A stretch of 64,000 nt of DNA from Candidatus Dormiibacterota bacterium (lineage in GTDB: Bacteria; Chloroflexota; Dormibacteria; Aeolococcales; Aeolococcaceae). Below are positions 1 through 64,000 of the stretch, piece by piece. How positions within the stretch are numbered: the first letter of the stretch is position 1; the number at the start of each line of letters is the position of its first letter. The notes beneath the pieces were generated by a model. It was not told the DNA's origin. It did no database searches and was given only the letters and a program-made list of their open reading frames with translations. The DNA lies in contig DASRDZ010000077.1 in assembly GCA_035652335.1 (NCBI GenBank), forward strand, positions 17,025-81,024, read 5' to 3'. The translations under genes and the position numbers were made by a program.

Positions 1-341
1 TGGGCTCGCTCTGGGGGCCGGTGCTGGGCGCGGTCTACCTCGGCTTCCTGCTCAGCTCCACCAACGTGCTGGTCGGCTTCCTGGCCAGCGGGGGCGGCGT
101 GGTCTTCGTGCTGCTGCTCGCGCCTGGCGGGTTCGTGCAGCTCCTGGCCGCAACCCGCGACGCCATGCTGCGGCGGGTGGCGATGCGCCATCGCGTCCAC
201 GCGCCGGGACTGATCGCCGAGGCCGCGCTCGAGGGCCGGGCGGTGACGCCGATCGCCCCGCTGCGCTCCGGCGGCGGCGGGCGCGCCCACGTGCCGGTGC
301 GCTACCGGCTCGACGCCGATGCGGCCGGAGCGCCGGAATGA
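1..341 (+). CDS. C-terminal fragment of a branched-chain amino acid (Liv-type) ABC transporter permease. The gene starts upstream of the window.
   Basis: The hydrophobic tail (...GPVLGAVYLGFLLSSTNVLVGFLASGG...) is typical of the LivM/LivH permease C-terminus. Its stop overlaps the next start (ATGA at 338-341). Confidence 0.5.
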   Translation, partial: GSLWGPVLGAVYLGFLLSSTNVLVGFLASGGGVVFVLLLAPGGFVQLLAATRDAMLRRVAMRHRVHAPGLIAEAALEGRAVTPIAPLRSGGGGRAHVPVRYRLDADAAGAPE

Positions 342-3300
342 TCGCCACCCGCCCGCCGGTGCCGTCGGAGCGTCTGGTGGCGCAGGGCGCCGCCTACACG
401 CCGCCCGCCGAGGAGGAGAACCCCTTCGCCGAAGGGCTCGACGCGCTGGAGCGCGGCCCGCGCCTCCGCGACCGCCTGGGGCTGTACGTGAGCCAGGTCA
501 ACCCCTGGTCGGTGGCCGCCGGGTACGCGGTCACGCCGCTGCTCGTGGTCGGCCTGCTCCAGCTGCTCGGCAACGCCGACTACCAGGCGCTCTTCGTGCT
601 CATCCCCCAGATGCGCCCGAGTTTCGGCTACGACCTGCAGTTTCTCGTGGTCTTCAACTACGTCCTGCAGGTGAGCCAGACCCTGGGGGCGCCGCTGATG
701 GGCTTCGTCGCCGACCGGGTGCGGCGCGTCTGGATGCTGCGCGCCGGCGGCATCGTCGCCCACCTCGGCTCCATCACCATGGGCTTCTCGGCCGGCCCGG
801 GACAGCTCCTCGCCGGACGCGCCATCGCCACCGGCGGCCAGGTGGTCGCCCAGCCCGCGGCGATGCCCCTGCTCACCGACTGCTACCCGCCGGAGCGGCG
901 GGCGCGCGCCATCGGCTTCGTCATGCAGTGCGGCAGCCTGGGCGCGGTGCTCTCGCCCATCGTCATCGGCGTCATCGCCGCGGGCTACGGGTGGCGCACC
1001 GCGTTCATCGTGCTGGGCGCCTTCTCGCTGGCGCTGACGGGGCTGTACTTCACCGTCCGCGAGCCGGTGCGGGGCGAGCAGGACCGCCTGGCCATGGGCG
1101 CCGGCGCCGACGTGGCGCAGCACGAGCAGGCGCCCGCGGGATGGAAGGAGTCCTGGCGTGCCCTCAACAGCGTGCAGACGCTGCGCCGCATCTGGTTCGC
1201 CATGCCATTCCTCTCCGCGGCGAGCTTCATCTTCGTGCTGCTGCCCATCTACTTCTCGGTGGAGTGGCATCTCGGCGCGGCCGCCTACGGCCTGGTGGCG
1301 GCGGCCGAGGCGGCGGTGACCCTCGCCGCGCAGGTGCTGGTCAGCGTGCTCACCGAGCGCATGCTCGCCGAGCGACCTGCACGGGTGATGGGGTTGGTCG
1401 GGGTGATCTGCGTCGTGCTGATGGCGGCGCTGCTGCTCTGCGCGCTGGCGCCGTCGCTCTGGATCGCCGTGCTCGCGGCGTGCGTCGCCGGCGCCTGCTC
1501 GCTGCTCGTCAACCCGGGCTTCAGCCCGCCGCTGCTGTCGGTGGTCTCGCTGGTTGCGCCGGCGCGCATCCGGGCGATGGGCATGACCAGCTACGCGCCC
1601 TGGCAGCTGCTCTCCTTCCCCATCCTCTTCTACGGGGTCGGCGCCATCCAGAGCGCGGGCTGGTCGACCCGCATGCAGCTCCTCCCCTACCTGCCCCTGT
1701 TCCTCGTCGCCGCCGTGATCCTGGCCACCGGCGGGCTGCACGTCGCCGCCGACATGCGCTCCGCTCTGGCCGCCAGCATGGCCGACGAGGAGGCGCGACG
1801 GGCCCGCCAGTCCGGACGTCGCAAGCTGCTGGTGTGCCGCGACGTCGACGTCGTCCACGAGGGTGCGCGCATCCTCTTCGGCGTCGACCTCGACGTCCAC
1901 GAGGGCGAGATCCTCGCCCTGCTCGGCACCAACGGCGCGGGCAAGTCGACGCTGCTGCGCGCCATCGCGGGCGTGCAGGAGGCGTCGAGCGGCGCCATCC
2001 TCCTCGACGGTGCGGACATCACCCACTCGCCGCCGCACCTCACCACCGAGCGCGGCGTCGCGCTGGTGCCCGGCGGGCGCGCCGTCTTCCCGCGGCTCAC
2101 CGTCGCGGAGAACCTGCGCCTGGCGGCCGCCGGCGTCGCCCCCGACGATCGCGGCTCGCGCGTCGAGGCGGTGCTCACCCTGTTCCCGGTGCTGCGCACC
2201 CGCATGGGCCAGCTCGCCGGTGACCTGAGCGGCGGCGAGCAGCAGATGCTGGCGCTCTCCCAGGCGTTGCTGCAGCACCCCCGCCTGCTCCTCGTCGACG
2301 AGATGAGCCTCGGGCTGGCGCCGATGGTGGTCGACCAGCTGCTCGACGCGCTGCGGCGCATCCACGCGGGCGGGACGACGATCGTCATCGTCGAGCAGTC
2401 CGTCAACGTCGCGCTGACCGTCGCCGACCGCGCCGTGTTCATGGAGAAGGGGCGCGTCGTCTTCGAGGGCGCCACGGCGGAGCTGCTGCAGCGGGGCGAC
2501 CTGGCGCGCAGCGTCTTCCTGGGGCAGAGCCGCGCCAGTGCGGGCGGCACGCTGAGCGGCACGGCGCGACGGCACGGCGCCGCGGATGCGGCGGACGCGG
2601 AGGTGCTCCGCGTCGACCGTCTGGGGGTGCGCTTCGGCGGCGTCGACGCGCTGCGCGAGGTGACCCTCAGCGTCGGCGGCAACGAGATCGTCGGGGTGAT
2701 CGGGCCCAACGGTGCCGGCAAGTCCACGCTCTTCGACGCCATCTCCGGGTTCGTGGCACCCTCGGCAGGAACGGTCGTCGCCTTCGGCGAGGACGTCACC
2801 GCGCTCCCCCCCGAGGCACGCGCACGCCGCGGACTGGTGCGCTCCTTCCAGAACCTGCAGCTCTTCGGCGCCATGACGGTGCGCGAGGTCATCGCCCTCG
2901 CCCTGGAGCGCACCGCCTCCGACCTGGAGGGCCTGGGCGCGGCGCTGCGGCTGCCCGGTGCGCGCCGCATGCAGCGGCGCACCGCGCGGCGCATCGACAA
3001 CCTCCTCGACGGGCTCGGGCTGCGCCCCAACGCCGAGCAGTTCATCGGCGAGCTCTCCACCGGGACGCGACGCATCGTCGACCTCGCCTGCCTGCTCGCC
3101 GCCGAGCCGCGGCTGCTGCTGCTCGACGAGCCCTCCAGCGGCCTGGCGCAGAGCGAGACCGAGGAGCTGGGTCCGCTGATCGGGCGCATCGCCAAGGAGG
3201 CGGGCTGCAGCATCCTGCTCATCGAGCACGACCTGCCACTGGTGACCGCGGTGGCGACGCGGATGGTGGCCATGGACCAGGGACACGTCATCGCCGACGG

Positions 3301-3394
3301 ACCGCCGCGCGCGGTCGTCGAGGATGCCGCGGTGGTGCGCGCCTACCTGGGCGCGTCCACGGCGGCGCTGAACCGATCGGGGAGGATCTCATGA
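338..3394 (+). CDS. Three-domain fusion. An N-terminal MFS-like polytopic membrane domain is followed by a LivF-type and then a LivG-type ABC ATPase domain.
   Basis: The N-terminal ~480 aa is hydrophobic and carries MFS-like motifs (GRAIATGG; PPERRARAIG). Walker A LLGTNGAGKST plus LSGGEQQMLAL is LivF-like. A second Walker A IGPNGAGKST plus LSTGTRRIVDLA and LLLLDEPSSGLA is LivG-like. It is one uninterrupted 1018-aa ORF. Confidence 0.7.
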   Translation: MIATRPPVPSERLVAQGAAYTPPAEEENPFAEGLDALERGPRLRDRLGLYVSQVNPWSVAAGYAVTPLLVVGLLQLLGNADYQALFVLIPQMRPSFGYDLQFLVVFNYVLQVSQTLGAPLMGFVADRVRRVWMLRAGGIVAHLGSITMGFSAGPGQLLAGRAIATGGQVVAQPAAMPLLTDCYPPERRARAIGFVMQCGSLGAVLSPIVIGVIAAGYGWRTAFIVLGAFSLALTGLYFTVREPVRGEQDRLAMGAGADVAQHEQAPAGWKESWRALNSVQTLRRIWFAMPFLSAASFIFVLLPIYFSVEWHLGAAAYGLVAAAEAAVTLAAQVLVSVLTERMLAERPARVMGLVGVICVVLMAALLLCALAPSLWIAVLAACVAGACSLLVNPGFSPPLLSVVSLVAPARIRAMGMTSYAPWQLLSFPILFYGVGAIQSAGWSTRMQLLPYLPLFLVAAVILATGGLHVAADMRSALAASMADEEARRARQSGRRKLLVCRDVDVVHEGARILFGVDLDVHEGEILALLGTNGAGKSTLLRAIAGVQEASSGAILLDGADITHSPPHLTTERGVALVPGGRAVFPRLTVAENLRLAAAGVAPDDRGSRVEAVLTLFPVLRTRMGQLAGDLSGGEQQMLALSQALLQHPRLLLVDEMSLGLAPMVVDQLLDALRRIHAGGTTIVIVEQSVNVALTVADRAVFMEKGRVVFEGATAELLQRGDLARSVFLGQSRASAGGTLSGTARRHGAADAADAEVLRVDRLGVRFGGVDALREVTLSVGGNEIVGVIGPNGAGKSTLFDAISGFVAPSAGTVVAFGEDVTALPPEARARRGLVRSFQNLQLFGAMTVREVIALALERTASDLEGLGAALRLPGARRMQRRTARRIDNLLDGLGLRPNAEQFIGELSTGTRRIVDLACLLAAEPRLLLLDEPSSGLAQSETEELGPLIGRIAKEAGCSILLIEHDLPLVTAVATRMVAMDQGHVIADGPPRAVVEDAAVVRAYLGASTAALNRSGRIS

Positions 3395-4398
3395 CGCAGC
3401 TCCGGCCGTTCTCGGCCACAACTCCGGCGCTCGACCCGGCCTCGTTCCGGGCCCGCTTCGAGGCGATGGCGGCCAACATGCAGCGGGTCATCAAGGGCAA
3501 GCCCGAGGTGGTGCGCATGGTGCTCACCGCCGTGCTCGCCGAGGGCCACGTCCTGCTGGAGGACCTGCCAGGCACCGGCAAGACGATGCTGGCGCGCAGC
3601 CTGGCCCAGACCATCGACGTCCCCACCGCGCGCGTGCAGTGCACCCCCGACCTGCTGCCCTCCGACGTCACCGGCTCGACGATCATCGACATGCAGACCA
3701 GCAACTTCGTCTTCAAGCCCGGCCCGCTCTTCACCAGCGTGCTGCTGGTCGACGAGGTCAACCGGGCCACGCCGAAGACGCAGAGCGCGTTGCTGGAAGC
3801 CATGCAGGAGCGCGCGGTCACCGTCGACGGCGTCACCCATCCGCTGCCCCGCCCCTTCCTGATGATCGCCACCCAGAACCCCATCGAGCTGGCCGGGACC
3901 TTCCCGCTCCCCGAGGCGCAGCTCGACCGCTTCCTCTTCAAGCTCTCGGTGGGCTATCCCGACCGCGGCGCCGAGGCGGAGGTGCTGCGCGCCAACATCG
4001 CCGACGAGGCGATCGCCGACCTGCGCCCCGTGGCCACCACCGGCGACGTGCTGCAGCTGGTGGAATGGGCGCGCGGGATCACCGTCAGCGAGCCGGTGAT
4101 GATGTACATCATCGACCTCTGCCAGGCGACGCGCAGCGATCCCTCGTTGCTGATCGGCGCCAGCACCCGTGCTTCGCTCGCCCTGATGCGCGCCGCGCGC
4201 GTGGTGGCCGCGTCGCAGGGACGCGAGGACGTCTACCCCGACGACGTGCGCCACGTGCTCAGCGCGGTGTTCGCCCACCGCCTGGTGCTCACCCCCGACG
4301 CGCAGCTGCGCGACGAGACCGTCGACAAGGTGGTCGAGCGCATCGTCGGCCGCGTCAAGCCGCCGCTCGGCGTGGGCGGGGAGAGCGCCCCGGCATGA
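3391..4398 (+). CDS. moxR: MoxR-family AAA+ ATPase
   Basis: Walker A LPGTGKT, LLVDEVNRA and TQNPIE motifs, with MoxR-like length and layout. The start overlaps the upstream stop (ATGA). Confidence 0.9.
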   Translation: MTQLRPFSATTPALDPASFRARFEAMAANMQRVIKGKPEVVRMVLTAVLAEGHVLLEDLPGTGKTMLARSLAQTIDVPTARVQCTPDLLPSDVTGSTIIDMQTSNFVFKPGPLFTSVLLVDEVNRATPKTQSALLEAMQERAVTVDGVTHPLPRPFLMIATQNPIELAGTFPLPEAQLDRFLFKLSVGYPDRGAEAEVLRANIADEAIADLRPVATTGDVLQLVEWARGITVSEPVMMYIIDLCQATRSDPSLLIGASTRASLALMRAARVVAASQGREDVYPDDVRHVLSAVFAHRLVLTPDAQLRDETVDKVVERIVGRVKPPLGVGGESAPA

Positions 4399-5651
4399 TC
4401 GGCGCCCGGCGCCGCGACACGGAAGCAGGAGCGGGCGCTCTCGCGCGCCTCGAACAGAGGCTCGGCCTGTCCGCCAACGGCCTCGCAGTGAGCGGCTTCG
4501 CGGTGCTGGGCTGGATCGTCGCGCGCGCGCTGGGTGGACGGGCGCTGTTCCTGCTCGTCTACGTGGCGCTGCTGCTGGTCGGCGCGGCCTGGTGGATCGC
4601 GCGGCGGCGTCGCGCCCTGCAGGCGGAGCGCTCGCAGCTCCCCACCCGCGTGCGCGAAGGACAGACGGTGCTCGCGGAGATCACCCTGCGCTCGCGCCGC
4701 CGGCTGACGTCGTTCGTCGTCGAGGAGCGGCTCGACGACGCGCTGGGGTCACCGGTGCGCGTCGCCGTCGGCACGCTCTCGCCCGATCGCGACGTGCACC
4801 ACCAGTACAGCATCCGCCCGCGGCGCCGCGGCGTGTATCGCGTCGGTCCGCTGGAGGCGGAGTGGACCGACCCCTTCGGCCTGGCGCGCAGCCGCCAGCC
4901 GCTGCTCGACGCAACCGAGATCATCGTGCACCCCTCCACCGAGGTGGTCGTCGACCGTCCCACCGCGCGCAAGTGGGAGGACCCGCCGGTGCGGCCGCCG
5001 CACAGCCGCGCCTGGCCCGCGGGGTTCGAGTTCTATGGCATGCGCGACTACGTCGTCGGCGACGACCTGCGCCGCGTCGTCTGGCGCGCGTCGGCGCGCA
5101 CCGGCCGCCTGCTGGTGCGCGAGTTCGAGCAGGGCATCACCGACCGCATCGTCGTCGTGCTCGACACCGACCGCACCTGGCACCGTCCCGGCGAGGTGTC
5201 CGACACCTTCGAGGCGGCGGTGCGCTGCGCGGCGTCGCTGGGCGTCCGCCACCTCCAGGACGGCTTCAGCGTCGGGCTGGAGTCCAACTCGGCGCGCCTG
5301 GCGGTGGACCTGCGCGGGCTGCGCGCGCGCATCCCGCTGCTCGACGAGCTGGCGCGCGTGCAGCGCGAGTCGACGTCGCTGCGCGAGTCGCTGGAGAGGC
5401 TGCTGCGGGTGCGCGCAGGCGTGGCCCACCACGTGGTGATCACGCCGCACCTCGACGCGGACAGCGCGGGACGGCTGCGGCTGCTCGTCGAGAAGGGCGG
5501 ATCGGTGCTCGTCGCCGCGGTGGTGTGGGAGGAGTCCGACCCGCTCACCGTGCGGCGCGCGGTGGAGATGGGCGCGCAGGTGGTCGAGGTGCGTCCCGGC
5601 GCGGCGCTGGGCACGGTGTTCTCGCGTGCGGTGGGCGCAGGATCACGATGA
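4395..5651 (+). CDS. DUF58-family (vWA-like) protein. It is the usual partner of MoxR.
   Basis: It has the N-terminal TM and the hallmark YxxGDDLRRVxWRASARTGRLLVREFE motif. ATGA overlap with moxR. The six-frame ORF is N-extended and was trimmed to the ATG at 4395. Confidence 0.8.
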   Translation: MIGARRRDTEAGAGALARLEQRLGLSANGLAVSGFAVLGWIVARALGGRALFLLVYVALLLVGAAWWIARRRRALQAERSQLPTRVREGQTVLAEITLRSRRRLTSFVVEERLDDALGSPVRVAVGTLSPDRDVHHQYSIRPRRRGVYRVGPLEAEWTDPFGLARSRQPLLDATEIIVHPSTEVVVDRPTARKWEDPPVRPPHSRAWPAGFEFYGMRDYVVGDDLRRVVWRASARTGRLLVREFEQGITDRIVVVLDTDRTWHRPGEVSDTFEAAVRCAASLGVRHLQDGFSVGLESNSARLAVDLRGLRARIPLLDELARVQRESTSLRESLERLLRVRAGVAHHVVITPHLDADSAGRLRLLVEKGGSVLVAAVVWEESDPLTVRRAVEMGAQVVEVRPGAALGTVFSRAVGAGSR

Positions 5652-8590
5652 GCTTGATCGGCGACCCGGTTCGCGACGTCGACGCGGTTGCCGACACGGT
5701 TCCGGTCGCCATCGCCGAGAACACAGAGGCGGTGACCAGCGTCGCCGCCGAGGACTCGCCCCCCGTCCCGCTGCTGCGCACCCTGGCCGCCGCCGCGCTG
5801 AGCACCGCCGCGGCGGCGTGGATGACCGGCGGCATCTTCCGCGGCCCGGAGGCCGCGCGCGGCCTCGGCGCCCTCGGCATCGCCGTCGCTGCCGTCCTGA
5901 CGCTGCTCGGCATGCGCACCCGCCGCACCACGCTGATGCAGCTGCTCGTCGTCCCCGCGGCGGTGGTGCTCGGCGCGCTGCTCGTCCTGCCCAGCACCGG
6001 GGGCAGCAGCACCATCCCCTCGCTGGTCGGCGACGCACTGCACGCCGGCGGGATCCTGCAGCCGCCCATCGCGCTCGACCCCGGCTGGCGGCTGGTGCTC
6101 GCCGTCCTCTTCGCGGGCATCTGCTCGGCGTCGACGACGCTGGCGCTGAGCCTCGACCGGCCCATGCTCGGGGTCGCCCTGCCGGTGCCGGTGGTGGCCG
6201 TCGCGGCACTGGTGCAGCCACCCGACGCGCAGCTCCTCTCCGTCGGCGGCGCGGTGGTGCTGCTCGCCGCGGCGCTGGCCGTCGCCTACGGCGCCGACCT
6301 CTCGCGCGCGTCGTCGCTCGGCCTCGCCTTCGAGCGCGGACGGCTGCTGCGCGGTGCGGGCCTGGTGGCCGCGCTGCTCGTCGCCGTCGCCGGCCTCGGC
6401 CAGGTGAGCGCGCTCTTCCCGCAGCCGGACACCACCCGCGTCATCCCGCCGCAGCCGCCCCAGCCCGCCCCGCCGGCGCCCGACCACGCCCTCTTCGCCG
6501 TGCGCTTCGGCGGAGCGGACACCGCGCCCCTGCGCACCGGCGTTCTGGACGTATACGACAGCAACTCCGGGGAGTGGCTGCTGCCCTCCTATGACACCTC
6601 GCGCATGGACACCGTGCGTGCACCGGCCAGCCTGCCGGGCGGCCCCGGCGGACGGGGCGTGCACGTCGAGGTGACCATCCGCGACTTCCCCGGCCACGTC
6701 CTGCCCACCGTCCCCGGCGCCAACCACCTGGGCGGCACCTCCGACACGCTGCGCGTCGACCCGCGCACCGGGCAGATCGAGCTGGCCGACCAGCCCACCT
6801 CGGCGGGCTTCGACTACACGCTCGACGCCCCGTCGCTGCCGAGCGCCCAGCAGCTGGGCAGCGCACCCAGGCCGCCGCAGTCGATGCGCGACTTCCTGGC
6901 CATCCCCGCGCCGCCACCCGGTGTGGCCAGGCTGCTCGCCGCCGCACCGGCCAACCCCTTCAACCGCATGCAGTTCCTGCGCACCGCGCTGTTCGGCAAG
7001 GTGGTGGCGGCGGGAAGCGGCGCACCCGGGCCCATCCCGGCGCAGCGCGTCGACGAGATGCTGAGCGGCGGCAAGGCCAACCCGTACGAGATCACCGCGG
7101 CCGAGGCCATGCTGGCGCGCTGGGCGGGGGTGCCCTCGCGCATCGCCTTCGGCTACGAGCCGCAGACGGCGGGCGACGGCACCTACGAGGTGCATCCGCG
7201 CGACGGCGGGGCCTGGCTGGAGACGTGGTTCCAGGGCTACGGCTGGCTGCCCATCCTGGGCGTCCCGCCCCACGCGCAGCCGACCTTCGACCGCAGCCAG
7301 CGCAACGCCGACAGCGGCATCACCCCGACCAACAACCTCGGCCTCCTGGTGTACGTCCCTGTGCAGGTGCCCACCTCGCTGGCGCTGTACCAGCAGGCGC
7401 AGTGGTGGCTGCTGCGCGCCCTGCCCGCCGCCGCCGGCGCGGCGCTGCTGGTGCTGCTGTATCCGGTGCTGCTGAAGCGGCTCCGCGCAGCACGCCGGAC
7501 GCGCTGGGCCCTGCGGCGCGGACCCGCGGAACGCCTCGCCGTCGCCTACGCCGAGTTCCGCGACGCGATGCGCGACCTTGCCGCCGGCGACCCGGTGCTG
7601 ACGCCGCTGCTCTTCCTGCGCGAGATCGAGCCCGACGACGAGCATGCCGAGCTGGCCTGGCTGGTGACGCGCGCGCTGTGGGGCGACCTGCGCCGCGACC
7701 TCCGCCCCGGCGACGCCGACGCCGCCGAGCTGCTGGCGCGCTCGGTGCGCCGCCGGGTGGTGCGCGCCCAGTCCCCCCTCAGCCGCATGCTGGCGGCGAT
7801 CGCGCGCACCTCGCTGCGCGAGCCCTACAGCAGCGAGATCCCCAACCTCTGGCCGCGGCTGCGCATCAGCGCGCCGCGCCCCACCGCGGCGCTGCCGAGG
7901 CGGCTGCTGCTGCGCCGGCGGGTCGCCGGCGCGGGCGCGACGCTGCTGCTCGTCGCCGTCTGCACCGCGCTGCTGCCGCCGGGCGGCACCACACCCACCG
8001 CGGCGCGGACGGTGACGGCGCAGCAGGACGCGACGCTGAACGCGCTCGTGCCACCCGCCGTCGGCCCGCTGGCGCTGCTGCGCCAGACGTCGGTGGAGAG
8101 CGCGTATCGCACGGCGGGCGCGCAGTCGCTGCTCACCGCCGGCCACGTCTACACCGTCCACAACGGCGACGTCATCGAGGGCTCGGTGCAGGTCTCGCTG
8201 CTGCGGCCCGACCTCGACCGCAGCTCCTCCGACCTCGTCGACGGCCTGCGCCAGCGCCTCGGCGGCGGCAACTTCGTCGCCATGACCGAGCGCGTTCCGC
8301 TCGACGACGGCAGCTGCGCCTGCCCAGGACAGTTCACCGAGGTGGCCGTCAAGGACGAGCCGCTGCGCTTCCACCAGCGCATCTGGGTCTCGGTGCTGGC
8401 CGACCAGCGCATCTACTTCTGGTTCCCGCCCGCGGCGAGCACGCTGGAGATCGTGGTGCTGCGCAGCGAGTTCCCCGCGCTCACCGCCGACGAGCTGGTG
8501 CTGACCATGAGCGACCGCCAGCACGGCGCGCCGCTCGTGGCCGTGCCGGTGCCGCCCATCGCGGCCGAGCTGCCGGGGGCGTCGCCATGA
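5648..8590 (+). CDS. Large polytopic membrane protein with a transglutaminase-like core domain
   Basis: Multi-TM N-terminus. The core segment (PYEITAAEAMLARWAGVPSRIAFGYEP...GGAWLETWFQGYGWLPILGVPP) resembles a transglutaminase-like fold, but the Cys and His positions appear substituted. ATGA overlap with DUF58 at 5648. Confidence 0.7.
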   Translation: MSLIGDPVRDVDAVADTVPVAIAENTEAVTSVAAEDSPPVPLLRTLAAAALSTAAAAWMTGGIFRGPEAARGLGALGIAVAAVLTLLGMRTRRTTLMQLLVVPAAVVLGALLVLPSTGGSSTIPSLVGDALHAGGILQPPIALDPGWRLVLAVLFAGICSASTTLALSLDRPMLGVALPVPVVAVAALVQPPDAQLLSVGGAVVLLAAALAVAYGADLSRASSLGLAFERGRLLRGAGLVAALLVAVAGLGQVSALFPQPDTTRVIPPQPPQPAPPAPDHALFAVRFGGADTAPLRTGVLDVYDSNSGEWLLPSYDTSRMDTVRAPASLPGGPGGRGVHVEVTIRDFPGHVLPTVPGANHLGGTSDTLRVDPRTGQIELADQPTSAGFDYTLDAPSLPSAQQLGSAPRPPQSMRDFLAIPAPPPGVARLLAAAPANPFNRMQFLRTALFGKVVAAGSGAPGPIPAQRVDEMLSGGKANPYEITAAEAMLARWAGVPSRIAFGYEPQTAGDGTYEVHPRDGGAWLETWFQGYGWLPILGVPPHAQPTFDRSQRNADSGITPTNNLGLLVYVPVQVPTSLALYQQAQWWLLRALPAAAGAALLVLLYPVLLKRLRAARRTRWALRRGPAERLAVAYAEFRDAMRDLAAGDPVLTPLLFLREIEPDDEHAELAWLVTRALWGDLRRDLRPGDADAAELLARSVRRRVVRAQSPLSRMLAAIARTSLREPYSSEIPNLWPRLRISAPRPTAALPRRLLLRRRVAGAGATLLLVAVCTALLPPGGTTPTAARTVTAQQDATLNALVPPAVGPLALLRQTSVESAYRTAGAQSLLTAGHVYTVHNGDVIEGSVQVSLLRPDLDRSSSDLVDGLRQRLGGGNFVAMTERVPLDDGSCACPGQFTEVAVKDEPLRFHQRIWVSVLADQRIYFWFPPAASTLEIVVLRSEFPALTADELVLTMSDRQHGAPLVAVPVPPIAAELPGASP

Positions 8591-9648
8591 TGCCGCGCCT
8601 CCGCATCCGCCGCCCGATCCTCGCTCCGGTGCGCGCACACCGCGCCCTCGTCGTGGTCGCGCTGGCGCTGACGGCCTGCGGGCCGACGCCGCCCTTCGAG
8701 CTGGCCGTGCACGAGGTGCCCGGCGACGTGGTCTACGGCGGGCAGTCGACGCCGGCACCGAGCGCCAGCGCGGGCAGCGGCCCCTCCGCGCTTGCCCCCG
8801 GTGCGCCGCCGCTCATCTACGGCGCACCGGCGCCTCCGCCGCAGGCGACGTTCGCGTCGATCCCGGCCACAACCCCCGCGCCGGTCTGCCCGGCCGCGCC
8901 CGTCGACGCCGTCCCCGCGCTGCAGGCCGACCCCTGGGCGAGCGTGCCGCCCGTCGCCACCGCCTACCTCTGGCGCACCGACGTCGCGCAGTCCTGGTAC
9001 ACCCTCGGCGGCGGCCCGAAGCTGGCCTTCCCCGCCACCTTCACCCACACCGTCGCGAACGTGAGCCCCGTCGACGCCACCACCGGCGCCTACACCTTCG
9101 ACGTGGCCACCTCCGCGGGCGGCGTCACCGGCCTGCAGAAGGTCACCGACTCCTTCGAGGTGATCCCGCCGCCGCAGGGCACCAGCGACGTGCAGGGCGT
9201 GTCGACGTCGCAGGCCGCCGGGCTCTACCTCACCGCCATGCAGACGCTCGACCCCAGCGATCCCCGGTCGCGGGTGACCAGGTTCGCGCCGCCGATCCTG
9301 CTCATGCAGTTCCCCGGCAACGAGCTTCCCACCTGGAACACGGCCGGCACCGACACCGCCACCGGCACCACCATCCAGCTGGCCGGCGCGGTGCTCGGGC
9401 ACGTCAGCGTCGACGCCTGCGGCACGGTGATCGACGCCTGGCAGGTGCATGCCACCGGGAGCCTGGTCGGCCCCAACCAGAACCTGAGCCTCGACCTCAC
9501 CTACGACGTGGCCACACAGTACGGCGGCATCATCGTGGCCGAGCAGGACGGCATCGGCGGCACCGAGCTCTCCGGCAGCGCGATGCAGAGCGTCGGCTCG
9601 CACGACGTGTCGTTCATCGCCGTGCCGCCGCAGCGGAGGGCAGGCTGA
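8587..9648 (+). CDS. Putative lipoprotein of unknown function
   Basis: Signal peptide plus lipobox (LALTACG), a Pro/Ala-rich linker and a Thr/Gly-rich extracytoplasmic domain. ATGA overlap with the upstream gene. Confidence 0.5.
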   Translation: MMPRLRIRRPILAPVRAHRALVVVALALTACGPTPPFELAVHEVPGDVVYGGQSTPAPSASAGSGPSALAPGAPPLIYGAPAPPPQATFASIPATTPAPVCPAAPVDAVPALQADPWASVPPVATAYLWRTDVAQSWYTLGGGPKLAFPATFTHTVANVSPVDATTGAYTFDVATSAGGVTGLQKVTDSFEVIPPPQGTSDVQGVSTSQAAGLYLTAMQTLDPSDPRSRVTRFAPPILLMQFPGNELPTWNTAGTDTATGTTIQLAGAVLGHVSVDACGTVIDAWQVHATGSLVGPNQNLSLDLTYDVATQYGGIIVAEQDGIGGTELSGSAMQSVGSHDVSFIAVPPQRRAG

Positions 9649-11360
9649 TGCAGCGCCCGCGCGGAACGCCCCGGCCGCCGCGCGCCGTGGCACTGGCCAA
9701 CGGCGGCGTCGCGCTGTCGATCCTCGTGGTGGTCATCGCCTTCGGGGTTGCGGTGGCGCAGATCCATCCACCGGGCATCGCCGCCTTCGCGCCCGACGTG
9801 CAGCAGCACGCCCACCAGAAGAGCCTCACAGGGCAGCAGGGCGCCTCTGCGCTGGGCGCCTCCGCTCCCACCGGCGTCCCGGCGACGGCGACGCCCGCGC
9901 CGTCGCCGACGCCGGGCGCGACGCCCACTCCCAACGCGCTCGCCGGCCGTCCCGCCCAGGTGCGCTGCTACGGCTCGCCGCCGCACCAGACCGAGGACCC
10001 GCAGTCGCCGCCCTGCCGGCAGTCGTTCCAGGGAGGCAACGGCGGCAGCACCTCGCGCGGGGTCACCGGCGACACCATCTACGTCGCCTGGCCGTCGCTG
10101 GAGATGGGCTTCCCCGGCGTGGAGTACCCCAAGTACACCCAGGACTTCGCCGACTACCTCAACTCCCACTTCGAGCTGTACGGGCGCAAGATCGCCCTGG
10201 TCAAGTACCAGGTGACCAACAGCGGCTTCAGCACCGCCACCGCCCAGAAGCAGGTGCAGGACGCCGACTACACCGCCAACCAGCTCAACGGCGCCACCGG
10301 CGTCTTCGCCTCCATCGGCTACGCGCCCGTCGGCGGCACCGCGTACTACTACTACGACCGCCTCGCCCAGGACGGCGTCCTCAGCGTCCAGTCGTCGCCG
10401 CTGCTGGAGACCGAGGCGCACCTCGCCTCCAGCCCCTACCTGTGGTCGACGCTGCCCGGCTACGACACCGTCGAGGCCAACCTCGGCGACCTCTACTGCA
10501 ACCAGCTCAAGGGACACCCGCCGCAGTACGCCGGCCAGCCGACCCCGCCCGCCACCGGCTGGGGAACGCGCAAGATCGGCGTCTACTACGAGACCACCAC
10601 CAACAGCGTGGCCGTCGACCCGCAGCCGCTGGTGAACACGCTGAACGCCTGCGGCGTGCAGGTCACCGCGCACGCGCTCAGCGACGACAGCGCCGACAAC
10701 ACCGCCGCCGTGAACCAGATGCAGCAGAGCCAGGAGACGACCATCGCCTGCCTCTGCAACGCCACCCAGCTCGGCGACCTGATGAGCGCCGCCTCCAAGC
10801 AGACCTTCTTCCCCGAATGGCTGGTGCAGAACGAGCAGTTCCTCTCCGTCGACTCGGCGGGCCCGCAGACGGCCTTCCCAACCGAGCAGCAGGGCCACGT
10901 CATCGGCATCGACTACAACAACGAGTTCCTCGACCCCAGCAACGAGTTCTGGTACCGCGCCGCCAGGGAGGCGGACTCCACGGTGACCTACAACCAGAGC
11001 TCGCAGAACGTCTACGCCTACTACCGCTACGAGGAGCTGCTGGTGCTGGCCAGCGGAATCCAGCAGGCCGGCCCCGACCTCACCCCGCAGACCTTCCAGC
11101 AGGGCCTCTACGACACCCGGTACAGCAACGTGGGCCACGGCGCGGCGCCCTACTACCAGGCCGCCGTCGGCTTCGGGCCCGGCAAGCACTCCTTCTACGA
11201 CGACGCCGCGGCCATCTGGTTCAGCACCACCGGCAACAGCTACACCGGCAACCAGGGCCAGAACGGCACCTACTGCTACTCGCACCTCGGTGACCGCTCC
11301 GCCGACTGGACGGAGCCGAGGCCACTCTTCTATGGCGGCCAGACATGTCGAGGAGGATGA
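9648..11360 (+). CDS. Membrane-anchored extracytoplasmic protein with a type-1 periplasmic-binding-protein-like (Leu/Ile/Val-binding-type) domain. It may be the solute-binding protein for the Liv-type transporter.
   Basis: N-terminal TM anchor (ALSILVVVIAFGVAVA), a Pro/Ala/Thr linker, then a domain resembling ABC substrate-binding proteins. TGATG overlap with the upstream lipoprotein stop. Confidence 0.45.
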   Translation: MQRPRGTPRPPRAVALANGGVALSILVVVIAFGVAVAQIHPPGIAAFAPDVQQHAHQKSLTGQQGASALGASAPTGVPATATPAPSPTPGATPTPNALAGRPAQVRCYGSPPHQTEDPQSPPCRQSFQGGNGGSTSRGVTGDTIYVAWPSLEMGFPGVEYPKYTQDFADYLNSHFELYGRKIALVKYQVTNSGFSTATAQKQVQDADYTANQLNGATGVFASIGYAPVGGTAYYYYDRLAQDGVLSVQSSPLLETEAHLASSPYLWSTLPGYDTVEANLGDLYCNQLKGHPPQYAGQPTPPATGWGTRKIGVYYETTTNSVAVDPQPLVNTLNACGVQVTAHALSDDSADNTAAVNQMQQSQETTIACLCNATQLGDLMSAASKQTFFPEWLVQNEQFLSVDSAGPQTAFPTEQQGHVIGIDYNNEFLDPSNEFWYRAAREADSTVTYNQSSQNVYAYYRYEELLVLASGIQQAGPDLTPQTFQQGLYDTRYSNVGHGAAPYYQAAVGFGPGKHSFYDDAAAIWFSTTGNSYTGNQGQNGTYCYSHLGDRSADWTEPRPLFYGGQTCRGG

Positions 11361-11367
11361 CGCCCGC

Positions 11368-13434
11368 ATGATCCCCACCGTCGAGGACCTGGCCAGCTCG
11401 CCGCTGGTCCACCGCTTCGGCGACGTCTTCAACCCTCCGGGCCTGACCAACTTCCTCGGCACCGTGCAGTGCGACGTCGACGTCTGCGCCTTCCGCAACC
11501 TCTGGTTCCCGCCCTTCGTCTGCGCCGACAACGCCACCGCGGGGCTCTTCGTCGACGACGTCTACTTCCCCACCACCGGCACCCCGGTCACCTTCACCTG
11601 GTACCCCGACCGCATCGAGCGCAGCGCCACCTACCGCGGCCTGCGCCTTCGCAGCACGCTGTCCCTGGCCACGCAGCGCAAGGCGGCGCTGCTGCACCTC
11701 GCCGTCACCAACGAGTCGGGCGTGCATCGCCAGGTGCGCATCCGCCTCGGGCTGCAGAGCAACGTCGGCAAGCTGCCGGGACCGTGGCTGGTCTCCCCGC
11801 CGCAGGAGACCAACAACGAGGCGTGGGTGCAGCCGGAGCGGGGCCGGGTGCACTTCGCGGCGCGGCGCAGCGACGCCCACCTGCTGCAGGGGTCGGTGCC
11901 GCATCCCGAGGGGATCGACCCCGAGAGCCTCTGGTTCACCCTGCAGCTCGACCCCGGCGAGACCTGGCAGGCGACCCTGCTCACCGCCATCGGCGAGACC
12001 GCAGGCGAGGCGGAGCGCACCTACGACGACCTCGCCGCCGACGTGCGCGGCGCGTTCGCGCGGGTCCGCGCGCAGTGGGACGAGGAGCTGCGCTGCGTCT
12101 TCACTCCGCACAACGGCCGCTACAGCGGGTGGCTGCCCGAGCTCGACACCGACGACGAGGACGTCTTCCGCCTCTACGCCATGGGCGTGCTCGGCGTCGT
12201 CTACTTCCGCCGCGACTCGCCGCACAGCCGGTACGGGCGCACCTACGTGACCCTGATGCCGCGCTACTGGCCCACGGTCACCTTCCTCTGGGACTACAGC
12301 CTCAGCTCGCTGGTGCACGCGCTGCTCGACCCCGAGGTGATGCGCGGCAACCTGGAGCGCTGGATGCGCTTCGACATCCACGACCACTTCGGCACCGAGT
12401 ACCTGAGCGGCGAGCCGGTGGGTCCCTGGTACTCGGTCAACGACTACGCCTGGATCGGCACCGCCCGCGACTACCTGCGCTGGAGCGGCGACCTGCAGTG
12501 GCTCCGCCGCGAGCTGCCCTCGGGAGACTCCGGCGCCCCCATCACCGTCGCCGAGCAGCTGGTCGCCTGCGCCACCAACTGGCTGCGCTTCCAGGGGACC
12601 AACGGCCTCGCCGACTACGGCGACATCAACAACCTGCTGGAGTGCGTCACCACCTACATCCACGAGGTGGCCAGCCTCAACGCCGCCAACGTCTTCGGCA
12701 TGCGCTTCGCGGCCGAGGCCTGCGCCGACGACCCGCTGCGGGCCGCCACCCTGAACGACTGGGCGCAGCGGCTGCTCCGGGAGGTGCAGGACCTGTACGT
12801 CGACGGCCGCGGCTACTGGCGCTCGCGCAACCCCGACGGCAGCTCCCGCGAGGTGCGCCACTGCTACGACCTGATCACCGTGCTGAACACCATCCCCGAC
12901 GACCTCAGCGCGGCCCAGCGCCGGGAGATGGCCGACTTCTGGCGGCGCGAGCTGCGCACCCCGGTGTGGATGCGGGCGCTCAGCGGCAGCGATCCCGACG
13001 CCATGCGCAACACCCGTCCCGACCACCAGTGGACGGGGGCCTACACCGCCTGGCCGGCGCTGGCGGTGACGGGCCTGTATCGGATCGGCCGCGTCGATCT
13101 CGCCTTCCCCTGGCTGCGCGGCCTGGCGCGCAGCGCCAACCAGGGGCCCTTCGCGCAGGCCCACTTCAACGAGACCGCGGTCGACCCGGACGCGGGCGGC
13201 GCGCGCAAGGCCCCGCCGGAGATGCCCTACATCACCGACTGGTGCTGCTCCTCGGGGGGCGCCTGGGTGAACATCATCGTCGAGTCGATCTTCGGCGTCC
13301 GCGCCGGGCTGCACGGCATCGAGGCGGAGCCGCAGTTCGGGGCCTTCGACCCCGGCGCCCGGCTGCGCAACCTCCGCCACCAGGGCCGCCTCTACGACGT
13401 CGACGCCCGGGGCCTCCACCCCGCCGGGAGCTGA
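11368..13434 (+). CDS. Large hypothetical protein with a probable (alpha/alpha)6-barrel glycoside-hydrolase-like domain
   Basis: 689 aa that is Trp/Tyr-rich (WPTVTFLWDYSLSSLVHALLDPEVMRGNLERWMRFDIHDHFGTEYLSG...), reminiscent of six-hairpin glycosidases. GGAGGA lies 10 nt upstream of the ATG at 11368. Confidence 0.4.
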   Translation: MIPTVEDLASSPLVHRFGDVFNPPGLTNFLGTVQCDVDVCAFRNLWFPPFVCADNATAGLFVDDVYFPTTGTPVTFTWYPDRIERSATYRGLRLRSTLSLATQRKAALLHLAVTNESGVHRQVRIRLGLQSNVGKLPGPWLVSPPQETNNEAWVQPERGRVHFAARRSDAHLLQGSVPHPEGIDPESLWFTLQLDPGETWQATLLTAIGETAGEAERTYDDLAADVRGAFARVRAQWDEELRCVFTPHNGRYSGWLPELDTDDEDVFRLYAMGVLGVVYFRRDSPHSRYGRTYVTLMPRYWPTVTFLWDYSLSSLVHALLDPEVMRGNLERWMRFDIHDHFGTEYLSGEPVGPWYSVNDYAWIGTARDYLRWSGDLQWLRRELPSGDSGAPITVAEQLVACATNWLRFQGTNGLADYGDINNLLECVTTYIHEVASLNAANVFGMRFAAEACADDPLRAATLNDWAQRLLREVQDLYVDGRGYWRSRNPDGSSREVRHCYDLITVLNTIPDDLSAAQRREMADFWRRELRTPVWMRALSGSDPDAMRNTRPDHQWTGAYTAWPALAVTGLYRIGRVDLAFPWLRGLARSANQGPFAQAHFNETAVDPDAGGARKAPPEMPYITDWCCSSGGAWVNIIVESIFGVRAGLHGIEAEPQFGAFDPGARLRNLRHQGRLYDVDARGLHPAGS

Positions 13435-13590
13435 GCCGGCCCCACCCGAGCGTGCCGTCGCGATCACGTGCGATCGCCGTCGTCGCTCCGTGACCGGGGC
13501 GCGAACGAGCGGCGAAGGGTCGGGCCGTACGGTAGCAGGGCTCCGACGCCCACCGCGCGGAAGCTACGGATCAAAGGAGGTGAAACCCAA

Positions 13591-13782
13591 ATGCTGAGCA
13601 ACCTGTATCTGCGTCTGCGTGAGCTCGTGGCCCGCGCCCAGGAGCGCGAAGAGGGCCAGGGCATGGTCGAGTACGCACTCATCCTCGTCCTCATCGCCAT
13701 CGTGGTCATCGTGATCCTGACCGTGGTGGGCAAGCAGGTCAACAACGTCTTCTCGAACATCAGCAACGGCCTGAACCAGTAG
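13591..13782 (+). CDS. flp: Flp-family type IVb pilin prepilin
   Basis: 63 aa with the classic Flp motif ...[23 protein letters not shown]... AAGGAGG RBS 10 nt upstream. Confidence 0.8.
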
Positions 13783-13804
13783 GTTCGGCTGCTGCCGAGA
13801 CGAA

Positions 13805-13840
13805 GGGCGCCGCCGGGAAACCGGCGGCGCCCTTTTCGTT
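13805..13840 (+). terminator. Rho-independent terminator after flp
   Basis: GGGCGCCGCCGG-GAAA-CCGGCGGCGCCC stem-loop followed by TTTTCGTT. Confidence 0.7.
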
Positions 13841-13852
13841 ATCCTGGGTTGC

Positions 13853-14836
13853 ATGGCCATGCAGTACCGCAACCTGGGGCGCTCCGGGCTCAAGCTGAGC
13901 GTCCTCTCCTTCGGCTCGTGGGTCACCTTCGGCCCGCAGCTGAACAGCGACCTCGCGGCCGAGTGCCTGCAGATCGCCCGTGACGCCGGCGTCAACTTCT
14001 TCGACAACGCCGAGGTCTACGCCGGCGGCCGCTCCGAGCAGATCATGGGCGAGGCGATCCGCTCGCTGGGCTGGAAGCGCCACGAGTACGCCATCTCCAC
14101 CAAGTTCTTCTGGGGGATCCACGACGCCCCCAACATGCGCAACACGCTCAATCGCAAGTACCTGATGCAGGCGATCGACGGCTCGCTGGAGCGCTTCGGG
14201 CTCGACTTCGTCGACCTCGTCTTCTGCCACCGCTCCGACCCCGACACGCCCGTCGAGGAGACCGTCTGGGCGCTGCACGACATCATCGAGCAGGGCAAGG
14301 CGGACTACTGGGGCACCTCGGAATGGCCCGCCGAGCGCATCCTCGCCGCCCACCGCTTCGCCCGCGACAACCACCTGCACGGGCCGGTCATGGAGCAGCC
14401 GCAGTACAACCTCTTCTGGCGCGACCGCGTCGAGAAGGAGTACGCGCCGGTCTACGACGAGACGGGCCTGGGGCTGACCATCTGGAGCCCGCTGGCCTCG
14501 GGGCTGCTCACCGGCAAGTACCTCGACGGCATCCCCGAGGGCAGCCGCTTCGCCCTGCGCGGCTACGACTGGCTCAAGGACACGCTGCTCACCGAGGAGA
14601 ACGTCGCCAGGGTGCGCCGTCTCAAGGACGTCGCCGACCGGCTGGGCTGCTCGCTCACCCATCTCTCGCTCGCCTGGTGCGCGCGCAACCCGCGCGTCAC
14701 CACGGTGATCACCGGGGCCAGCCGCCCCGAGCAGGTCCGCGACAACATGCAGGCGCTCGACGTCCTGCCCCTGCTCACCGACGAGGTGGTCGAGGAGATC
14801 GACGCCGCCATGGGAATGGAGCGCGCCCGGGCCTAG
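13853..14836 (+). CDS. Aldo/keto reductase, Kv-beta subunit-like
   Basis: Full-length AKR fold ([19 protein letters not shown]...[17 protein letters not shown]...), similar to Kv-beta / YajO-type AKRs. Confidence 0.9.
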
Positions 14837-16557
14837 TGCCTCAGCGCGGTGGCTACCGCGCGTCCGGCCAGCAGCAGCACGCTGAGCACCACGTAGCCGC
14901 GCAGCGCCACCATGCCGGCCAGCCGCCCGGCCGTCCACACCGGGCGGCGCAGCTCGGCGAGCGGCGGGGTGCGCCAGAAGGCGCGCTCGTCGTCGAGCGG
15001 TGAGGCGGCCCGCCCACGGGGCACACCCAGCACCACCACGGGTCGCCGCAGCAGGCGCAGCTGCGGGGTTGCTGCCGGAGCTGTCCAGAACCCGCGTTCG
15101 GCGCGGCGCCGCCGCCGGACGCCGCTGAGCCCGACGGCGAGCAGGCCGAGCGCCGCCGCCCCGCCGAGGGCGGCACCCACGCCCACCGCCGGCGCGTCGG
15201 GGTAGAGCGCGGTGACGACCAGCATCCCCGAGAGCGCCAGCAGCGCGGCCACGCTGGTGGCCGCCACCGCGTTGAGCCAGCGGCCGTTCGACCAGGGACC
15301 CAGCACAGCGGTGTCGTTGCAGAGCAGCAGCATGAAGACGGTGGCGCCGGGCAGGAGCAGCCCGGCCAGCACCTGCACGCTGACGGTGACCGCGTCGGGG
15401 TCGAGCCCCGGCAGCAGCACGGCCCCCGCCGTCACCGCCACCACCAGCGTCGCCACCGCGTAGAAGAGCGGCGCCTGGCGCGGCGTGCGGTGCAGCGAGT
15501 GCCGTGCCCCGGTGACGTCGCCGACGGCGTAGGAGGAGGCCATGGCCACGGCGGCCGCCCCGAGCACGGCGCTGTCGAAGAGCAGCAGGGCGAGGAGGTC
15601 GCCGGCGCCGGGACCGAGGTGGCTGCCCACCGCCGCCAGGATGCCGCCGACGTCCTCGCCGTCCGCCACGGCGCCGCCGGCGGCGAAGGCGGAGGCGCTG
15701 ACCGCCATCACCGCCGCCGCGCCGGCCAGCATGAGCACGGTCCCCATGGCGGTGTCGACGCGCGCGTAGGCCAGCCAGCGCGGGGTGATCCGCTTGTCCA
15801 CGGTCGCCGACTGCTGGAAGAAGAGCTGCCAGGGCGCCACCGTGGTGCCCATCAGCGCCACGATGAGCACCACCGCCGACTGCAGGCCCGCGGGGTGGGC
15901 GGGTGCCCCGGGAGTGGTGGCGGCGCCGCCCGCGACGGGATGGGCCAGGAGCAGCAGCGGCATGAGGGCGACGTCGACCGCGACCAGCAGGAGCATGACC
16001 CGCTCCCAGCGCTGGAAGCCGCCGGCCAGGGTGGCCGCGATCAGCACCAGGGCCGCCACACCCACCGCCGGCGCGGAGGGGACGCCGAGATGCTCGGCGG
16101 CGATGCGCACCCCGATGAACTCGGTGACCAGGGTGAGGACGTTGAGGAGGAGCAGGTCGCCGAGCGAGAAGGCGCCCCACAGCCGGCCGAAGCGCTCGAC
16201 GATGAGGCGGGCGTGCCCCACGCCGCTCACCGCGCCCAGCCGGGCCGCCATCTCCTGGTTGACGAAGAGCACGAGCCCGAGGGGCACGAGCACCCAGAGC
16301 AGCCGTATCCCCTGCTCCTGGCCCGCCTGTGCGTAGGTGGCCACGCCCCCCGCGTCGTTGCCGGCGATCAGCGCCAGCAGGCCGGGGCCCATGACGGCGG
16401 CGAGCACCCCCAGGCGGCCGCGGAGGGTGCGCGGCGGCCAGAGCTGGCGCCAGCGCAGCGTCCCCCACGCACCTCGGATGTCACCGAGATGGGCGGCGTC
16501 GATGACCGCCGAGTCGAGGGTCTCGTCATCGAGGAGGTTGGCCACGCGGCTGCTCAC
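14833..16557 (-). CDS. mntH: NRAMP-family divalent metal (Mn2+/Fe2+) transporter
   Basis: Conserved NRAMP motifs ([19 protein letters not shown]; [23 protein letters not shown]) and ~11 TM segments. Its 3' end converges on the AKR gene with a 4-nt overlap. Confidence 0.9.
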
Positions 16558-16586
16558 ATTGCCACGAATCGGGCCTGACCTGCCCT

Positions 16587-17039
16587 ATGCTTCTGGCCGA
16601 TATGGCACGTCCAGCCGGGCGGCGCACGCCCGATCGGCCGACCGGGGCGCTGGCAAAGCGCTCCATCCACGTCAGCGACGTGCGCCGCGCACGCGAGCTG
16701 ATCGCCGGCGTCGACCACGAGTCCGTCGCCGACTTCTTCGCCGCGCTCGCCGACCCCAACCGGCTGCGCATCGTGCACGTCCTGCTCCAGCAGGAGATGT
16801 GCACCAGCGACCTGGCCGTCACCCTGTCGATCGGGGAGCCCCTGGTGTCGCAGCACCTGCGCGTGCTGCGCGACCTCGAGCTGGTCGAGTCGCGCCGCGC
16901 CGGGCGGGTCGTCTACTACAGCGCGCCCAACCGCGAGGTCGGCAGGGTGCTGGCCATGGGCCTGAAGCTGCAGGGCAACGAGGCCGACAGCAGGCTGGGG
17001 CGCCCGCTCACCGCCGGGCGCGCCGAGGCGACCGCCTGA
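16587..17039 (+). CDS. ArsR/SmtB-family metalloregulatory transcriptional regulator
   Basis: wHTH signature ...FFAALADPNRLRIVHVLLQQEMCTSDLAVTLSIGEPLVSQHLRVLRDLELV... It is divergent from mntH. Confidence 0.85.
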   Translation: MLLADMARPAGRRTPDRPTGALAKRSIHVSDVRRARELIAGVDHESVADFFAALADPNRLRIVHVLLQQEMCTSDLAVTLSIGEPLVSQHLRVLRDLELVESRRAGRVVYYSAPNREVGRVLAMGLKLQGNEADSRLGRPLTAGRAEATA

Positions 17040-17040
17040 G

Positions 17041-19233
17041 CTAGGCCTGGATCCGGACGGCGGCGCGCGCGAGCGCCTGGCGCTCCAGCTCGGCGTGCAG
17101 GTCGAAGCCGCGCACGGTGGGCACCTTGGTCCAGCTTCGGTCGCTGTGCAGCTCCCAGGAGAGGGTGTCGTCCTGCAGGTTGGCGGCGAGGACGGACTCC
17201 AGGCGGGCGCGCATCTCCGCGTCGAGCACGGGGACGAGCAGCTCGACGCGACCGTCGAGGTTGCGCACCATGAGGTCAGCGGAGCCGATGAAGTACTCGA
17301 CGCCGGGCGAGCCGGCGGCGCCGAAGCGGTAGATCCGCGAGTGCTCCAGCCAGCGTCCGACGATGGAGCGCACCCGGATGCGCTCGGACATGCCGGGCAC
17401 CCCAGGACGCACGCCGCACGCGCTGCGCACCACCAGGTCGATCTCGCAGCCCGCCTCGGAGGCGGCGTAGAGGGCGTCGATGACCTCCGGGTCGGCCAGG
17501 TTGTTGACCTTGATGGCTACAACTCCGCCGGGCCTGGACTCGCGGCGGATCATCTCCATCAGCGCCGGCCGCAGCGTCACCGGCGCCACCAGGAGGTGGC
17601 CGAACTCGCTCTGCCGCGAGTACCCGGTGAGGAAGTTGAAGAGGTCGGCCACGTCGGCGCCCATCTGCGGGTCGGCGGTGAGCATGCCGATGTCCTCGTA
17701 CATCCGCGCCGTCTTCTCGTTGTAGTTGCCGGTGCCGAGGTGGCAGTAGCGGCGGATCCGCCCGCCCTCGTCGCGGCGCACCACCAGCGACGTCTTGGCG
17801 TGCGTCTTCAGCCCGACGACGCCGTAGACGACGTGCACGCCGGCCTCCTCCAGCTCGCGGGCCCAGGCGATGTTGGCCTCCTCGTCGAAGCGCGCCGTCA
17901 GCTCCACCAGGGCAACCACCTGCTTGCCCTCCTCGGCGGCGCGGATCAGCGCGCGCACGATGGGGCTGCTGGGGCCGCTGGTGCGGTACAGCGTCTGCTT
18001 GATGGCCAGCACCCGGGGGTCGACGGCGGCCTGGGCGAGGAAGCTGCCCACCGAGGTGTCGAAGGAGTCGTAGGGGTGGTGCAGCAGCACCGGCCCGGCG
18101 TCGAGCACCGAGAAGACGTCCTGGGGCGCCTCGCGACTGGGCACCAGTCGCGGCTGGGTCACCGGTGTCCACACCGGGTCCTTCAGCTCCGGACGGTCGA
18201 GCGCGTACAGCGCCCAGAGCCCGCGCAGGTCGAGCATGCCGCCGACGGTGATCACCGCGTCGCGCTCGATCTCCAGCTCGCGCAGGAGCAGCTCCTCGAC
18301 GTCGTCGGACATGGTGCCGTCGACCTCCAGGCGCACCACGCGAGGGGAGCGGCGGCGACGGCGGAGGATGGTCTCGACGGCGGCGATGAGGTCCTCGGCC
18401 TCCTCGTCGCCGACGGCGAAGTCGACGTTGCGGGTGACCCGGAAGACGTGGTGGGCGAGGATGGCCATGCCGGGGAAGAGGCGGTCGAGATGCGCGGCGA
18501 TCACCTGCTCCAGGGGGACGAAGCGCTCGCCGTCCGGCATGACGATGAAGCGGTCGAGCAGCGGCGGCATCTTGACGCGCGCAACGCGCGGCTCCGCGGT
18601 GTGCGGGTCGGCGACGACCACGGCCAGGTTGAGGCTCAGGTTGCTGATGTAGGGGAAGGGGTGCGCGGGGTCGACGGCGAGCGGTGTCAGCACCGGGTAG
18701 ATGCTTTCCTCGAAGACGCGGTCGACGTGGCTCCGGTCGTCCTCGTCGAGCGACGCCCAGTCGCAGAAGCGGATGCCCGCCAGGTCGAGCAGCGGCTCGA
18801 TGCGCGCGGTGAAGACCTCCGTCTGCCGCGCCACCAGCTCCTCGACGCGCTGGAGGATGGCCTGCAGCTGCTCGGCGGGGCTGAGTCCGTCGGGCGAGGG
18901 CGTGGTGACGCCGGCGAGGAGCTGCTCGCGCAGGCCGCCGACGCGCACCTGGAAGAACTCGTCGAGGTTGCTGCTGAAGATGGCCAGAAACTTGCAGCGC
19001 TCCAGCAGCGGCCGCTCCTCCTCCTCGGCCAGCGAGAGGACGCGGGCGTTGAACTCCAGCCACGAGAGGTGGCGGTTCAGGAAGCGCGACTCCGGCGCGG
19101 GAGCGGGAGCTACCGGGCGCTGGGTGCGGAGCACGGCCGGCGCCTCCCCGGGCGCGGGTTGCCGCGGAGGGAAGAGGGAGACCAGCCGGCTGGTCACCGG
19201 CTCGGGCTCGTCCGCCGGGTGGCCGATTCCCAT
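17041..19233 (-). CDS. ppk: Polyphosphate kinase 1
   Basis: PPK1 N-terminal motif FLNRHLSWLEFNARVLSLAEEE..RPLLERCKFLAIFSSNLDEFFQVRV plus PLD-like C-terminal domains. The six-frame ORF is N-extended and was trimmed to the ATG at 19233. Confidence 0.9.
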   Translation of the reverse strand: MGIGHPADEPEPVTSRLVSLFPPRQPAPGEAPAVLRTQRPVAPAPAPESRFLNRHLSWLEFNARVLSLAEEEERPLLERCKFLAIFSSNLDEFFQVRVGGLREQLLAGVTTPSPDGLSPAEQLQAILQRVEELVARQTEVFTARIEPLLDLAGIRFCDWASLDEDDRSHVDRVFEESIYPVLTPLAVDPAHPFPYISNLSLNLAVVVADPHTAEPRVARVKMPPLLDRFIVMPDGERFVPLEQVIAAHLDRLFPGMAILAHHVFRVTRNVDFAVGDEEAEDLIAAVETILRRRRRSPRVVRLEVDGTMSDDVEELLLRELEIERDAVITVGGMLDLRGLWALYALDRPELKDPVWTPVTQPRLVPSREAPQDVFSVLDAGPVLLHHPYDSFDTSVGSFLAQAAVDPRVLAIKQTLYRTSGPSSPIVRALIRAAEEGKQVVALVELTARFDEEANIAWARELEEAGVHVVYGVVGLKTHAKTSLVVRRDEGGRIRRYCHLGTGNYNEKTARMYEDIGMLTADPQMGADVADLFNFLTGYSRQSEFGHLLVAPVTLRPALMEMIRRESRPGGVVAIKVNNLADPEVIDALYAASEAGCEIDLVVRSACGVRPGVPGMSERIRVRSIVGRWLEHSRIYRFGAAGSPGVEYFIGSADLMVRNLDGRVELLVPVLDAEMRARLESVLAANLQDDTLSWELHSDRSWTKVPTVRGFDLHAELERQALARAAVRIQA

Positions 19234-20381
19234 CAGGCGCGAAGCCGCCGCCGGTAGGCGCGGAGCGCAGCGGTGAGGTCGACCATGCTGTCCCCGCCGA
19301 ACTTCTCCTCCAGGGCGTTGGCCAGCACCAGCGCCGTCATCGCCTCGGCGATCACCGCCCCCGCGGGGACGTGGCAGACGTCGCTGCGCTCGTAGTGCGC
19401 GTTGACCTGCTCCTTGGTGGCCAGGTCGGTGCTGCGCATCGGCTTGAGCATGGTGGCGATGGGCTTGAAGTGCACCTGGGCCCAGACGTCCTCGCCGTCG
19501 GTGACGCCGCCGGTGAGCCCGCCCTGGTTGTTGGACACGTGGCGGAAGCCCTCGCCCTCCACCCACTCCGGCGCGTCGTGCAGCTGCGAGCCCGGCACCG
19601 AGGCCACCTCGGCGCCGAGGTCGACGCCCTTAACCGACTGGATGCTCATCAGCGCCTGGGCGAGCTGCCCGTCGAGGCGGCGGTCCCAGTGCACGTATGA
19701 GCCAAGTCCGGCCACAACTCCGGAGGCGATGACCAGCGCGGTGCCGCCCAGGGTGTCGCCGGTCTCGCGCGCACCGTCGATGGCCTCGACCATGCGCGCC
19801 GCGGCATCGGGGTCGGGGCAGCGCACCGGCGACTCCTCCACCGCCCTCCAGTCGATCTGCTCGGCGGGGATCATCGGCGCCTCGACCGGCCCGACGCGCA
19901 GGACGTAGGAGTGCACCTCGGTGCCGGCGCGGCGGAGCAGCGCCTTGGCGACGGCGCCGGCGGCGACTCGCGCCGCGGTCTCGCGCGCCGACGCGCGCTC
20001 CAGCACGTTGCGCACGTCGTCGAAGCCGTACTTGAGGACGCCGGCGAGGTCGGCGTGGCCGGGGCGCAGCCGGGTGACCCGCTTCGGCTTGAAGCCGCGC
20101 GCCTCGACCTGCATGACCTTCTGCCAGTCCTCCCACACGCGGTTCTGGATCACCAGCGTGATCGGCGAACCCAGGGTGCGGCCGCCGCGCACGCCGCTCA
20201 GGATGGTGGCGCGGTCCTGCTCCAGCTGCTGGCGCTTGCTGCGGCCGTAGCCCCACTGGCGGCGGCGCAGGTCGGGATCGATGTCCCGCGGCGCGCTCAG
20301 CGGCAGCCCGGCGGGGACGCCCTCGATGACGACGGTGAGCTGCGGACCGTGGGACTCGCCCGCGGTGAGGAAGCGAAGCAT
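19233..20381 (-). CDS. aroC: Chorismate synthase
   Basis: MLRFLTAGESHGPQLTVVIEGVPAGLPL..., full length. Its stop overlaps the ppk start (ATGA). Confidence 0.9.
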   Translation of the reverse strand: MLRFLTAGESHGPQLTVVIEGVPAGLPLSAPRDIDPDLRRRQWGYGRSKRQQLEQDRATILSGVRGGRTLGSPITLVIQNRVWEDWQKVMQVEARGFKPKRVTRLRPGHADLAGVLKYGFDDVRNVLERASARETAARVAAGAVAKALLRRAGTEVHSYVLRVGPVEAPMIPAEQIDWRAVEESPVRCPDPDAAARMVEAIDGARETGDTLGGTALVIASGVVAGLGSYVHWDRRLDGQLAQALMSIQSVKGVDLGAEVASVPGSQLHDAPEWVEGEGFRHVSNNQGGLTGGVTDGEDVWAQVHFKPIATMLKPMRSTDLATKEQVNAHYERSDVCHVPAGAVIAEAMTALVLANALEEKFGGDSMVDLTAALRAYRRRLRA

Positions 20382-20407
20382 GGGGGTTCGGATTGTAGTG
20401 TCAGGGC

Positions 20408-21193
20408 GTGAGCCCCCATCTCGACGCCGCCCGGCTCGCCCTGCTGGCGGTGGCGGCCTTCGCCGCCGGGGCCATCAACGCCGTGGCCGGGGGCGGCTCG
20501 CTGGTCTCCTTCCCCGCCCTGCTGCTGGCCGGCTACCCGGCGCTCACCGCCAACGTGACCAACACGGTGGCGCTGCTCCCCGGCTACCTGGGCGGCTCGA
20601 TCGGCTACCGGCGGGAGCTGCGGGGCCAGCGCACCCGGGTGCTGCGGCTCGGCGCGGTCTCCGTCGCCGGCGCGGTGCTGGGCGCCTTCCTGCTCCTGGC
20701 CGGACCGGCCGGCGTCTTCGAGCACCTCGTGCCCTGGCTCATCCTCGGCGCCTGCGGGCTGCTGGTCGCCCAGCCCTGGATCGGCCGCCGGGTGGCGGCC
20801 CGCGAGGCCGCGCGCGCAGCCGGGGGCCCGCGGCGGCTCGGCGAGCTCTCCCTGCCGCTGATCGCGGCGCAGCTGGTTTCTGCCGTCTATGGCGCGTACT
20901 TCGGCGCCGGCGTCGGCGTGATCATGCTGGCGGTGCTGGGCATCTTCCTGGTCGACTCGCTGCAGCGCATCAACGCCCTCAAGGGGCTGATGTCGCTGGT
21001 GATCAACGCCGTGGCGGTGGTGTGGTTCGCCGTCTTCGGGCACGTCGCCTGGGAGCCGGTGGCGGTGATGGCGCCGATCGCCTACGCGGGCGGGCTCGTC
21101 GGCGTGGCCGTGGCGCGGCGCCTCGACGACCGCGTGCTGCGCGTGGCGGTGGTCTGCTTCGGCGTCGCGGTGGGGCTGCGGCTTCTCTTCTGA
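20408..21193 (+). CDS. TauE/SafE-family (DUF81) sulfite/anion exporter membrane protein
   Basis: Gly-rich TM repeats (AGAINAVAGGGSLVSFPALL...), ~8 TM. GTG start. Confidence 0.8.
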   Translation: MSPHLDAARLALLAVAAFAAGAINAVAGGGSLVSFPALLLAGYPALTANVTNTVALLPGYLGGSIGYRRELRGQRTRVLRLGAVSVAGAVLGAFLLLAGPAGVFEHLVPWLILGACGLLVAQPWIGRRVAAREAARAAGGPRRLGELSLPLIAAQLVSAVYGAYFGAGVGVIMLAVLGIFLVDSLQRINALKGLMSLVINAVAVVWFAVFGHVAWEPVAVMAPIAYAGGLVGVAVARRLDDRVLRVAVVCFGVAVGLRLLF

Positions 21194-21212
21194 GTTGACT
21201 ACCCTGGGGCGC

Positions 21213-22151
21213 ATGGAGGTTCTCGGCGAGCCCTTCGCGCTGCCACCGCCGGTGACCGGCACGGCGCTCACCACCGGCTTCTTCGACGGCGTCCACCTCG
21301 GGCATCGCGCCGTCGTGCAGCGCACGCGAGCCGAGGCGGCGGCGCTGGGCGTCCCCACCGCGGTGCTGCTGCTCGACCGCCATCCCGCCACGGTGGTGCG
21401 CCCGGAGAGCGCCCCGCGCCTGCTCACCGACCTCGGCCAGCGGCTCTCCCTGCTGCGCGACCTCGGCGTCGACTACACGATGCTGCTGCGCTTCGACGAG
21501 GAGCGGTCGCTGCAGGCGCCGGAGGAGTTCGTGTCGACGGTGCTGCACGGGCAGCTGCGCGCCAGGGCGGTGGTGACCGGCGAGGACTTCCACTTCGGCC
21601 TGCGGCGGCGCGGTGACGCCTCGCTGCTGCGCGACCTCGGCGAGTCGCTCGGCTTCCACAGCGTCGCGGTGCCGCCGCTGGCACACGGTGGCGAGGTGGT
21701 GTCGAGCACGCTCATCCGCGCCGCCGTCGCCGCCGGTGACGTGCGCCGCGCCGCGGCATTGCTCGGCCGCGCATACGAGCTGCACGGCGTCGTCGAGCAC
21801 GGTGACGGGCGCGGCAGGACGATCGGCTGTCCCACCGCCAACGTGGCGGTGCCAGGGGACATGCTGCTCCCCGCCGACGGCGTGTACGCCGGCTGGTACC
21901 GCCGGCAGGACGGCTCGCGCCACGCGGCGGCGATCTCGGTGGGCAGGCGGCCGACGTTCTACGACGAGAGCGGGATGCTCCTCGTCGAGGCGCATCTCCT
22001 CGACTTCGACGGCGACCTCTATGGCGAGCAGGCCTGGGTGGAGGTCACCGACTGGCTGCGCGGCCAGGAGCGCTTCGACTCCGTCGACGCGCTGATCGCC
22101 GCGCTGCAGCGCGACATGGCGCGGACTCGCGAGCTGACGGCCGCACGCTAG
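21213..22151 (+). CDS. ribF: Bifunctional riboflavin kinase / FAD synthetase
   Basis: N-terminal FAD-synthetase motif (GFFDGVHLGHRAVV) and C-terminal riboflavin kinase (GRTIGCPTANVAV..DGVYAG). ATG at 21213 is preferred over the TTG at 21195. Confidence 0.85.
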   Translation: MEVLGEPFALPPPVTGTALTTGFFDGVHLGHRAVVQRTRAEAAALGVPTAVLLLDRHPATVVRPESAPRLLTDLGQRLSLLRDLGVDYTMLLRFDEERSLQAPEEFVSTVLHGQLRARAVVTGEDFHFGLRRRGDASLLRDLGESLGFHSVAVPPLAHGGEVVSSTLIRAAVAAGDVRRAAALLGRAYELHGVVEHGDGRGRTIGCPTANVAVPGDMLLPADGVYAGWYRRQDGSRHAAAISVGRRPTFYDESGMLLVEAHLLDFDGDLYGEQAWVEVTDWLRGQERFDSVDALIAALQRDMARTRELTAAR

Positions 22152-23110
22152 CCCGCCGCCGCGCGGTAGCGCCGGGCCAGCTCGGCGCCGAGCAGCCCCA
22201 GCTCGCGGCGCACCTCGGGCGGCGCCACCACGGTGAGGTGCCCGGCGAACCCGGCCAGCTCGCGCGCCAGCATCTCCGCCGACCGGCCGCGGACGGTCAC
22301 CTCCACGCGCCCGCTGCCGCGGCCGCGCCGGCCCGTCGCCGCCACGCGCGTGCCGAGCACCGAGCGCAGCACGGGCACGAAGCGCTCCTCCGCGTGCACC
22401 GTCGCCGCCATCGGCATGCGGCGCGCGTCGAGGTCGGCCACCACCGACTCCCAGGTCCGCTCCAGGTCGAAGCCGACCGGTCGGTCCACAGGCGCGGCCG
22501 TCAGCGCGACGGCGTGCACACGGTCGACGCGGAAGGTGCGCAGGCCCGCGTCGGTGCCGGCGACGAGATACCAGGTGCGCCCCTTGGCCACCAGGCCCAG
22601 GGGATGCACGGTGCGCTCGGACTCGACGCGGTCGCGGCCCGCGTAGGCGATGCGCGCCTGCACACCCTCGATGACCGCGGTGCGCAGCGCCTCGAGGTGC
22701 GGCGGCGCGGGGGCCTGCGCGCGATCGCGGTCCCATCCCGCCGGGTCGACGACGACGGCGCCGGCGGCGGCCTCGGCGGAGGCGCGGAAGGTGGCCGGCA
22801 GCGCGCGGACCAGCTTGCGCAGCGCCGCCTTCACCTCCGGCGTGGCCGCCTGCGGACCGGCGACCAGGAAGAGCGCCCGCGCCTCCGCCGCGGTCAGGCC
22901 GCTGAGGTCGGTGCGCGCGCCGCCGAGCAGCGCCCAGCCGCCGTTGCGCCCCGCCTGCGCGTACACGGGCAGCCCCGCCGCAGCCAGCGCTTCGAGGTCG
23001 CGCCGCGCCGTCCGTTCCGAGATCTCCAGCTCGCGGGCCAGCTCGGGCGCGGTGAGCCGCCCGCGGCTCTGCAGCAGGAGGAGGGCGGCAACCAGCCTCT
23101 CGGCCTTCAT
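22148..23110 (-). CDS. HTH-WYL domain transcriptional regulator (YafY-like)
   Basis: N-terminal HTH (RLTAPELARELEISERTARRDLEALAAAGLPV) plus a central WYL domain and C-terminal WCX. The six-frame ORF is N-extended and was trimmed to M187 at 23110. Confidence 0.75.
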   Translation of the reverse strand: MKAERLVAALLLLQSRGRLTAPELARELEISERTARRDLEALAAAGLPVYAQAGRNGGWALLGGARTDLSGLTAAEARALFLVAGPQAATPEVKAALRKLVRALPATFRASAEAAAGAVVVDPAGWDRDRAQAPAPPHLEALRTAVIEGVQARIAYAGRDRVESERTVHPLGLVAKGRTWYLVAGTDAGLRTFRVDRVHAVALTAAPVDRPVGFDLERTWESVVADLDARRMPMAATVHAEERFVPVLRSVLGTRVAATGRRGRGSGRVEVTVRGRSAEMLARELAGFAGHLTVVAPPEVRRELGLLGAELARRYRAAAG

Positions 23111-23206
23111 GGCGCCCCCGAGCTTCGCACAGAAACCGGTCACATGGTGGCCGGTTTTCGCCGTCAGAATCGGCTCCGACGCACCGGCTCTCCAGGAGTG
23201 ACCGCC

Positions 23207-23785
23207 ATGCCCGGGATGGTTCGACCCGTCAGCGACGAGCGCGACGCCCTGCTCGCCTACCTCGACCACCAGCGCCACCTCGTCCGCGTCGCGGTGCACG
23301 GCCTCGACGACGCCGCGGCGCGCACCCGCCCGACCGCGAGCGCGCTCAGCCCGGGCGGCATCGTCAAGCACCTCGCCGCCGTGGAGCACAACTGGATGGA
23401 CGTGGTCGAGCAGCGCGACAACCGGGGGAACGTCGAGACCTACATGGCGGGCTTCAGCCTCAGCGACGGCGAGACCCTGGCGGATGCGCTGGCGATGTAC
23501 GACGCGGCGGCGCAGCGCACCGCTCGGGTGATCGCCGGCATCGACGACCTGAGCCGCGCCGTGCCCGTCCCGCAGGACCGGCCATGGTTTCCCAAGGACG
23601 TCGACGCCTGGTCGGTGCGCTGGGTGCTGCTCCACCTCGTCGAGGAGACGGCGCGCCACCTCGGCCACGCCGACATCATCCGCGAGTCGCTCGACGGCGC
23701 AACGGCGATCCCGCTGCTCGCCGCCGCGGAGTCGTGGCCGGAGACTCCCTGGGTGAAGCCCTGGCAGCCGGCCGGCGCCGCCTGA
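23207..23785 (+). CDS. DinB/YfiT-like (DUF664, mycothiol-dependent-enzyme-like) four-helix-bundle protein
   Basis: DinB_2 signature (...IVKHLAAVEHNWMDVV...WSVRWVLLHLVEETARHLGHADIIRE). It is divergent from the WYL regulator. Confidence 0.7.
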   Translation: MPGMVRPVSDERDALLAYLDHQRHLVRVAVHGLDDAAARTRPTASALSPGGIVKHLAAVEHNWMDVVEQRDNRGNVETYMAGFSLSDGETLADALAMYDAAAQRTARVIAGIDDLSRAVPVPQDRPWFPKDVDAWSVRWVLLHLVEETARHLGHADIIRESLDGATAIPLLAAAESWPETPWVKPWQPAGAA

Positions 23786-23786
23786 G

Positions 23787-24692
23787 CTACGGCCCGGTGT
23801 TGGTCACCCCGCAGGTGGCGTCGCCGGAGGCGTGCACGGTGCGCCCCGTGCTGGCTTCGACCGCCGTCCCGTCGACATGGGCACCGCCGCCGCTCAGCGT
23901 GCCGGCGCCCTGCGCGGTGACGGTGTAGAAGTCAGACCCGGAGGCGGCCGATATCACGATGGCCAGCGAGCCGTTGCGCACGTTGACGGAGAACAGCCCC
24001 GTCCCCGAACCGACCGGGATGTGCCCGATGATGGTCACGCTGCTCCCGTTGGCCGCGCTCTGGTTGCAGGTGACGCGCACCGTGTCGGGCGTCCCGCCCA
24101 CGGCGCCCGCGACCGAGGTCCCCGTGACGGCGACCGTGCTGGTGCCGGGCGCGAACGCGCCGCAGCTGATGCCGCCCTTGATCGAGGTGATGGCGCCGAG
24201 GGTCCCAGGCGAGGAGTTGGCGGCCGAGGTCTCGGTGAGCGGGGAGTCGATCTGCACGCCCACGGTGTCGTTGTAGCCGCTGACGCCTGAGCCGGTGAAC
24301 TGGCGCGACTTGAACTGCTGCCCAGCCCCCATCGACTCGGTGACCACGACCGACGACGCGGTGACCACCAGCACGACGGCGACGGAGGAGTCCCCGGGTG
24401 ACGTGGCCTGGACGCGGATGACGGTGCCCGGCACCTGCGGCAGCGAGCAGAGCACGCCGGTTGCGTGCACGGCGCCGGTGAGCGCCGGAGTGCTTCCCAC
24501 CTCGGTGAGCTGTGCGGTGGCGGGGCCGGTGGCTGCGGTGGTGGCGGCCGGCGTCGCGGTGGGCGACTGAGCGGGCTCCGAGCTGGATGAGGAGCTGCTC
24601 GACGAGGAGCTCGACGACGATCCTCCGCTCGACCCGCAAGCGGCGAGCGCGAGCAGGGCACAGGTCAATGGCCAGAACGGCTTCGCGAGCAT
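23787..24692 (-). CDS. Lipoprotein of unknown function with a poly-Ser linker
   Basis: Lipobox LALAACG, a run of ~17 Ser, and a Thr/Gly/Ser-rich beta-type extracytoplasmic domain. Confidence 0.5.
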   Translation of the reverse strand: MLAKPFWPLTCALLALAACGSSGGSSSSSSSSSSSSSSEPAQSPTATPAATTAATGPATAQLTEVGSTPALTGAVHATGVLCSLPQVPGTVIRVQATSPGDSSVAVVLVVTASSVVVTESMGAGQQFKSRQFTGSGVSGYNDTVGVQIDSPLTETSAANSSPGTLGAITSIKGGISCGAFAPGTSTVAVTGTSVAGAVGGTPDTVRVTCNQSAANGSSVTIIGHIPVGSGTGLFSVNVRNGSLAIVISAASGSDFYTVTAQGAGTLSGGGAHVDGTAVEASTGRTVHASGDATCGVTNTGP

Positions 24693-24789
24693 GCCCCTGG
24701 ACCCCCCTGCAAGTCCGGGGCGGTTGCCCCGAGACGCACACGTTAGGGATGCGCCTCGCAGCCGTCAAGGTTGCGCACGCCAAGAGGAC

Positions 24790-25641
24790 TCAGCCGCGCA
24801 GCGCGCCCTCGCCGCGCACCGCTGCGAAGAGGTCGGTCTCCAGATCACCGGGCGCCGCCTCAGGACGGGCGCGCACGAACTCCTCGACGCCGAAGACCTC
24901 GACGAAGGCCTCCTCCGGGAAGCGGAGGAAGAAGAGGTTCTCCGACTGGCTGGCGTGGGCGGCGACGGCGGCGCGCTTGGCGGCGGCCCAGGCGCGGACG
25001 TCGACGCTGGCGGCGATCAGCTCGTCGGGGACGCCGAAGTTCTCCTCGTCGATGTCGGGCGGCTCGACCCCCATGGCCGCCATGTTGTCGCGGAAGCCCC
25101 GCAGCCGGGAGCGGCGGATCTGCGGGAAGTAGAGGCGCGCGTCAGAGCCGGCCGCGTCGAGCGCGGCGACGGTGATGCGGTGCGCCTGGATGTGGTCGGG
25201 ATGGCCGTAGAAGCCGTTGTCGTCGTAGGTGACCACAACCTGCGGCCGGTAGCGCTCGATGAGTGCGACCAGCGGCGCCGCGGCCGTCTCGACGGGGATC
25301 TGCGCGAAGGCGTGCGGCGCCGTGTTCGACTCCCAGCCGGCCATGCCGGAGTCGTGGAAGCCGAGCATCTCCAGGTGGCGCACCCCGAGGATGCGGACGC
25401 TCTCCTCCAGCTCGCGGCGGCGCGCCTCGACCACCGCAGCGGTGTCGTGGTGGTCCTCCTCCGGCTTGGCGCCGCCGGGCGCGTCGCCGAGCTCGCCGTT
25501 GGTGCAGGTGACCAGCACGGTGCGCACGCCCTCGGCGGAGTAGCGGGCGAGGATGCCGCCGGTCGAGGTCGCCTCGTCGTCGGGGTGGGCGTGCACAGCC
25601 ATGAGGGTGAGCGGGGTGCCGGCCATGGTGGCGCCCATCAT
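24790..25641 (-). CDS. PIG-L/LmbE-family N-acetylglucosaminyl deacetylase (MshB / Mca-like)
   Basis: LMAVHAHPDDE and HPDH motifs. The six-frame ORF is N-extended and was trimmed to the Met at 25641. Confidence 0.75.
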   Translation of the reverse strand: MMGATMAGTPLTLMAVHAHPDDEATSTGGILARYSAEGVRTVLVTCTNGELGDAPGGAKPEEDHHDTAAVVEARRRELEESVRILGVRHLEMLGFHDSGMAGWESNTAPHAFAQIPVETAAAPLVALIERYRPQVVVTYDDNGFYGHPDHIQAHRITVAALDAAGSDARLYFPQIRRSRLRGFRDNMAAMGVEPPDIDEENFGVPDELIAASVDVRAWAAAKRAAVAAHASQSENLFFLRFPEEAFVEVFGVEEFVRARPEAAPGDLETDLFAAVRGEGALRG

Positions 25642-25702
25642 GCCCGAAGAGGGCCGCGGCCCGGCGCCCCAGACCGCGCCCGGTGGGCGTACCCTCGTGC
25701 CC

Positions 25703-26641
25703 ATGCCGGAGCCGGCGCTGGCCGTCGAGCACCTGACCAAGCGGTTCGGTGCGCGCACGGCATTCGAGGACGTGTCGTTCAGCGTGCAGCCGGGCGAGGT
25801 GTTCGGCTTCCTCGGCCCCAACGGCGCCGGCAAGACGACGATGGTGCGCACCCTGGGAACGCTGATCGCGCCGACCTCGGGGAGCGCCAGCGTGGTGGGC
25901 GTGCCGCTGGCCGCGCAGAGCGCCGTGGAGATCCGCCGGCGCATCGCCATCATGCCCGAGTCGCCGGGCCTGTACCTGCGCCTCACCGTCGCCGAGAACC
26001 TGGAGTACTTCGCCGGGCTCTACGGCATCCCCCGCCCGCGGGCGCAGATCCAGGCGGCGCTCGAGGCCGTCGACCTCGGACCGCGCGCAGGCGACCTGGC
26101 CGGCGCCCTCTCCAAGGGATTGCGCCAGCGCGCAGGCCTCGCCCGCGCCCTGCTCAACGACCCGCAGCTCCTCTTCCTCGACGAGCCCACCTCGGGACTC
26201 GACCCCGTTGCCGCGCGCGAGGTGCACGAGCTGATCGACGGGCTGCGCAAGCGGGGGCGCACCGTGTTCCTCACCACCCACCGCCTCGACGAGGCGGAGC
26301 GGCTCTGCGACCGCGTCGCCATCCTCAACACCACCCTGCGCACCGTCGGGCGCACCGACGAGCTGCGGCGCAGGCTGTTCAGCGGCGCGCTCGCCGTGCA
26401 CCTGGCTGCACCACTGGCCGCGCCGGACGGCGTCTTCGGCCGCATCCCCGGTGTGCAGGGCTGGAGCAGCGACTCGCCCGGTGTGTACGACGTCACCGTC
26501 GGCGACGGCCGCGCCGTGGCGCCCGACCTGGTGCGCGCGCTGGTGGCGGCAGGCGCCGACGTGCTCTCCATCGGTGAGACGCGCCACACCCTGGAGGACG
26601 TCTACCTGCAGCTCGTCAACGAGTCGGAGCCCGCCGCATGA
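25703..26641 (+). CDS. ABC transporter ATP-binding protein (ABC-2 / DrrA-like exporter subfamily)
   Basis: Walker A GPNGAGKTT, signature LSKGLRQRAGLA, Walker B LLFLDEPTSGLD. Trimmed to the ATG at 25703. Confidence 0.85.
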   Translation: MPEPALAVEHLTKRFGARTAFEDVSFSVQPGEVFGFLGPNGAGKTTMVRTLGTLIAPTSGSASVVGVPLAAQSAVEIRRRIAIMPESPGLYLRLTVAENLEYFAGLYGIPRPRAQIQAALEAVDLGPRAGDLAGALSKGLRQRAGLARALLNDPQLLFLDEPTSGLDPVAAREVHELIDGLRKRGRTVFLTTHRLDEAERLCDRVAILNTTLRTVGRTDELRRRLFSGALAVHLAAPLAAPDGVFGRIPGVQGWSSDSPGVYDVTVGDGRAVAPDLVRALVAAGADVLSIGETRHTLEDVYLQLVNESEPAA

Positions 26642-27390
26642 TCGACGTCACCCGCGTCCGTGCCGTGGCGCGCAAGGAGTTCCGCGAGTACAGCCGGCAC
26701 CGTTCCATCCTCGCCACCATGGTGGTGCTGCCGCTGATCTTCCTCATCCTGCCCGTCAGCGCCGTCTTCCGCATCCACGCCACGGCGGCGGCGTCCGCGG
26801 TGCGCGCCCAGGTCGGCACCACTCTGCTTCTCCTCCTGCTGACGCCCGTGATCCTCCCCGCCGCGCTCTCCGCCTACTCGGTCATCGGCGAGCGCGAGCA
26901 GGGGACGCTGGAGCCGGTGCTGACCACGCCGGTCACCCGCGAGGAGCTGATCATCGGCAAGGCGGCCGCGGTGCTGGTGCCGACGGTCAGCGCCGCCTAT
27001 CTCTTCTTCGCGGTGATGGTGCTGGTGACCAAGCTGGCGGCCGCCCAGGTGGTGGTCGACGCCGTCTGGCAGCTGCCCAACTTCGTCGCCCAGCTTCTGT
27101 TCGCGCCGCTGCTGGCGGGCTGGGCGATCTGGGTGGGCATGGCCATCTCGGCGCGCTCCAGCGACGTGCGCGTGGCGCAGCAGCTCTCCACGCTCGCGTC
27201 GCTGCCGGCGCTCGCACTCACCGCACTGATGTCGTACCAGGTGATCACGCCGAGCGTCGGCGTCGCCGTGGTCATCGCGCTGGTGCTGCTCGGCATCAAC
27301 ATGGTGGCCTGGCGCGTCGTCTCGGCGATGTTCGACCGCGAGCGCCTGGTCACCGGCAGCAGCGCGGTCACGGAGGCGCGTGCGCCCTAG
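26638..27390 (+). CDS. ABC-2 family transporter permease
   Basis: 6-TM ABC-2 permease pattern. ATGA overlap with the ATPase. Confidence 0.75.
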   Translation: MIDVTRVRAVARKEFREYSRHRSILATMVVLPLIFLILPVSAVFRIHATAAASAVRAQVGTTLLLLLLTPVILPAALSAYSVIGEREQGTLEPVLTTPVTREELIIGKAAAVLVPTVSAAYLFFAVMVLVTKLAAAQVVVDAVWQLPNFVAQLLFAPLLAGWAIWVGMAISARSSDVRVAQQLSTLASLPALALTALMSYQVITPSVGVAVVIALVLLGINMVAWRVVSAMFDRERLVTGSSAVTEARAP

Positions 27391-28154
27391 CGGCGCGGCT
27401 CCCAGGAGAAGAACCGCACCGCCAGCAGCAGGCCGACCAGGCCCCAGGCGGCCACGATGGCGACGTCGCTCCAGTCGAACGGCGTGCCCAGGAAGCCGGC
27501 CTGCATGCCGGTGGCGAAGTGCCGCACAGGGAAGATGCGCGCCACCCAGATGATCCAGCTGGGCGTGTCGTTGCCGAAGGCGATGAAGATCCCCGAGAGG
27601 AAGAGCAGCGGCAGGATGGCGATGTTGACGATGGCCGGCGCGGCGTCGAAGTTGGGGATGGCCGCGGTGACGGCGAGACCCAGGGCGCAGAACGCCGAGG
27701 CGCCGACCACCAGCATCAGCAGGAACTCCAGCAGCGTCACCCCGCCGGGGATGTCGGCTCCGTACGCCGCCCGGCCGAACAGCGCGGTGGCCGCCACCAG
27801 CAGCACCGCGACCAGCATGGCGTGGAGGATCTGCGCCGCCAGGAAGGAGCCGGCGGGGAGCGGCGTGGCGTCGATGCGCTTGAGGATGCCGGCGTCGCGC
27901 TGGAAGGTCATGGCGATGGCGATGTTGTTGAAGCACGCCGTGATCACGCCGAAGGAGGCCATCGCCGCCACGTAGTAGGTCGACGACTTCACCGCCAGCG
28001 GGCCCACGTGCACGGTGTCCTGTCCCAGCAGCGCGGTGAAGATCACCAGGAACATCAGCGGGAAGGCGAAGGTGAAGAAGGCGCGCGAGGGATTGCGCCA
28101 GTACGACCTGTTCACGTAGCCGACCTGGCTGATGGCAAGGCGCGCGGCGTTCAC
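27387..28154 (-). CDS. ABC-2 family transporter permease (second system)
   Basis: VNAARLAISQVGYVNRSYWRNPSRAFFTFAFPLMFLV... GTG start with GTGA overlap to the upstream ATPase. The six-frame 587-aa ORF is a read-through artefact of the ATPase region in another frame. Confidence 0.7.
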   Translation of the reverse strand: MNAARLAISQVGYVNRSYWRNPSRAFFTFAFPLMFLVIFTALLGQDTVHVGPLAVKSSTYYVAAMASFGVITACFNNIAIAMTFQRDAGILKRIDATPLPAGSFLAAQILHAMLVAVLLVAATALFGRAAYGADIPGGVTLLEFLLMLVVGASAFCALGLAVTAAIPNFDAAPAIVNIAILPLLFLSGIFIAFGNDTPSWIIWVARIFPVRHFATGMQAGFLGTPFDWSDVAIVAAWGLVGLLLAVRFFSWEPRR

Positions 28155-29050
28155 GGCTGGTCCCCACGGGTGAGCTGGAGGTAGACGTCCTCCAGCGTCG
28201 GCCGGGTCGCCTCCAGCCCGTCGAGGTCGACGCCGCGCTCGATGGCCCAGCCGGTCAGCGTGTGCAGCGCGCGGACGGCGTCGTCGACCTCCACCTCGAC
28301 GAAGCCGTCGGCGCCCGGGACGCCGGCGAGGCCCGCCGGTGGCACCTGGCCGTCGCCGATCCGGTAGCGGATCCGCATCCTTGCGTGGTCGCGAAATCCC
28401 AGCGTGGCCGGCGGACCCTCGGCGACGATGCGCCCCGCCGACATCACCGCGACGCGGCCGGCGAGGTGCTGCGCCTCGTCCATGTAGTGCGTGGTCAGCA
28501 GCACCGTCTTGCCCAGCGCGGCGAGGTTCCTGACCACGTCCCAGGCTTCGCGGCGCGCCGACGGGTCGAAGCCCGTGGTCGGCTCGTCGAGGAAGAGCAG
28601 CTCGGGGTCGCCGGCCAGCGCGATGGCCACGTCGAGACGGCGCTGCTGGCCGCCGGAGAGTCGCACCACGCGCTCGTCGCGCTTGGCGCTCAGCCCCACC
28701 ACGTCGATGACCTCGTCGACAGGACGCGGGTGCGGGTAGACGCGCGCGTACATGCTGAGCGTCTCGTGGACGGTGAGGTACGGCTCGATGCCGGTGGACT
28801 GCAGCACGATGCCGATGCGCGGCTTGAGCTTGGCGCGCTGGCGCGCGGGGTCGACGCCCAGGACGCTGACCTCGCCCGCGTCGCGGTGCCGGTAGCCCTC
28901 GAGGATCTCCACGGTGGTGGTCTTGCCCGCCCCGTTGGGGCCGAGCAGGGCGAAGATCTCGCCGCGGTGGATGTCGAGGTCGACGCCGGCGACAGCGGCC
29001 ACGTCGCCGTACGACTTGACCAGGCCGCGCACCGACACCGCGTCGTCCAT
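28151..29050 (-). CDS. ABC transporter ATP-binding protein (DrrA-like, second system)
   Basis: GPNGAGKTTT, LSGGQQRRLDVA, LLFLDEPTTGFD. Trimmed to MDDAVSVRGL at 29050. Confidence 0.85.
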   Translation of the reverse strand: MDDAVSVRGLVKSYGDVAAVAGVDLDIHRGEIFALLGPNGAGKTTTVEILEGYRHRDAGEVSVLGVDPARQRAKLKPRIGIVLQSTGIEPYLTVHETLSMYARVYPHPRPVDEVIDVVGLSAKRDERVVRLSGGQQRRLDVAIALAGDPELLFLDEPTTGFDPSARREAWDVVRNLAALGKTVLLTTHYMDEAQHLAGRVAVMSAGRIVAEGPPATLGFRDHARMRIRYRIGDGQVPPAGLAGVPGADGFVEVEVDDAVRALHTLTGWAIERGVDLDGLEATRPTLEDVYLQLTRGDQP

Positions 29051-29173
29051 GCCGGGAAGTATCGCCGCGTGCCGGCGCCTCCGCCAGGGCCCGCCCGCAC
29101 TCGGGACGTTGGGCCCTGGTGCCCGTGCGCCGGCGGTCCCTAGCATTCACCCTGGACCCGCGCGCACCCCGGC

Positions 29174-29656
29174 GTGCGGACCGCAGGAGAGACGGTCGTG
29201 TTCCACAACATCCTCGTCGGCGTCGACGGCTCCGCGCACTCGAGGCGCGCCGTGCAGGAGGCGGCCGACATCGCCCGCTCCGAGAACGCGGAGCTGACCC
29301 TGATCAGCGCCTACAACTCGCTGCTGCCCTGGCCCGCGATGATGCCCGTCGGGCTCTCCCAGGACACCGTCGACGAGTTCGTCGAGACCGCCCGCGACGT
29401 CGCCCGTGGCGCCGTGGAGGAGGCGGCCAAGCTGGTGCCCGACGGAGTCCCCGTCCAGAAGCTGACCATCGACTGCCCGCCCGCCGACGCCATCCTCGAC
29501 CAGACACGCGAGGGCCGATACGACCTCGTCGTGGTCGGCTCGCGCGGCCGCGGCGACGTCGCCTCGATCCTGCTCGGCAGCGTGAGCCACCGCGTGGTCC
29601 ACGAGTCGCGCGTGCCCGTCCTGGTCGTGCACGTGACCGGCGAGCCCGCCTCCTGA
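29174..29656 (+). CDS. Universal stress protein (UspA family)
   Basis: HILVGVDGS...LVVVGSRGRG..GSVSHRVVHESRVPVLVV. The start could instead be the GTG at ~29198. Confidence 0.85.
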   Translation: MRTAGETVVFHNILVGVDGSAHSRRAVQEAADIARSENAELTLISAYNSLLPWPAMMPVGLSQDTVDEFVETARDVARGAVEEAAKLVPDGVPVQKLTIDCPPADAILDQTREGRYDLVVVGSRGRGDVASILLGSVSHRVVHESRVPVLVVHVTGEPAS

Positions 29657-29706
29657 GCAGGCTGCTGGCCGCCTGGGCGGCCTACGTCCACCACCATCGC
29701 CGGGGC

Positions 29707-31809
29707 GTGCTCACCGGCGCGGTGGTGGCGGTGGCACTGTCCCTGGTGGGGCTGGCGGCGGGCGCGAACTACAACGGCAACAACAGCGTGCAGACGGAGT
29801 CGGCGCGCGCCTCCGCGCTGGTGGCGTCGGAGCTTCCGCAGGGGCCGCCGTCGTTCACGCTGGTGGCGGGCAGCGCATCGCTGAGGGTCAACCAGCCCGC
29901 CTTCCGCACCGCGCTGGCCGCCGCTCTCGCGCCGCTCGGTGGTGATCCGCGCGTGACGTCGGTGACCACGCCGTACAACGCCGACGGCAGCGTCGTCGCC
30001 GAGCGGGTGTCGGCGGACGGCCACCACGCTCTCACCACGGTGGCGCTGGTGAACGGCGGCATCGCCACCTACCGCGAGGTGCGCACGCGCATCGCCTCAC
30101 CGTCGCTGGAGCTGCTCGCCACCGGTGCGCAGCCGGTGAGCAGCGACTACGACCGGCTCACCAACGACGACGCAGCGCGCGGCGAGCACCTCTCCATCCC
30201 GCTCTCTCTCCTGCTGCTGTTCGTCGTCTTCGGGTCGCTGATGGCGGCCCTGCTGCCCATGGCGGTGGCGCTCTTCGCCAGCTTCGGCGCGCTGGCGCTG
30301 CTGGGACTGCTGACGCGCGTGATGGACGTCGACTCGTCCGCATCCAACGTCACCATCTTCCTCGGGCTCGGGCTGGGCATCGACTACTCGCTGTTCATCG
30401 TCTCGCGCTTCCGCGAGGAGCTGCGGCGCGGGCAGGACGTCGAAGGCGCGCTGCGCGTCGCCTACGCCACGGCGGGGACGGCCATCACCGTGTCGGGGCT
30501 CACGGTGGCGATCGGCTTCAGCGGGCTGCTGTTCTTCGCCAACACCTGGATGGTCGCCTTCGGGCTCGCGGTCATCGGCGTGGTGCTGCTCTCCATCGCC
30601 GGCGCGCTCTGCGTGCTGCCGGCGCTGCTCTCCCTGCTCGGCGGCACCGTCGACCGCGGACGCCTATGGCCGCGGCGCCCGCGCAGCGACGAGGAGGGCA
30701 TGTGGCACCGGTTGGCCACCGCGGTGATGCGCCACCCGGTGGCGGTGCTGCTGCCGACGCTGGCGCTGCTGCTCCTGCCGCTGGCCTCGTTCGTGCAGAT
30801 CAAGACCGCAACCGACCACCTCACCGACCTGCCCGCCGGCGCCGAGTCGCGCCGGGGCGCGGAGCTGGTGGCGGCGCAGTTCCCCGGGGCGGCGCAGACC
30901 ACCGTCGGGGTGGTGCTGCACTGGCCCGGCGGCACGGCGGTCACCCCCGCGCACACCGCCGAGGCGACTGCGCTGGCGCACCGGCTGGCGGCGCTGCCCG
31001 GCGTGATCGGCATCGCCAGCGCCGCGGGGCGCGACGTCATCGTGCTGCGCGTCAGCAGCGGCGTCACCGAGCGCAGCGTGGCGGCGCGGTCGCTGGTCAC
31101 CGCGGTGCGCGGGCAACCGGCGCCCGCCGGCGCAGAGCTTCTGGTCACCGGGCAGACTGCGTCCGACATGGACTTCGTGTCGTACATCGACTCGCGCGTG
31201 CCCGTCGCCATGGCCTTCGTGGTGGTGATGACCTACGTCGTGCTCTTCCTGCTCTTCGGCTCGCTGCTGCTGCCGCTGAAGGCGGTGCTGATGAACCTGC
31301 TCTCCATCACCGCCTCCTTCGGCGCGCTGACCTGGGTGTTCGTGCAGGGACACCTCAGCGGGCTGCTGGGCTTCACACCCGCGCCCATCGACCCGGTGCT
31401 GCCGGTGATCCTCTTCTGCGTCCTCTTCGGGCTCTCCATGGACTACGAGGTCTTCCTGCTCACCCGCATCCAGGAGGAGTACCGCCGCACCGGCGACACG
31501 CGTCGCGCCATCGCTCTGGGCCTGGAGCGCAACGGCCGCCTGGTCACCGGCGCCGCCCTGATCATGGTCGTGGTCACCGCCTGCTTCGGCCTCGCCGACG
31601 TCGTGGTGGTGAAGATCATCGGGCTCGGCGCCGCGCTGGCCATCCTGGTCGACGCCACCGTCGTCCGCGCCCTCGTCGTCCCCGCTGTGATGTGCCTCAT
31701 GGGCCGGGCCAACTGGTGGGCCCCACGCCCCCTCCTCACCCTGCGCAGCCGCCTCGGCGCCGCATTGCCGCACGCCCGCGGCTCCGACCCCGCCCGTTAT
31801 CAGATATGA
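29707..31809 (+). CDS. MMPL-family (RND-superfamily) transporter
   Basis: Two MMPL repeats with ~12 TM. The 5' end is uncertain: the frame is open from the Usp stop (29653), but the first canonical start is the GTG at 29707. Confidence 0.75.
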   Translation: MLTGAVVAVALSLVGLAAGANYNGNNSVQTESARASALVASELPQGPPSFTLVAGSASLRVNQPAFRTALAAALAPLGGDPRVTSVTTPYNADGSVVAERVSADGHHALTTVALVNGGIATYREVRTRIASPSLELLATGAQPVSSDYDRLTNDDAARGEHLSIPLSLLLLFVVFGSLMAALLPMAVALFASFGALALLGLLTRVMDVDSSASNVTIFLGLGLGIDYSLFIVSRFREELRRGQDVEGALRVAYATAGTAITVSGLTVAIGFSGLLFFANTWMVAFGLAVIGVVLLSIAGALCVLPALLSLLGGTVDRGRLWPRRPRSDEEGMWHRLATAVMRHPVAVLLPTLALLLLPLASFVQIKTATDHLTDLPAGAESRRGAELVAAQFPGAAQTTVGVVLHWPGGTAVTPAHTAEATALAHRLAALPGVIGIASAAGRDVIVLRVSSGVTERSVAARSLVTAVRGQPAPAGAELLVTGQTASDMDFVSYIDSRVPVAMAFVVVMTYVVLFLLFGSLLLPLKAVLMNLLSITASFGALTWVFVQGHLSGLLGFTPAPIDPVLPVILFCVLFGLSMDYEVFLLTRIQEEYRRTGDTRRAIALGLERNGRLVTGAALIMVVVTACFGLADVVVVKIIGLGAALAILVDATVVRALVVPAVMCLMGRANWWAPRPLLTLRSRLGAALPHARGSDPARYQI

Positions 31810-31819
31810 TAACACCACC

Positions 31820-32383
31820 ATGCTGGACGCGCCCAGCCTCATCCGCCGCCACCGTCTCGCCGCGAGGCTGAGCCAGCGGGAGCTCGCCCGGCGTGCCGGC
31901 ACCTCGGCCGCGACGCTCAACCGCTACGAGTCGGGCCGGGTTGACCCCACGGTCAGCACGCTGAACCGCATCCTCCACGCGTCCCTGCCGCCACGGCGCA
32001 GGTGGGCCTCGGTCGCGGAGCTCGCGCCGGCCATCGCCGGCGAGCTGAAGCGCGGCAGCGCCACCGCGGCGTGGCGGCACACAGCCGGCGAGTTCCTCGA
32101 CGACCACCTCCGCGCCAGTGCGGCGGACGTCTCCCTCGCCGTCGCGGACGCACCCGCGGCGACCGGGGATGCGCGCGCCGACGCTCTCGCCGCGGCGCTC
32201 GCCGAGTACGTCTGCGCACTGCACGGCATGCCACCGCCGCCGTGGGCGCAGGCGCCCATCGAGGTGACGCCGTGGTGGTTCGTCGCCGGCGCGGCCTTCC
32301 ACGCCCTGGCGCTGCGCGAGTCCCCGCCGAGCTTCGCGCGACGCGGCATCTTCGTCACCGCCGGCGCGGTGGAGCGCGTCTGA
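31820..32383 (+). CDS. XRE-family HTH protein with an uncharacterised C-terminal domain. Putative antitoxin/regulator partner.
   Basis: LAARLSQRELARRAGTSAATLNRYESGRVDPTVSTLNRIL is a canonical Cro/C1 HTH. The C-terminal ~120 aa is Ala/Pro-rich and unrecognised. Confidence 0.6.
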   Translation: MLDAPSLIRRHRLAARLSQRELARRAGTSAATLNRYESGRVDPTVSTLNRILHASLPPRRRWASVAELAPAIAGELKRGSATAAWRHTAGEFLDDHLRASAADVSLAVADAPAATGDARADALAAALAEYVCALHGMPPPPWAQAPIEVTPWWFVAGAAFHALALRESPPSFARRGIFVTAGAVERV

Positions 32384-32385
32384 CC

Positions 32386-32907
32386 ATGTTCGACCGCGAC
32401 GCGGCACTGCAGGCCCTCGACGCACTCGCGGCGGAGCTGCATGACCGGGGCGTGACCGCGCGCGTCTTCGTCGTCGGCGGTGCCGCGATGGCGCTCGCCT
32501 TCGACGCGCGGCGCATGACACGCGACATCGACGCGGTGTTCGAGCCGAAGAGCGCCGTCTGCGACGCGGCTCGGGCCGTCGCCGAGCGCCTGCAGCTTCC
32601 CGACGACTGGCTCGACGACGCGGTCAAGGGCTTTGTCCCCGGCACCGATCCCGACGCCGTGCCCATCTTCGAGCGTCCCAATCTCTCGGTCGCGGCGGCG
32701 TCCGCGCGCTTCCTCCTGGCGATGAAGCTGCGGGCGGCGCGCGTCGAGCAGGACGCCGACGACATCCGCTTCCTCGCCAACCTGCTCGGTCTGCACAGCG
32801 TGGACGCGGTGCTCGACGTCGCACGCGAGCGCTACGACATCGCATCGCTGCCGCCGCGTGCGGGGTTCCTGGTGGAGGAGCTGTTCGGCGCGCCGCCCGC
32901 GCCGTAG
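32386..32907 (+). CDS. Minimal nucleotidyltransferase-fold protein (AbiEii/DUF1814-like). Putative toxin-like partner.
   Basis: hGGxAxxL...RxTxDIDxVF matches the MNT-fold signature (VFVVGGAAMALAF...RMTRDIDAVF). Its ATG lies 3 nt after the upstream stop. Confidence 0.5.
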   Translation: MFDRDAALQALDALAAELHDRGVTARVFVVGGAAMALAFDARRMTRDIDAVFEPKSAVCDAARAVAERLQLPDDWLDDAVKGFVPGTDPDAVPIFERPNLSVAAASARFLLAMKLRAARVEQDADDIRFLANLLGLHSVDAVLDVARERYDIASLPPRAGFLVEELFGAPPAP

Positions 32908-32915
32908 GCGCCGGA

Positions 32916-33404
32916 TCAGGCCGCGGAGCCGTCCTCGGATCCGGCCGCGGTGGCCTCGCGGTGGAGCATGGTGCGCAGCAGGCGCAGCAGCGAGGCGCGC
33001 TCGCGGTCGTCGAGGGTGCGCAGGCCAGGGATGTCGGCGAAGAGCTCGTCGACGACGCGGGCGCGCATGGCCACGCCCTTGCCGGTGAGGACGAGGTTCT
33101 TGCTGCGGCGGTCGGCGGGGTCGACCTCCCGGCGCGCCAGGCCGCGCTCCTCGAGCATGTCGGCGATGGCCGTGACGAACGAGGCGTCGCACTGGATGCG
33201 CGACCCCAGCTCCTTCATCGAGACGGTGCCGTCGATGACGCGCAGCGCCTTGGCGCAGGGCGGCGGGAGGTCGTAGCTCTGCGCACCCCGCTCGATGTGG
33301 TCGCGGACGTGGAGGAAGAGCTGCCCCATGGCGTCGACCAGCTCGGCGGGGCACGCCCGGTGGCCGCGCGCTCGCCCGTGTCCCTTCCAACCGTCCCGGG
33401 TCAT
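32916..33404 (-). CDS. MarR-family transcriptional regulator
   Basis: MarR wHTH (...SMKELGSRIQCDASFVTAIADMLEERGLARREVDPADRRSKNLVLT...). Confidence 0.85.
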   Translation of the reverse strand: MTRDGWKGHGRARGHRACPAELVDAMGQLFLHVRDHIERGAQSYDLPPPCAKALRVIDGTVSMKELGSRIQCDASFVTAIADMLEERGLARREVDPADRRSKNLVLTGKGVAMRARVVDELFADIPGLRTLDDRERASLLRLLRTMLHREATAAGSEDGSAA

Positions 33405-33433
33405 GCCGCCGAGTATACATGAGTCACCCGAAA

Positions 33434-33463
33434 GTTGACAGACTGAAGTATCTCGGCGTAGGC
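33434..33463 (+). promoter_or_regulatory. Candidate sigma70-type promoter (TTGACA-18-TAGGCT) in the marR/MFS divergent intergenic region
   Basis: TTGACAgactgaagtatctcggcgTAGGCT lies ~45 nt upstream of the MFS start. This is a relatively AT-rich intergenic stretch. Confidence 0.3.
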
Positions 33464-33505
33464 TGCCGGGTACTTCACCAGCTCAACGATTGGGTGCCTC
33501 AGGCA

Positions 33506-34978
33506 ATGACGACGTCTCCCGGAGCGGCTCGCAGGACCGGCCCCTGGCTGGTCCTGGTTCTGGTGGCGCTGGCCCAGTTCATGGTCATCCTCGACGCCAC
33601 CATCGTGAACGTGGCCCTGCCCTCGATCCAGCGAGGGCTGCACTTCTCCAACGAGAACCTGCAGTGGGTGGTCAACGCCTACACGCTGGCCTTCGGCGGC
33701 TTCCTCCTCCTCGGCGGACGCGCCGCCGACCTCTTCGGGCGCAGGCGGCTGTTCCTGGCCGGCATCGCCCTCTTCTCCGTCGCGTCGCTCGTCAACGGCC
33801 TCGCCACCTCGGCGACGATGCTCGTCGTCGGCCGCGCCCTGCAGGGGCTCGGCGGCGCGCTGGTCGCACCCGCCGCGCTCTCCATCATCACCACGACGTT
33901 CGCCGAGGGACGCGAGCGCACCCGCGCGCTGGGCGTGTGGAGCGCCATCTCCGTCGGCGGCGGCGCGGTGGGGCTGCTGCTCGGCGGCATCCTCACCGAC
34001 CTCGTGTCGTGGCAGTGGGTGTTCTTCGTCAACGTCCCGGTCGGCGCCGTCGCCTTCCTGCTCTCGATGCGCTACGTGCCCGAGAGCCGCGCGTCGGCTG
34101 GCGGCACGCGCATCGACGTCTGGGGCGCGGTGTCGATCACCGCGGGCCTGCTGATCGCGGTGTACGCAATCGTCAACGTGCAATCGGCGGGCTGGGTCAG
34201 CGCGCAGACGCTCGGCCTCGGCTCGCTCGCCCTGGCGCTGGTGGCCTCCTTCCTCGTCATCGAGTCGCGGCACTCGCATCCGCTGATCCGCCTCGGCATC
34301 CTCGGCATCCGCTCGCTGGCGGGCGCCGACACCGCCATGCTGCTGGTCGCCTCCGGGCTCTTCGGGATGTTCTTCTTCGCCTCGCTCTACGTGCAGGACG
34401 TGATGCGCTACAGCCCGCTGCGCGCAGGCCTCGCCTTCCTGCCGGTGACGGCGGGGATCATCACCGGCGCAGGACTCTCGCAGCAGCTCATCCGCCGTCT
34501 CGGCGTGCGCGCCGTGGCGGTCACCGGCATGAGCCTCGCGGCGGTCGGGCTCCTGGTGCTGAGCCGCATCCCGGTGCAGGGCAGCTACCTCGGCGACCTC
34601 CTCCCAGGCCTGATGGCGATGTCGGTGGGCATGGGCCTCACCTTCGTGCCGATCACGCTGATCGCCACCACCAACGTCGACGCCGCCGACGCCGGCCTGG
34701 CCTCGGGGCTGCTCAACACCGCGCAGCAGGTGGGCGGGGCGCTCGGCCTCGCCGTCCTGGCCACCATCTCCGCCGACCGGACCACCGGCCTGATCACCAC
34801 GCTTGGCCACGCCCCCAGCGCGGCCGACCGCACCGGCGCCCTGGTGAGCGGGTTCCAGCTCGCCTTCCTCGTCGCCGCGGTGCTCATCGCCGCCGGCGCG
34901 GTGCTGCTCGGGGTCGTGGTGCGGCGCCGCCACGTCGAGCGCATCGACCTCGAAGCCCAGCCCGCGCTGGCGGCCTGA
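33506..34978 (+). CDS. MFS transporter, DHA2 (EmrB/QacA, 14-TM) drug:H+ antiporter family
   Basis: LVLVLVALAQFMVILDATIVNVALPSIQRGL...LLLGGRAADLFGRRR are classic DHA2 motifs. Trimmed to the ATG at 33506. Confidence 0.85.
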   Translation: MTTSPGAARRTGPWLVLVLVALAQFMVILDATIVNVALPSIQRGLHFSNENLQWVVNAYTLAFGGFLLLGGRAADLFGRRRLFLAGIALFSVASLVNGLATSATMLVVGRALQGLGGALVAPAALSIITTTFAEGRERTRALGVWSAISVGGGAVGLLLGGILTDLVSWQWVFFVNVPVGAVAFLLSMRYVPESRASAGGTRIDVWGAVSITAGLLIAVYAIVNVQSAGWVSAQTLGLGSLALALVASFLVIESRHSHPLIRLGILGIRSLAGADTAMLLVASGLFGMFFFASLYVQDVMRYSPLRAGLAFLPVTAGIITGAGLSQQLIRRLGVRAVAVTGMSLAAVGLLVLSRIPVQGSYLGDLLPGLMAMSVGMGLTFVPITLIATTNVDAADAGLASGLLNTAQQVGGALGLAVLATISADRTTGLITTLGHAPSAADRTGALVSGFQLAFLVAAVLIAAGAVLLGVVVRRRHVERIDLEAQPALAA

Positions 34979-35098
34979 CCGCCGCGGCCGGCCGGCGGAC
35001 CGGCCCGCCGTCCCGCGTCCGATCCGCACAGTCTCTTCACGCGGATTTACCCCGCGTGCATTGTGGTGCGGAGCGGCCGGACTTCTAATGAGCGCCTC

Positions 35099-35485
35099 AT
35101 GAATGGCGTCCTGATCGTCGACGCCGACCCCGACGTCCGCGAGGTGCTCACCGCCGTGTTCGTACGTCGCGGCTTTCGTGTGCGCGGCGCGGGGGAGTCC
35201 GACGCCGCCATCCGCATGGCCCGCGACGAGGCGCCCGACGCGCTGGTCACCGCGCTCGACCTGAAGCCCATCGACGGCATCGAGCTCATCGAGCAGGTGC
35301 GTGCGCTGCCCGGGTGCGGCGACCTGCCCGTGGTCATCTTCTCGGCGGCCACCCGCCACGACGTCCTCGACCGCATCGGAGACCGGCCCCTGGCGCGGAT
35401 GGTGATCGTCACCAAGGGTGGCCCGCCCCAGCGGGTGGTCGAGGCCGTGCACGGGCTGCTCGGACAGGGCGACGGGGACACCTGA
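35099..35485 (+). CDS. Stand-alone response-regulator receiver (CheY-like) domain protein
   Basis: LIVDADPDVREVL...ALVTALDLKPIDGIEL..VVIFSA. The phospho-acceptor Asp lies in ALDLKP. Confidence 0.8.
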   Translation: MNGVLIVDADPDVREVLTAVFVRRGFRVRGAGESDAAIRMARDEAPDALVTALDLKPIDGIELIEQVRALPGCGDLPVVIFSAATRHDVLDRIGDRPLARMVIVTKGGPPQRVVEAVHGLLGQGDGDT

Positions 35486-35521
35486 CGCCGGGGCGCGCGA
35501 GGCGCGGGGATACTGCAGGAC

Positions 35522-38410
35522 ATGACGCGAATCCTCTGCCCCGTCCTGGTCGGCCGCGAGGCGGAGCGAGGGCGGCTCGAGGCTCTGCTGGAGTCGGCGC
35601 GGCGCGGGCGCGGCTCGGTCGTCTTCCTCTGCGGCCCCGCGGGGATGGGCAAGTCGCGTCTCGCCGCCGAGGTCGCCGGACGCGCCGCGGCGCTTCGCAT
35701 GCCGGTGCTGCAGGGGCGCAGCGTCCCCAGCCGCGTGCCCGTCCCCTACCGCCCCATCGCCGAGGCGCTGCTGGCGGCGTCGCCGGTCGCGCCGGTCGCC
35801 GCGCCGGGAACGGGCTCCGGCTTCGAGACGGCGCTGGCCACCATCGTTCCCGCCTGGCAGGGCGAGGCCACCACCGCCGCCGCGGCGTCGCCCGTGGTCA
35901 TCGCCGAGGCCCTGCTGCGCGCGCTCCGCAACCTGGCTCCCGAGGCGGGCTGCCTGCTCGTCCTCGACGACCTGCAGTGGGCCGACCCTGAGACATTGCA
36001 CGCGGTCGAGTACCTCGCCGACCACACCGCCGGCAGCAGCGTCCTCTGCATCGCGACGCTGCGCGACGAACCCGGCGCCGAGGCCATGGACCTGCTCGCC
36101 CGCCTCGACGCGCGGCGCGCCGCGGAGGTGGTGCGATTGCAACCCCTTGCAATCGAGGCGGTGACCGAGATGGCTCTGCGCAGCCTGGGCGCGGCGGGGC
36201 TGCCGCAGGAGGTGACCGCCTTCCTCGGCGACCACGCCGAGGGCACGCCGTTCCTGGTCGAGGAGCTGCTCGCCGCCGCCGTTGCCGACGGTGCGCTGGT
36301 CGACACGGCGCAGGGCTGGACGGTGGCCGCCGCGATCCCGCGCGTCGTCCCCCAGAGCTTCGCCGCGACGGTGCGTGAGCGCCTCGCCACCCTCGGCGAC
36401 GCGGGTCGCCGCTTCCTCGCCGCGGCGGCGCTCCAGGGCCGCAGCTTCGACTGGCGCCTGGCAGCCCGCGCCGCAGAGATGGACGGCACCGAGGCGCGCA
36501 CGTGGCTCGACCGCGCCGCCGGCCTGCAGCTCCTCGCCGCCCACGCCGGCGGCTTCCGCTTCCGCCACGCGCTGACCCGGGACGCCCTCCTCGACCAGCT
36601 CCTCCCTGCCGAGCGCGCCACCCTCGCCGCGCGCTGCCTGGAGGGACTCGAATCCGCGGCGCCTGCGGGCGAGGATTGGCGCCACCTGGCCGCCGACCTG
36701 GCCGAGCTGGCCGGCGAGCCCGACCGCGCTGCGGAGCACCTCCTCGCCGCCGGCCGCGACGCGCTCTCGCGTGGCGCGCTGGACAGCGCCGTCGCCGCCC
36801 TGCAGCGCGCCGCCGTCCTCGCCGCCGATCCCGCCCGGCGCGCCGCCGTGCTGGACGCCCTCGCCGAGAGCCGGTCCACCACGGGTGACCTGCCGCGCAC
36901 CCGGGAGGCCGTCGAGTCCCTGCTCGCCGCCCTGGCGGAGATCGGCGCCCCGCCCGGCCCCCGTGCCCAGGCCCATCTCCTGCTGGCGCGGTGCGCCGTC
37001 AACGCGGCGCAGTTCACCTCCGGCAGCGAGGAGCTGGCCCAGGCGCGCCGTCTCGCCACGGCCGCCGGCGACAGCGCCCTTGCCGCCCGGATCACCGCCG
37101 TCGACGCCCACCTCGCCATCGGCGAGGGACGGCTCGACGAGGCCGAGGCGCTGGCCACCCGTGCCGCGGAGGAGGCCGGCGCCACCGGCCAGCCCGAGGT
37201 GGCCTGCGAGGCGCTCGAGGTCGCCTCGCGCTGCGCCAGGACCCGCGACGCCGGCGAGGCGGAGGCGATCGCCACCCGCGCACTGCAGGTCGCCGAGGAC
37301 GCCGGCCTCGCGTTCTGGCGCATGCGCGCCCTCTACCAGCTCGGTGTCGCCCGCATGTTCCGCGATGGCGAGGTGGAGACCCTGCGCCGGGCGCAGGATG
37401 CGGCCGGCCGGCTGGGCGCGGTGGCCACCGCGACCAGCCTCGACCTGGAGATCTCGGCGGGGCTGGAGGCGCAGCACCGCCTGGAGGAGGCGCGGGCCAC
37501 CGCGCTGCGCTGCGCCGAGATGGCCCACCGGCTGCAGCTGCGCATGGTCGAGGCGCTGGCCCACGCCTTCGTAGCGGTGATCGAAGCCGCGGGGGGCGCG
37601 CGCAGCCCCATGGAGGCGGCCATCGCACGCAGCCTGGAGCTTGGGGACGGCAACGCCGAGCTGGTCGCCGCGCTCTGGGGCGACGCGCGTGCCGTGGCCT
37701 CGCTCGCCGCCGAGGACCGCGCCCGTGCCCGTGCCGAGCTGGCCCACGCGGTCTCGCTCTACGGCCCGGCCCTTCCGGCGGTGCCGCACCTCTCAGCTGC
37801 ACTGCTCACCCTGGTGGTGGCCGTCGACGGCGGCGAGCCGGACTTCGCGGCCACGAGCGGCGTCACCCAGGTCAACTCCCAGGGTGGCGGCTACGTCGAG
37901 TTCGCCCGCGCGGTGATGCTGGGCCGCGCCGGTCGCGCCGCCGAGGCCTGCGCCGCCGCCGCCCGCGGTGAGCAGCGCCTCAACGCCATGCCCTGGTACC
38001 GCCACCTCTGCCGCCGCCTGGCCGCCGAGGCCGCCATGCGGGACGGCTGGGGCGACCCCACGGCGTGGCTCACCGAGGCGGCCGCCTACTTCGACGCCGA
38101 CGGCAGCGACCGCCTGGCCACCGCCTGCCGCTCCCTGCTGCGCCGCGCCGGAGTGCGCGTCGCCCGGCCGACTCAGGCGGGCCGAGCGCTGCCCCAGCAC
38201 CTGCGCGACGCAGGGGTGACGCCGCGCGAGGCGGAGGTCCTGACACTGGTCGGCGAGGGCCTCCCCAATCGCGCCATCGCGGAGCGGCTGGCGCTCTCGG
38301 AGCGCACGGTCGAGCAGCACGTGGGGTGGTTGAAGCAGAAGCTGGGGATGGAGACGCGCGCGCAGCTCGCCGTCTACGCCGCGTCGGGACCTTCTCTCCG
38401 GCGCGCTTAG
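35522..38410 (+). CDS. LAL-type (large ATP-binding LuxR family) transcriptional regulator
   Basis: N-terminal AAA/NB-ARC-like P-loop (FLCGPAGMGKSRL), an extended TPR-like middle region, and a C-terminal LuxR HTH (REAEVLTLVGEGLPNRAIAERLALSERTVEQHVGWLKQKLG). Confidence 0.85.
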   Translation: MTRILCPVLVGREAERGRLEALLESARRGRGSVVFLCGPAGMGKSRLAAEVAGRAAALRMPVLQGRSVPSRVPVPYRPIAEALLAASPVAPVAAPGTGSGFETALATIVPAWQGEATTAAAASPVVIAEALLRALRNLAPEAGCLLVLDDLQWADPETLHAVEYLADHTAGSSVLCIATLRDEPGAEAMDLLARLDARRAAEVVRLQPLAIEAVTEMALRSLGAAGLPQEVTAFLGDHAEGTPFLVEELLAAAVADGALVDTAQGWTVAAAIPRVVPQSFAATVRERLATLGDAGRRFLAAAALQGRSFDWRLAARAAEMDGTEARTWLDRAAGLQLLAAHAGGFRFRHALTRDALLDQLLPAERATLAARCLEGLESAAPAGEDWRHLAADLAELAGEPDRAAEHLLAAGRDALSRGALDSAVAALQRAAVLAADPARRAAVLDALAESRSTTGDLPRTREAVESLLAALAEIGAPPGPRAQAHLLLARCAVNAAQFTSGSEELAQARRLATAAGDSALAARITAVDAHLAIGEGRLDEAEALATRAAEEAGATGQPEVACEALEVASRCARTRDAGEAEAIATRALQVAEDAGLAFWRMRALYQLGVARMFRDGEVETLRRAQDAAGRLGAVATATSLDLEISAGLEAQHRLEEARATALRCAEMAHRLQLRMVEALAHAFVAVIEAAGGARSPMEAAIARSLELGDGNAELVAALWGDARAVASLAAEDRARARAELAHAVSLYGPALPAVPHLSAALLTLVVAVDGGEPDFAATSGVTQVNSQGGGYVEFARAVMLGRAGRAAEACAAAARGEQRLNAMPWYRHLCRRLAAEAAMRDGWGDPTAWLTEAAAYFDADGSDRLATACRSLLRRAGVRVARPTQAGRALPQHLRDAGVTPREAEVLTLVGEGLPNRAIAERLALSERTVEQHVGWLKQKLGMETRAQLAVYAASGPSLRRA

Positions 38411-38504
38411 ACGCGCGCAAAGGGGGGAGGCAGATCCTCCCCCGGCATCCCCCGTCCTCGGCGAGCTGAAGCTCGCCGAAAGCACGGGGTTTCCCGGATG
38501 TGCG

Positions 38505-39518
38505 ATGGCCCTGTCGGCCTCAGCGTGGCCGCTGCACATCAGCGCCCACCGGGAGCACCCCACAGTGACCGACACCGCCACCTACACCACCGACACGACC
38601 GACCTGCTCATCCCGCACGGCACCTTCCGCACGGCCTTCGGCACCGCGCCCGACGCGATCGCCCGGGTGCGCGCCGGTGACGCGGAGCAGGTCGCGGCAG
38701 TGTCCACCTACCTCGACAACGTGCTGCGTTTCCTCGACGCCCACCACGAGGGCGAGGACGCCGTCGTCTGGCCGCGGCTCGAGGAGCGCTGCCCCTCGCA
38801 GCGCGACGTCATCGCGCGCCTGCAGGGCCAGCATGCGGAGGTGCACGCCGTGCGCACCGCCGCAGGCATCGCCCTGCAGGAGTGGTCCGACGAGCCGGAC
38901 GCCGCCAACACCACCAGCCTGATCGCCGCCGTGCAGGCGCTCGACTCCACCCTCCGCGCGCACCTCGCCGAGGAGGAGCACGAGATCATCCCGCTGGCCT
39001 CGCGCCACCTCTCGCCCGAGGAGTGGGGACAGCTCCCCGGACACGCCATGCAGCACTTCAGCGGCGACAAGCTGTGGCTGGTGCTCGGCCTGGTGATGGA
39101 GCAGATGAGCGACGCGCAGCGCGCCACCATCCTCCAGCACCTTCCCCCGCCCGTCCTGGACATGTGGACCACGAGCGGAAGCGCGTCCTTCGCCGAGCTG
39201 ATCCGCCGCGTGCGCGGCACCGCCATGTACGGCACGGTGGCTCGCTACCGCATCAAGCCCGGCTGCGAGGCGAAGCTCCTGGAGCTGAGCCGGGAGCTGG
39301 AGCAGCAGCGACCGGCGGGGCTGGTCACGGGCTTCATCTATCGCCTCGAGTCGGGCGGCGACGAGTACGTCACCGCCGCCGTCTACTCCGACCGCGAGAG
39401 CTACCGGCGCAACTCCGAGGACCCGGCGCAGCAGGCCTGGTTCGCACGCATGTCGGAGCTGCTCGCCGGCGAGCCGCAGTGGAACGACGGGGAGATCATC
39501 GCCGGCCAGGTCCGATGA
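38505..39518 (+). CDS. Hemerythrin HHE cation-binding domain fused to a C-terminal ABM (antibiotic-biosynthesis monooxygenase / Dabb-like) domain
   Basis: HHE motifs (LDAHHEGEDAVVWPRLEE; HLAEEEHEIIPL). The C-terminal ~100 aa (MYGTVARYRIKPGCEAKLLEL...VTGFIYRLESGGDEYVTAAVYSDRESY) is ABM-like. The start may be the GTG at ~38566. Confidence 0.55.
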   Translation: MALSASAWPLHISAHREHPTVTDTATYTTDTTDLLIPHGTFRTAFGTAPDAIARVRAGDAEQVAAVSTYLDNVLRFLDAHHEGEDAVVWPRLEERCPSQRDVIARLQGQHAEVHAVRTAAGIALQEWSDEPDAANTTSLIAAVQALDSTLRAHLAEEEHEIIPLASRHLSPEEWGQLPGHAMQHFSGDKLWLVLGLVMEQMSDAQRATILQHLPPPVLDMWTTSGSASFAELIRRVRGTAMYGTVARYRIKPGCEAKLLELSRELEQQRPAGLVTGFIYRLESGGDEYVTAAVYSDRESYRRNSEDPAQQAWFARMSELLAGEPQWNDGEIIAGQVR

Positions 39519-39548
39519 GTCCGGGCGGCCGCTCGCGTCTCACCCTGC

Positions 39549-39860
39549 ATGGGACCCGCGAGCGGCCGTCGACGCCTGGACTTCAGCATCCACGGCCCCA
39601 TCGCGCGCGCAGACCTGGACGGGCTCTGCGCGCGCGTCTGCCGTCTCTTCACGGAGAGCGGCGCGGCCGTCGCCGTCTGCGACGTCTGCGGCGTCGACCC
39701 TGACGCGGTCACCGTCGACGCCCTGGCCCGGCTGCAGCTCGCCGCCCGCAGGAAGGGGTGCCGGGTGGTGCTCCGGCACGCCTCCGACGGGCTACGCGAG
39801 CTGGTCGCGTTCATGGGGCTGGAGGACGTCCTCCCCGAGGAGACGTCCCCGCCCGCCTAG
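39549..39860 (+). CDS. STAS-domain protein (anti-sigma-factor antagonist-like)
   Basis: 103 aa with an SpoIIAA-like layout (...VCDVCGVDPDAVTVDALARLQLAARRKGCRVVLRHASDGLRELVAFMGL). Confidence 0.65.
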   Translation: MGPASGRRRLDFSIHGPIARADLDGLCARVCRLFTESGAAVAVCDVCGVDPDAVTVDALARLQLAARRKGCRVVLRHASDGLRELVAFMGLEDVLPEETSPPA

Positions 39861-40873
39861 GCGTCGAGCCGGGGCGGCAGGCCGAAGAGCGGGAAGAGCG
39901 TGGCGGTGTCGAGGAAGAAGGTGAGCTCGACGATGCGTCCGTCCGCGTCGAACTCGACGGTGTTGATCGACCAGGGCTCGTAGCCCGGCCCCGTCTCGCT
40001 CGGCTTGTACTGCCCGAAGGCGACCGCCCCGTTGGCCCGCACCGGGATCAGCTTCGAGCCGCGGCAGCCGTGGCCGGGGCCGAGGAACCAGGTGAGGATG
40101 TCGTCGCGGCCGCTCAGCCACATGTCGAACGGCGGCATCGACATGCGCGCGTCGTCGCGGATGAGCGCGGTGAGCGCGTCGACGTCGTAGGCCTGGAAGG
40201 CCGCCACGTAGCGTGCCAGCAGGTCGCGCTGCGAGTCCTCGATGACGGGCGCGGTCTCGTCGGCGTTGACCCCGCGCGCCTGCAGCGTCGCGCGCGCCCG
40301 CTGCAGCGCGCTGTTGACCGAGGCGACGCTGGTGTCGAGCAGGTCGGCGACCTCCTGGGCGGACCAGCGCAGCACCTCGAAGAGGATGAGCACGGCGCGC
40401 TGCCGCGGTGGCAGGTGCTGCAGCGCGGCGACGAATGCGAGGCGCACGCTCTCGCGCTGCACCGCCACCTCGCCGGGGTCGGCGGCGTCGGCCAGCGCGC
40501 TGTCGGGGATGGGCTGCAGCCAGCTCACCTCGGCGGGCACGTTGAGGCTCTCCATCACCGGGGGCGCCGCGGGACCGAAGTCCATCGGGGTGGCCCGGCG
40601 GGCGCGGCTGCGGGCCATGTCGACGCAGACGTTGGTGGCGATCCGGTACAGCCACGAGCGGAGCTGGGCGCGGCCCTCGAAGTCGTCGAAGCCGCGCCAG
40701 GCGCGGAGCAGGGTCTCCTGGACCGCGTCCTCGGCCTCGAAGGGCGAGCCGAGCATGCGGTAGCAGTAGCCGGTCAGCTCCTTGCGGTGCTGCTCGAGCT
40801 GCTGCTCACGGTCGGGGAGCAGGGAGCTCTGTGCCACGGGCGGCATGGTAGCCGAGGTTTCCATGACCTGCAT
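39857..40873 (-). CDS. ECF sigma factor with a C-terminal SnoaL/NTF2-like extension (SigJ / ECF41-type)
   Basis: Region 2 (DAVQETLLRAWRGFDDFEGRAQLRSWLYRIATNVCVDMAR), region 4 (LPPRQRAVLILFEVLRWSAQEVADLLDTSVASVNSALQRAR), then a ~130-aa SnoaL-like tail. Its 3' end overlaps the STAS gene end. Confidence 0.8.
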   Translation of the reverse strand: MQVMETSATMPPVAQSSLLPDREQQLEQHRKELTGYCYRMLGSPFEAEDAVQETLLRAWRGFDDFEGRAQLRSWLYRIATNVCVDMARSRARRATPMDFGPAAPPVMESLNVPAEVSWLQPIPDSALADAADPGEVAVQRESVRLAFVAALQHLPPRQRAVLILFEVLRWSAQEVADLLDTSVASVNSALQRARATLQARGVNADETAPVIEDSQRDLLARYVAAFQAYDVDALTALIRDDARMSMPPFDMWLSGRDDILTWFLGPGHGCRGSKLIPVRANGAVAFGQYKPSETGPGYEPWSINTVEFDADGRIVELTFFLDTATLFPLFGLPPRLDA

Positions 40874-40937
40874 GCCGTCTACGACGTGCCACGGCCGCCG
40901 GACTCATCGGTCCGGCGCGACGATCCTCTGCGGCGCC

Positions 40938-41390
40938 TCAGCGGCGGACGGCCGGGTCGCGTTCCGCCGTGCGCCGCCGGCGCGGCGCGGGCTCCTCCGC
41001 CGTGTCGCCGTCGAGCCCGCGGTACCAGGCCGGCGCACGGTGCGCCGCCTCTGCCGCGATGCCGCCGCCGGGTACCGGCGCGCCGCTCGGGGAGCGCGTG
41101 TCGCCGCCGTCGTCGGGCGGCGCGTCCTGGTCGGCCATGGGCGTCATGTAGGCGATCGACATCCCCGCCATGGCGAGGCCGATGACGAGGGCGACGGGCA
41201 GGTAGAGCGCCACGTCGACACCGGAGCGGACGCCGACGGCGACCACCAGCGCGATGGAGCCGAGGAGCGTCCCGACGGGCCCGGCCCAGACCCATTCGCT
41301 GCGTCCGCGGTGGTCGATGCGAAGCAGGCTGTCCAGCCGGCGCAGACGCGAGGCCACGGCGGCGGACAGCGCGCGCGTGTGGTGCCTCAT
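40938..41390 (-). CDS. Small hypothetical membrane protein
   Basis: AGGAGA RBS 8 nt upstream of the ATG at 41390. Two TM helices followed by an acidic Pro/Gly tail. Confidence 0.45.
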   Translation of the reverse strand: MRHHTRALSAAVASRLRRLDSLLRIDHRGRSEWVWAGPVGTLLGSIALVVAVGVRSGVDVALYLPVALVIGLAMAGMSIAYMTPMADQDAPPDDGGDTRSPSGAPVPGGGIAAEAAHRAPAWYRGLDGDTAEEPAPRRRRTAERDPAVRR

Positions 41391-41462
41391 TGCCGTGTCT
41401 CCTGTTCCGGAGTCCCAGCCTAGCACCGCCTCCGCCGCCGCAGGTCCGCCCCCGCGCGACCC

Positions 41463-43256
41463 TCAGCGCGTCCGGGTCGCGCGCGCGATGGCGCGGCCCG
41501 CCGCCAGTGCGGCACCCGCCGCGACCGAGGACGCCCCGCCCACGGCGACGGCGCCGGTGTTCGGCAGGGCCGGTCCGGCCGGCGCGGCCGCGGCGGGTTG
41601 CGCCGCCGGTGACACCCCGCTCAGCGCCTTGACCACCTCGTCCGCCGCGCGATACCCGGACTCGACGGCGCCGTCCATGTAGCCGTTCCAGCGCACCGCG
41701 GTCTCCGTCCCCGCCCAGTGCACCAGGCCGACCGGCGCGCGCAGCGCGGTGCCGTACTCGGTGAGCGCGCCGCTCATGGGATGACCGACCGGTCCGCCCG
41801 CGCTGAACGGCTCCAGGTTCCAGAGCGCCTCGTAGTAGCCGTTGATGCCGCCGAGCGGCTGCAGCGCCTGCGGGCCGAAGTAGTTGGCCAGGTCGCTGAT
41901 GACCTGCTGGTAGCGCTCCTGCCGGCTGCGCGTCTGCCAGGTGCGCGCCTCGTCGGCCTCGATGAAGCCGAGGATGGCGCCGGGCTGCACGTTCGACGAC
42001 TGGTCGTCGGGATACGGCGTGTTGTCGAAGGTGGCACGGACTGCGCCGCTGTCGCTGGTGACCTGTCCCGCCAGGCCGGCGTCGCGCCAGAAGGGACGGG
42101 GATAGAGCACGTTGACCTTGAGGATGCTGGCCATGAACCAGCGCTGGGTGAGCTGGTCGCGCAGGTACCCGCCCAGCGAGGCCAGCGACGGCTCGTACAC
42201 GATGCGTCCCGCCAGCGCGGGCGGCAGCGCGACGACGGCGTGCTTCGCGGAGACGCTGAAGCCGTCGCCCGACGCGGTGACGGTGCCGTTGCCCTGGGTG
42301 ATCCGGCGAACCGGCGCGTTGAGCACCAGGCCGCTGCCCAGGTCGTTGGCGACGCGGATGGCGATCTCCTGGCTGCCGCCGATGAAGCGGCTGTCCTGCG
42401 CGCCGTCGGCGGTGTCGATGAGGTTGTCGAGGCTGCCCGCCGACGCGATGTAGAAGAGCAGCTGCAGCATCGAGATCTCGCGCGGCTCGACGCTGAGCAC
42501 CGCCTGCAGTGCGAGCGTCACCAGGTGGTTGGTCGGGGATTCCGGGTCCTGCCCCTGTGGCACCAGGACCCGGCGCATCCACGACTCCACCGTCTCGCCG
42601 TCCAGCTTGGCGGCGTTCTGCGCCGTCCAGGGCGCGTCGGCCGGCACCTGCGCCGCCATCTGGTTGAGCAGGCCGAGGGCCAGGCCCGCGTTGGCCGAGC
42701 TGGGGTCGGGCGGGATGCGCGTGCTGCTGCTGTACGGCACCGCCTGGCCCTGCACGAAGTTGACGTAGTTGCCGTTGTTGTACGTCTTGAAGGTGCCCAC
42801 GCCGACCTCCCTGGCCAGCGCCAGGATGCGGTCCTGCGGGTTGTACACGGCCTGGTTGGGCAGGCTGGCGGTGGCGGGCTCGTCGGGCAGCGGGCCGACG
42901 AACTGGCCGCCCATCTCGACGACGCGGCCTGGATAGCCGTTGGCGGCGAGGTCCTGGTTGCGGGTGCGACCGCCGACGCGATCGCGCGCCTCCAGCACCA
43001 CGACGCCGAGACCCTTCGCGCGCAGCCGCCGCGCGGCGCTGAGCCCGGCGAAGCCGGCGCCGATCACCACCACGTCGGTGCTGGTGCTGCCCGACGGCGC
43101 GGTGACGGCGTTGGGGTAGTCCGCCTGGGTGGACGCTGCGGCGGCCAGGGTGCGCAGCGGCTGCAGCGCGACGCCGGCACCGGCCATGGCCATGCCGCCC
43201 AGCATCGCGCGCCGCGACAGGCGCGGGCCGAAGGGGCGCGAGCCCGATGCAGTCAT
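41463..43256 (-). CDS. Secreted flavin-containing amine oxidase (MAO / L-amino-acid-oxidase family) with a Tat signal and a C-terminal LPNTG sorting signal
   Basis: Tat motif SRRAMLGGMAMAGAGV. FAD dinucleotide fold (VVVIGAGFAGLSAARRL..GLGVVVLEARDRVGGR). C-terminus ...LPNTG + ~20 hydrophobic residues + RAIARATRTR. GGAAGAGG RBS. Trimmed from a 1362-aa composite ORF. Confidence 0.8.
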   Translation of the reverse strand: MTASGSRPFGPRLSRRAMLGGMAMAGAGVALQPLRTLAAAASTQADYPNAVTAPSGSTSTDVVVIGAGFAGLSAARRLRAKGLGVVVLEARDRVGGRTRNQDLAANGYPGRVVEMGGQFVGPLPDEPATASLPNQAVYNPQDRILALAREVGVGTFKTYNNGNYVNFVQGQAVPYSSSTRIPPDPSSANAGLALGLLNQMAAQVPADAPWTAQNAAKLDGETVESWMRRVLVPQGQDPESPTNHLVTLALQAVLSVEPREISMLQLLFYIASAGSLDNLIDTADGAQDSRFIGGSQEIAIRVANDLGSGLVLNAPVRRITQGNGTVTASGDGFSVSAKHAVVALPPALAGRIVYEPSLASLGGYLRDQLTQRWFMASILKVNVLYPRPFWRDAGLAGQVTSDSGAVRATFDNTPYPDDQSSNVQPGAILGFIEADEARTWQTRSRQERYQQVISDLANYFGPQALQPLGGINGYYEALWNLEPFSAGGPVGHPMSGALTEYGTALRAPVGLVHWAGTETAVRWNGYMDGAVESGYRAADEVVKALSGVSPAAQPAAAAPAGPALPNTGAVAVGGASSVAAGAALAAGRAIARATRTR

Positions 43257-43357
43257 GCCGAACCTCTTCCTTCGCCTCGGCGCTGAGTGGTCAGCGCTCT
43301 GACCAGATGCGGCGGGATGATAGCACGCGGTTCCGCGCCGGGCCAGCGCCCGTGCGG

Positions 43358-43990
43358 CTACGCGGCGCTGAGGGCGGCGACGAAGAGGCGGGTGAGCTCC
43401 TCGACGAGGAGCCGTGCCGGCGGGCGGCGCCGGGCGGTGGCCTGCCAGTGCACGATCAGCCGGTCGAGGGCGCCGACCAGGGCGACCGCGGTCAGCTCGT
43501 GGTCGCGGCGCGGCGCCAGGCCGCGCGCGGCGATGGCGTCCGCCTCGGCGGCGATCAAGGTGGCGAAGCGGTTCATCCAGGTATGGCGCCGCCGCTCCAC
43601 CGTCGCGCTGATGCCGACCACCTCGACGTAGGCGATCCGCGCCCACCGCGGGTCGGCGGTCATGGCGCCGACGAAGGCGCCGAGCGCGGTGCGCACACGC
43701 TGCACGACGTCGTCCTGCGACGCCGTGGCGAGCGCGTCGAGGACGGCGTCCTGGGCGCGGCGCATGGCGATGTCGTGGAGCAGCACGAGCAGGCCCTCGC
43801 GGCCGTCGACCAGCTCGTAGAAGTTGCGCGTGGAGATGGCGGCGGTGGCGCAGATCTCCTCGATCGACGTGTTCAGGTAGCCGCGTCGGGCGAAGAGGTC
43901 GAGCCCGGCCTCGATGAGGCGCTGGCGGCGCTCCTCCTGGCGCTCGACGGCCGACTGCCCGCGGTACAGACGGCCGGTTGTGGCAGGCAT
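43358..43990 (-). CDS. TetR-family transcriptional regulator
   Basis: TetR HTH (RQRLIEAGLDLFARRGYLNTSIEEICATAAISTRNFYELV). Trimmed to the Met at 43990. Confidence 0.8.
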   Translation of the reverse strand: MPATTGRLYRGQSAVERQEERRQRLIEAGLDLFARRGYLNTSIEEICATAAISTRNFYELVDGREGLLVLLHDIAMRRAQDAVLDALATASQDDVVQRVRTALGAFVGAMTADPRWARIAYVEVVGISATVERRRHTWMNRFATLIAAEADAIAARGLAPRRDHELTAVALVGALDRLIVHWQATARRRPPARLLVEELTRLFVAALSAA

Positions 43991-44018
43991 GACCGCGATG
44001 ATACGGTATCTGGTCAGG

Positions 44019-45323
44019 ATGCGGACCAGATTGTGGAAGGCTGTGCTGCTGCTGGTGGCGTGCTCGCTGTCGCTGCTCTCCGCGCAACCCTCGCGGGCGC
44101 AGACGGCGTGGACCACCACCGTCTTCGCCATGGTCTCCGCGCCCGGCTATCCGGCGATGGCGTACGTCAGCCCGTGGAACGACGTCTACGAGGGGACCTA
44201 CGACAACCCCACGGGAAGCAGCGCGCCGTCGCAGGTCTTCGCGTGGTCCGCGGACGGTCGCGCGATCGGGAGCTGGACGGTGCCGGGGGAGAACCTCTCC
44301 GGCCCGCACGGTGTGCAGGTGGCCACCAGCGATGCGCGGGGACGCCTGGTCCTGCTCGAGCTCGGCCCGCCCAGCGCCCTGCTGCTCGACACGCGAACGG
44401 GAAGCTTCACGCGCTACGCAACCTTCGCGGACCTGGCGCCGTGCGCCTCGGGGCAGACGAGCGGCTGCTCCCCCACCGTGCAGGACCTCGCACCCGAGCC
44501 TGACTACGCCGTGTGGGGTGCGGACGGCAGCCTCTACGTCAGCGACTACCAGCAGGGCCTCATCTGGCGCGTGCCGCCGGGCGGCGGCGCGGCGCAGGTG
44601 TGGCTCGCCGACGCGCGTCTCGACGGCGAGCAGTTCGGCACCGCGGGGCTGGCGCTCACCGCCGACCACCGCACCATGCTCATCGCGCAGGGCAGCTCGG
44701 CCGGCGGAGCCGCCGGCGATCCGTCGACGGGGCGGCTCTATGCGGTGTCGATCAACGCGGACGGCACGCCGGGGCCGCTGCGGCAGCTGTGGGAGAGCCG
44801 CCCCGCCGATGCGCCGGACGGCATCGCCGTGGCGGCGTCGGGCGACGTCTACATCGCGTTGGTGAGCCCGAGCGCCAACCAGATCGTCGAGCTGGCGCCC
44901 GACGGCACAGAGATCACGCGGTACCCGTCGGTGCCGGCGGCGGGCGAGAACGGCTCGGCGGTGCCGTTCGACGACCCGTCGAGCGTGCGCTTCCTCGGCA
45001 CCGGGATCCTGGTCGCCAACCAGAGCTACGTCGCCGGCGACGCGCAGCACTGGGCGGTGCTCGACGTGCAGGTGGGTGAGACGGGGCTTGCGGAGTACAT
45101 CCCGCCCGACGCCGGCGTCGCGGCGGTCGCGCCTGCCGCGTCGCCGCAAGCCGTTGCGGCGTCGAACGGCGGGGCGCGGAATGCGGCGGCCACCCCGGCG
45201 CTGCCGGACACGGCCGCGGGCGCGGCCTCCGGTGGTGCACCGGCGGTGCTGCTCCTCCTCACCCTGTTCCTGCTGCTTCCGGCAGCAACTCGCCATCGCC
45301 GCGCCCGCCGTGTTCGACGCTGA
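44019..45323 (+). CDS. Secreted beta-propeller protein (SMP-30 / gluconolactonase / LRE-like or NHL-like) with a C-terminal LPDTA sorting signal
   Basis: Signal peptide MRTRLWKAVLLLVACSLSLLSAQPSRAQTA, propeller-like repeats (GSLYVSDYQQGLIWRV.., GDVYIAL..), and C-terminus ..LPDTAAG + hydrophobic helix + TRHRRARRVRR. It is divergent from TetR. Confidence 0.6.
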   Translation: MRTRLWKAVLLLVACSLSLLSAQPSRAQTAWTTTVFAMVSAPGYPAMAYVSPWNDVYEGTYDNPTGSSAPSQVFAWSADGRAIGSWTVPGENLSGPHGVQVATSDARGRLVLLELGPPSALLLDTRTGSFTRYATFADLAPCASGQTSGCSPTVQDLAPEPDYAVWGADGSLYVSDYQQGLIWRVPPGGGAAQVWLADARLDGEQFGTAGLALTADHRTMLIAQGSSAGGAAGDPSTGRLYAVSINADGTPGPLRQLWESRPADAPDGIAVAASGDVYIALVSPSANQIVELAPDGTEITRYPSVPAAGENGSAVPFDDPSSVRFLGTGILVANQSYVAGDAQHWAVLDVQVGETGLAEYIPPDAGVAAVAPAASPQAVAASNGGARNAAATPALPDTAAGAASGGAPAVLLLLTLFLLLPAATRHRRARRVRR

Positions 45324-45978
45324 GCGCGCCGCCGTCGCCGCGGCCGCCCGCCGCCTCGCCGCCGAGGGCCTGGTCGCCGGCACGGCGGGGAACCTGAGCG
45401 CCCGCTGCGGAGACGGCGTGTTCGCCGTCTCCCCCACCGGCGCCACGCTGGGCACGCTCACCGCCGAGCAGGTCACCGTCGTCGACGCCGGCGGTCGAGT
45501 CGCGCACGGCGACTTCGAGCCCACCTCGGAGCTCGACCTGCACCTCGGCATCTACCGGCGCCACGACGCCGGCGCGGTGGTTCACACGCATGCGCCGATG
45601 TCGACGGCGCTGGCCTGCAGCGTCGACGAGGTGCCCTGCGTGCACTACCAGATGCTGAGCCTCGGCGGAGCCATCCGCGTCGCGCCGTACCACACCTTCG
45701 GTTCGGCGGAGCTGGCGCAGGCCGTCGGCGACGCGCTGGAGGGACGCCGCGCGGCGCTGCTCGGCAACCACGGTGCCGTCACCTACGGGAAGGACCTCGA
45801 CGCCGCCGTCGAGGCCACGCTGCTGCTCGAATGGGTCTGCGGCGTCTACTGGCGGGCGCGGCTGCTGGCCACGCCGCGCATCCTCGACGACGAGCAGCAG
45901 CAGGCGGTGATCCTCGCCGCCATCGAGCGTGGCTACGGCGCGGTGCGCGCGGTCGGCGACGCGGAGGGACAGCGATGA
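45310..45978 (+). CDS. Class II aldolase / adducin-family protein (fuculose-1-P aldolase / MTRu-1-P dehydratase-like)
   Basis: GLVAGTAGNLSAR...HTHAPMSTALAC...LLGNHGAVTYGKDLDAA. GTG start at 45310, overlapping the upstream gene's end. Confidence 0.8.
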   Translation: MFDAERAAVAAAARRLAAEGLVAGTAGNLSARCGDGVFAVSPTGATLGTLTAEQVTVVDAGGRVAHGDFEPTSELDLHLGIYRRHDAGAVVHTHAPMSTALACSVDEVPCVHYQMLSLGGAIRVAPYHTFGSAELAQAVGDALEGRRAALLGNHGAVTYGKDLDAAVEATLLLEWVCGVYWRARLLATPRILDDEQQQAVILAAIERGYGAVRAVGDAEGQR

Positions 45979-46964
45979 GCGACGGCATGCGGGCGATCAC
46001 CCTGGGAGCGCACGTCCTCGACGTGCTGGCGCGCCCGGTGGACGGGATCCCCGAGGGGCAGGGAGGTGCGCTGCTGGACCAGATCCGCGTGGCGCCGGCG
46101 GGGACGGCGGGCGGCACCGCGGTGATCCTTGCCAAGCTGGGCGCCGCGGTGCGCAGCGTGGGCGCGGTCGGCGAGGATGCGCTCGGCGACATGCTGCTCA
46201 CCCTGCTGCAGCGGTACGGCGTCGACACGTCGCTGGTGCCTCGTCGCGAGGGTGTGCAGACGTCGGCCAGCGTGCTGCCGATCCGCGCCGACGGCTCGCG
46301 CCCCGCGCTGCACGTCATCGGCGCCAACGCCACCCTGACGGCGGACGACGTCCCGCTGTCGCTGCTGGACGACGCCACCCACCTCCACGTCGGCGCGCCC
46401 GAGCTGCTCGACCCGGACCTGGTGGTGATGCTGCTCCGCAGCGCGCGGGAGCGCGGCGTCACCACCTCCGCCGACCTGCTCGCGCCCGGCGACTTCCCCG
46501 GCATCCTCGACATGGTCGCGCCGGCCATGGCGTACGTCGACCACCTGCTGCCCAACGACGAGCAGGTGCTCGGCTTCACCGGCAGCGACGACATCGCCGA
46601 GGGCTGCCGGAAGCTCCTCTCCCTCGGCGTCGGCGCCGTCGCCGCCACGTGCGGAGCGGACGGCGCCGTCGTCGTCACCGCCGATGCGGCGCAGCGGGTG
46701 CCGGCGTTCGCGGTCGAGGTGGTCGACACCTCCGGCTGCGGCGACGCCTTCAGCGCGGGCTACCTGCGCGCGCTCGCCCTCCATCGCTCCTTGCGTGACG
46801 CCGCAATCCTCGGCTGCGCCACCGCGGCACTGGTGGCACAGGGCCTGGGCACCGACCACGGCGACTACGACCTCGCCGCCGTGGAGCGCTTCGCCGCCAC
46901 CGCGCCCGTCCGCGAATCCGCGGCACTCGACGGGCGCGGCGCCCGGTCGCGCGTCAGCCCTTGA
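45975..46964 (+). CDS. PfkB-family carbohydrate kinase
   Basis: N-terminal GG motif region, and a C-terminal DTSGCGDAFSAGYL anion-hole/catalytic motif. ATGA overlap with the aldolase. Confidence 0.85.
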   Translation: MSDGMRAITLGAHVLDVLARPVDGIPEGQGGALLDQIRVAPAGTAGGTAVILAKLGAAVRSVGAVGEDALGDMLLTLLQRYGVDTSLVPRREGVQTSASVLPIRADGSRPALHVIGANATLTADDVPLSLLDDATHLHVGAPELLDPDLVVMLLRSARERGVTTSADLLAPGDFPGILDMVAPAMAYVDHLLPNDEQVLGFTGSDDIAEGCRKLLSLGVGAVAATCGADGAVVVTADAAQRVPAFAVEVVDTSGCGDAFSAGYLRALALHRSLRDAAILGCATAALVAQGLGTDHGDYDLAAVERFAATAPVRESAALDGRGARSRVSP

Positions 46965-47298
46965 CGTAGGAGAGCTTCTCGGCGACCTTGCCGTCGCGGA
47001 TGCGGAAGACGTCGACGCCGCGGACGTGGCCGCCATCCCAGCTGTAGCGCCAGAGCTGCACGACGCGGTCGCCCGCGGCGAAGGTCTCCTCGGCGTCGAA
47101 GCGCGACGAGGGGTCGGCGAAGATCCCCTGCCAGGCCTGACGGATCGCCGCAGGTCCGACGACGCGCTCGCCGTCGGGGGCCGGGCTCGTGTTGTCGAAG
47201 ACGCAGTCGGCGGTGAGGAAGGCGACGGCCGCGTCGAGGTCGTGCGCCGCCCAGGCCGCCCCGAAGGCCTCGACGACGGCCACGGGATCGTCCGTCAT
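46954..47298 (-). CDS. SnoaL/NTF2-like small protein
   Basis: 114 aa (VVEAFGAAWAAHDLDAAVAFLTADCVFDNT...) that matches the SnoaL-like pattern. Confidence 0.55.
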   Translation of the reverse strand: MTDDPVAVVEAFGAAWAAHDLDAAVAFLTADCVFDNTSPAPDGERVVGPAAIRQAWQGIFADPSSRFDAEETFAAGDRVVQLWRYSWDGGHVRGVDVFRIRDGKVAEKLSYVKG

Positions 47299-47379
47299 GG
47301 TGCATCTCCTTGAGCGCCGGGCGCGGCGAGGCGCGCCGTGAGTGACGCGCGAGCCACATGGTCGGGCCGGCCGGGCGGG

Positions 47380-47412
47380 TTTGCAAACTGTGAATATAGT
47401 CATCACAATTAC
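47380..47412 (+). promoter_or_regulatory. AT-rich near-palindromic element (TGTGA-N9-TCACA / TGAATATAGTCA) upstream of the bicupin gene. Candidate operator or promoter.
   Basis: ttgcaaactgTGTGAatatagtcaTCACAattac is the only strongly AT-rich stretch for kilobases. It is followed by GGAGGAGAGCTC-ATG (a strong SD) for the bicupin. Confidence 0.35.
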
Positions 47413-47472
47413 CTGCTGGCGCCCGCGGGCGGCCTGGCCGGGTGCGGTTTCGGGGCGGCTGGAGGAGAGCTC

Positions 47473-48384
47473 ATGGCCATCGTGTCCGAGGCAGCGGGAC
47501 GTGCGATCAGCAGGGGCGTGCGACTCGCCCGGCTCAAGCCCGGCGGCAAGGACGGCCCGGACGGCGTCGTCCGCGACAGCGACGAGCTCTGCGGCTACCA
47601 GTGGAGCGAGCGCTTCCTGCTCGGCTCGCCGGACGCCCCATGGCGCATGGCCATCCCCGACATCCGCATGCCCGCCAACCAGTTCTGGCCCATGCACTGG
47701 CACGACTGCTGGATCGCCGTCGTGGTGCTCGACGGCACCGTGCTGATCGGCGACTGGTGGATGACGCCAGGGGACGTGCTGGTCTCGCCCGCCCGGGTCG
47801 AGTACGGCCCGGTGCTGAACGGCCCCAAGGGCTGCCAGCTCCTGGAGATCTTCGCCCAGGACGTGCGCTCAGGCGGCGGCTACGGACCCGAGTTCCACGA
47901 CCATCCCACCCTCCACCACCGCCAGGCAGCAGCGAACTTCTCCGCGCGTCCCACCGGGTCGGAGCACAACGTGGGCAACCAGACCACCCCGCTCGCCACC
48001 GTCTCGGGCATCGTCACCGGCCACCTGCAGGGCGGCCAGCGCTTCGACCTCGGTGACGCGGATGATCCCGAGCGCGGCGTCATGCTCGACACCAGGCTCC
48101 CGGGCGGCGTCGCCATTCCCCGCCATCAGCATCGTGACTGGCGCGGCCTGCTCGTCTGGGACGGCAGCCTGCGCGCCGGCGACGCCGACCTCACCAAGGA
48201 CGACCTGCTGATCATCGAGCCGGGCGCCGATGTTCCCGCGTTCGAGACGGGCCCGCAGGGCGTGCACATCATGGAGTTCGCCAAGACGGCGGCCGGCGTG
48301 GCCACCGTGGTGCACAGGCGCGACCTGGACGATCCCGCCTACCGCGACGGTCTCGCGGCGATCACGGACGTGGAGGTCGAGTAG
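47473..48384 (+). CDS. Bicupin (two cupin-fold domains) protein
   Basis: Two cupin-like modules (..WPMHWHDCWIAVVVLDGTVLIGDWWMTPGDVLV.. and ..IPRHQHRDWRGLLVWDGSLRAGDADL..). Strong RBS. Confidence 0.6.
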   Translation: MAIVSEAAGRAISRGVRLARLKPGGKDGPDGVVRDSDELCGYQWSERFLLGSPDAPWRMAIPDIRMPANQFWPMHWHDCWIAVVVLDGTVLIGDWWMTPGDVLVSPARVEYGPVLNGPKGCQLLEIFAQDVRSGGGYGPEFHDHPTLHHRQAAANFSARPTGSEHNVGNQTTPLATVSGIVTGHLQGGQRFDLGDADDPERGVMLDTRLPGGVAIPRHQHRDWRGLLVWDGSLRAGDADLTKDDLLIIEPGADVPAFETGPQGVHIMEFAKTAAGVATVVHRRDLDDPAYRDGLAAITDVEVE

Positions 48385-48423
48385 CCGCGCGGGGCACGGT
48401 GGCGGTGATCTCGGCTGCGGAGA

Positions 48424-48711
48424 TCAGCGGCCGTCCCGCTCCAGGCGCTCCTGGAGCACGACGGTCACGCGCTCTCCTGGCTGCTTGCCGATCGCCCTCT
48501 GCAGGTCGGCCTTGATCGGAAGCTTGTGGCGGCCGTCGCCGAGTGCCATGAAGGAGCTCTGGAAGGCGTGGCCGTCCACCAGGCCGCGCACCTTGACCAG
48601 GCCGCGCGTCCCGAAGTACTCGGCCGAGCCGGGCATGACCACGTAGGTCCAGCCACCCTTGCTCGGGCTCTTCTCCAGGACGGCGTCGAATCGCTTGTCC
48701 AGGGTGGTCAT
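48424..48711 (-). CDS. DUF1905-family small protein
   Basis: [57 protein letters not shown] is the DUF1905 pattern. Confidence 0.65.
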
Positions 48712-48777
48712 GGGGGCTGTCCTCCGCGTGGCTGCACGTACGCCGTCGATTGTGCAGACGGGCGGTGCTTGGCGAAC

Positions 48778-49455
48778 TCATCGGGCCGAGGCGGCCGCAC
48801 GGTGCAGGAATCGAAGGCACTCGGAGTCTCCGAGAAGCTCGAGGCGGCGCCACAGAACCGGGTTGTGCGTCGACTGACTTGCGTGGCAGGCGATGGCACG
48901 GTGCTGTCGCTGCCGATCGACGGTCTGACGCACGTCCAGCTCAGCGTCGGGACGTCCCACGAACGACGCGCTGAATTCCTCGTTGAGGACCTTCGCCGTG
49001 TCCTCGGGCAGCGCCCAGGCCAGGACGTCGATCGCTGCTGACCGACCGACCGACACGGCCGCCTCGGTGGCGCGTTGGTGATCGGGATGGCCGGTGATCC
49101 CGCCCTCGTCGAAGACCAGGAGCAGGTCGGCGCCGGCGTCGCGAGCGGTGTGAGCAACGTGCCCGGCGAGCTCGGCGACGGTGATCGTGGCGAGCTGTCC
49201 GTCGGCATAGTCGAGCAGGCGAGCCCGCGTGGCTCCGAGCATCGCCGCCGCCCGTTCGAACTCCTGCGCGCGCACCTCTCGAAGCTCGCCCAAGGTCTCG
49301 GACAGGGTCGACGCTTCGCCATGCGTGAAGCACAGGATCGACATCTCCGCGCCCGCCGCGCCGAAGGCGTCCAGCACTGCGCCGAGGCCGAAGGATTCGT
49401 CGTCGGGATGCGCCACCACGGCGAGGACTCGCCGATACCCCGAAAGAGCGGACAT
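48778..49455 (-). CDS. PIG-L/LmbE-family deacetylase (second copy in window)
   Basis: LAVVAHPDDESFGLG...GHPDHQRATEA. Confidence 0.8.
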   Translation of the reverse strand: MSALSGYRRVLAVVAHPDDESFGLGAVLDAFGAAGAEMSILCFTHGEASTLSETLGELREVRAQEFERAAAMLGATRARLLDYADGQLATITVAELAGHVAHTARDAGADLLLVFDEGGITGHPDHQRATEAAVSVGRSAAIDVLAWALPEDTAKVLNEEFSASFVGRPDAELDVRQTVDRQRQHRAIACHASQSTHNPVLWRRLELLGDSECLRFLHRAAASAR

Positions 49456-49518
49456 GGCGCAACTCTAGGCGTCCGTCGGGACCCGCCGGGATCGATGATC
49501 CGACACGTTGCGGCGGCC

Positions 49519-50778
49519 TCAGCGGGAGACGGGCGTTTCCCGCCCTGGTGCCACACGCTCGAAGAAGGACCGCCACCCGTCGGTCGGGACGCCGATCAGG
49601 CGCAGCCAGCGGCCTCTGCCGCCGCCCTCGGCCTCGATGAGCCCGAAGATGCTCCCGAGCAGGAGGGACCGCTGCGTCTCGTCCGCAGCCTCCCACGCCG
49701 CGAGCAGGTCGACCACCTGGCGCTGGCACCACTCCACGTCGCCGACGCCCTCGCGAGCCGCGGCCTCGTCGCGGATGCGCTGCTGCTCGGCACGGATGTC
49801 CTCGCGCTTGGCGAGGAAGGTGCCCCAGTCGTCCTCTCCGAACTCGTACAGGCGCTTGGCGCGGGCCAACTGCTCGTCCAGGCGCCGGATGGCGGCCTCG
49901 GCGGGCTGCCGGGGATCGGCCGGCTTGCCCACCGCCTCCCGCAGAATCCCGCGGTAGACCTCATCCACCTGGCCGCCGGGCAGGCAGCGGTAAAGCTCTT
50001 GGCGGATGGCCTCCTCAATGCGTGCCGCGCTGATCCACGATGCCGAGCACCGGATGGTCGCCGCCGGGTAGGCGGCTGAGCGGTTCCGCCGCGCCTGATG
50101 GCAGGCGTAGTAGAGGTAGACCTGACCGTCCCGGCTCACCGATTCGCCGTGCATGGTGCCGCCGCACTTGGCGCAGCGAAGGATCGGGGTGAGCGGATAG
50201 CTCCAGTGCTTGCGCACCGGGCTGTTGCAGCGCCGGTTGCGGACCCGGACGCTCTGACAGGCGTCCCAGGTCTCCTGATCCACCAGGGCAGGATGCCTGC
50301 CCTCGATCCATTGCTCGTCGCCGCTTCGCCAGCGGGTGACGCGGACCAGCCCTAGGTACACCCGGTTCTTGAGGATGTCCTTCACCACGTCGCCCGTGAA
50401 GATGACGGCCTGCGGGCGGCTGTGGTTCTCCTTCTTCGGCCCGCGCGCAGGCTTGATCCCCTGGCGGTTCAGATGGCCTGCCAAGTGCTCGAAGCTGTAG
50501 CGGCCCGTGGCGTAGAGGGTGAAGATGATGCGGATCACGGGCGCCGCGTCGGGGTCCTCCACCACGTCGCCGTCGACGCGCATGTAGCCCTGCGGGATGA
50601 CGCCGAGGAGGACGCCCTGCCGCTTCAGGAACGCCAGGTTGTCACGCACCTTGCGGGCGATCTTCTCCCGTTCCTCCTGCGCGAAGATCGCCTTCATCTT
50701 CCACGACAGCTTGTCGGCGTTCGAGATCAGGCCGTGGGCATCGAATACGAGGATGCCGCGCTCGGCCATGTCGGCCAT
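49519..50778 (-). pseudogene. Large serine recombinase. It is N-terminally truncated and lacks the catalytic-Ser subdomain, so it is likely a remnant of an integrated element.
   Basis: It begins inside the resolvase alpha-E region (GILVFDAHGLISNADKLSWKMKAIFAQEEREKIARKVRDNLAFLKRQG). It is followed by a recombinase domain, a zinc ribbon (CAKCGGTMHG..YYACHQ) and a coiled-coil. An in-frame stop lies 4 codons upstream of the first Met, so there is no room for the catalytic N-terminus. Confidence 0.65.
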
Positions 50779-50805
50779 GAAGCGGCTATGTCAACATTCG
50801 CGCAT

Positions 50806-51334
50806 GCGAGAAGCTGGCGACAACACCGCGGAAGTCATGCTCCTGTTGGCTGCGCTCCGGTCATTGAGCGCGGAGGATTGGGCGGGCTTGGGCGAGGCAG
50901 CGAGGCGTCGAGAGACCATTGCGATTGAGGAAGCGTGGGCCGACCCCGTGGACGAGCGTTACTGGGCGGCCAGGGCCAGCCTCGGCGAGATGTGCGACAG
51001 GGTCCGCGACGAGGTTCTGAGGATTGCCGAGGCGGCATTAGAGAGAGCGGAGCCGTCGGCGCGCGACAAGTTGGCAGTGACCGATCTGGCTCTACAAGGC
51101 GATGTTGCCGAGCTCGCGGCCGGGCGGCCCATGACAACGAACGCGGGCGACTTGGTCGCCCACCTCCTGAGGCTTATTAGCGACTTGGACGCTGGCGCGG
51201 TCGCTGCTGCCGACGCGGCCGAGGCCGTCGCTTTGCGGCACCACGTCGATAGCGGGCAAGTGATAAGTCTCCTGAGCGTGATCGCCCACGTTCTGCCACG
51301 CGCGCTGCTTGAGACGCTGGACTTCCCTGCGTAA
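50806..51334 (+). CDS. Hypothetical protein
   Basis: 176-aa ORF with no recognisable motif. Lower-GC codon usage than core genes. Confidence 0.3.
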
Positions 51335-51545
51335 CGCGAATGCTTCCGCCTTGCACTACGAACGTAGCGCCGTAGGTGAAACTGTGTGCAGATGAGGTTG
51401 GGCGGCGAAGGACAGGTGTGGACACGACAGGGGTGTAGTGGATCGGGGCGTGCGGGGAGGCCGGAGAGGGCGGGTGCGGGGACGATGGGGACGATGGCCA
51501 GTAGGGGGGTGCTCTACGGCTGCGGCGTTCAGGCACCCGGGGTGA

Positions 51546-52136
51546 TTAGGCTGCCTGGAGGGCGCTGCCCGCGATCAGGATTTGCATCGTCACCGGCGTC
51601 GGGCAGAGCGCCGCCCCCAGCGGAACGTAGATCGCCGTCGCGGCGCCTGGGAGGGCCGCTGAGCTGAGTTGCTTGCCGTTGCCGCTGATGCTCTCTCCCG
51701 TCAGCAGCAGCACCGCGCCAGCCGCCACGCCCGTCCAAGTGAACACCCCGTTGATGGTGCCGTCCTGGGCTGATGCGTTGCCGTCCGTCACCGAGCCGCC
51801 CGTGATCTGGAAGGTTCCGCCTGCCTCCGAGGTGGCGCCCACCGGACAGACGCCGTTGCTGTAGCCGAACGTCGCCGTTAAGTTCGAGGCCGTTGGGCTC
51901 GTCCACGTTGCGGTCCAGGCGTTGCCAGCGCTGTCGGTCCCTGCGAAGCCGCCAACGAAGGTGCCGGTGAACGACCCTCCGCAATTCTGGACAGAGCACG
52001 GAAAGTCGGCGACTGTTCCTTGGCCGTCGAACGCCCCCCCTCCTGTGACACCTGCATGCACTGGCACTGTTGTCGTAGCCACCACGAGCGGCAAAGCAGC
52101 CACTATTGCCACGAGCTTCCGTCCTCGCTCCCGCAT
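51546..52136 (-). CDS. Secreted Gly/Thr-rich hypothetical protein
   Basis: Signal peptide (MRERGRKLVAIVAALPLVVATTTVPVHA) and a Gly/Thr/Ala beta-rich mature domain. Confidence 0.45.
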   Translation of the reverse strand: MRERGRKLVAIVAALPLVVATTTVPVHAGVTGGGAFDGQGTVADFPCSVQNCGGSFTGTFVGGFAGTDSAGNAWTATWTSPTASNLTATFGYSNGVCPVGATSEAGGTFQITGGSVTDGNASAQDGTINGVFTWTGVAAGAVLLLTGESISGNGKQLSSAALPGAATAIYVPLGAALCPTPVTMQILIAGSALQAA

Positions 52137-52225
52137 TGTCGTCCTCCGCGCCGCGATATGTGAGGCGTCGGCAGGCCGGGCGCATCTTCTGCCAGCGCCT
52201 GCACCGTTGTCTTCACTACCCGCCG

Positions 52226-54103
52226 CTAGGGACAGCGTGTGTGCCAGGTGTCTCCGTCGTCGGCCGAGCAGCGCAATCCACCATCTGCGAGCAACGCAAG
52301 AACTCGACCGCTGGCAGTTTGCATCGTCGACTGAGTCTGCGTCAGCGCAGCATCACGCGAGCTGACATCGTGCCAAACATCATCTTCGGCTGCCTGCCAT
52401 GCCACGCCCTTTCCAGTACTGCCTGCCCGCAGATAGGTCAGCCACAGCCGATCGCCGCTCACCGTCACGGCGATGGGCGAGGTGCCAGGTGGCAACGGGA
52501 CAGCCTCGAAATCTCGCCCTCCATCCACGGAGTCTGCGATGCCTGCGGCCGACCACACTGCCGTCACGCGGCTGTCGGCCGCCGCCGCGATCGCTCTCGC
52601 CGAGCTGCTCCCGACCGACTGCACCGCACAGCGGCTTACCGTCCCACCACAGGCCATCACCGTCGGTGTCGCGGCTCCGGGCGGCACCGTCCCGTCCGCG
52701 ACGTCGACGCTGAACGGCGGGGCCAGCACCACCAGGGCGGCGCCGCTCTGCCGCATCGCCGGGTTGATGCTGGCTGGGTTCCCGATTGCGGGGTACGCCA
52801 GCACCAGCTGCGGAGCCGCCCCGCCGCCCGGTTGGACGCTCAGTACACCGCTCGCTGCCGCCACGTAGAGTCGGTCGTCGCCGTTGTCGAACCCGGCTGC
52901 CAGCGCAATCCCGCCGGGCGGAGTTCCCAATGGTTCCGCCGGCGCCCCGAACCAGGGAACCACGTAGGTGGTCAGGCCCCCGACGGCGCTGCTTCCGAGG
53001 AAAATCCGTGGGTCTGCGGGAAATCGGGGCGGGAGCACGACCTGCACCGCGTCAGAGGGCGCAGGCAAGGGCGCTGCGCGCCATGACCTGCCTCCATCGG
53101 CGCTGAGGAGCAGCACCGAGCACGCGCATGCCCTCCCCTGGCCCAAGGCGACGACGGCTGGTTCGCTCAGATCGTCGGTTGCTGCGAAGCTCTGGATATG
53201 CGTGTCCTCCGGTGTCTCCGTCGCCGCCGTGCGATCGGGGAGCAACGCGGCGCCGGCCCCACCGTCCGGACCGTCGCGGCCTGGTCCGGGGGCACCGGTT
53301 GCGAGGGCGACTGCCGGGGCCACGTGGCCCTGGTGCTCCTTGGCGGCCGGTGCCGTTCTTGTGGGGCTCATACTCGCCGACACCTTGGCAATCGCTACGG
53401 GGCTAATGCTCTCCGTCGAGGCGGCCGGCGCAGCTAACGCGAGCATCACACCGAAGCTGGCGGCGAGCTGTCCCAGCGAGTCGAACGCGGGCAAGGCAGA
53501 TGCCGCCTCTGGCGCCAGGGGTCGCCGTGCCCGGCGCAGCAGTCGCCGGGCCAGGCCCGCGCCAAAGGCGAACACTCCTCGCTTCTGCGGGAAACGGTCG
53601 GGGAACCACGCCCGCAGGCGGTCGCGCCCGCGAAGCAGTCGCATTCGAGCGGTCTGTGGAGCCACGCCTAGGTGGGTCGCGATCTGGCGGGGCGTCATGC
53701 CCGCGACGGCATGGAGGCGCATTGCCTCTCGCTCGGCCGGAGGAAACGCGTCGAGAGTCGCGACGACCTCGGGATCGAGGGTCTTCAGGACCGAATCAGT
53801 CGGCACCTGCGGCTGCCGCGGCAATTCCTCGGCCGCGATCCGCGCCCGCGCCCGATAGAGCTGTTGACGGAATCTGTGCATCAGCCACGGCAGCGAGTGG
53901 TCATGCTGCCGGGGTTCCGCGAGAGCGCCCATGCGCTGAAGGAAAGCGTCGATCTCCCGATCCACCTCCGGGCGGTCCCCCAGCTGGATCACCGCCTGCT
54001 CGCGAAACAGGGCGCGGTAGTCGCCGAGCACGCTGCGCAGCTCGGCGGCGCTTGCCACTGGGACGACGGGCAGGGCTTGCCGCACTCGCCGCATCTGCCG
54101 CAC
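52226..54103 (-). CDS. Single-chain fusion: ECF sigma factor (regions 2 and 4), a transmembrane helix, and an extracytoplasmic BNR/Asp-box beta-propeller-like domain
   Basis: N-terminal sigma motifs (LPWLMHRFRQQLYRARARI; EREAMRLHAVAGMTPRQIATHLGVAPQTARMRLLRGRDRLRA). TM segment LGQLAASFGVMLALAAPAAS. The C-terminal domain carries Asp-box repeats (SADGGRSW, SVDGGRDF, SADDGDTW). One uninterrupted 625-aa frame. Confidence 0.6.
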   Translation of the reverse strand: MRQMRRVRQALPVVPVASAAELRSVLGDYRALFREQAVIQLGDRPEVDREIDAFLQRMGALAEPRQHDHSLPWLMHRFRQQLYRARARIAAEELPRQPQVPTDSVLKTLDPEVVATLDAFPPAEREAMRLHAVAGMTPRQIATHLGVAPQTARMRLLRGRDRLRAWFPDRFPQKRGVFAFGAGLARRLLRRARRPLAPEAASALPAFDSLGQLAASFGVMLALAAPAASTESISPVAIAKVSASMSPTRTAPAAKEHQGHVAPAVALATGAPGPGRDGPDGGAGAALLPDRTAATETPEDTHIQSFAATDDLSEPAVVALGQGRACACSVLLLSADGGRSWRAAPLPAPSDAVQVVLPPRFPADPRIFLGSSAVGGLTTYVVPWFGAPAEPLGTPPGGIALAAGFDNGDDRLYVAAASGVLSVQPGGGAAPQLVLAYPAIGNPASINPAMRQSGAALVVLAPPFSVDVADGTVPPGAATPTVMACGGTVSRCAVQSVGSSSARAIAAAADSRVTAVWSAAGIADSVDGGRDFEAVPLPPGTSPIAVTVSGDRLWLTYLRAGSTGKGVAWQAAEDDVWHDVSSRDAALTQTQSTMQTASGRVLALLADGGLRCSADDGDTWHTRCP

Positions 54104-54771
54104 GCGCCCTCACGCCTCCGCTTCCATCCAGCCGCAGCACGGAGCGAGACACCCACCCGGGCGCTCGCGCGCCGTCATCACCGGCTCGACCAAACTCCTT
54201 CTCGCGGCCGAGCCGCACTGATTTAACGGGACAGCCGCCGCTTGTCCGGCGTGTCGCGGTGGGGCGTTGCGCCTGACCCGCGGTCTACTCGGGAAAGGCA
54301 GCGAAGTTCGTCAATCCGAACTAAATGTGCAATTCCTGTGGCCGCTAATCCGTCACATGCTCAGACGGTCCCCGGCGCCCCGTCCCAGGGATTGCCGCCC
54401 ACTCGGGCGGCCCTGGGCGAGCGGTTGGGGCCACGATCGGCGGGCAAGCGCCCGGCGGGAGGTTCGCAGTGGCGGTCACGTTGGCGGGGAGAGGGGACGT
54501 GGCACGGTGCTCGGCATTGGCGCTCCGCGTCCCGTGCCTGGTACCCATGCGTCCCGCGGCAGGGAAGCGCCCGGAAGGGAACGGGCCCCTCATGCGGTAG
54601 GCCGCCGCGCGGGGCATGGTGCCACTCCCAGCTATGGGGCGGCGCCTCGGCGGGCAGCAGAACGCCGAGGCAGCGAAGCCACCCCGGCGCCGCTGACAAA
54701 CCCGGAGAGGCCGCATCGGCCGTGAAACCTCGTCGGCCGCCGGGTAATCAACCTCTTGTAGGAGAACATAA

Positions 54772-55878
54772 ATGCTTCTAAGGAAGCGAGTCCTGGAGGT
54801 GCCAACCCCGGACGCCGGGGACCGAGACTTCAGCGCGGCAATTCCGAGTGGTTCAACTCGGCCGCGGTGGCGACGTCGCCGCCGGGCCACCCTGTTCGCG
54901 CTGTCCGGCACGGTTGCTACGCTCATCGCCCTATTGGCGGTGAGCGGTGCGCCCCGACCGGCGCTGGCCTTCAACCTCGAAGGCTTCATGTGGCGCAACG
55001 CACACACGGACATGATTCCGAACACCAGCGACCCGGCGTTGCCGCAGTGGATGGTCAACGACGTCAGCGACGGTGCGGAGTTGTGGACCGATACCAACAC
55101 TCCCGTTCAAGTCCAGGTCTACAACAACAGTACCGGCACCACGTACCAGGCGTACTATTGGGCGTACAACGACGCCAATGACAGCAGCTCGGGCGTCGGC
55201 GGTTGCGACTACGAAGAGACGGATCAGCAAGACGGCCACAGCGTGACCTACTGCAACGACGCCTACGCCGAGTACAACATGTGTACCTACTCCGGCAACG
55301 GCTCGTGCCTTGGTGACCGGCAAGGCTCGAATGCAGCGAAGGCGACCGCTGCTCATGAGATCGGCCACGTCATCGGGCTGGCGCATTCCTGCGACAACAA
55401 CTCCCTGATGGCAGGCACCAGTTGCAACAACACTCCCTATTCCTGCCCGAGTGAAAGCAACTGCATCGTGTCTCCACAGACGGATGACGTCAACGGTGTG
55501 AACGACATCTACGGGCAATACGACTACTCGGGGCCGTCCTGCCAATTTGTCCAGGGAAGCATCAGCCCCACCAACCCGGGCGGCATTCAGCCGAAGGTAC
55601 CGCCCCTTCCCAACCCGTCCACCATTGGGCAGAACGAGATCGTCAACGGACCGGGCGGACCCGTCGGGTGGGTCAACGACCAGGAGATAGGCACCGTCCC
55701 TGCAACGCCCAATGTGCAGCCGACGCAAACCGGCCAACTCCAAGCGGCAAGCGCCGAAGAGACGGTGTTCTGGTGGATCGCGAACTGGGGCCAGTCGCCT
55801 GTCATCGTGCAGAAGACGATCGGCAAGGTGGTCGGCGTCTCAGCCGGTGGCGGCTCTACCACAGCGAGCGCTTGCTGA
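54772..55878 (+). CDS. Secreted zinc metalloprotease, metzincin (matrixin/M10-like)
   Basis: Signal peptide after an RRRRRATLFALSG run. HEIGHVIGLAH zinc-binding motif with a downstream Met-turn (SLMAG). AGGAG RBS. Confidence 0.75.
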   Translation: MLLRKRVLEVPTPDAGDRDFSAAIPSGSTRPRWRRRRRATLFALSGTVATLIALLAVSGAPRPALAFNLEGFMWRNAHTDMIPNTSDPALPQWMVNDVSDGAELWTDTNTPVQVQVYNNSTGTTYQAYYWAYNDANDSSSGVGGCDYEETDQQDGHSVTYCNDAYAEYNMCTYSGNGSCLGDRQGSNAAKATAAHEIGHVIGLAHSCDNNSLMAGTSCNNTPYSCPSESNCIVSPQTDDVNGVNDIYGQYDYSGPSCQFVQGSISPTNPGGIQPKVPPLPNPSTIGQNEIVNGPGGPVGWVNDQEIGTVPATPNVQPTQTGQLQAASAEETVFWWIANWGQSPVIVQKTIGKVVGVSAGGGSTTASAC

Positions 55879-55885
55879 GGGGATC

Positions 55886-56704
55886 ATGCCAATGCGACGC
55901 TCTGTGATCCTCCGTACGACCGTGGGGCTATTTGTGGTGACCAGCGCGTCGCTCGCGGCCATCGCCCTCGCTCGGGCGCATGGCGACCAGGTTGGCAGGG
56001 AGGCGGCTTCGGCCGCCTCCGTCACCCCCAGCAGCCATACTCCATCGCCTATGTCGGCGGAACCGGGCCCCCCGCCACCGCCGTTCCCGGCCGCTGCGCA
56101 CAGTTCACAGCCGACTGGCTTCTTCGCGGATCCTAAAGCCACCCGGCCGCTGCCCTGCGGCGGCGGAAACAATCACGGGGAGATCGCGGCAACGCCGGGC
56201 GAGGGCTGGCCGGCGACGCTCAAGGCGCTCTACGCCCAGTCGGACCTCGTGGTCGTGGCAACCGCCGCGCAGCAGATCGGCTTTTGGGAGAAGCGGCCGG
56301 AAAGCACATCGTCCGGGCCTCCCGTGTTCCGCGAGTATCGGGCAAGGACGACAACCAATCTCCACGTCACCCGCGTCATCAAGGGGACCGCGGTCCCTTG
56401 GGTGCAAATTACTGATGAGGGCGCACTGTCCTCAGAAATCTCCACGTGTCCAAACCTGACTTACCAGGTGAGCAACGAACCGCTGCCAGCGCTCGGCCAG
56501 CAGTACATCCTATTTCTACAACACACCGTTCCCGGCACGACAACTGCCGAGGGCGCAACGCTCTTTGACAAGTACGCTTCCTGGGATCGCTTCCCGATAC
56601 TCTCCGACAGCATGGTGCACAGCGAAAGGGATGTGCATCCTGCGGCAGTGGCGCTCTCACTGCAACCCGAGTCGTTGGAAGCCTTCATCGCCTCCCTCAA
56701 CTGA
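55886..56704 (+). CDS. Secreted hypothetical protein
   Basis: Signal peptide (MPMRRSVILRTTVGLFVVTSASLAAIALARA) and a Pro-rich linker (EPGPPPPPFP). Its start is 8 nt after the protease stop. Confidence 0.5.
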   Translation: MPMRRSVILRTTVGLFVVTSASLAAIALARAHGDQVGREAASAASVTPSSHTPSPMSAEPGPPPPPFPAAAHSSQPTGFFADPKATRPLPCGGGNNHGEIAATPGEGWPATLKALYAQSDLVVVATAAQQIGFWEKRPESTSSGPPVFREYRARTTTNLHVTRVIKGTAVPWVQITDEGALSSEISTCPNLTYQVSNEPLPALGQQYILFLQHTVPGTTTAEGATLFDKYASWDRFPILSDSMVHSERDVHPAAVALSLQPESLEAFIASLN

Positions 56705-56842
56705 GGCGCGAATTTCTCGTACCCGGCTTCTTGGCGAACCGGGGTGCGTACGCGCTCAAACTCAATCACCGAGTCGCTGGACGCAGCGGCACATCGGCGC
56801 CGACGATCCTGTGGGAGAACGGCGCATTAGGAGTTACCTACT

Positions 56843-57490
56843 ATGACAAAGGTACGCGCAAGCATGGCCGTCGCCCTGCTCGTAGCTCTGCAACTTGGCC
56901 CGGTACGGCCCGTCCTGGCATCGACGAATCCCGCCGTTGCGGTCCTCGCGTTCAGTGCGGTTGTCACATACAATCCACCGGCCACGGTGCTCCCGGAGGC
57001 CGTCCAGACCGTGGCCTACCCGCCAGACTGCCTCCCGACGCTTGGCAGTGGACGAGAGATCGTCAACGGCAGCGCCGCCGGGATGAACACCAGCACTGTC
57101 GTCGCCCAACTCGATCCCATACCAGGGGTGGGAACCGCCACGTTCTCACTGAGCGAACCCACCGAGACGACCACGTGTGACAACATCACGCTCGGAGAGT
57201 TCAATGTCGCCGGTTCGATGCAGCATGTAGCAATACCTGTTCCCGCGCCGCTCGTCCTTACAGATTGCAACTTCGCGCTGGAGGACATGTCCCACAAGGG
57301 TGCCGTCCTCGAAGGCCAAACCAGTCAGCAGGTGGAAGACACCTGCACAGCGAATGGACAGAGTCCGATCCCGGTTGTTGCGAACTGGTACGGGACATAT
57401 ACGCCTGCCCCGACAGACGCCAGCGGCCGCGTCTCCACTGCCGTCATCGCAGGTATCCTGACCCTCTACATCGGCGGTCCACTGGGGTAG
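56843..57490 (+). CDS. Secreted hypothetical protein
   Basis: AGGAG RBS. Signal peptide MTKVRASMAVALLVALQLGPVRPVLA. Thr/Cys-containing mature domain. Confidence 0.5.
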   Translation: MTKVRASMAVALLVALQLGPVRPVLASTNPAVAVLAFSAVVTYNPPATVLPEAVQTVAYPPDCLPTLGSGREIVNGSAAGMNTSTVVAQLDPIPGVGTATFSLSEPTETTTCDNITLGEFNVAGSMQHVAIPVPAPLVLTDCNFALEDMSHKGAVLEGQTSQQVEDTCTANGQSPIPVVANWYGTYTPAPTDASGRVSTAVIAGILTLYIGGPLG

Positions 57491-57664
57491 CGGGTGGCGG
57501 GGATGCCTTCGGGGTACAACTCCGAAGGCATCCCACTGGTTCGCAACGGCCGGCCGACGCAACTGGCCCACCATCGGGCCAAAGCGTTCGTCTGAGCACC
57601 CGCACCACCACTGTGCACCGGCAAGCGCGGTCGCTCCACTCTCTCCTACGGACGGTATATGCGC

Positions 57665-58190
57665 CTACTCGTCAGATGCTTCGGCGCGCCCTGACCTCGC
57701 TGCGCGGTGGGCGGTTCTCCTCGCACATCGAGACCTCGCCATTGGTGTCACGAGGGGCCGTGTCAGCGACGGTGTCCGTGGGCGCCGTGGAAGTGCCCGG
57801 ATCGCCGCGATCACCCGGGCAACGTCAGTCCGTAGCTCTACGACCGTCTCTGGCGATGCGGAGTGCGCTTCGAGGTTCATGGCGAGCAGCGGCAGGCGGT
57901 CGTCTCCACGTCGTCGGTGACGCGTCTTGTCGACGGCACGGTGGAGAGCCGTACGAAGCAGCAGCCCACGTACGCGATCGGGGTCCAAGTCCTCGCGCTG
58001 GACGAGCCGAAGCATCGCATCGTGGACGCAATCCTCCGCGTCATGGAAGTGCTTACCCTACGCCTTCTGCGGGCCTGAGCCGTCGCGAGACTGCCGCCGC
58101 CTTGGGCGTCTCTCTCAAGTCGGTTGAAACGGCCTATACGCGGGGTGTGCAGGATCTCCGAGCACGTCTTGACGGCGATGCTCGGCCGTC
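57665..58190. pseudogene. Fragmentary ECF sigma-factor remnants
   Basis: Region-4-like motifs on the + strand, ALDEPKHRIVDAILRVMEV (to 58078) then LSRRETAAALGVSLKSVETAYTRGVQDLRARL (58080-58180), are split by a frameshift. A region-2-like ORF lies on the - strand (57665-58015: LVQREDLDPDRVRGLLLRTALHRAVDKTRHRRR). No intact sigma ORF exists. Confidence 0.3.
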
Positions 58191-58451
58191 AAGGGTGCGT
58201 TGGCGCCGCTGACCCGGGGGGCGTTGGAATCGCCGGTCACCTAGAGGGGCCAGGCACGCCCGGCAGCGGGTGCCGTCCCAGCTTCACCAGCCCGCCGCCC
58301 GGGCCAGCTCCCCCAGGCGCTCGAGCAGGTCCAATAGGTTGGAATACGCTCCAGTCTGTAGCGGGAGACTGCGGACTCGAACTCAAGGCGGGCGGTGTTG
58401 AAGGGAGTGAGCCGGGACGCCAAGATCGCGTCCCGGCGTCACTCGGACGTC

Positions 58452-58640
58452 CTAACCGTTCTCGTCGGGTACGTCCGCGCCCTTCTTGATGGTCGTGGCG
58501 AGGTGATCTGTCGCACGCACGGCACGCGGTGGCGGCTCACCCCCGCGGAACTGAGCGGCGAGGTGCGACGTGTCCACGACCGGGCGCGGGACGGGCGGGG
58601 GCGCCTTCGGCGTCGGCGAACTGGGATCCGGTTTGGTCAA
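58452..58640 (-). CDS. Small Pro-rich hypothetical protein, co-transcribed downstream of the membrane protein
   Basis: TTG start preceded by AAAGGAG at 6 nt, 20 nt after the upstream stop. 62 aa, Pro/Ala-rich. Confidence 0.35.
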   Translation of the reverse strand: MTKPDPSSPTPKAPPPVPRPVVDTSHLAAQFRGGEPPPRAVRATDHLATTIKKGADVPDENG

Positions 58641-58659
58641 GTCGATCTCCTTTAGGCAA

Positions 58660-59193
58660 CTAGACGGACAGAAGGAAGCCCGACACGCCGCAGAGAAGCC
58701 CCACGACGAGCATCACCGCGCCGCTCTGGATCGCTAGAACCTTGCTGTCCTCGACGCCCTTGTTCTTCTTCCAGGCCGTAACGGCACGCGATGACAGCAT
58801 CTCCAAGACGTTCGCTTCGTCGTCCCCGAAGTGGTGGGTATGCAGGCCCTCGGGATCGACGGTCTCAATCGCCCGCGGCCACCAGACGATGAAGCCGGCG
58901 ACGATGGAGCCAAGAAAGAGCACCGCGGCGACGATGCACAGACAGTAGGCCAGCAGATGGGTCGGCGGGTGGGTTGCCAATGCCGTCAGGAACCCCGCCA
59001 GCGCGGCGCCGGAGGCAGCGACCTCGAACGAAGCCTTCAAGTCCAGCGAGTTGAGGTGAGCGTGCTGGTCCGAGAGGAGACGAAGGTTGGTGTCGCACAC
59101 CAGCCGGGCGCTCGGGAGGGAGACATCGTCGTGCTCGGACTCGGCGACACGGAGCGGCGGCGTCATACCGAACAATTGTACTGATCTCGTCAA
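58660..59193 (-). CDS. Hypothetical small integral membrane protein (3 predicted TM helices)
   Basis: 177 aa with a soluble N-terminal ~65 aa, then a TM pair (LAGFLTALA.. / LLAYCLCIVAAVLFLGSIVAGFIVWW), a short basic loop and a C-terminal TM. Confidence 0.45.
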   Translation of the reverse strand: MTRSVQLFGMTPPLRVAESEHDDVSLPSARLVCDTNLRLLSDQHAHLNSLDLKASFEVAASGAALAGFLTALATHPPTHLLAYCLCIVAAVLFLGSIVAGFIVWWPRAIETVDPEGLHTHHFGDDEANVLEMLSSRAVTAWKKNKGVEDSKVLAIQSGAVMLVVGLLCGVSGFLLSV

Positions 59194-59571
59194 GAAGTGG
59201 CGCCCCCCCGCCTGCCGCGGACGGCGACCAGCGCAGAGGGGCGGCTCCCCGCGCGCGTACCCACATCCTTACGCACGCACATAGGCGACAGGTGGGTACA
59301 CGAGGGCATGGCGGCGCTCCCGACAGACCGATTCTGAGCACAAGCCGTGCCCTTCTGTGCCCCCGCACCATCCGAAGGTCGCTCTGGAAATGCGCGCATT
59401 TCGCAGGACGGTGCTACGTGGTGTCGCCAGTCGCCGGCCTGGCACAGTCTTGCCTGTCCTACGGACGCCAGCGGCGCGCAGCCTGTGGCCGCATGCTGGC
59501 ACTCGCTCCGTGGGAGTGCTAGCCTGTCGTCCGAAGCTACGCGACGTGCACCCGCCACGGAGGAAGCCGGA

Positions 59572-59949
59572 TTGTTGACCAACGACCTGTTCTACGCCGC
59601 CGAGAAGTTCCACCAAGCGCTCGACGCGCTCGCAACAGGGGAGGGCGTGTTGCGTGAGCGGCTCATCACCGCATGCATGTGCAACATCACTGCTCACCGG
59701 GCACACCCAATGCGCGCTGGCCTTGGGCCGAAGATGCCTGCCGAGCTAGTCGAGCGGATCTACGATTTCACGGACCGCGTGACTGCTACAGCGGCAGTGG
59801 GTAACGAGGGCACGCTCACCGCCACGCTCAACGCCATGTCCGACGAGGAACTACGCAGCACCGCCGAGGAGTTGTCTTCCCTCAGCCTGAAGGTCATCGA
59901 GACCTTCGAGCGCGACGACGCGCGGTCGAGTTCCACGTCAGGGGTGTAG
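59572..59949 (+). CDS. Hypothetical alpha-helical protein
   Basis: GGAGGA RBS ~8 nt before the TTG-TTG at 59572/59575. ~125 aa (LLTNDLFYAAEKFHQALDALATGEGVLRERL...). No recognisable family. Confidence 0.4.
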   Translation: MLTNDLFYAAEKFHQALDALATGEGVLRERLITACMCNITAHRAHPMRAGLGPKMPAELVERIYDFTDRVTATAAVGNEGTLTATLNAMSDEELRSTAEELSSLSLKVIETFERDDARSSSTSGV

Positions 59950-60090
59950 CTGCCGTTGCGATCTCCCACTGGTCCCGGCCGCAGCGGTGTGGGTCGCGCC
60001 CTCCCAAGCGAGGAAGGTAGCCCAAGCACGGCGGGCCTGGTTCACAAACCGAGGCGATAAGCGAACTGGACTCCCCTGTCGATTTCGGCA

Positions 60091-60165
60091 GTGGAGCGGG
60101 AGACGGGGCTCGAACCCGCAACTTCAACCTTGGGAAGGTTGCACTCTACCGTTGAGTTACTCCCG
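60091..60165 (-). tRNA. tRNA-Gly (anticodon CCC)
   Basis: Reverse complement GCGGGAGTAACTCAACGGTAGAGTGCAACCTTCCCAAGGTTGAAGTTGCGGGTTCGAGCCCCGTCTCCCGCTCCA. Cloverleaf with a 7-bp acceptor, anticodon loop TTCCCAA, T-loop TTCGAGC, discriminator U and CCA. Confidence 0.85.
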
Positions 60166-60229
60166 CTCGACGGCCGGCGCCGAGTCTAGCACCCCCCGCG
60201 GCCGGGCCCCGGTGCTACCGTCCCTGCCC

Positions 60230-60508
60230 ATGATCACCGCGTTCCTCATGCTCGTCTGCGAGCCGGCGCGCATCCACCAGGTGGGCCGAGCGCTGGCCGA
60301 CGCCGACGGCGTGGCCGAGGTCTACACCACGACGGGCGACATCGACTTCATCGCAGTAGTGCGAGTGCAAGACCTGGACGCCCTGGCCACGCTGGTCACC
60401 GAGCGCGTGTCCACGCTTCCCGGCGTCTCGCGCACCACCACCCACCTGGCCATGCGCTCCTACGGCCGCGCCGAGGTCGCCGCCGCCTACGACATCGGGC
60501 TTGACTGA
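60230..60508 (+). CDS. Stand-alone Lrp/AsnC-type ligand-binding (RAM) domain protein. No HTH.
   Basis: 92 aa (MITAFLMLVCEPARIHQVGRALADADGVAEVYTTTGDIDFIAVVRVQDLDALATLVTERVSTLPGVSRTTTHLAM) matching the AsnC C-terminal domain only. Confidence 0.7.
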   Translation: MITAFLMLVCEPARIHQVGRALADADGVAEVYTTTGDIDFIAVVRVQDLDALATLVTERVSTLPGVSRTTTHLAMRSYGRAEVAAAYDIGLD

Positions 60509-61193
60509 CGCGCCTGCGCTGGAGGCGCGCCAGGTCCGGCGCAGCCTGCCGCTCGGCGACCAGCGGATCGAGATCCTCCGGGGCATCGACCTCGTCATCC
60601 AGCCCGGTGAGTCGGTCGCGCTGATGGGCCCGAGCGGCAGCGGGAAGTCGACGCTGCTGGGCATCCTCGCCGGCCTCGACCATCCCACCGAGGGACACGT
60701 GCTGGTCGACGGCATCGACATCACCGACATGCCCGAGTCGCGCCTCGCGGTGGTGCGCAACGCGAAGATCGGCATGGTCTTCCAGGCGTTCAACCTCATC
60801 CCCACGTTGACCGCACAGGAGAACGTCGAGGTCCCCCTCTACGTGGGCGACCACCCCGGCTCCGCCGCCGAGCGCGCCCGCCAGATGCTCGACCTCGTCG
60901 GGCTCGCCCACCGAACCGGCCACAAGCCCAACCAGCTGAGCGGCGGCGAGCAGCAGCGCGTCGCCATCGCCCGCGCGCTGGCCACCGACCCGGCCATCGT
61001 CATCGCCGACGAGCCCACCGGGAACCTCGACGCGCACACCGGCGACCTCGTCCTCCAGCTGCTCGCCGACCTCCGCGCCCGGCTGGGCACCACCTACCTC
61101 ATCGCCACCCACGACCAGCGGATCGCGGCGCGCGCCGAGCGGACCCTGACCATCGTCGACGGGTTGCTCGAGAACCACCAGGCGCCGCGGTAA
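60501..61193 (+). CDS. ABC transporter ATP-binding protein, MacB/LolD (FtsE-like) subfamily
   Basis: [41 protein letters not shown] start that overlaps the upstream stop. Confidence 0.85.
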
Positions 61194-61198
61194 CCACC

Positions 61199-63952
61199 AT
61201 GCGTGGCCGCAACCGCCTCTACCTCTCCTACGCCTTCCGCTCCCTCCGACGCGGCGGCCAGCGCAGCCTGCTGGCGATCTTCTGCGTCGCCGTCGGCGTC
61301 ATGGCGGTGGTGGCGCTGCGCCTCGCGGGTGACATGGTCAGCCTCTCGCTGACCAGCAACGTCCGCGAGGTCAACGGCGGCGACGTGTCGATGCAGTCGA
61401 CTGCGCTGCCCCTGGCGCGCTCCGACCTGCAGCCGCTCGACCAGCTGAAGCAGCAGGGCCTGGTCACCGACTGGATCGGCCTGGGCACCTCGCAGGCCGC
61501 GACGGTGCGCAAGCTGCCGGGCGGCCACTCGGTGACCGTCCCCCTGTACGTGGTCGACGACCCGTCACACTTCCCCCTCGTCGGCGCGGGAGAGCTCGAC
61601 CAGCCGTCGGGCGCGACGTATGCGCAGCGGTTGAAGGACGGCACCGTCGTCGTGTCGCGCTTCGTCGCCGACGAGGGCGAGCTGGCGCCGGGCGACCGTG
61701 CCCACGTCACCGTCGCCGGCGGCCAGGGCACCGACGTGACCGTCGGCGGCGTCGCCCCCAACACGCGCTTCGCCGGGCAGATCGCCGTCGGCTACGTCAC
61801 CCGGGCCACCTACACGCAGCTGGTGCCCGACGCGCAACCCCGCTACGGCCTGGTCGAGCTCACCACGCCGAGCAGCGACGCCGCCTCGCAGGTGGCCACC
61901 GACCTGCGCAACGACTTCCCCCAGGCGACGGTGATCACCGTGCAGGACGCCGTCGACGAGAACGTCCAGGCCTCCACCGACACCAGCCGCTTCCTGCAGA
62001 TCGTCGGGCTCCTCGCCCTGCTCATCGGCGGCGTCGGCATCGTCAACACCATGCAGGTCATGCTCTCGCGCCGCCGCGTCGAGATCGCCATGCTCAAGAC
62101 CAGCGGCTACCGCCGTCGCGACCTCTACGCGCTCTTCGCCGTGGAGGCCGGCATGCTCGGCCTCGCCGGGGGCACGCTCGGCACCGCGGTCGGCGTCGGC
62201 CTCAGTGACGTCGTGCGCATCCTCGTGCAGAACCTCTTCAACATCCCCATCACCTTCAGCATCGACGCAGGGACGGTGGCCACCGGAGTGCTGATCGGCC
62301 TGCTGACGTCGCTCATCTTCGGGCTGCTGCCCATCGTGCGGGCTGCCGCGGTGCGTCCCGTTGCGGTGCTGCGCGACCTGGGCGAGGGCACCAGCGCCGG
62401 CAGCGCCGCGCAGACCGTCGGGCTGTACGCCCTGCTGGTGCTGCTCTTCACCGCACTCAGCGCGGGGTTGCTGGGCAGCCTCGGCGTCGCCATCGCCTCG
62501 GTCATCGGCGCGCTGGTGGTGATCCTCCTCCTCGCCGGCATCTTCGCGGGGATCGTCACCCTGATCGGCCACCTGCCCGTCCCCGAGCGACCGGCGCCGG
62601 CGCAGATCGTCGCCGCAGTTGCGGTGCTCGCGCTGTCGCTGCTCATCACGGTGAGCCAGCGGGCGGTCGGCACCTGCCTGCTCATCGGCGCCATCGCCTA
62701 CACGATCATGGTGCTGCTGCCCCGCAACCGCCGCACCTCGGTGAAGCTCGCGCTGCGCTCGCTGGCGCGCGCCCGCGGACGCACCACGGCGACGCTGGTG
62801 GCGCTGTTCGCCGGCGTCTTCACCATCGGCCTCATCCTCGTCCTCGGCCAGAACATCACCAGCAAGATCGAGAGCGGGATCAGCAAGGCGACCAACTTCA
62901 ACGTCTTCGCCATCGCCTCCTCGCGCGACGCCGCCAAGGCCAGGGCGACGACGCAGAACCTCGCCGGGGTGCAGGAGCGGCGCATCACCGAGGACGTCGC
63001 CACCACCCCGACGCAGATCAACGGCCAGCCGCTCAGCTCCGCCCTCCCGGCGCAGCCGCAGCCCTCGCCCGCCGCCAATCCCGAACGCAACGCGTTCCGG
63101 CTCAGCGCGCTCAACGGCGTGGAGGGCTACGACCTCGGCTCCGGCCAGCTCCCCGACACCACGGCGAGCCTCGGCCGCGTCCTCGACGGCGGCGACGCCG
63201 GCAGCACCAACGTGATGCTGCGCAACGACATCCACACCGGCGACCTGCACATCCAGGTCGGCGACACCGTCACCCTGCAGCAGACCACCACCGGCAGGAG
63301 CGTCACGGTCACCGTCGTCGGGTTCTACACGACGGTGAGCCGCACCAGCAGCGGCCTGGTCTTCCGCACCTTCTTCAGCCCGGTCGTCGCCGACGTCTCG
63401 GTGGTGCAGAAGCTCGGGCTCGACCAGGCCAGCACGGTGATCGGCATGAAGCTCGACCCGCAGCAGAGCCGGGCCGCGCTGACCACCCTCGACGACGCGC
63501 TCCCCGATGCCACCATCATCAACCTCGCCGACTTCGGCGCCATCGTGAACGAGATCGTCAGCAACCTGGTCAACCTGCTGATCGCGCTGGCCAGCCTCGC
63601 CCTCTTCGCCGGGATCATCATCATCGCCAACGCGGTGGCCCTGGCCATGCTGGAGCGGCGGCGCGAGATCGGCATCCTCAAGTCGGTGGGACACACCAGC
63701 ACCAGCGTGCTGGGACAGGTGCTGGTGGAGAACGGCACCGTCGGCGCCATCGCCGGGATCACCGGGATGCTGCTGGTCACGGTGGCCACCGCCCTGCTGG
63801 GCGCCTACGTGCTCGACACCGACCTCAGCGTGGGCGGGCCCATCGTCGCCGCCGTCGCGGTCGGCGTCACCGCGCTGACCACAGTCACCGCGGCTCTGGT
63901 CGCCTGGGGTCCGACACGCGCGCGTCCACTCGACGTGCTGCGATACGAATAG
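61199..63952 (+). CDS. FtsX-like ABC permease with duplicated FtsX/MacB domains (917 aa)
   Basis: Two MacB-type periplasmic/FtsX modules, each followed by a 3-TM bundle (..FLQIVGLLALLIGGVGIVNTMQVMLSRRRVEIAMLKTSG.. and ..NLLIALASLALFAGIIIIANAVALAMLERRREIGILKSVG..). Confidence 0.8.
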   Translation: MRGRNRLYLSYAFRSLRRGGQRSLLAIFCVAVGVMAVVALRLAGDMVSLSLTSNVREVNGGDVSMQSTALPLARSDLQPLDQLKQQGLVTDWIGLGTSQAATVRKLPGGHSVTVPLYVVDDPSHFPLVGAGELDQPSGATYAQRLKDGTVVVSRFVADEGELAPGDRAHVTVAGGQGTDVTVGGVAPNTRFAGQIAVGYVTRATYTQLVPDAQPRYGLVELTTPSSDAASQVATDLRNDFPQATVITVQDAVDENVQASTDTSRFLQIVGLLALLIGGVGIVNTMQVMLSRRRVEIAMLKTSGYRRRDLYALFAVEAGMLGLAGGTLGTAVGVGLSDVVRILVQNLFNIPITFSIDAGTVATGVLIGLLTSLIFGLLPIVRAAAVRPVAVLRDLGEGTSAGSAAQTVGLYALLVLLFTALSAGLLGSLGVAIASVIGALVVILLLAGIFAGIVTLIGHLPVPERPAPAQIVAAVAVLALSLLITVSQRAVGTCLLIGAIAYTIMVLLPRNRRTSVKLALRSLARARGRTTATLVALFAGVFTIGLILVLGQNITSKIESGISKATNFNVFAIASSRDAAKARATTQNLAGVQERRITEDVATTPTQINGQPLSSALPAQPQPSPAANPERNAFRLSALNGVEGYDLGSGQLPDTTASLGRVLDGGDAGSTNVMLRNDIHTGDLHIQVGDTVTLQQTTTGRSVTVTVVGFYTTVSRTSSGLVFRTFFSPVVADVSVVQKLGLDQASTVIGMKLDPQQSRAALTTLDDALPDATIINLADFGAIVNEIVSNLVNLLIALASLALFAGIIIIANAVALAMLERRREIGILKSVGHTSTSVLGQVLVENGTVGAIAGITGMLLVTVATALLGAYVLDTDLSVGGPIVAAVAVGVTALTTVTAALVAWGPTRARPLDVLRYE

Positions 63953-64000
63953 CCGCCGCCCGGTCTACGGCAGGTCGACCACCGACGAGGTGGCGATGCG

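Follow-up and report, generated by a model that had tools for sequence, protein, structure and literature searches.

A recurrent MFS-LivF-LivG fusion protein, predicted subunit of a divergent Liv/Urt-type ABC importer, encoded in one operon with a MoxR module

Introduction

Importers of the HAAT family (TC 3.A.1.4), such as E. coli LivJ/K-HMGF and P. aeruginosa BraCDEFG, are made of separate subunits, and livG precedes livF in the canonical arrangement. We analysed a 64,000-nucleotide stretch of DNA from a Candidatus Dormiibacterota bacterium (contig DASRDZ010000077.1), referred to below as the window. Like the HAAT importers, the system encoded at its 5' end combines a LivF-type and a LivG-type ATPase, the latter with its typical C-terminal motif, with BPD_transp_2 domains of the LivH and LivM types and a binding protein of type 1 (LivJ-like). 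In contrast to them, LivH is fused to LivM, and LivF and LivG are fused, in F-then-G order, to an MFS domain. The binding protein also differs from those of HAAT importers, being about 570 residues long, with an N-terminal hydrophobic helix, and invisible to Pfam in the window copy. The urea importer UrtABCDE is alike in that UrtE is the best model for the first ATPase domain (NBD1) and UrtD the second best for the second (NBD2), but the per-domain scores stay under the Urt cut-offs, and urease or amidase context was absent around the system described here.

The ArsAB arsenite pump is a secondary-type carrier that turns ATP-driven when the ArsA ATPase binds. In it an ATPase is physically attached to a membrane protein of the carrier type, and it may serve as the closest conceptual precedent, in the sense of a 'works-like' analogy. 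It differs in its folds and families, in being joined non-covalently, and in having no extra ABC permease or binding protein. DppD/OppD of M. tuberculosis likewise carry two NBDs per chain, but these proteins belong to the PepT ABC family and have no attached membrane domain. LplT-Aas is an MFS protein fused to a non-transport domain. A Sensor Kinase-MFS Fusion family has also been catalogued (TC 2.A.1.34; PMC3924187). In both kinds of fusion an MFS core carries a cytoplasmic functional domain at one terminus, as it does here, but neither kind contains ABC ATPase domains or belongs to an ABC importer.

MoxR (MRP)-DUF58-transglutaminase modules, such as the P. aeruginosa TgpA operon and the mycobacterial moxR1 operon, have the same order of MoxR AAA_3, DUF58 and TgpA-like genes as the window, plus a neighbouring extracytoplasmic protein. 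The bifidobacterial PFNA cluster consists of Pkb2, FN3, MoxR, DUF58 and TGM (PMC8430577; PMC12067865). Compared with these modules, the one described here is embedded in an ABC-transporter operon and has no kinase, no FN3 domain was detected in its lipoprotein, and its transglutaminase core appears to be without Cys, His and Asp. In the literature we found no description of an MFS-LivF-LivG fusion.

Results

One chain with an MFS domain and two Liv-type ATPases

The coordinates of the operon and of the domains of the fusion protein are shown in Table 1. The original prediction, made from the DNA letters and their open reading frames, described a single ORF joining an MFS-like domain of about 12 TM helices to both Liv-type ATPases. 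Domain searches and modelling agree with it. In Pfam, MFS_1 matched aa 73-420 (E 1.2e-34; 120.2 bits against a gathering cut-off of 33.4), ABC_tran matched two stretches (E 9e-59), and BCA_ABC_TP_C, the LivG-type C-terminal motif, matched aa 984-1006 (29.5 bits against a cut-off of 25.5). BPD_transp_2 was absent from the protein in the same search. The AlphaFold2 model (pLDDT 83.8, pTM 0.70), which is of a single chain and does not reach to a complex of subunits, shows 12 TM helices arranged as 6+6, and a long linker helix (aa 466-491) that leads into NBD1. The best structural matches of the C-terminal half of the model were the tandem-NBD ATPases DppD/OppD of M. tuberculosis (8wdb_D and 8j5q_D; E about 1e-23 to 1e-25).

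Table 1. Features of the importer operon and domains of the fusion protein (positions in the window).
Feature	Position	Strand	Description	Evidence
Fused LivH-LivM permease, 3' end	1..341	+	Last TM helix and cytoplasmic tail; remainder upstream of the window	
MFS-LivF-LivG three-domain protein	338..3394	+	1018 aa, ATG start	ORF, Pfam, AlphaFold2, per-domain scoring, homologous clusters
MFS core, aa 61-465	518..1732	+	12 TM helices (6+6); structured central loop aa 241-279	Pfam MFS_1, AlphaFold2
Linker helix from TM12 to NBD1, aa 466-495	1733..1822	+	Conserved; D472 and A482 invariant	
NBD1, LivF/UrtE-type ATPase, aa 496-727	1823..2518	+		Per-domain scoring, invariant motifs
Flexible linker between the NBDs, aa 728-754	2519..2599	+	Weakly conserved, low model confidence	
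NBD2, LivG/UrtD-type ATPase with BCA_ABC_TP_C tail, aa 755-1006	2600..3355	+		Pfam, per-domain scoring
MoxR-type AAA+ ATPase	3391..4398	+	335 aa; ATGA overlaps on both sides	AAA_3 (2e-60), AAA_lid_2, bpMoxR
DUF58 protein	4395..5651	+	418 aa; N-terminal TM helices; ATGA overlaps	DUF58 (5.5e-12), hydropathy
TgpA-like polytopic membrane protein	5648..8590	+	980 aa	Transglut_core (38.6 bits, cut-off 23)
Predicted lipoprotein	8587..9648	+	353 aa; Pro/Ala-rich linker, globular domain	Lipobox LTAC
Divergent LivJ-type (type-1 PBP) binding protein	9648..11360	+	570 aa; unannotated	Family Pfam, fold, adjacency
Cytoplasmic protein	11332..13434	+	700 aa; overlaps the end of the binding-protein gene by 29 nt	

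The two ATPase domains were scored separately, and the scores were far below the equivalog cut-offs of NCBIfam. NBD1 alone (aa 490-740) gave 208 bits with UrtE (cut-off 285.8) and 197 with LivF (cut-off 441) against 111 with UrtD, and is of the F/E type. NBD2 alone (aa 745-1018) gave 212 bits with LivG (cut-off 362) and 181 with UrtD (cut-off 304) against 127 with UrtE, and is of the G/D type. The F-then-G order, also part of the original prediction, is therefore genuine. The whole protein scores above the UrtE cut-off by pooling both NBDs, each of which is below it when taken separately. NBD1 has Walker A (GTNGAGKS), signature (LSGGEQQ), Walker B (LLLVDE) and switch (VEQS) motifs that are invariant across the family, and the corresponding motifs of NBD2 (GPNGAGKS, LSTGxRR, LLLLDEP and IEHD) are conserved.

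Permease and binding protein

The full permease gene (7764-10004 on the source contig) encodes 746 residues with two BPD_transp_2 stretches. Its N-terminal half is LivH-like over the full length and its C-terminal half is LivM-like (116 bits, cut-off 366), also matching UrtC (84 bits, cut-off 296) and UrtB. The original prediction of a LivM-type permease upstream was right as to a Liv permease but not as to LivM alone. Since every LivFGHM/UrtBCDE model remained below its cut-off, the system forms a separate subfamily.

The binding protein has an N-terminal signal or anchor helix, a Pro/Thr-rich linker and a conserved Cys-containing N-terminal motif. While the copy in the window had no Pfam match, 16 of 56 members of its family match Peripla_BP_6 (PF13458). 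Its AlphaFold2 model (pLDDT 83, pTM 0.80) was matched by Foldseek to the Leu-binding proteins 4q6b and 4n0q (E about 1e-13 to 1e-14, target TM about 0.72), and the gene adjoins LivHM in most related loci. There was no other NBD gene for LivHM in the operon. The importer core is complete but divergent, with a LivJ-type binding protein, a fused LivH-LivM and a LivF/LivG pair with intact catalytic motifs, and comparison of domains and loci identifies the MFS-LivF-LivG ORF as a genuine predicted subunit of this specialised HAAT-family (Liv/Urt-type) importer.

The MFS module

By the helix pattern of the AlphaFold2 model, the MFS module is made of two bundles of six helices, with a cytoplasmic loop between them and both termini in the cytoplasm; its C-terminus runs on into the cytoplasmic NBDs. 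The loop motif of the PxExRARxIG type that had been noticed in the sequence reads YPPERRARAIGF and lies between TM4 and TM5 (aa 183-194). Motif A (GxxxDRxGRR, loop 2-3) is conserved at 94-100% in G122, D126, R127 and R130 (98-100% for D126, R127 and R130), and its counterpart in loop 8-9 is present (E340/R341...R349). R161 of motif B in TM4 and the acidic D81 of TM1 are each 85% conserved, P408 and R412 are invariant, and the motifs of loops 4-5 and 10-11 are conserved. No conserved polar residues marking a binding site were found in TM7-12 by analysis of conservation in the family.

None of the characterised MFS subfamilies fits the module, the best model being TIGR00893 (68.6 bits against a cut-off of 395), and the sequence search of the PDB with the MFS domain returned weak matches alone (E 2e-6 or worse). 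The subfamily also has stand-alone members, some of which adjoin MarR regulators, and such free-standing relatives, which are presumably transporters, are found outside Liv operons. The best-conserved surface motifs of the module (the central loop and 'DIRAA') also occur in stand-alone relatives and thus give no evidence for an NBD interface. Judged by its conserved residues and its stand-alone relatives, the MFS module is probably active as a carrier.

Recurrence and variants of the fusion

The search for orthologous fusions, proposed earlier as a check, found the three-domain architecture in over 70 clusters of proteins (identity 40-99%) from independent JGI, ENA, NCBI and Logan assemblies, and in isolate genomes including Jiangella asiatica, far more than chance would give. 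The importer type occurs mainly in Actinomycetota and in Dormibacteria-labelled MAGs. The joining of MFS and ABC domains had been called rare; it is rare among transporters generally, but the MFS-LivF-LivG fusion is a recurrent family and no one-off.

Across four architectures the fused MFS always lies directly N-terminal to LivF. It is found as MFS-F-G, as MFS-F with LivHM-G (class D), where the two NBDs are attached to different membrane modules, and as LivHM-MFS-F with a separate G. At one locus (L093) a stand-alone MFS and an MFS-F-G protein are both encoded inside the Liv operon, making two MFS modules for two NBDs. The sister systems of class C are LivHM-F-G without an MFS domain, which means that the MFS is dispensable for the ABC core. 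The neighbourhoods of related loci indicated no single pathway.

The MoxR-linked operon

Seven genes, for LivHM, MFS-F-G, MoxR, DUF58, the transglutaminase-like protein, the lipoprotein and the binding protein, are chained by overlaps of 1-4 nt. The ATGA overlaps predicted on both sides of the fusion gene are present, with ATG 338-340 and TGA 339-341 on the 5' side and ATG 3391-3393 and TGA 3392-3394 on the 3' side, and GGAGG precedes the moxR start. Because the binding-protein gene follows the MoxR module, genes of the transporter flank the module on both sides within the operon.

TgpA_N matched the 980-residue protein at 27.9 bits, under its cut-off of 30. When this protein was aligned with HMMER to TgpA (6g49), whose triad we take to be Cys, His and Asp, the His was replaced by Gly and the Asp was absent. 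Orthologues have Gly (or Ser/Ala) at the His position, and the Cys site, just outside the HMMER alignment, is 'SPYEI' in all of them. The transglutaminase-like core appears to lack the whole triad. The lipoprotein had no family match, and a weak, positionally conserved homologue follows the transglutaminase gene in MoxR-linked loci. The 700-residue protein encoded downstream had neither a family match nor a homologue in any related locus; its best similarity was a weak one to chitobiose phosphorylase (E 0.022), and it is doubtful whether the protein belongs to the system.

About 20 of about 37 three-domain loci have the MoxR linkage, about 45% have no adjacent MoxR module, and all class C and D loci are without it. 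The labels of the linked loci are Dormibacteraeota, Acidimicrobiales, Mycobacteriales, Frankiaceae and Jiangella. Two loci with permuted gene order (L006 and L022) still keep the linkage, the MoxR-linked systems group together in the NBD tree (neighbour-joining, without support values), and one contig has an open MFS-F-G-MoxR reading frame. The comparison of loci indicates that MoxR is really linked to the transporter, and the linkage is a clade feature, not a universal one. Co-expression with the Liv permease and MoxR, as originally predicted, is supported by the seven-gene overlap chain and by synteny in distant lineages, including the permuted order, and in the clade of the window the importer and the MoxR module are predicted to be transcribed together and coupled in translation; 'stoichiometric' expression would go beyond what can be read from the DNA.

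Discussion

We consider a HAAT importer with a working, tethered MFS carrier and a MoxR module the best explanation of the locus, with a probability of roughly 0.6 for the whole, including membership of the MFS module in the same predicted complex as LivHM. The binding protein would hand the solute to LivHM, and the F/G heterodimer would power import. The MFS module is placed in the importer complex because the fused MFS always precedes LivF and there is no other NBD gene for LivHM; it would sit next to LivHM, the two forming a 1:1 complex with about 32 TM helices in all. It is taken as a working alternating-access carrier since the gating motifs are kept and free-standing subfamily members exist. 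Such a carrier may handle a chemically linked second leg, either by exporting or exchanging a product or counter-solute or by letting the imported solute pass at low affinity. Through the tether the two modules would be co-localised at a fixed stoichiometry, and the ATPase cycle might regulate them reciprocally. The MoxR and DUF58 proteins, the apparently non-catalytic TgpA-like protein and the lipoprotein may assemble, remodel or regulate this large complex, or present the ligand.

It is conceivable, though on balance doubtful, that the MFS no longer transports and is an anchor, scaffold or ligand sensor ('transceptor') while all flux passes through LivHM; it would then position LivF-LivG at LivHM or tune their ATPase activity (trans-inhibition). 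Conservation falls mainly on cytoplasmic loops rather than on polar residues that line the cavity in TM7-12, no characterised MFS subfamily accommodates the domain, the MFS-less sisters fuse LivHM to F-G as if for tethering, and MFS proteins joined to signalling domains have been catalogued, for example the Sensor Kinase-MFS Fusion family (TC 2.A.1.34; PMC3924187). However, strong purifying selection acts on motif A, the motif B Arg and the TM1 Asp, twelve helices would make a costly anchor for NBDs that already dock on LivHM, and the subfamily members outside Liv operons presumably transport. Sensors also keep gating motifs, so a sensor or scaffold is hard to separate from a working carrier by sequence alone. 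We think it very unlikely that the F/G dimer directly powers the MFS in the style of ArsA-ArsB, as one motor for two paths or for the MFS path alone. MFS proteins have no ABC-type coupling helix, the stand-alone relatives work without NBDs, and LivH and LivM, present in every operon, need the NBD grooves. As these coupling grooves are presumably filled by LivH and LivM, a route from ATP hydrolysis to the MFS domain is hard to see, and we know of no precedent for an ATP-driven MFS. The tether always on the MFS C-terminus via a conserved helix, the resemblance of class D MFS-F and LivHM-G to two half-transporters, and the two MFS modules per two NBDs in L093 would nevertheless suit such a motor.

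The MoxR genes might also adjoin the importer incidentally, as one of two unrelated, abutting operons. The share of three-domain loci and the class C and D loci without the module would suit this, as do the MoxR-DUF58-transglutaminase sets, such as the PFNA cluster of bifidobacteria (PMC8430577; PMC12067865), that are widespread without this transporter. This is nonetheless quite improbable: the module is nested between the ATPase and binding-protein genes with every junction overlapping, the linkage is kept across different phylum-level labels and after gene-order permutation, and the MoxR-linked transporters group in the tree, with one open MFS-F-G-MoxR frame. An artefact, by which a missed stop, a frameshift or a chimeric assembly joined MFS, livF and livG, or an N-terminus of the LivH/M type, was a reasonable concern, since long open frames are common at 74% GC and an antisense ORF of 994 aa is present. 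It can practically be dismissed. The same architecture was recovered in the many clusters by many assemblers and in isolate genomes, the linker helix at the junction (a suspected error site at about 1750-1800) is conserved and confidently modelled, and the N-terminus matches MFS_1 at 120 bits with no match to BPD_transp_2.

What is unusual in the importer with a tethered carrier is an ATPase pair in one chain whose LivF end is attached covalently, by a conserved helical segment, to an MFS module of 12 TM helices. The hybrid, which unites the two largest transporter superfamilies, is found repeatedly, in many soil Actinomycetota and their relatives. A bolder version, which we regard as unlikely, is that one ABC heterodimer is coupled mechanically or allosterically to both the binding-protein-dependent LivHM permease and the MFS carrier, with the MoxR-DUF58-pseudo-TgpA-lipoprotein set as its dedicated apparatus for assembly or regulation. 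If true, it would provide an ATP-gated or ATP-driven MFS and the first defined client for a MoxR module of the MRP type.

The MFS-LivF-LivG fusion protein

At a GC content of about 74%, the window holds chance long open frames on either strand, an antisense ORF of 994 amino acid residues being one example. Despite this, the 1018-residue ORF (MFS-F-G) is clearly coding. Pfam matched MFS_1 to residues 73-420 (120 bits, cut-off 33.4), ABC_tran twice and the LivG-specific BCA_ABC_TP_C tail. Because whole-protein NCBIfam scores pool both ATPase domains, NBD1 and NBD2 were each scored alone. NBD1 was of the LivF/UrtE type (LivF 197 and UrtE 208 bits versus UrtD 111) and NBD2 of the LivG/UrtD type (LivG 212 and UrtD 181 bits versus UrtE 127). 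F thus precedes G, as the original prediction had it, the inverse of the canonical livG-livF order found in E. coli. A whole-protein score above the UrtE cut-off was an artefact of the two pooled domains and vanished with separate scoring.

The AlphaFold2 model of MFS-F-G (pLDDT 83.8, pTM 0.70) displayed 12 TM helices (6+6), a structured central loop, a linker helix and two NBDs with a disordered linker between them. Its neighbours in the PDB were tandem-NBD ATPases, M. tuberculosis DppD and OppD among them. A missed stop or frameshift had been considered at about 1750-1800, but the segment encodes a conserved, confidently modelled helix (residues 466-491), which argues against an artefact there. 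Conservation in this linker helix exceeded that in the membrane helices, and D472 and A482 were invariant.

Among 5.8 billion proteins searched by word index, more than 70 clusters had MFS_1 and two ABC_tran domains, with lengths of about 970-1150 residues and 40-99% identity to the query; they came from JGI, ENA, NCBI and Logan assemblies. Scanning GTDB with one genome for each species gave dozens of loci, some of them from isolates. With the Pfam matches, this recurrence in independent assemblies bears out a single ORF joining MFS, LivF and LivG; the fusion is not an assembly artefact, and the MFS module is covalently attached to LivF. NCBI currently names the proteins only 'MFS transporter', JGI calls them 'branched-chain amino acid transport ATP-binding protein', and the binding proteins of these systems are named 'hypothetical'. 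The source organism is uncultured, and the database labels of its nearest relatives are inconsistent (Ca. Angelobacter, Acidobacteriota, versus Ca. Dormibacteria). Cultured carriers, namely Jiangella asiatica, Nocardioides marmoriginsengisoli and Actinospongicola halichondriae, make the system experimentally tractable.

Genes and operon architectures compared (L-numbers are loci or contigs; L001 is the source contig)
Feature	Location	Description
LivHM	window, ends at 341	permease, 746 aa
MFS-F-G	window 338-3394 (+)	1018 aa
MoxR module	window 3391-9648	MoxR, DUF58, TgpA-like protein (TGase), lipoprotein
TgpA-like protein	window 5648-8590	
Lipoprotein	window 8587-9648	353 aa
Binding protein (SBP)	window 9648-11360	570 aa
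Downstream ORF	window 11332-13434	700 aa
tRNA-Gly(CCC)	window 60092-60166 (-)	sole RNA gene found in the window (Rfam and ARAGORN)
Orphan SBP_bac_5 gene	L001 5895-7535 (-)	upstream of the window
L087 (P0029)	ENA ERZ1758171, 1886-6178	MFS-F-G-MoxR open frame, 1430 aa, uninterrupted
L093 operon	ENA ERZ25039483 contig_2809, 957-11286	two SBP-sized genes (636, 646 aa), LivHM, stand-alone MFS (460 aa), MFS-F-G
Class A/B		SBP, LivHM, MFS-F-G
Class C		SBP, LivHM-F-G, without MFS
Class D		SBP, MFS-F, LivHM-G; includes N. marmoriginsengisoli and A. halichondriae
L088		LivHM-MFS-F, G, 600-aa protein
L089		SBP-like protein, LivHM, MFS-F

The ABC importer core

A LivM-type permease had been predicted at 1-341. 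As read from the source contig, the gene ending there encodes a protein with two BPD_transp_2 stretches, LivH-like in its N-terminal half and LivM-like in its C-terminal half by NCBIfam. It is therefore a LivH-LivM fusion (LivHM): the LivM assignment holds for the C-terminal half and not for the whole protein. PDB searches with LivHM found no sequence relatives.

No annotated binding protein was in evidence, and a homologue of the 570-residue ORF adjoined LivHM in most related loci. This protein comprises a hydrophobic N-terminal helix, a linker rich in Pro and Thr and a globular domain of some 450 residues. Searches of PDB sequences with the protein alone and with a family profile gave no meaningful match; its fold was recognised only through structure prediction and Foldseek. 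The AlphaFold2 model (pLDDT 83, pTM 0.80) resembled leucine-binding proteins of ABC importers and the Venus-flytrap domains of mGluR (E about 4e-14, target TM about 0.72), and 16 of the 56 family members individually matched Peripla_BP_6 (best E 1.7e-11). Given LivHM, the F/G pair and the family, fold and adjacency of the binding protein, the importer core is complete. Every catalytic motif of both NBDs was invariant across the family. All NCBIfam scores lay far under the Liv and Urt equivalog cut-offs, which on sequence grounds sets the system apart as a distinct subfamily of the Liv/Bra/Urt-type (HAAT) importers.

A pair of Cys residues (C107, C123) is invariant in the binding-protein family, which also has, before the PBP fold, a conserved N-terminal segment with the consensus 'PPRQxEDPQSPPC...GDNGGATSxGVT'. 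The N-terminal helix may act as a cleaved signal peptide and not as an anchor, given the AVA-Q at its end. Two to three tandem binding-protein paralogues occur in several genomes (L007, L009, L048, L093). Upstream of the window, the orphan SBP_bac_5 gene is divergent from the LivHM gene and leads a GntR/MR_MLE/KDPG-aldolase/PfkB sugar-acid cluster; genes for a cognate permease are absent from its surroundings.

The MFS module

The module did not fit any characterised MFS subfamily (best NCBIfam score 68.6 bits, cut-off 395), and its PDB sequence matches were weak (E 2e-6 or worse). The gating motifs were nevertheless kept: motif A (G122, D126, R127 and R130, 94-100% conserved) and its counterpart in loop 8-9 were retained, as were the 'PxxxRxxxG' motifs in loops 4-5 (D181, R188) and 10-11 (P408, R412). 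Arg161 of motif B and Asp81 of TM1 were each 85% conserved.

When the MFS part was used by itself in a full HMMER scan of 1.84 billion representatives, 81 clusters reached E <=1e-30 and 407 reached <=1e-10. Full-length relatives were mostly of about 1000 or 650-800 residues, and some of about 450 residues were genuine stand-alone MFS proteins. Two of the latter had no relation to Liv genes, one of them adjoining MarR and an ABC exporter. Another lay directly before an MFS-F-G gene within a Liv operon (L093), giving two MFS modules per system. The stand-alone proteins share the central-loop 'EPxRG..DR.A.GA' and post-TM12 'DI' motifs. They thus mark the subfamily and do not point to an NBD interface, which weakens the idea that the conserved central loop contacts the NBDs.

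The fused MFS domain was always immediately N-terminal to LivF. Stop-to-stop ORFs of about 1700 residues in L014, L019 and L024 were rejected as LivHM-MFS-F-G single chains, LivHM being in another frame. In a neighbour-joining tree of the NBDs, rooted on paralogues and built without support values, class D formed a deep clade and the MFS-less class C was placed between or within MFS-bearing groups. These positions suggest a single ancestral MFS-LivF fusion with later loss of MFS, and are only indicative because the tree carries no support values.

Linkage to the MoxR module

ATGA overlaps join LivHM, MFS-F-G, MoxR, DUF58, the TgpA-like protein and the lipoprotein, and the lipoprotein and binding-protein genes overlap by 1 nt, so that the MoxR module lies nested within the operon of the transporter. 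The overlaps predicted on both sides of the fusion gene were read in the sequence, and a GGAGG precedes the moxR start. A scan of window 1-14500 found no promoter- or terminator-like sites, and Rfam gave no matches in the L001 operon leader. The transporter and MoxR module have a co-transcription-type organisation; overlapping junctions and recurrent linkage support the proposed co-expression of Liv importer, MFS and MoxR at the level of gene organisation.

The same gene set occurred in about 20 loci labelled Dormibacteraeota, Acidimicrobiales, Mycobacteriales, Frankiaceae and Jiangella asiatica, with a permuted order in L006 and L022 (MoxR, DUF58, TGase, lipoprotein, LivHM, MFS-F-G). MoxR-linked transporters grouped together in the same unsupported NBD tree. 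The module was absent from about 17 three-domain loci and from every class C and D locus, so the linkage is a clade feature and not an obligatory partnership. The L087 frame could reflect either a true fusion or the loss of a stop, and is weak, ambiguous evidence because its 60-residue spacer is of low complexity and an internal GGAAGG and ATG lie ahead of the MoxR part.

The TgpA-like protein begins with TM helices and matches Transglut_core. Aligned with the solved P. aeruginosa TgpA domain (6g49), it has Gly for the catalytic His of 'HAW' and lacks the catalytic Asp of 'DPT'. In all orthologues from MoxR-linked loci, the site of the Cys motif is a conserved 'SPYEI', the His site is Gly, Ser or Ala, and the Asp is absent. 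With Cys, His and Asp apparently gone, the protein is probably a non-catalytic, conserved pseudo-transglutaminase. A role as producer of the transporter's substrate was dropped for the same reason.

The lipoprotein is predicted from a lipobox (LTAC) followed by a long Pro/Ala-rich linker, and has no detectable family assignment. A gene for about 340-365 residues follows the TgpA-like gene at the matching position in distant loci. The lipoprotein may correspond to the FN3 protein in the bifidobacterial PFNA cluster. The downstream ORF shares 29 nt with the end of the binding-protein gene and encodes a cytoplasmic protein. This protein gave no family match apart from a weak resemblance to chitobiose phosphorylase (E 0.022), and its homologues were absent from all related loci; L002 has rhamnosidase and other glycosidase genes at that place.

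Proposed mechanism and significance

As no operon encodes other ATPases for LivHM, LivHM and the MFS module should meet in one complex. With moderate confidence, the binding protein would feed LivHM while F/G hydrolyse ATP, and the MFS module would sit beside LivHM at 1:1. With low confidence, the module would be a working carrier for a second, linked flux, possibly regulated by the ATPase cycle. The main rival is that the MFS domain, for all its retained motifs, is a non-transporting anchor or sensor; much less probably, F/G would directly drive or gate it by ATP. The MoxR-DUF58-pseudo-TgpA-lipoprotein set could, at similarly low confidence, assemble, remodel or regulate the complex, or present ligand.

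The component families are known: HAAT ABC, MFS and MoxR(MRP)/DUF58/TgpA. Neither MFS-Liv ATPase fusions nor a MoxR-ABC link were described in the searchable open-access and bioRxiv full text or in a Streptomyces/Myxococcus transporter census. Within that literature, what is new is the combination. ABC and MFS, the two largest superfamilies of transporters, are usually seen as mechanistically separate. The conserved ABC-MFS hybrid is a ready system in which to ask whether modules for primary and for secondary transport can be coupled physically and functionally. In the searchable literature the function of MoxR-DUF58-transglutaminase operons is still called unresolved (PMC12067865), and the cluster offers a concrete candidate client for these modules.

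Follow-up and report, generated by a model that had tools for sequence, protein, structure and literature searches.

Co-occurrence in 82 related loci of two phyla shows that six genes are inherited together: those encoding a permease, an MFS/ABC fusion protein, a MoxR ATPase, a DUF58 protein, a transglutaminase (TGase)-like protein with a predicted dead catalytic core, and a lipoprotein. In the 64,000-nucleotide stretch of DNA analysed here (the window), which comes from a soil bacterium (Candidatus Dormiibacterota), they lie within an operon of at least eight genes, which probably, though by no means certainly, encodes a composite envelope machine consisting of a Liv/Urt-type importer half and a MoxR half.

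Operon architecture

Six co-directional genes of the + strand at positions 3391-13434 were confirmed by GC3 framing, Pfam searches and exact matches to deposited proteins. They encode a MoxR ATPase (g1), a DUF58 protein (g2), a TgpA-like protein (g3), a lipoprotein (g4), a type-1 binding protein with a membrane anchor (g5) and a glycosidase-like (alpha/alpha)6 protein of 688 aa (g6). GC3 amounts to 0.85-1.00 in precisely those frames in which the + strand genes had been proposed, and six of the seven gene calls (g1, g3-g6 and the preceding gene g0) are identical to the NCBI proteins HZS15615, HZS15616 and HZS15618-HZS15621, while the 418-aa g2 call is matched by a JGI/ENA entry only.

According to the original prediction, all six genes share overlapping stop and start codons. 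Reading of the sequence verified the ATGA junctions at 4395, 5648 and 8587 and the TGATG junction at 9648, but not an overlap of the last pair: the g5 stop codon (11358-11360) is followed by a 7-nt spacer and the g6 ATG at 11368, with GAGGAGGA just before it. The last gene (11368-13434) encodes 688 aa, and not the 689 aa stated previously. Two extra ATGA overlaps occur upstream, at 338 (permease/g0) and 3391 (g0/MoxR); therefore the co-translated block begins before the window and comprises at least eight genes. The 4-nt overlap of g3 and g4 is retained in 37 of 61 orthologous loci, which argues that the overlaps are a conserved property and not a chance occurrence.

Transporter genes

The window opens with the 3' end of a fused LivH-LivM permease gene (positions 1-341, + strand; 112 codons), cut by the window edge, whose TGA overlaps the g0 start codon. 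Its translation matches the C-terminus of a 762-aa ORF of a close relative (L001) containing two BPD_transp_2 domains. The following gene, g0 (338-3394, + strand), encodes a 1018-aa protein (HZS15615, 'MFS transporter'), in which an MFS_1 domain and two ABC ATPase domains are fused. The MFS_1 domain (1.2e-34) is complete (residues 73-420, with motif A GFVADRVRR), and LivF/UrtE-like (500-717) and LivG/UrtD-like (754-1006) ATPase domains lie behind it. Pfam searches gave ABC_tran (9e-59, two stretches) and BCA_ABC_TP_C, NCBIfam gave UrtE/LivG/UrtD/LivF, and Walker A/B and signature motifs could be read in the ATPase sequence.

These genes resemble the HAAT-family systems LivJ/LivK-LivHMGF and UrtABCDE in having two BPD_transp_2 membrane domains, a type-1 PBP receptor, and LivF/UrtE-like and LivG/UrtD-like ATPases with a BCA_ABC_TP_C tail. 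In contrast to those systems, both permeases form one polypeptide, and a single protein carries both ATPases behind a complete N-terminal MFS domain. The binding protein, which has 570 aa and includes a TM anchor and a long linker, has diverged strongly, and the transporter is obligatorily linked to MoxR, DUF58 and TGase-like (TGL) genes.

Conservation of the locus

A scan of GTDB species representatives gave 175 relatives, and 80 loci were fetched from it; the whole comparison covered 82 related loci of Dormibacterota and Actinomycetota. The loci originate mostly from MAGs, but L029 belongs to Jiangella asiatica 5K138, which is a named strain, and L083 to a Rathayibacter plasmid. Among the 80 fetched loci, the permease and MFS-ABC-ABC genes are present in every one with enough flank. 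The main order, permease-g0-g1-g2-g3-g4, occurs in about 50 loci, and the permuted order g1-g2-g3-g4-permease-g0 in about 10 loci of Actinomycetota, most of them titled Acidimicrobiales. Up to five copies of the locus are found per genome (BP_115), and two loci (L081, 76% identity; L082, 50% identity) contain the identical set of eight co-directional overlapping genes. The Liv-type transporter, earlier described as merely upstream, does lie there, but is actually the invariant partner of the module.

These data bear on another explanation, namely that MoxR, DUF58, the TGase-like protein and the lipoprotein constitute an autonomous chaperone or quality-control module, which shares a transcript with an amino-acid/urea-type importer but is coupled to it neither physically nor functionally; g5 would then belong to the importer, and g6 would be unrelated. 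MoxR-DUF58(vWA)-TGL trios are indeed widespread as stand-alone operons (PA2875-PA2874-tgpA, YebA-type operons, the PFNA cluster), and a Rathayibacter plasmid carries a canonical DUF3488-TGase gene without any ABC genes. However, we regard this explanation as rather unlikely, given the presence of the transporter genes in every locus with sufficient flank, in two phyla, in paralogous copies and in two gene orders, as well as the start/stop overlaps at all junctions except g5/g6. Mere adjacency would not have survived such rearrangement and duplication.

The MoxR, DUF58 and TgpA-like proteins

The g1 gene (3391-4398, + strand) encodes a cytoplasmic MoxR-family AAA+ ATPase of 335 aa (AAA_3 2.1e-60, AAA_lid_2 3.3e-20), with Walker A (PGTGKT) and Walker B (VDE) motifs and no TM segment detected in a TM scan. 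The product of g2 (4395-5651, + strand; 418 aa) is a divergent vWA-like DUF58 protein (5.5e-12, above the cutoff) with two N-terminal TM helices (hydrophobic segments 25-71) and a DUF58 domain predicted by the TM scan to be cytoplasmic; the motif GDD..RR..W / VRE.EQGI / lDtd is conserved across 67 orthologues. A polytopic TgpA-like membrane protein of 980 aa is encoded by g3 (5648-8590, + strand), whose Transglut_core match (1.4e-9) is accompanied by a TgpA_N match below the Pfam cutoff (1.5e-6). The HMM searches thus bear out the MoxR-DUF58-TGase triad proposed originally.

The predicted layout of g3 comprises about seven N-terminal TM helices, an extracytoplasmic TGase-like domain (~259-585), a TM helix (586-612), a cytoplasmic Arg-rich helical region, a further TM helix (758-780) and an extracytoplasmic C-terminal domain (~781-980), the last being limited to 'long' forms of the protein ('short' forms also exist). 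This topology is based on the TM scan and on a positive-inside pattern in the sequence that follows TM 586-612; the TgpA domain is known to be periplasmic (PMC3507681). The sole PDB relative of g3 is TgpA (6g49).

The transglutaminase-like core (residues 466-545; 7043-7282, + strand), with the family motif PYEITAAEALLARWAGVPSRIGYGY ... RPxxGAxWLEAYFxGxGWVPIVGxPP, is to all appearances dead, all three catalytic residues being replaced: Cys by Pro479 (nt 7082-7084), His by Gly521 (nt 7208-7210) and Asp by Leu537 (nt 7256-7258), all on the + strand. The replacements were seen both in a HMMER alignment with TgpA 6g49 and in an ungapped BLASTP alignment with a canonical Rathayibacter DUF3488-TGase protein. 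None of the 99 retrieved homologues has Cys, His or Asp at the triad columns, and the homologue alignment revealed no invariant Cys or His within the TGase-like domain. The suspected loss of the catalytic Cys and His is thereby confirmed and extends to the Asp.

The order of g1-g3 is that of PA2875-PA2874-tgpA of Pseudomonas aeruginosa (MoxR, DUF58 and a polytopic protein of the TgpA type, whose transglutaminase-fold domain is extracytoplasmic), a co-transcribed part of the predicted four-gene cluster PA2875-PA2872, of which an ABC transporter, lipoprotein g4 and a binding protein are not described as members. TgpA retains the Cys-His-Asp triad, and its transglutaminase activity has been measured (PMC3507681), whereas g3 and all 99 relatives are devoid of the triad; moreover, g3 has an additional TM helix and the outside C-terminal domain.

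Lacking Cys, His and Asp, the g3 domain would act only as a binding or scaffold domain. It seems quite unlikely that it has remained an enzyme by means of a substitute active site (formed e.g. by Glu481/Glu486/Glu525 and Arg491/Arg498, which are invariant or near-invariant), modifying or cleaving an envelope or imported substrate. The region replacing the Cys (PYEITAAEA) is one of the best-conserved motifs in this family and includes invariant charged residues, which points to strong selection on the former Cys site. However, all three triad positions are gone together, the Cys being replaced by an invariant Pro, and we know of no transglutaminase/papain-fold enzyme that is catalytic without a Cys. 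The common reading of inactive TGL domains is that they bind peptides (PMC3495828). The conserved acidic motif (E481, E486, E525) leaves space for other chemistry in this TGase-fold domain.

An AAA_3-type MoxR beside a DUF58/vWA partner and a TGL protein embedded in the membrane is also shared with the three-gene MoxR-vWA-YebA(TGL) operons (PMC3495828) and the MRP subfamily of MoxR ATPases (Snider & Houry 2006, cited by PMC12067865); in contrast to the present operon, the model for the former requires an active TGL peptidase and does not include a transporter. The bifidobacterial PFNA cluster (Pkb2 kinase, FN3 protein, MoxR AAA-ATPase, DUF58, transglutaminase) likewise combines an actinobacterial MoxR-DUF58-TGase core with lineage-specific surface proteins, but the present operon lacks both a Ser/Thr kinase and an FN3 protein, its extension consisting of a Liv-type ABC importer, a PBP and a beta-barrel lipoprotein. 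A role in membrane-proximal ATP-dependent protein degradation, as proposed for MoxR-vWA-YebA(TGL) operons by Zhang & Aravind 2012 (PMC3495828), or in a MoxR-vWA biological-conflict (defence/sensing) system, favoured by the existence of transglutaminase-containing MoxR-vWA sensing systems in Actinomycetota and by a weak bpMoxR match of g1 (32.5 bits), is disfavoured and highly improbable, since the peptidase triad required for degradation is missing in g3, a Pfam search found no beta-propeller, kinase, FHA or effector domains in the operon, PADLOC gave no match for g2-g6 and nothing beyond generic P-loop similarity for g0/g1, and the invariant partner is a nutrient-type importer.

The lipoprotein, binding protein and glycosidase-like protein

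The g4 protein (8587-9648, + strand; 353 aa) represents a new sequence family. Its lipobox (LTAC, Cys31) is followed by a Pro-rich linker and an all-beta, barrel-like domain (residues ~100-350). Two more Cys residues (101 and 278) are invariant, and the lipobox Cys is kept in nearly all orthologues, in agreement with the predicted lipoprotein nature of g4.

The g5 protein (9648-11360, + strand; 570 aa) contains an N-terminal TM anchor (~13-35), a disordered Pro/Thr/Ala linker, an invariant Cys107/Cys123 pair and a LivJ/LivK-like type-1 periplasmic-binding-protein fold. Although g5 itself did not reach significance in a Pfam search, its AF2 model (pLDDT 84, pTM 0.81) matched the LivJ/LivK-type binding proteins 4q6b, 4n03, 3eaf and 3td9 in Foldseek (E ~1e-13, TMt ~0.7), and Peripla_BP_6 is matched by 16 of 86 homologues (the Jiangella orthologue at 2.7e-9); the proposal of a TM-anchored type-1 PBP therefore holds. 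In related loci the family is encoded after g4, ahead of the permease gene (directly preceding it in about 20 loci) or divergently. Since its gene either follows that of the lipoprotein or precedes that of the permease, the suggestion that g5 is the missing solute-binding protein, i.e. the cognate receptor, of the Liv-type transporter is strongly supported.

The g6 protein (+ strand) is cytoplasmic, with no TM segment found in a TM scan, and is related to (alpha/alpha)6 glycoside hydrolases and phosphorylases (MGH1-like/GH63, GH94-like). It has 1379 homologues at 52-59% identity across phyla. While g6 itself was below significance in the Pfam search, 20 of 41 homologues match MGH1-like_GH (PF22422) and 7 of 41 the GH94 catalytic domain, which upholds the predicted fold; its profile matches chitobiose phosphorylase weakly, with a common layout of an N-terminal beta domain and (alpha/alpha)6. 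The annotations of family members go no further than 'hypothetical', 'glucosidase family' or 'MGH1-like glycoside hydrolase domain-containing' protein, and we found no characterised member of this ~688-aa family. The gene lies within 10 kb in 15 of the 82 loci, is adjacent and co-directional in L019, L081 and L082, and is missing in two close relatives, L001 and L002. In contrast to the invariant transporter, the glycosidase-like gene is a variable accessory of the operon.

Recurrent neighbours in related loci include SASA esterase, DUF4185/DUF5005, GH78-like, GntR/UTRA and SBP_bac_5 genes. The substrates with which HAAT-type transporters and Peripla_BP_6 proteins are mostly associated are amino acids, urea, amides and organic acids, and not glycosides. 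The carbohydrate reading derives solely from neighbours found in a minority of loci.

Proposed function

In the envelope machine that we favour, the transporter half would be a HAAT-type importer composed of the fused LivH-LivM permease, g0 (with its ATPases behind the MFS domain) and the anchored g5, while the MoxR half would comprise the g1 AAA+ ATPase, g2 as a membrane-anchored DUF58/vWA-like adaptor, TgpA-like g3 and the beta-barrel lipoprotein g4. MoxR-DUF58 may act on the cytoplasmic face of g3 and/or of the transporter, using ATP for assembly, gating or remodelling of the complex, and the dead TGase domain and the lipoprotein could hold or present either a ligand or the binding protein on the outer side of the membrane. 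Imported material would be processed in the cytoplasm by g6, and a comparable role may be played in related loci by other carbohydrate-active enzymes, family-5 binding proteins and GntR/UTRA regulators. The MoxR module could also have another client and be only co-regulated with the transporter.

We found no paper on the combination of a Liv-type importer with MoxR, DUF58, a dead TGase-like protein and a new lipoprotein. The analysis suggests that these are paralogous loci for nutrient acquisition, with glycosides or glycoconjugates as possible substrates. The known MoxR-DUF58-TGase module appears here in a new form, joined to a Liv-type importer.

Organization of the locus

The window has a GC content of ~73% and carries an unbroken series of plus-strand genes marked by a third-codon-position GC of 0.85-1.00. 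The series begins with the 3' end of a permease gene (1-341, 112 codons) and continues with g0, an MFS-ABC-ABC fusion (338-3394, 1018 aa), g1, a MoxR protein (3391-4398, 335 aa), g2, a DUF58 protein (4395-5651, 418 aa), g3, a TgpA-like protein (5648-8590, 980 aa), g4, a lipoprotein (8587-9648, 353 aa), g5, a type-1 periplasmic binding protein (PBP; 9648-11360, 570 aa), and g6, a glycosidase-like protein (11368-13434, 688 aa). The original prediction had described the genes at 3391-13434 as one operon with overlapping stop and start codons, and the junctions that it listed (ATGA at 4395, 5648 and 8587, TGATG at 9648) are all present in the sequence. Two more ATGA overlaps, at 338 and 3391, lie upstream of that block. 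A 7-nt spacer separates g5 from g6, with GAGGAGGA directly ahead of g6.

The genes downstream of g6 encode, in order, a small Flp/Fap pilin, an aldo/keto reductase, an Nramp transporter (minus strand) and an ArsR regulator, and g6 is therefore taken as the end of the block. The pilin ORF (13468-13782, with a start probably near 13590; Flp/Fap domain at 1.5e-9) is matched in position by a 63-aa gene in the related locus L081, whose g3 orthologue is 76% identical. The four-gene arrangement, in which the reductase (+), Nramp transporter (-) and ArsR-family regulator (+) genes occupy 13853-17039 of the window, is also found in L081. A scan of positions 1-15000 on both strands found no promoter or terminator consensus; since such a scan is uninformative for a non-model phylum with 73% GC, the operon boundaries are based on overlaps and synteny.

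All seven translations (g0-g6) have exact full-length matches in public collections. The proteins g0, g1 and g3-g6 correspond to NCBI entries HZS15615, HZS15616 and HZS15618-HZS15621 of one Candidatus Dormibacteraeota MAG, where g0 is named MFS transporter, g1 MoxR family ATPase, g3 transglutaminase-like domain-containing protein, and g4-g6 hypothetical; for the 418-aa call of g2, an identical entry occurs in JGI and ENA only. No second copy of the system was found elsewhere in the 64-kb window. It contains three other ABC ATPase genes (~25.7, 28.4-29.1 and 60.5-61.2 kb; 28-35% identical to the ATPase domains of g0), which are no part of a second MoxR/transglutaminase locus.

Transporter and binding protein genes

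As judged from its relatives, the gene cut by the left window edge encodes a fusion of LivH and LivM permeases, of which the window covers the C-terminal part: the last 112 codons match an ORF of locus L001, and the full-length ORFs of related loci span 760-790 aa and have two BPD_transp_2 domains each (762 aa in L001, 786 aa in L029 of Jiangella asiatica 5K138). The adjacent g0 combines a whole MFS_1 domain (12-TM type, motif A intact) with LivF/UrtE-like and LivG/UrtD-like ATPases. ABC_tran is matched in two stretches and BCA_ABC_TP_C at 29.5 bits (cutoff 25.5), among NCBIfam models g0 scores best with UrtE, LivG, UrtD and LivF, and the Walker and signature motifs are intact in both ATPases. 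The MFS part evolves much faster than the ATPase part (25-46% versus 49-63% identity across related loci).

Searched singly, the sequences of g4, g5 and g6 have no significant match in Pfam, NCBIfam or the PDB, and their identification is based on homologue sets and structure prediction. While g5 itself has no direct family match, 16 of its 86 homologues match Peripla_BP_6 (PF13458), and its structural model (pLDDT 84, pTM 0.81) resembles LivJ/LivK-type solute-binding proteins (E ~1e-13, TM ~0.7). Its place among the type-1 binding proteins of the HAAT kind comes from fold and family, not from a direct HMM match. With an N-terminal helix (13-35) followed by a disordered Pro/Thr/Ala linker, g5 is predicted to be a membrane-tethered receptor.

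The family of g6 is large (1379 matches), with 52-59% identity from Ignavibacteria to Planctomycetes. The window protein has no Pfam match at E<0.1, while 20 of 41 close homologues match MGH1-like_GH (PF22422; best 1.1e-9) and seven of the 41 match the GH94 catalytic domain (PF17167). Invariant Asp and Glu residues are numerous in the family; attempts to align g6 with a characterised enzyme gave nothing reliable. It has neither a signal peptide nor a TM segment.

MoxR and DUF58 proteins

By sequence, g1 is a textbook MoxR ATPase: AAA_3 is matched at 202.8 bits (cutoff 27; 2e-60) and AAA_lid_2 at 72 bits (cutoff 22.7), and both Walker A (PGTGKT) and Walker B (LLVDEVNR) are intact. The bpMoxR model scores 32.5 bits, far below AAA_3. 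The start of g2 overlaps the g1 stop at ATGA 4395, and this pairing with a DUF58 partner is kept in related loci. Residues 216-376 of g2 match DUF58 (PF01882) at 45.8 bits (cutoff 23.4; 5.5e-12), behind an N-terminus with two hydrophobic helices. At the vWA MIDAS position g2 reads LDTDRT, which is kept as lDtd...H in 67 orthologues and differs from the canonical DxSxS.

A transglutaminase-like protein without the catalytic triad

Residues 466-535 of g3 match Transglut_core (PF01841) at 38.6 bits (cutoff 23), and the g3 family profile detects the periplasmic domain of Pseudomonas aeruginosa TgpA (6g49; E 2.3e-5), the sole solved relative. TgpA_N (PF11992, DUF3488) is matched at 27.9 bits, under the cutoff of 30; most g3 homologues have a precomputed PF11992 match, and g3 has ~7 hydrophobic segments. 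From hydrophobicity and an Arg-rich stretch after TM 586-612, the transglutaminase-like domain is predicted to be extracytoplasmic, as in TgpA. An extra C-terminal domain of g3 (775-980) was considered as a possible copy of g4 and rejected (hhalign probability 0.5%).

The original prediction that the core has lost its catalytic Cys and His is borne out by two alignments. Against TgpA (HMMER), the catalytic Cys falls in a gap beside Pro479/Tyr480; against the DUF3488-transglutaminase protein of a Rathayibacter plasmid (ungapped BLASTP), it is replaced by the invariant Pro479. The catalytic His corresponds to Gly521 in both comparisons, and the catalytic Asp/Glu to Leu537 in the comparison with the Rathayibacter protein. 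This single plasmid gene and the literature made up the triad-bearing TgpA-like contrast set. The triad is missing in all of the 99 g3 homologues retrieved, with identities down to 34%, and all 99 share the replacement motif PYEITAAEALLARWAGVPSRIGYGY ... RPxxGAxWLEAYFxGxGWVPIVGxPP. A triad situated elsewhere in the domain is excluded, because the homologue alignment contains no invariant Cys or His in the extracytoplasmic domain and the g3 domain itself has no Cys at all.

The loss of the triad is ancient and family-wide, and the residues that replace it are under strong constraint themselves. A neo-enzymatic role of the conserved Glu/Arg motif in the transglutaminase-fold domain is conceivable. 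By fold, g3 is a transglutaminase homologue, but its classification as an enzyme would be misplaced.

Conservation and variation across related loci

Among GTDB species representatives, the g3 family profile detected 175 relatives; 80 of their loci were retrieved and compared by tblastn with the window proteins and the L001 permease. Their titles name Dormibacterota, Acidimicrobiia, Mycobacteriales, Frankiales, Nitriliruptoria, Jiangella asiatica and one Chloroflexota MAG; most come from MAGs, with J. asiatica 5K138 as the named-strain carrier. The permease, MFS-ABC-ABC, MoxR, DUF58 and dead transglutaminase-like genes occur together in every locus with enough flank, and g4 is detectable in most of these; the importer and the MoxR/DUF58/TgpA-like/lipoprotein set are tightly co-inherited. 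The order permease-g0-g1-g2-g3-g4 is found in about 50 loci, and a permuted order (g1-g2-g3-g4-permease-g0) in about 10 loci of Actinomycetota, most of them with Acidimicrobiales in the title. One genome can have several loci: BP_115 has five, the maximum, while SMAG_U9929 and SRP136066_co1_186 have four apiece. Nearly all g4 orthologues have a lipobox, and in 37 of 61 the g4 start lies 4 nt before the g3 stop. Orthologues of g4 are about twice as long in L029 (12808-14847; J. asiatica, 679 aa) and in L027 (12742-14505; an actinomycete MAG, 587 aa), which points to a fusion or an extra domain. In L082, a Dormibacteria-like farmland contig, an IS481-type transposase gene (rve, HTH_23/28/29/32; 7766-8695) lies between the MoxR and DUF58 genes and breaks up an otherwise overlapping operon.

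The periphery of the operon is more variable. Roughly half of the loci have a g5-type PBP gene, which lies immediately upstream of the permease gene in about 20, including Jiangella, after g4 in Dormibacteria and some Actinomycetota, and divergent in others. Such placement would be expected of a gene for the transporter's cognate receptor. A family-5 solute-binding protein (SBP_bac_5) gene immediately follows g4 in at least 23 loci (e.g. L022, 13869-15536), and in Dormibacteria it lies upstream and divergent (L001, L002, L003, L081, L082). In many Actinomycetota loci its start lies on the g4 stop, the slot that g5 occupies in the window. Such proteins are normally Opp/Dpp-type partners, yet here they recur beside a Liv-type transporter.

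The gene for g6 is adjacent and co-directional in L019, L081 and L082, lies nearby on the opposite strand in about 11 Actinomycetota loci, and is missing from L001 and L002 (g3 identity 74% and 65%). Its presence within 10 kb in 15 of 82 loci is far above the expectation for an unlinked gene, and on this distribution it is clearly an accessory member. A GH78-like gene (Bac_rhamnosid6H and Bac_rhamnosid_N; L082, 17836-20235) overlaps the g6 orthologue at its stop codon, giving the L082 operon a second glycosidase-like gene; it also occurs in L017 (~16170) and L004 (~1). Other recurring neighbours besides this GH78-like protein are GntR/UTRA regulators, a SASA-type carbohydrate esterase and DUF4185/DUF5005 proteins. 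A protein of ~613-638 aa without Pfam match (55-75% identity; L022 16439-18280, L036 15967-17883 and seven other loci) is found beside g6, SASA esterase, DUF4185/DUF5005 and GntR/UTRA genes near Actinomycetota loci. The recurring neighbours suggest peripheries that are substrate-specific and in many cases related to carbohydrates.

Relation to known systems

The MoxR-DUF58-transglutaminase trio is already known from P. aeruginosa (PA2875-2873), the PFNA cluster and comparative genomics (PMC3495828), and the window locus is homologous to this kind. It differs from the kind in lacking the enzymatic feature, and adds to it an invariant Liv-type importer, an unusual MFS-NBD-NBD fusion (NBD, ABC ATPase domain) and a new lipoprotein family. 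Proteolysis has been proposed for MoxR-vWA-TGL operons, with inactive transglutaminase-like (TGL) domains treated as peptide binders (PMC3495828); the proteolysis model is inapplicable as written to the window locus, because the nucleophile is gone. The PFNA cluster also has the trio, but its Ser/Thr kinase and FN3 protein are missing from the eight genes of the window operon, as are the BatA/BatB vWA and TPR proteins of the Bat aerotolerance operon. A MoxR-vWA-beta-propeller conflict system finds no support (no beta-propeller, effector or kinase/FHA domain in g0-g6), nor does anti-phage defence, for which PADLOC gives generic P-loop matches only.

In a Frankia paper, the MoxR/transglutaminase genes (FRAAL6437-6439) and liv genes (FRAAL5036-5037) lie at separate loci. 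No description of a linkage between MoxR/transglutaminase genes and an ABC importer was found in the full-text literature searched, whose limited coverage makes this absence of evidence only.

Possible function and significance

By analogy with the presumed action of MoxR-vWA pairs, MoxR and the cytoplasmic DUF58 domain may act on cytoplasmic parts of g3 and/or of the transporter, and the outside pseudo-enzyme domain together with the beta-barrel lipoprotein might form a binding or scaffold surface for the tethered binding protein or a ligand. A more far-reaching proposal, which we consider rather improbable, is that the MoxR-DUF58-dead-transglutaminase-lipoprotein set forms an ATP-driven trans-membrane accessory apparatus of a hitherto unrecognised class of ABC-importer loci in Terrabacteria, a monoderm counterpart of PUL/TonB-type systems. 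The polytopic g3 would then relay work from cytoplasmic MoxR/DUF58 to its outer domain and to g4, and these two would catch complex substrates (glycans, glycopeptides), unfold them or pass them on to interchangeable binding proteins, either type-1 PBPs or family-5 SBPs. Through its peripheral glycosidases, esterases and regulators, each paralogous locus would be adapted to a substrate of its own.

Operons with MoxR, DUF58/vWA and transglutaminase-like genes are among the commonest unexplained ones in prokaryotes, and for most of these chaperone-like machines no client is known. According to the leading model, the TGL domain carries out proteolysis close to the membrane, for which it needs an active cysteine; the g3 clade is a natural 'catalysis-off' version, which shows that the TGL fold can persist in a non-enzymatic role. 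The locus also draws attention to three families that are uncharacterised and abundant in soil Dormibacterota and Actinomycetota: those of the g4 lipoprotein, the g5-type PBP and the glycosidase-like g6. Moreover, the operon itself encodes a candidate client, the Liv-type ABC importer with its unusual MFS-ATPase-ATPase fusion, and this makes the target of MoxR-DUF58-TgpA testable.

Follow-up and report, generated by a model that had tools for sequence, protein, structure and literature searches.

A probable composite, immobilised island at a tRNA-Gly(CCC) gene bordered by the relic of a large serine integrase

How did a block of foreign-looking DNA come to abut a tRNA-Gly(CCC) gene in a Candidatus Dormiibacterota genome, and is it still mobile? 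The block lies in a 64,000-nucleotide stretch of DNA (GCA_035652335.1 DASRDZ010000077.1:17025-81024; hereafter the window, in whose coordinates all positions are given) from an uncultured soil bacterium. A preliminary description, made from the sequence alone, had read it as an integrated island with a decayed serine recombinase, and composition, breakpoints with relatives and the truncation of the recombinase all agree. We conclude that positions 49521-60107 are probably an immobilised, composite integrative island at the 3′ end of the tRNA gene. In a composition scan of the window, GC content is 66.4% (0.664) over 50786-60091 and 73.3% (0.733) over 1-49518; every 9.3-kb window outside the block stays at 0.714 or above, and the tetranucleotide distance of the block reaches z-scores of up to 8.3. 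These values bear out the shift that had been noted from ~50.8 to 60.1 kb, a deviation from host composition of the kind expected of a tRNA-associated genomic island. The same 18.4 kb (42226-60653), both junctions included, recur in a second assembly with 3 mismatches, so the arrangement is not an assembly artefact.

One edge of this lower-GC, 10.6-kb stretch is the 3′ end of an intact tRNA-Gly(CCC) gene (60092..60166, minus strand, called by ARAGORN). The gene order tRNA-Gly(CCC)-AsnC-ABC-FtsX is kept in three relatives (L005, L006 and L007; FtsX 76-82% identical), in which similarity to the window stops at 60084, 60095 and 60092, respectively. The preliminary description had placed the end of the block at the tRNA 3′ end and proposed a comparison with relatives there; all three lose similarity at this point and lack the block, and what follows the tRNA differs from one to the next (toxin-antitoxin genes, Fic with ThiF, an IS481 transposase). 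Because the first 8-12 nt past the tRNA are common to L005, the right edge may lie outside the tRNA, at about 60084. The left flank, on the side of a PIG-L gene, has no synteny in these three relatives; in metagenomes, PIG-L homologues reach no more than 61% identity, and none lies near a tRNA-Gly. An empty site, in which the tRNA would run directly into GAGGCCGCCGCAACG and the PIG-L gene, was not found in any relative examined.

The opposite edge is formed by a 5′-truncated large serine recombinase of 419 codons (49519..50778, minus strand). It retains the Recombinase domain (PF07508, 2.6e-16), the zinc ribbon (Zn_ribbon_recom, PF13408, 2.1e-9) and the C-terminal region, and it matches the PHROG family phrog_95 'integrase' (1.7e-57), but the catalytic Resolvase domain (PF00239), which holds the nucleophilic serine, has no match in the ORF and no remnant upstream in any frame. 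Full-length homologues of 545-575 aa do carry this domain, including its YARQSKSD motif. Aligned with P0002, the closest intact relative (85% identity), the ORF begins only at residue 141, which means that about 140 N-terminal residues are missing; the preliminary description had recognised that the catalytic part was gone and that an in-frame stop lies just upstream, but had put the loss at ~80 residues. Nucleotide similarity to an intact copy (L014) covers exactly 50785-49520, and a breakpoint zone at 50786..50836 is where similarity to intact recombinase genes ends and the lower-GC block starts. Judged by its domain content, the gene has lost the catalytic serine with these residues and is a relic rather than a functional family member. 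With that serine lost, the island would no longer excise on its own, in keeping with its earlier description as an immobilised element.

The relatives of this recombinase point to its target. The C-terminus RETG(F/L)EPATSTL..., present in 43 of the ~53 homologues with complete C-termini, is the translation of an antisense tRNA-Gly. In L017 (UCC) and L098-L102 (GCC) the 3′ end of the integrase gene overlaps a full tRNA-Gly gene, and in L006 (CCC) only the C-terminal part of the integrase gene is left, running into the tRNA. Since genes of the clade run into an antisense tRNA-Gly, we assign the window recombinase to the tRNA-Gly-targeting serine integrases; its orientation is opposite to that of the 43 canonical family members. 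The same clade explains why the polarity argument of the preliminary description works at this locus, even though that argument was borrowed from tyrosine integrases. The modules that accompany close relatives vary: the contig with a recombinase 70% identical to that of the window (L016) has a Zot-family ATPase and filamentous-phage-like genes, and L098-L102 carry Replic_Relax with PIN.

Although no obvious direct repeat of the tRNA 3′ end had been seen by eye, the search that had been suggested for one recovers an exact 13-nt copy, CCCGTCTCCCGCT, at 49521..49533 (minus strand), which reproduces nucleotides 60-72 of the tRNA and shares its strand; the proximal copy lies within the tRNA-Gly(CCC) 3′ end at 60095-60107 (minus strand). 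The other boundary thus holds a displaced tRNA 3′-end copy in direct orientation, albeit one of only 13 nt. A shuffled window would be expected to hold about 0.01 such exact copies. The distal copy, an att-like core, shares its sequence with the final codons of the recombinase ORF, and because the 13-mer is intrinsic to the att site of the integrase family, it is not fully independent evidence of a junction. Beside it, at 49534..49554 (minus strand), lies an integrase-proximal half-site, GTGGCACCAGGGCGGGAAACG, read from the sequence. The inner 12 nt of this half-site, GGGCGGGAAACG, repeat the tRNA 3′ end in inverted and degenerate form, and together with the 13-mer they make up a near-palindrome about a CC centre. 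The half-site is homologous to the arm that precedes the antisense tRNA-Gly in L006, L016, L017 and L098-L102, and half-site plus 13-mer have the same palindromic design as the unintegrated attP form in L103, GGTACTGGAGCGGGAGAC-GGGG-GTCTCCCGCGGGAGTACC, where dyad symmetry extends over 15/18 positions. The outer arm of the left junction lacks this symmetry (3/9 in a by-eye count), an asymmetry that would fit a hybrid junction without proving one. At the site in L014, the closest intact relative, the arm with an exact match to the tRNA is found downstream of the integrase, in sense orientation; the tRNA-proximal arm of the window is unlike that site.

A third copy of the motif lies inside the island, at 58360..58382 (minus strand), where a fuzzy core search gave a 10/11 match followed by T-loop-like sequence. 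Read on the plus strand it consists of AGCGGGAGACT then GCGGACTCGAAC, in the same orientation as the tRNA, and by its sequence it is a putative att-like remnant. It falls at a conserved element-end sequence (58284..58381, minus strand) that is 80% identical over 99 nt to positions 2916-3014 of L104, with an encoded peptide 88% identical over 25 aa. L104 is another island, at a tRNA-Gly(GCC), and there the element-end sequence directly follows a remnant of a same-family recombinase, marking a boundary between two elements; L104 also has an intact second serine integrase that overlaps the tRNA. Three non-coding segments are common to the window and L104 in scrambled order, a relationship that a single inversion does not explain.

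The two islands share genes as well. In the window, a 625-aa protein (52226..54103, minus strand) joins an ECF-like sigma region 4 (Sigma70_r4_2, 1e-8), through a hydrophobic linker, to a C-terminal BNR/Asp-box domain with conserved SxDGGxxW motifs; residues 81-167 match SigE in the PDB. Its earlier label as an ECF sigma fusion is confirmed for region 4, which is clear, but region 2 has no Pfam match, and the unassigned N-terminal 80 residues are conserved across the three homologues. A word-indexed search of 5.8 billion proteins detected only two homologues of the fusion, one of them in L104. Downstream lies a conserved, secreted-looking partner of 196 aa with a signal-like N-terminus (51546..52136, minus strand). 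In L104 the fusion is followed by a 214-aa gene with 30% identity to this partner, and in L110 by one of comparable size. The third shared gene encodes a small membrane protein of 168 aa (58660..59166, minus strand) whose L104 homologue is 27-31% identical. It is weakly PycTM-like (PADLOC PycTM, 2.1e-5, 22 bits) and carries a precomputed PF18967 flag, a match that current Pfam does not recover. We considered a Pycsar anti-phage system and rejected it: the PycTM match is weak, and no cyclase-family match (PF00211) was found in the neighbouring ORFs scanned, a set that covers part of the ORFs between 59193 and 60092.

The remaining cargo comprises a secreted metzincin-type metalloprotease of 368 aa (54772..55878, plus strand; Peptidase_M10 8.5e-9, Reprolysin_5, Reprolysin_4), as previously recognised, and two secreted-looking unknown proteins of 272 aa (55886..56704, plus strand) and 215 aa (56843..57490, plus strand). 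The three secreted unknowns listed earlier do have hydrophobic, signal-like N-termini, on by-eye judgement only. Decayed ECF sigma fragments lie at 57665..58212 (six-frame reading and Pfam); of these pseudogene pieces, the region-4 half at ~58072-58158 (plus strand) scores E = 3e-4 over positions 26-54 of the 54-position Sigma70_r4_2 profile, short of the gathering threshold, and the region-2-like piece at 57665-58050 (minus strand) was read by eye only. Gene calls add hypothetical proteins of 125 aa (59572..59949, plus strand) and 165 aa (50837..51334, plus strand); the latter has no family match, with no PADLOC or PHROG matches and an empty Pfam scan of the longer in-frame ORF 50597-51334. 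No PHROG phage matches were found in the cargo, which accordingly remains as little phage-like as first described. An integrated filamentous (inovirus-like) prophage was rejected on the same ground, Zot being found only in the relative L016.

We propose that small mobile elements of this lineage carry large serine integrases whose attP, as in L103, would overlap the integrase stop codon and form a near-palindrome with a copy of the 3′ strand of the tRNA-Gly acceptor and T-stem. Recombination between attP and the matching tRNA-Gly sequence would insert the element just after the tRNA, regenerating the tRNA 3′ end and leaving a short orphan copy at the far end. In the window, the 13-mer at 49521-49533, which abuts the 3′ end of the integrase gene, would be the orphan, and 60092-60166 the regenerated tRNA; this copy appears to have inserted in reverse orientation relative to most family members. 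The L103 attP-like palindrome and the junction sequences suggest recombination of short attP and attB sites at a 2-bp crossover. Later, the integrase would have lost its first ~140 codons, including the catalytic serine, and the interior would have been reshuffled, probably with a second tRNA-Gly-targeting element, leaving the att-like remnant at 58360. The cargo would then combine a recurring module (the membrane-tethered ECF-like sigma-BNR fusion, its secreted partner and the weakly PycTM-like protein) with the metzincin and the secreted unknowns. The earlier picture of an integrated island thus holds, but not as one intact element, given the internal att-like remnant and the mosaic with a second tRNA-Gly island.

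Could one element have brought all of 49.5-60.1 kb with its original cargo, the integrase 5′ deletion being the only later change? We consider this unlikely. The 13-nt repeats do bracket the whole block, and the sigma fusion, its secreted partner and the PycTM-like gene also travel with serine integrases at the tRNA-Gly of L104. Yet the segments common to L104 are scrambled, the att-like remnant at 58360 adjoins the very sequence that marks the two-element boundary there, and sigma pseudogene fragments lie in the block; moreover, the closest intact recombinase relatives carry other modules (Zot-type in L016, Replic_Relax with PIN in L098-L102), and the tRNA-proximal arm is unlike the L014 site. 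At the other extreme, the region after the tRNA might be a recombination and deletion hotspot that received a recombinase fragment and an unintegrated att site by another route, with the 13-mer marking no junction at all. That all four genomes differ after the tRNA, that the palindromic site resembles the unintegrated attP of L103 and that no empty site was found would all suit such a history, which we nevertheless judge unlikely: an identical core lies in a tRNA-Gly 10.5 kb away on the strand expected of a junction pair, which is very unlikely by chance, and the low-GC block runs exactly between the two core copies. Similarity between the window and L014 also stops right past the core, with different flanks, as expected at a host junction, and the outer arm lacks the dyad symmetry that L103 and, weakly, L014 show.

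The reversed integrase invites a further alternative, in which canonical integration, with the integrase facing into the tRNA, was followed by inversion of 49534-58359 between the two att sites of the island. With this segment turned back, the integrase arm is followed by GGACTCGAAC in what looks like a canonical junction, as in L006, and an L104-like left junction also reappears. In serine integrases, however, a non-palindromic central dinucleotide should block inversion, and the dinucleotide here is probably GG, which would make it non-palindromic. The independent contig L014 has an intact integrase and the same palindromic junction next to another flank, which argues for a native design of the sub-clade, and one inversion leaves the order of the segments common to L104 unexplained. 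We therefore regard inversion as unlikely and favour reverse-orientation integration with later reshuffling. For the clade as a whole, we give roughly even chances to a wider proposal: that these are undescribed large serine integrases that target the 3′ strand of the acceptor and T-stem of tRNA-Gly (CCC, GCC, UCC); that attP is near-palindromic and sits in the stop region (L103), the last 15-25 residues changing on integration; that site polarity is flipped in one sub-clade, that of the window and P0002, whose element inserts in the opposite orientation; and that repeated hits build mosaic islands with the sigma-BNR and PycTM-like module.

A large serine integrase that targets tRNA-Gly is an uncommon kind of integrase, here left in an island that now appears stuck. 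Mycobacterium AICEs, in which serine recombinases integrate into a tRNA-Leu gene, are comparable in that PF07508-detected recombinases put small integrative elements into a tRNA gene, an insertion preference that Ghinet et al. 2011 (PMC3218068) call rare; they differ in tRNA, host phylum and element type (conjugative actinomycete), and the likeness drawn here is one of description. The Dehalococcoides ssrA islands (McMurdie et al. 2011, PMC3146451), whose serine integrase is DsiB, likewise have a large serine recombinase of ~540 aa beside one att end. They insert into a tRNA-like gene at its 3′ end, and direct repeats of that end, short in both cases (20 bp there, 13 nt here), mark their boundaries; they have low GC and variable cargo and form tandem arrays, and some of them, being without integration modules, may be chromosomally fixed. 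Unlike the window, they target the tmRNA gene and use a CcrB homologue, accompanied by another, small recombinase (DsiA) and an integration module of six genes. None of this machinery appears in the window, where the integrase ORF overlaps the att site itself.

The Ralstonia filamentous phage phiRSM, as summarised in PMC4471427 from Askora et al. 2011, has a resolvase-like serine recombinase and a 13-base attP equal to the 3′ end of tRNA-Ser, and so shares with the window a serine recombinase with a 13-nt core from a tRNA 3′ end. The phage is a small filamentous element, a point of contact with the L016 contig and its Zot-family ATPase; filamentous-phage genes are missing from the window. Where the window has a large serine recombinase with Recombinase and zinc-ribbon domains, phiRSM uses a small enzyme of the resolvase/invertase type. 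Classical tRNA-associated islands with tyrosine integrases, defined by the Islander signature (PMC4383910), differ in integrase family and in their longer repeats (typically 25-76 bp). Their layout is otherwise that of the window: one end holds an intact tRNA and the other a displaced, directly oriented piece of its 3′ part, the integrase gene lies close to one of the ends, composition is foreign, and islands accrete in tandem.

The lower-GC block at 49521–60107 is a decayed, tRNA-linked genomic island, composite in make-up and carrying its recombinase in reverse orientation. This reading marks ~10.6 kb of the genome as horizontally acquired and now fixed, and it explains the recombinase pseudogene; a clade of serine integrases that appears to target tRNA-Gly genes is a more interesting by-product than the island itself. 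The preliminary description had proposed an integrated, decayed island at tRNA-Gly, a view that our analysis supports with corrections to the direct repeat, the size of the deletion, the tRNA link, the orientation and the composition, and its gene list is right in essentials. The compositional shift that it noted is borne out by windowed GC and tetranucleotide analysis. The window as a whole has ~72% GC, with 0.733 over 1–49518, 0.691 in the recombinase gene, 0.664 over 50786–60091 and 0.710 over 60092–64000; every 9.3-kb segment outside the block has a GC of at least 0.714, and tetranucleotide usage departs most from that of the remaining window around 55–58 kb (distance z = 8.3). At the right edge lies tRNA-Gly(CCC) (60092–60166, minus strand), the sole tRNA that ARAGORN found in the window. 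Elsewhere the genes are ordinary host ones (polyphosphate kinase, Nramp, MMPL, MFS and ABC transporters and an AAA-LuxR regulator). The same DNA recurs in other assemblies: over the fetched stretches, the window is identical to the 56-kb contig Ga0070741_10002051 from soil metagenome JGI 3300005529, and assembly ERZ27279688 repeats 42226–60653 with 3 mismatches in 18.4 kb.

The recombinase ORF (49519–50778, minus strand) retains two domains typical of large serine recombinases, Recombinase and zinc-ribbon, and is missing the Resolvase domain, no trace of which was found upstream in any frame. A homology search returned 70 relatives, the full-length ones having 545–575 aa and a Resolvase domain; a scan of IMG/VR with the recombinase alignment returned none. 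Alignment of the window protein to its closest intact relative, P0002 (572 aa, 85% identical), begins at P0002 residue 141, so the N-terminal truncation described earlier stands, with about 140 rather than ~80 residues lost. Among the missing residues is the motif YARQSKSD, which we take, by comparison with YDRQS in phiC31, to hold the nucleophilic serine. Nucleotide similarity to L014, the contig carrying P0002, spans window 50785 to 49520; it begins where the gene is truncated and ends a single base beyond a 13-nt copy of tRNA sequence.

That copy corrects the earlier reading, in which no obvious direct repeat of the tRNA terminus was found by eye. Short-word BLAST of the tRNA and its trailer located an exact match to tRNA positions 60–72, CCCGTCTCCCGCT, at 49521–49533, on the same strand as the tRNA and inside the final codons of the recombinase ORF; a shuffled window would be expected to hold about 0.01 exact copies of the 13-mer. 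A repeat search of 44–64 kb did not report it, and a search with a 25-mer of the tRNA 3' end, allowing up to 3 mismatches so as to catch longer or imperfect copies, matched the tRNA alone. Immediately upstream of the 13-mer is a degenerate inverted copy, GGGCGGGAAACG, which makes the end of the recombinase gene a near-palindrome centred on CC. Dyad symmetry in the outer arms at the window junctions (3/9 and 5/10) is too weak to assign arms.

The homologues show what this arrangement means. In 43 of the ~53 with complete C-termini, the protein ends in ...LERETG(F/L)EPATSTL(A/G)RSRSTK, a translation of antisense tRNA-Gly, and the tail of P0018 is antisense tRNA-Gly(CCC) in another reading frame. 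The integrase gene runs into a complete tRNA-Gly in L017 (UCC) and in the contigs L098–L102 (GCC); in L016, the tRNA-Gly(GCC) that it runs into is partial and lies where the contig ends. Together, the antisense tails and the genes running into tRNA-Gly argue that the 3' ends of tRNA-Gly genes are the target of this serine-integrase clade, whose predicted attachment site overlaps the integrase stop. The tRNA association of the island is thus borne out, as a trait of this particular clade. In contig L103 (integrase P0013), the site GGTACTGGAGCGGGAGAC-GGGG-GTCTCCCGCGGGAGTACC has dyad symmetry at 15/18 positions, and we read it as a putative unintegrated attachment site. Integrase ORFs (P0001–P0071; L103, 1690–1740; L098, 4480–4560) read through their own attachment sites, and their last 15–25 residues vary with the junction class: 43 tails are antisense tRNA (RETGFEPATSTLARSRSTK), 4 are palindromic (RETGVSR..., including L103) and 4 are 'LHTWSCSNL'.

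Serine integrases targeting tRNA genes have been regarded as not known or rare (PMC4383910, PMC7192596, PMC3218068), whereas more than 40 soil-metagenome homologues here have 3' ends fused to antisense tRNA-Gly. The ssrA islands of Dehalococcoides form tandem arrays and have 20-bp repeats; the serine integrase that they use acts at the tmRNA gene (PMC3146451). Integrases of the kind described here would offer a conserved, ubiquitous natural target together with a compact site, which makes them of interest to island-finding software and integrase prospecting.

Family members also reside in small elements of different content. L016 (1–8293), an 8.3-kb, high-GC (about 67%) soil-metagenome contig whose integrase is 70% identical to that of the window, encodes a Zot-family ATPase (29.8 bits in Pfam, threshold 20.3; phrog_197, 5.6e-13), many ORFs of 40–95 aa, a 735-aa unknown protein and an endonuclease-like gene shared with L014, where it lies upstream of the integrase; the contig is a candidate integrative element of filamentous-phage-like (inovirus-like) type. 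The elements with integrase P0037 carry Replic_Relax and a PIN toxin–antitoxin pair. Since these gene sets differ, the integrase module appears to be common to different small integrative elements, and none of their genes was found in the window.

In canonical members, the integrase is convergent with the tRNA and adjoins it; in the window, it lies 10.5 kb from the tRNA, is co-directional with it and has its 3' end toward the left flank. We favor a sub-clade with flipped site polarity as the explanation. In both the window and L014, the exact tRNA-matching arm lies downstream of the integrase in sense orientation and the arm nearer the integrase is degenerate; should the exact arm be the one regenerating the tRNA, the integrase would be placed at the far end beside the displaced 13-mer, as seen. 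L014, in which the site of P0002 lies at about 2860–2940, has the same palindromic end next to a different host-like flank, an AAA_16 regulator of a kind also found in the window. The main alternative is an inversion following integration in the canonical arrangement, which could likewise account for the reversed gene. As a full history, neither a single inversion nor a simple tandem array fits the scrambled order of segments shared with L104, a second island at tRNA-Gly(GCC).

The two islands have cargo in common. The sigma fusion (52226–54103) joins an ECF-type region 4 (PDB SigE matches), through a linker that is hydrophobic and Ala/Pro-rich, to a C-terminal domain in which SxDGGxxW (BNR/Asp-box) motifs are conserved, and a word-indexed search of 5.8 billion proteins found only two homologues. 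One, P0073, is located in L104, a ~15-kb island adjoining tRNA-Gly(GCC) that runs from a host gene through a same-family recombinase remnant (residues 180–418), an RHS gene, the sigma fusion, a 214-aa partner, a PycTM-like gene and two unknowns to an intact 553-aa serine integrase of a second type, which overlaps the tRNA, and then to high-GC host genes. The other, in L110, is followed by a gene of ~220 aa. These contexts indicate that at least part of the cargo travels with tRNA-Gly islands. A low-GC cargo unrelated to any serine integrase was rejected because the sigma fusion, its partner and the PycTM-like gene occur in L104 with an intact integrase. The L104 RHS gene (3887–9406) encodes an 1839-aa RHS/YD-repeat protein (DUF6531, RHS_repeat, TEN_YD-shell), a probable polymorphic toxin.

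Further traces of rearrangement lie at 58360–58382, where a third copy of the core motif (10/11 match) is followed by T-loop-like sequence. Beside it is a 99-nt segment 80% identical to the sequence after the L104 recombinase remnant, and two further non-coding segments are common to both islands in a different order. Taken with the sigma pseudogene fragments, these features argue for a mosaic of at least two tRNA-Gly-targeting elements rather than one intact unit; the block first described as an integrated island remains a foreign, lower-GC island and is composite. On either side of the second element of L104, the arms GGTTCGAA...AGTCTG.AGC are arranged with dyad symmetry, which suggests that they pair with the second integrase type. 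The membrane protein at 58660–59166 is weakly PycTM-like (a weak PADLOC match), has no cyclase partner among the neighbouring ORFs scanned and carries a precomputed PycTM Pfam flag that was not reproduced with current Pfam; with the PADLOC match alone remaining, we did not call a Pycsar system.

The same tRNA locus was compared in the three closest genomes, MAGs with discordant labels (Candidatus Dormiibacterota, 'Candidatus Angelobacter' and uncultured Actinomycetes; contigs DATMMX010000012, DASYKI010000016 and CAZCJX010000014; loci L005, L006 and L007). They came from a genome-contig scan with the FtsX permease, 76–82% identical to that of the window; more distant matches were Ktedonobacterales and Dormiibacterota. 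In all three, the genes for tRNA-Gly(CCC), a small AsnC-type protein, the ABC ATPase and the FtsX permease stand in this same order, and nucleotide similarity ends at the tRNA 3' end (window 60084 in L005, 60095 in L006 and 60092 in L007). Neither the island cargo nor the PIG-L/DUF1905/cupin left flank occurs within 8.8 kb in any of them, and each has a distinct lower-GC or lower-GC3 insert. The L005 insert (4380–8701) holds an XRE-type HTH gene, an HTH-nucleotidyltransferase fusion with its HepT partner (an MNT/HepT toxin–antitoxin pair) and two unknown genes. That of L006 (2500–8860; GC 0.58–0.66) includes a Fic protein and, separately, a Metal_CEHH protein adjoining a 547-aa ThiF/E1-like one, a gene set with a defence- or conjugation-like look, and a C-terminal remnant of the window recombinase's family abuts and runs into its tRNA-Gly(CCC). 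The L007 insert (6590–8931) contains an IS481 transposase and what is left, after an internal deletion, of a serine integrase of the second type, the one intact in L104. With different DNA past the tRNA in each, the site is a hotspot and the block is not conserved, so the possibility that all relatives share its content falls away. Integrases of the window recombinase's family also illustrate the way in which accessory islands are assembled in a poorly known soil lineage, probably Dormibacterota, although the relatives' labels disagree.

The empty site predicted for relatives, in which the left flank would directly follow the tRNA 3' end, is GGTTCGAGCCCCGTCTCCCGCTGAGGCCGCCGCAACGTGTCGG. No empty site was found among the three because none has a syntenic left flank; PIG-L homologues in a metagenome scan reached at most 61% identity, none near tRNA-Gly, and an exact-protein look-up of the window's ABC ATPase returned no record.

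Several other features of the window deserve mention. Two large ORFs (570 and 714 aa) lacking a Pfam match at 9648–13434 sit in a second, milder compositional anomaly (GC 0.68–0.70, tetranucleotide z 2.4–2.7), and GC is unusually high at 35000–38500 (0.77–0.79, z 3.2), a stretch covering an AAA_16-GerE (LuxR-type) regulator gene. The longest ORF in frame at 338–3394 encodes a single 1018-aa protein with an MFS domain and then two ABC ATPase domains, which may be an unusual fusion or several neighbouring genes that mechanical ORF calling ran together. A 91-aa stand-alone Lrp/AsnC ligand-binding domain, with no other domain and with 85–91% identity in all three relatives, is encoded at 60233–60508, immediately upstream of the tRNA; its start is probably the ATG at 60233, the mechanical call (59987–60508) overlapping the tRNA.
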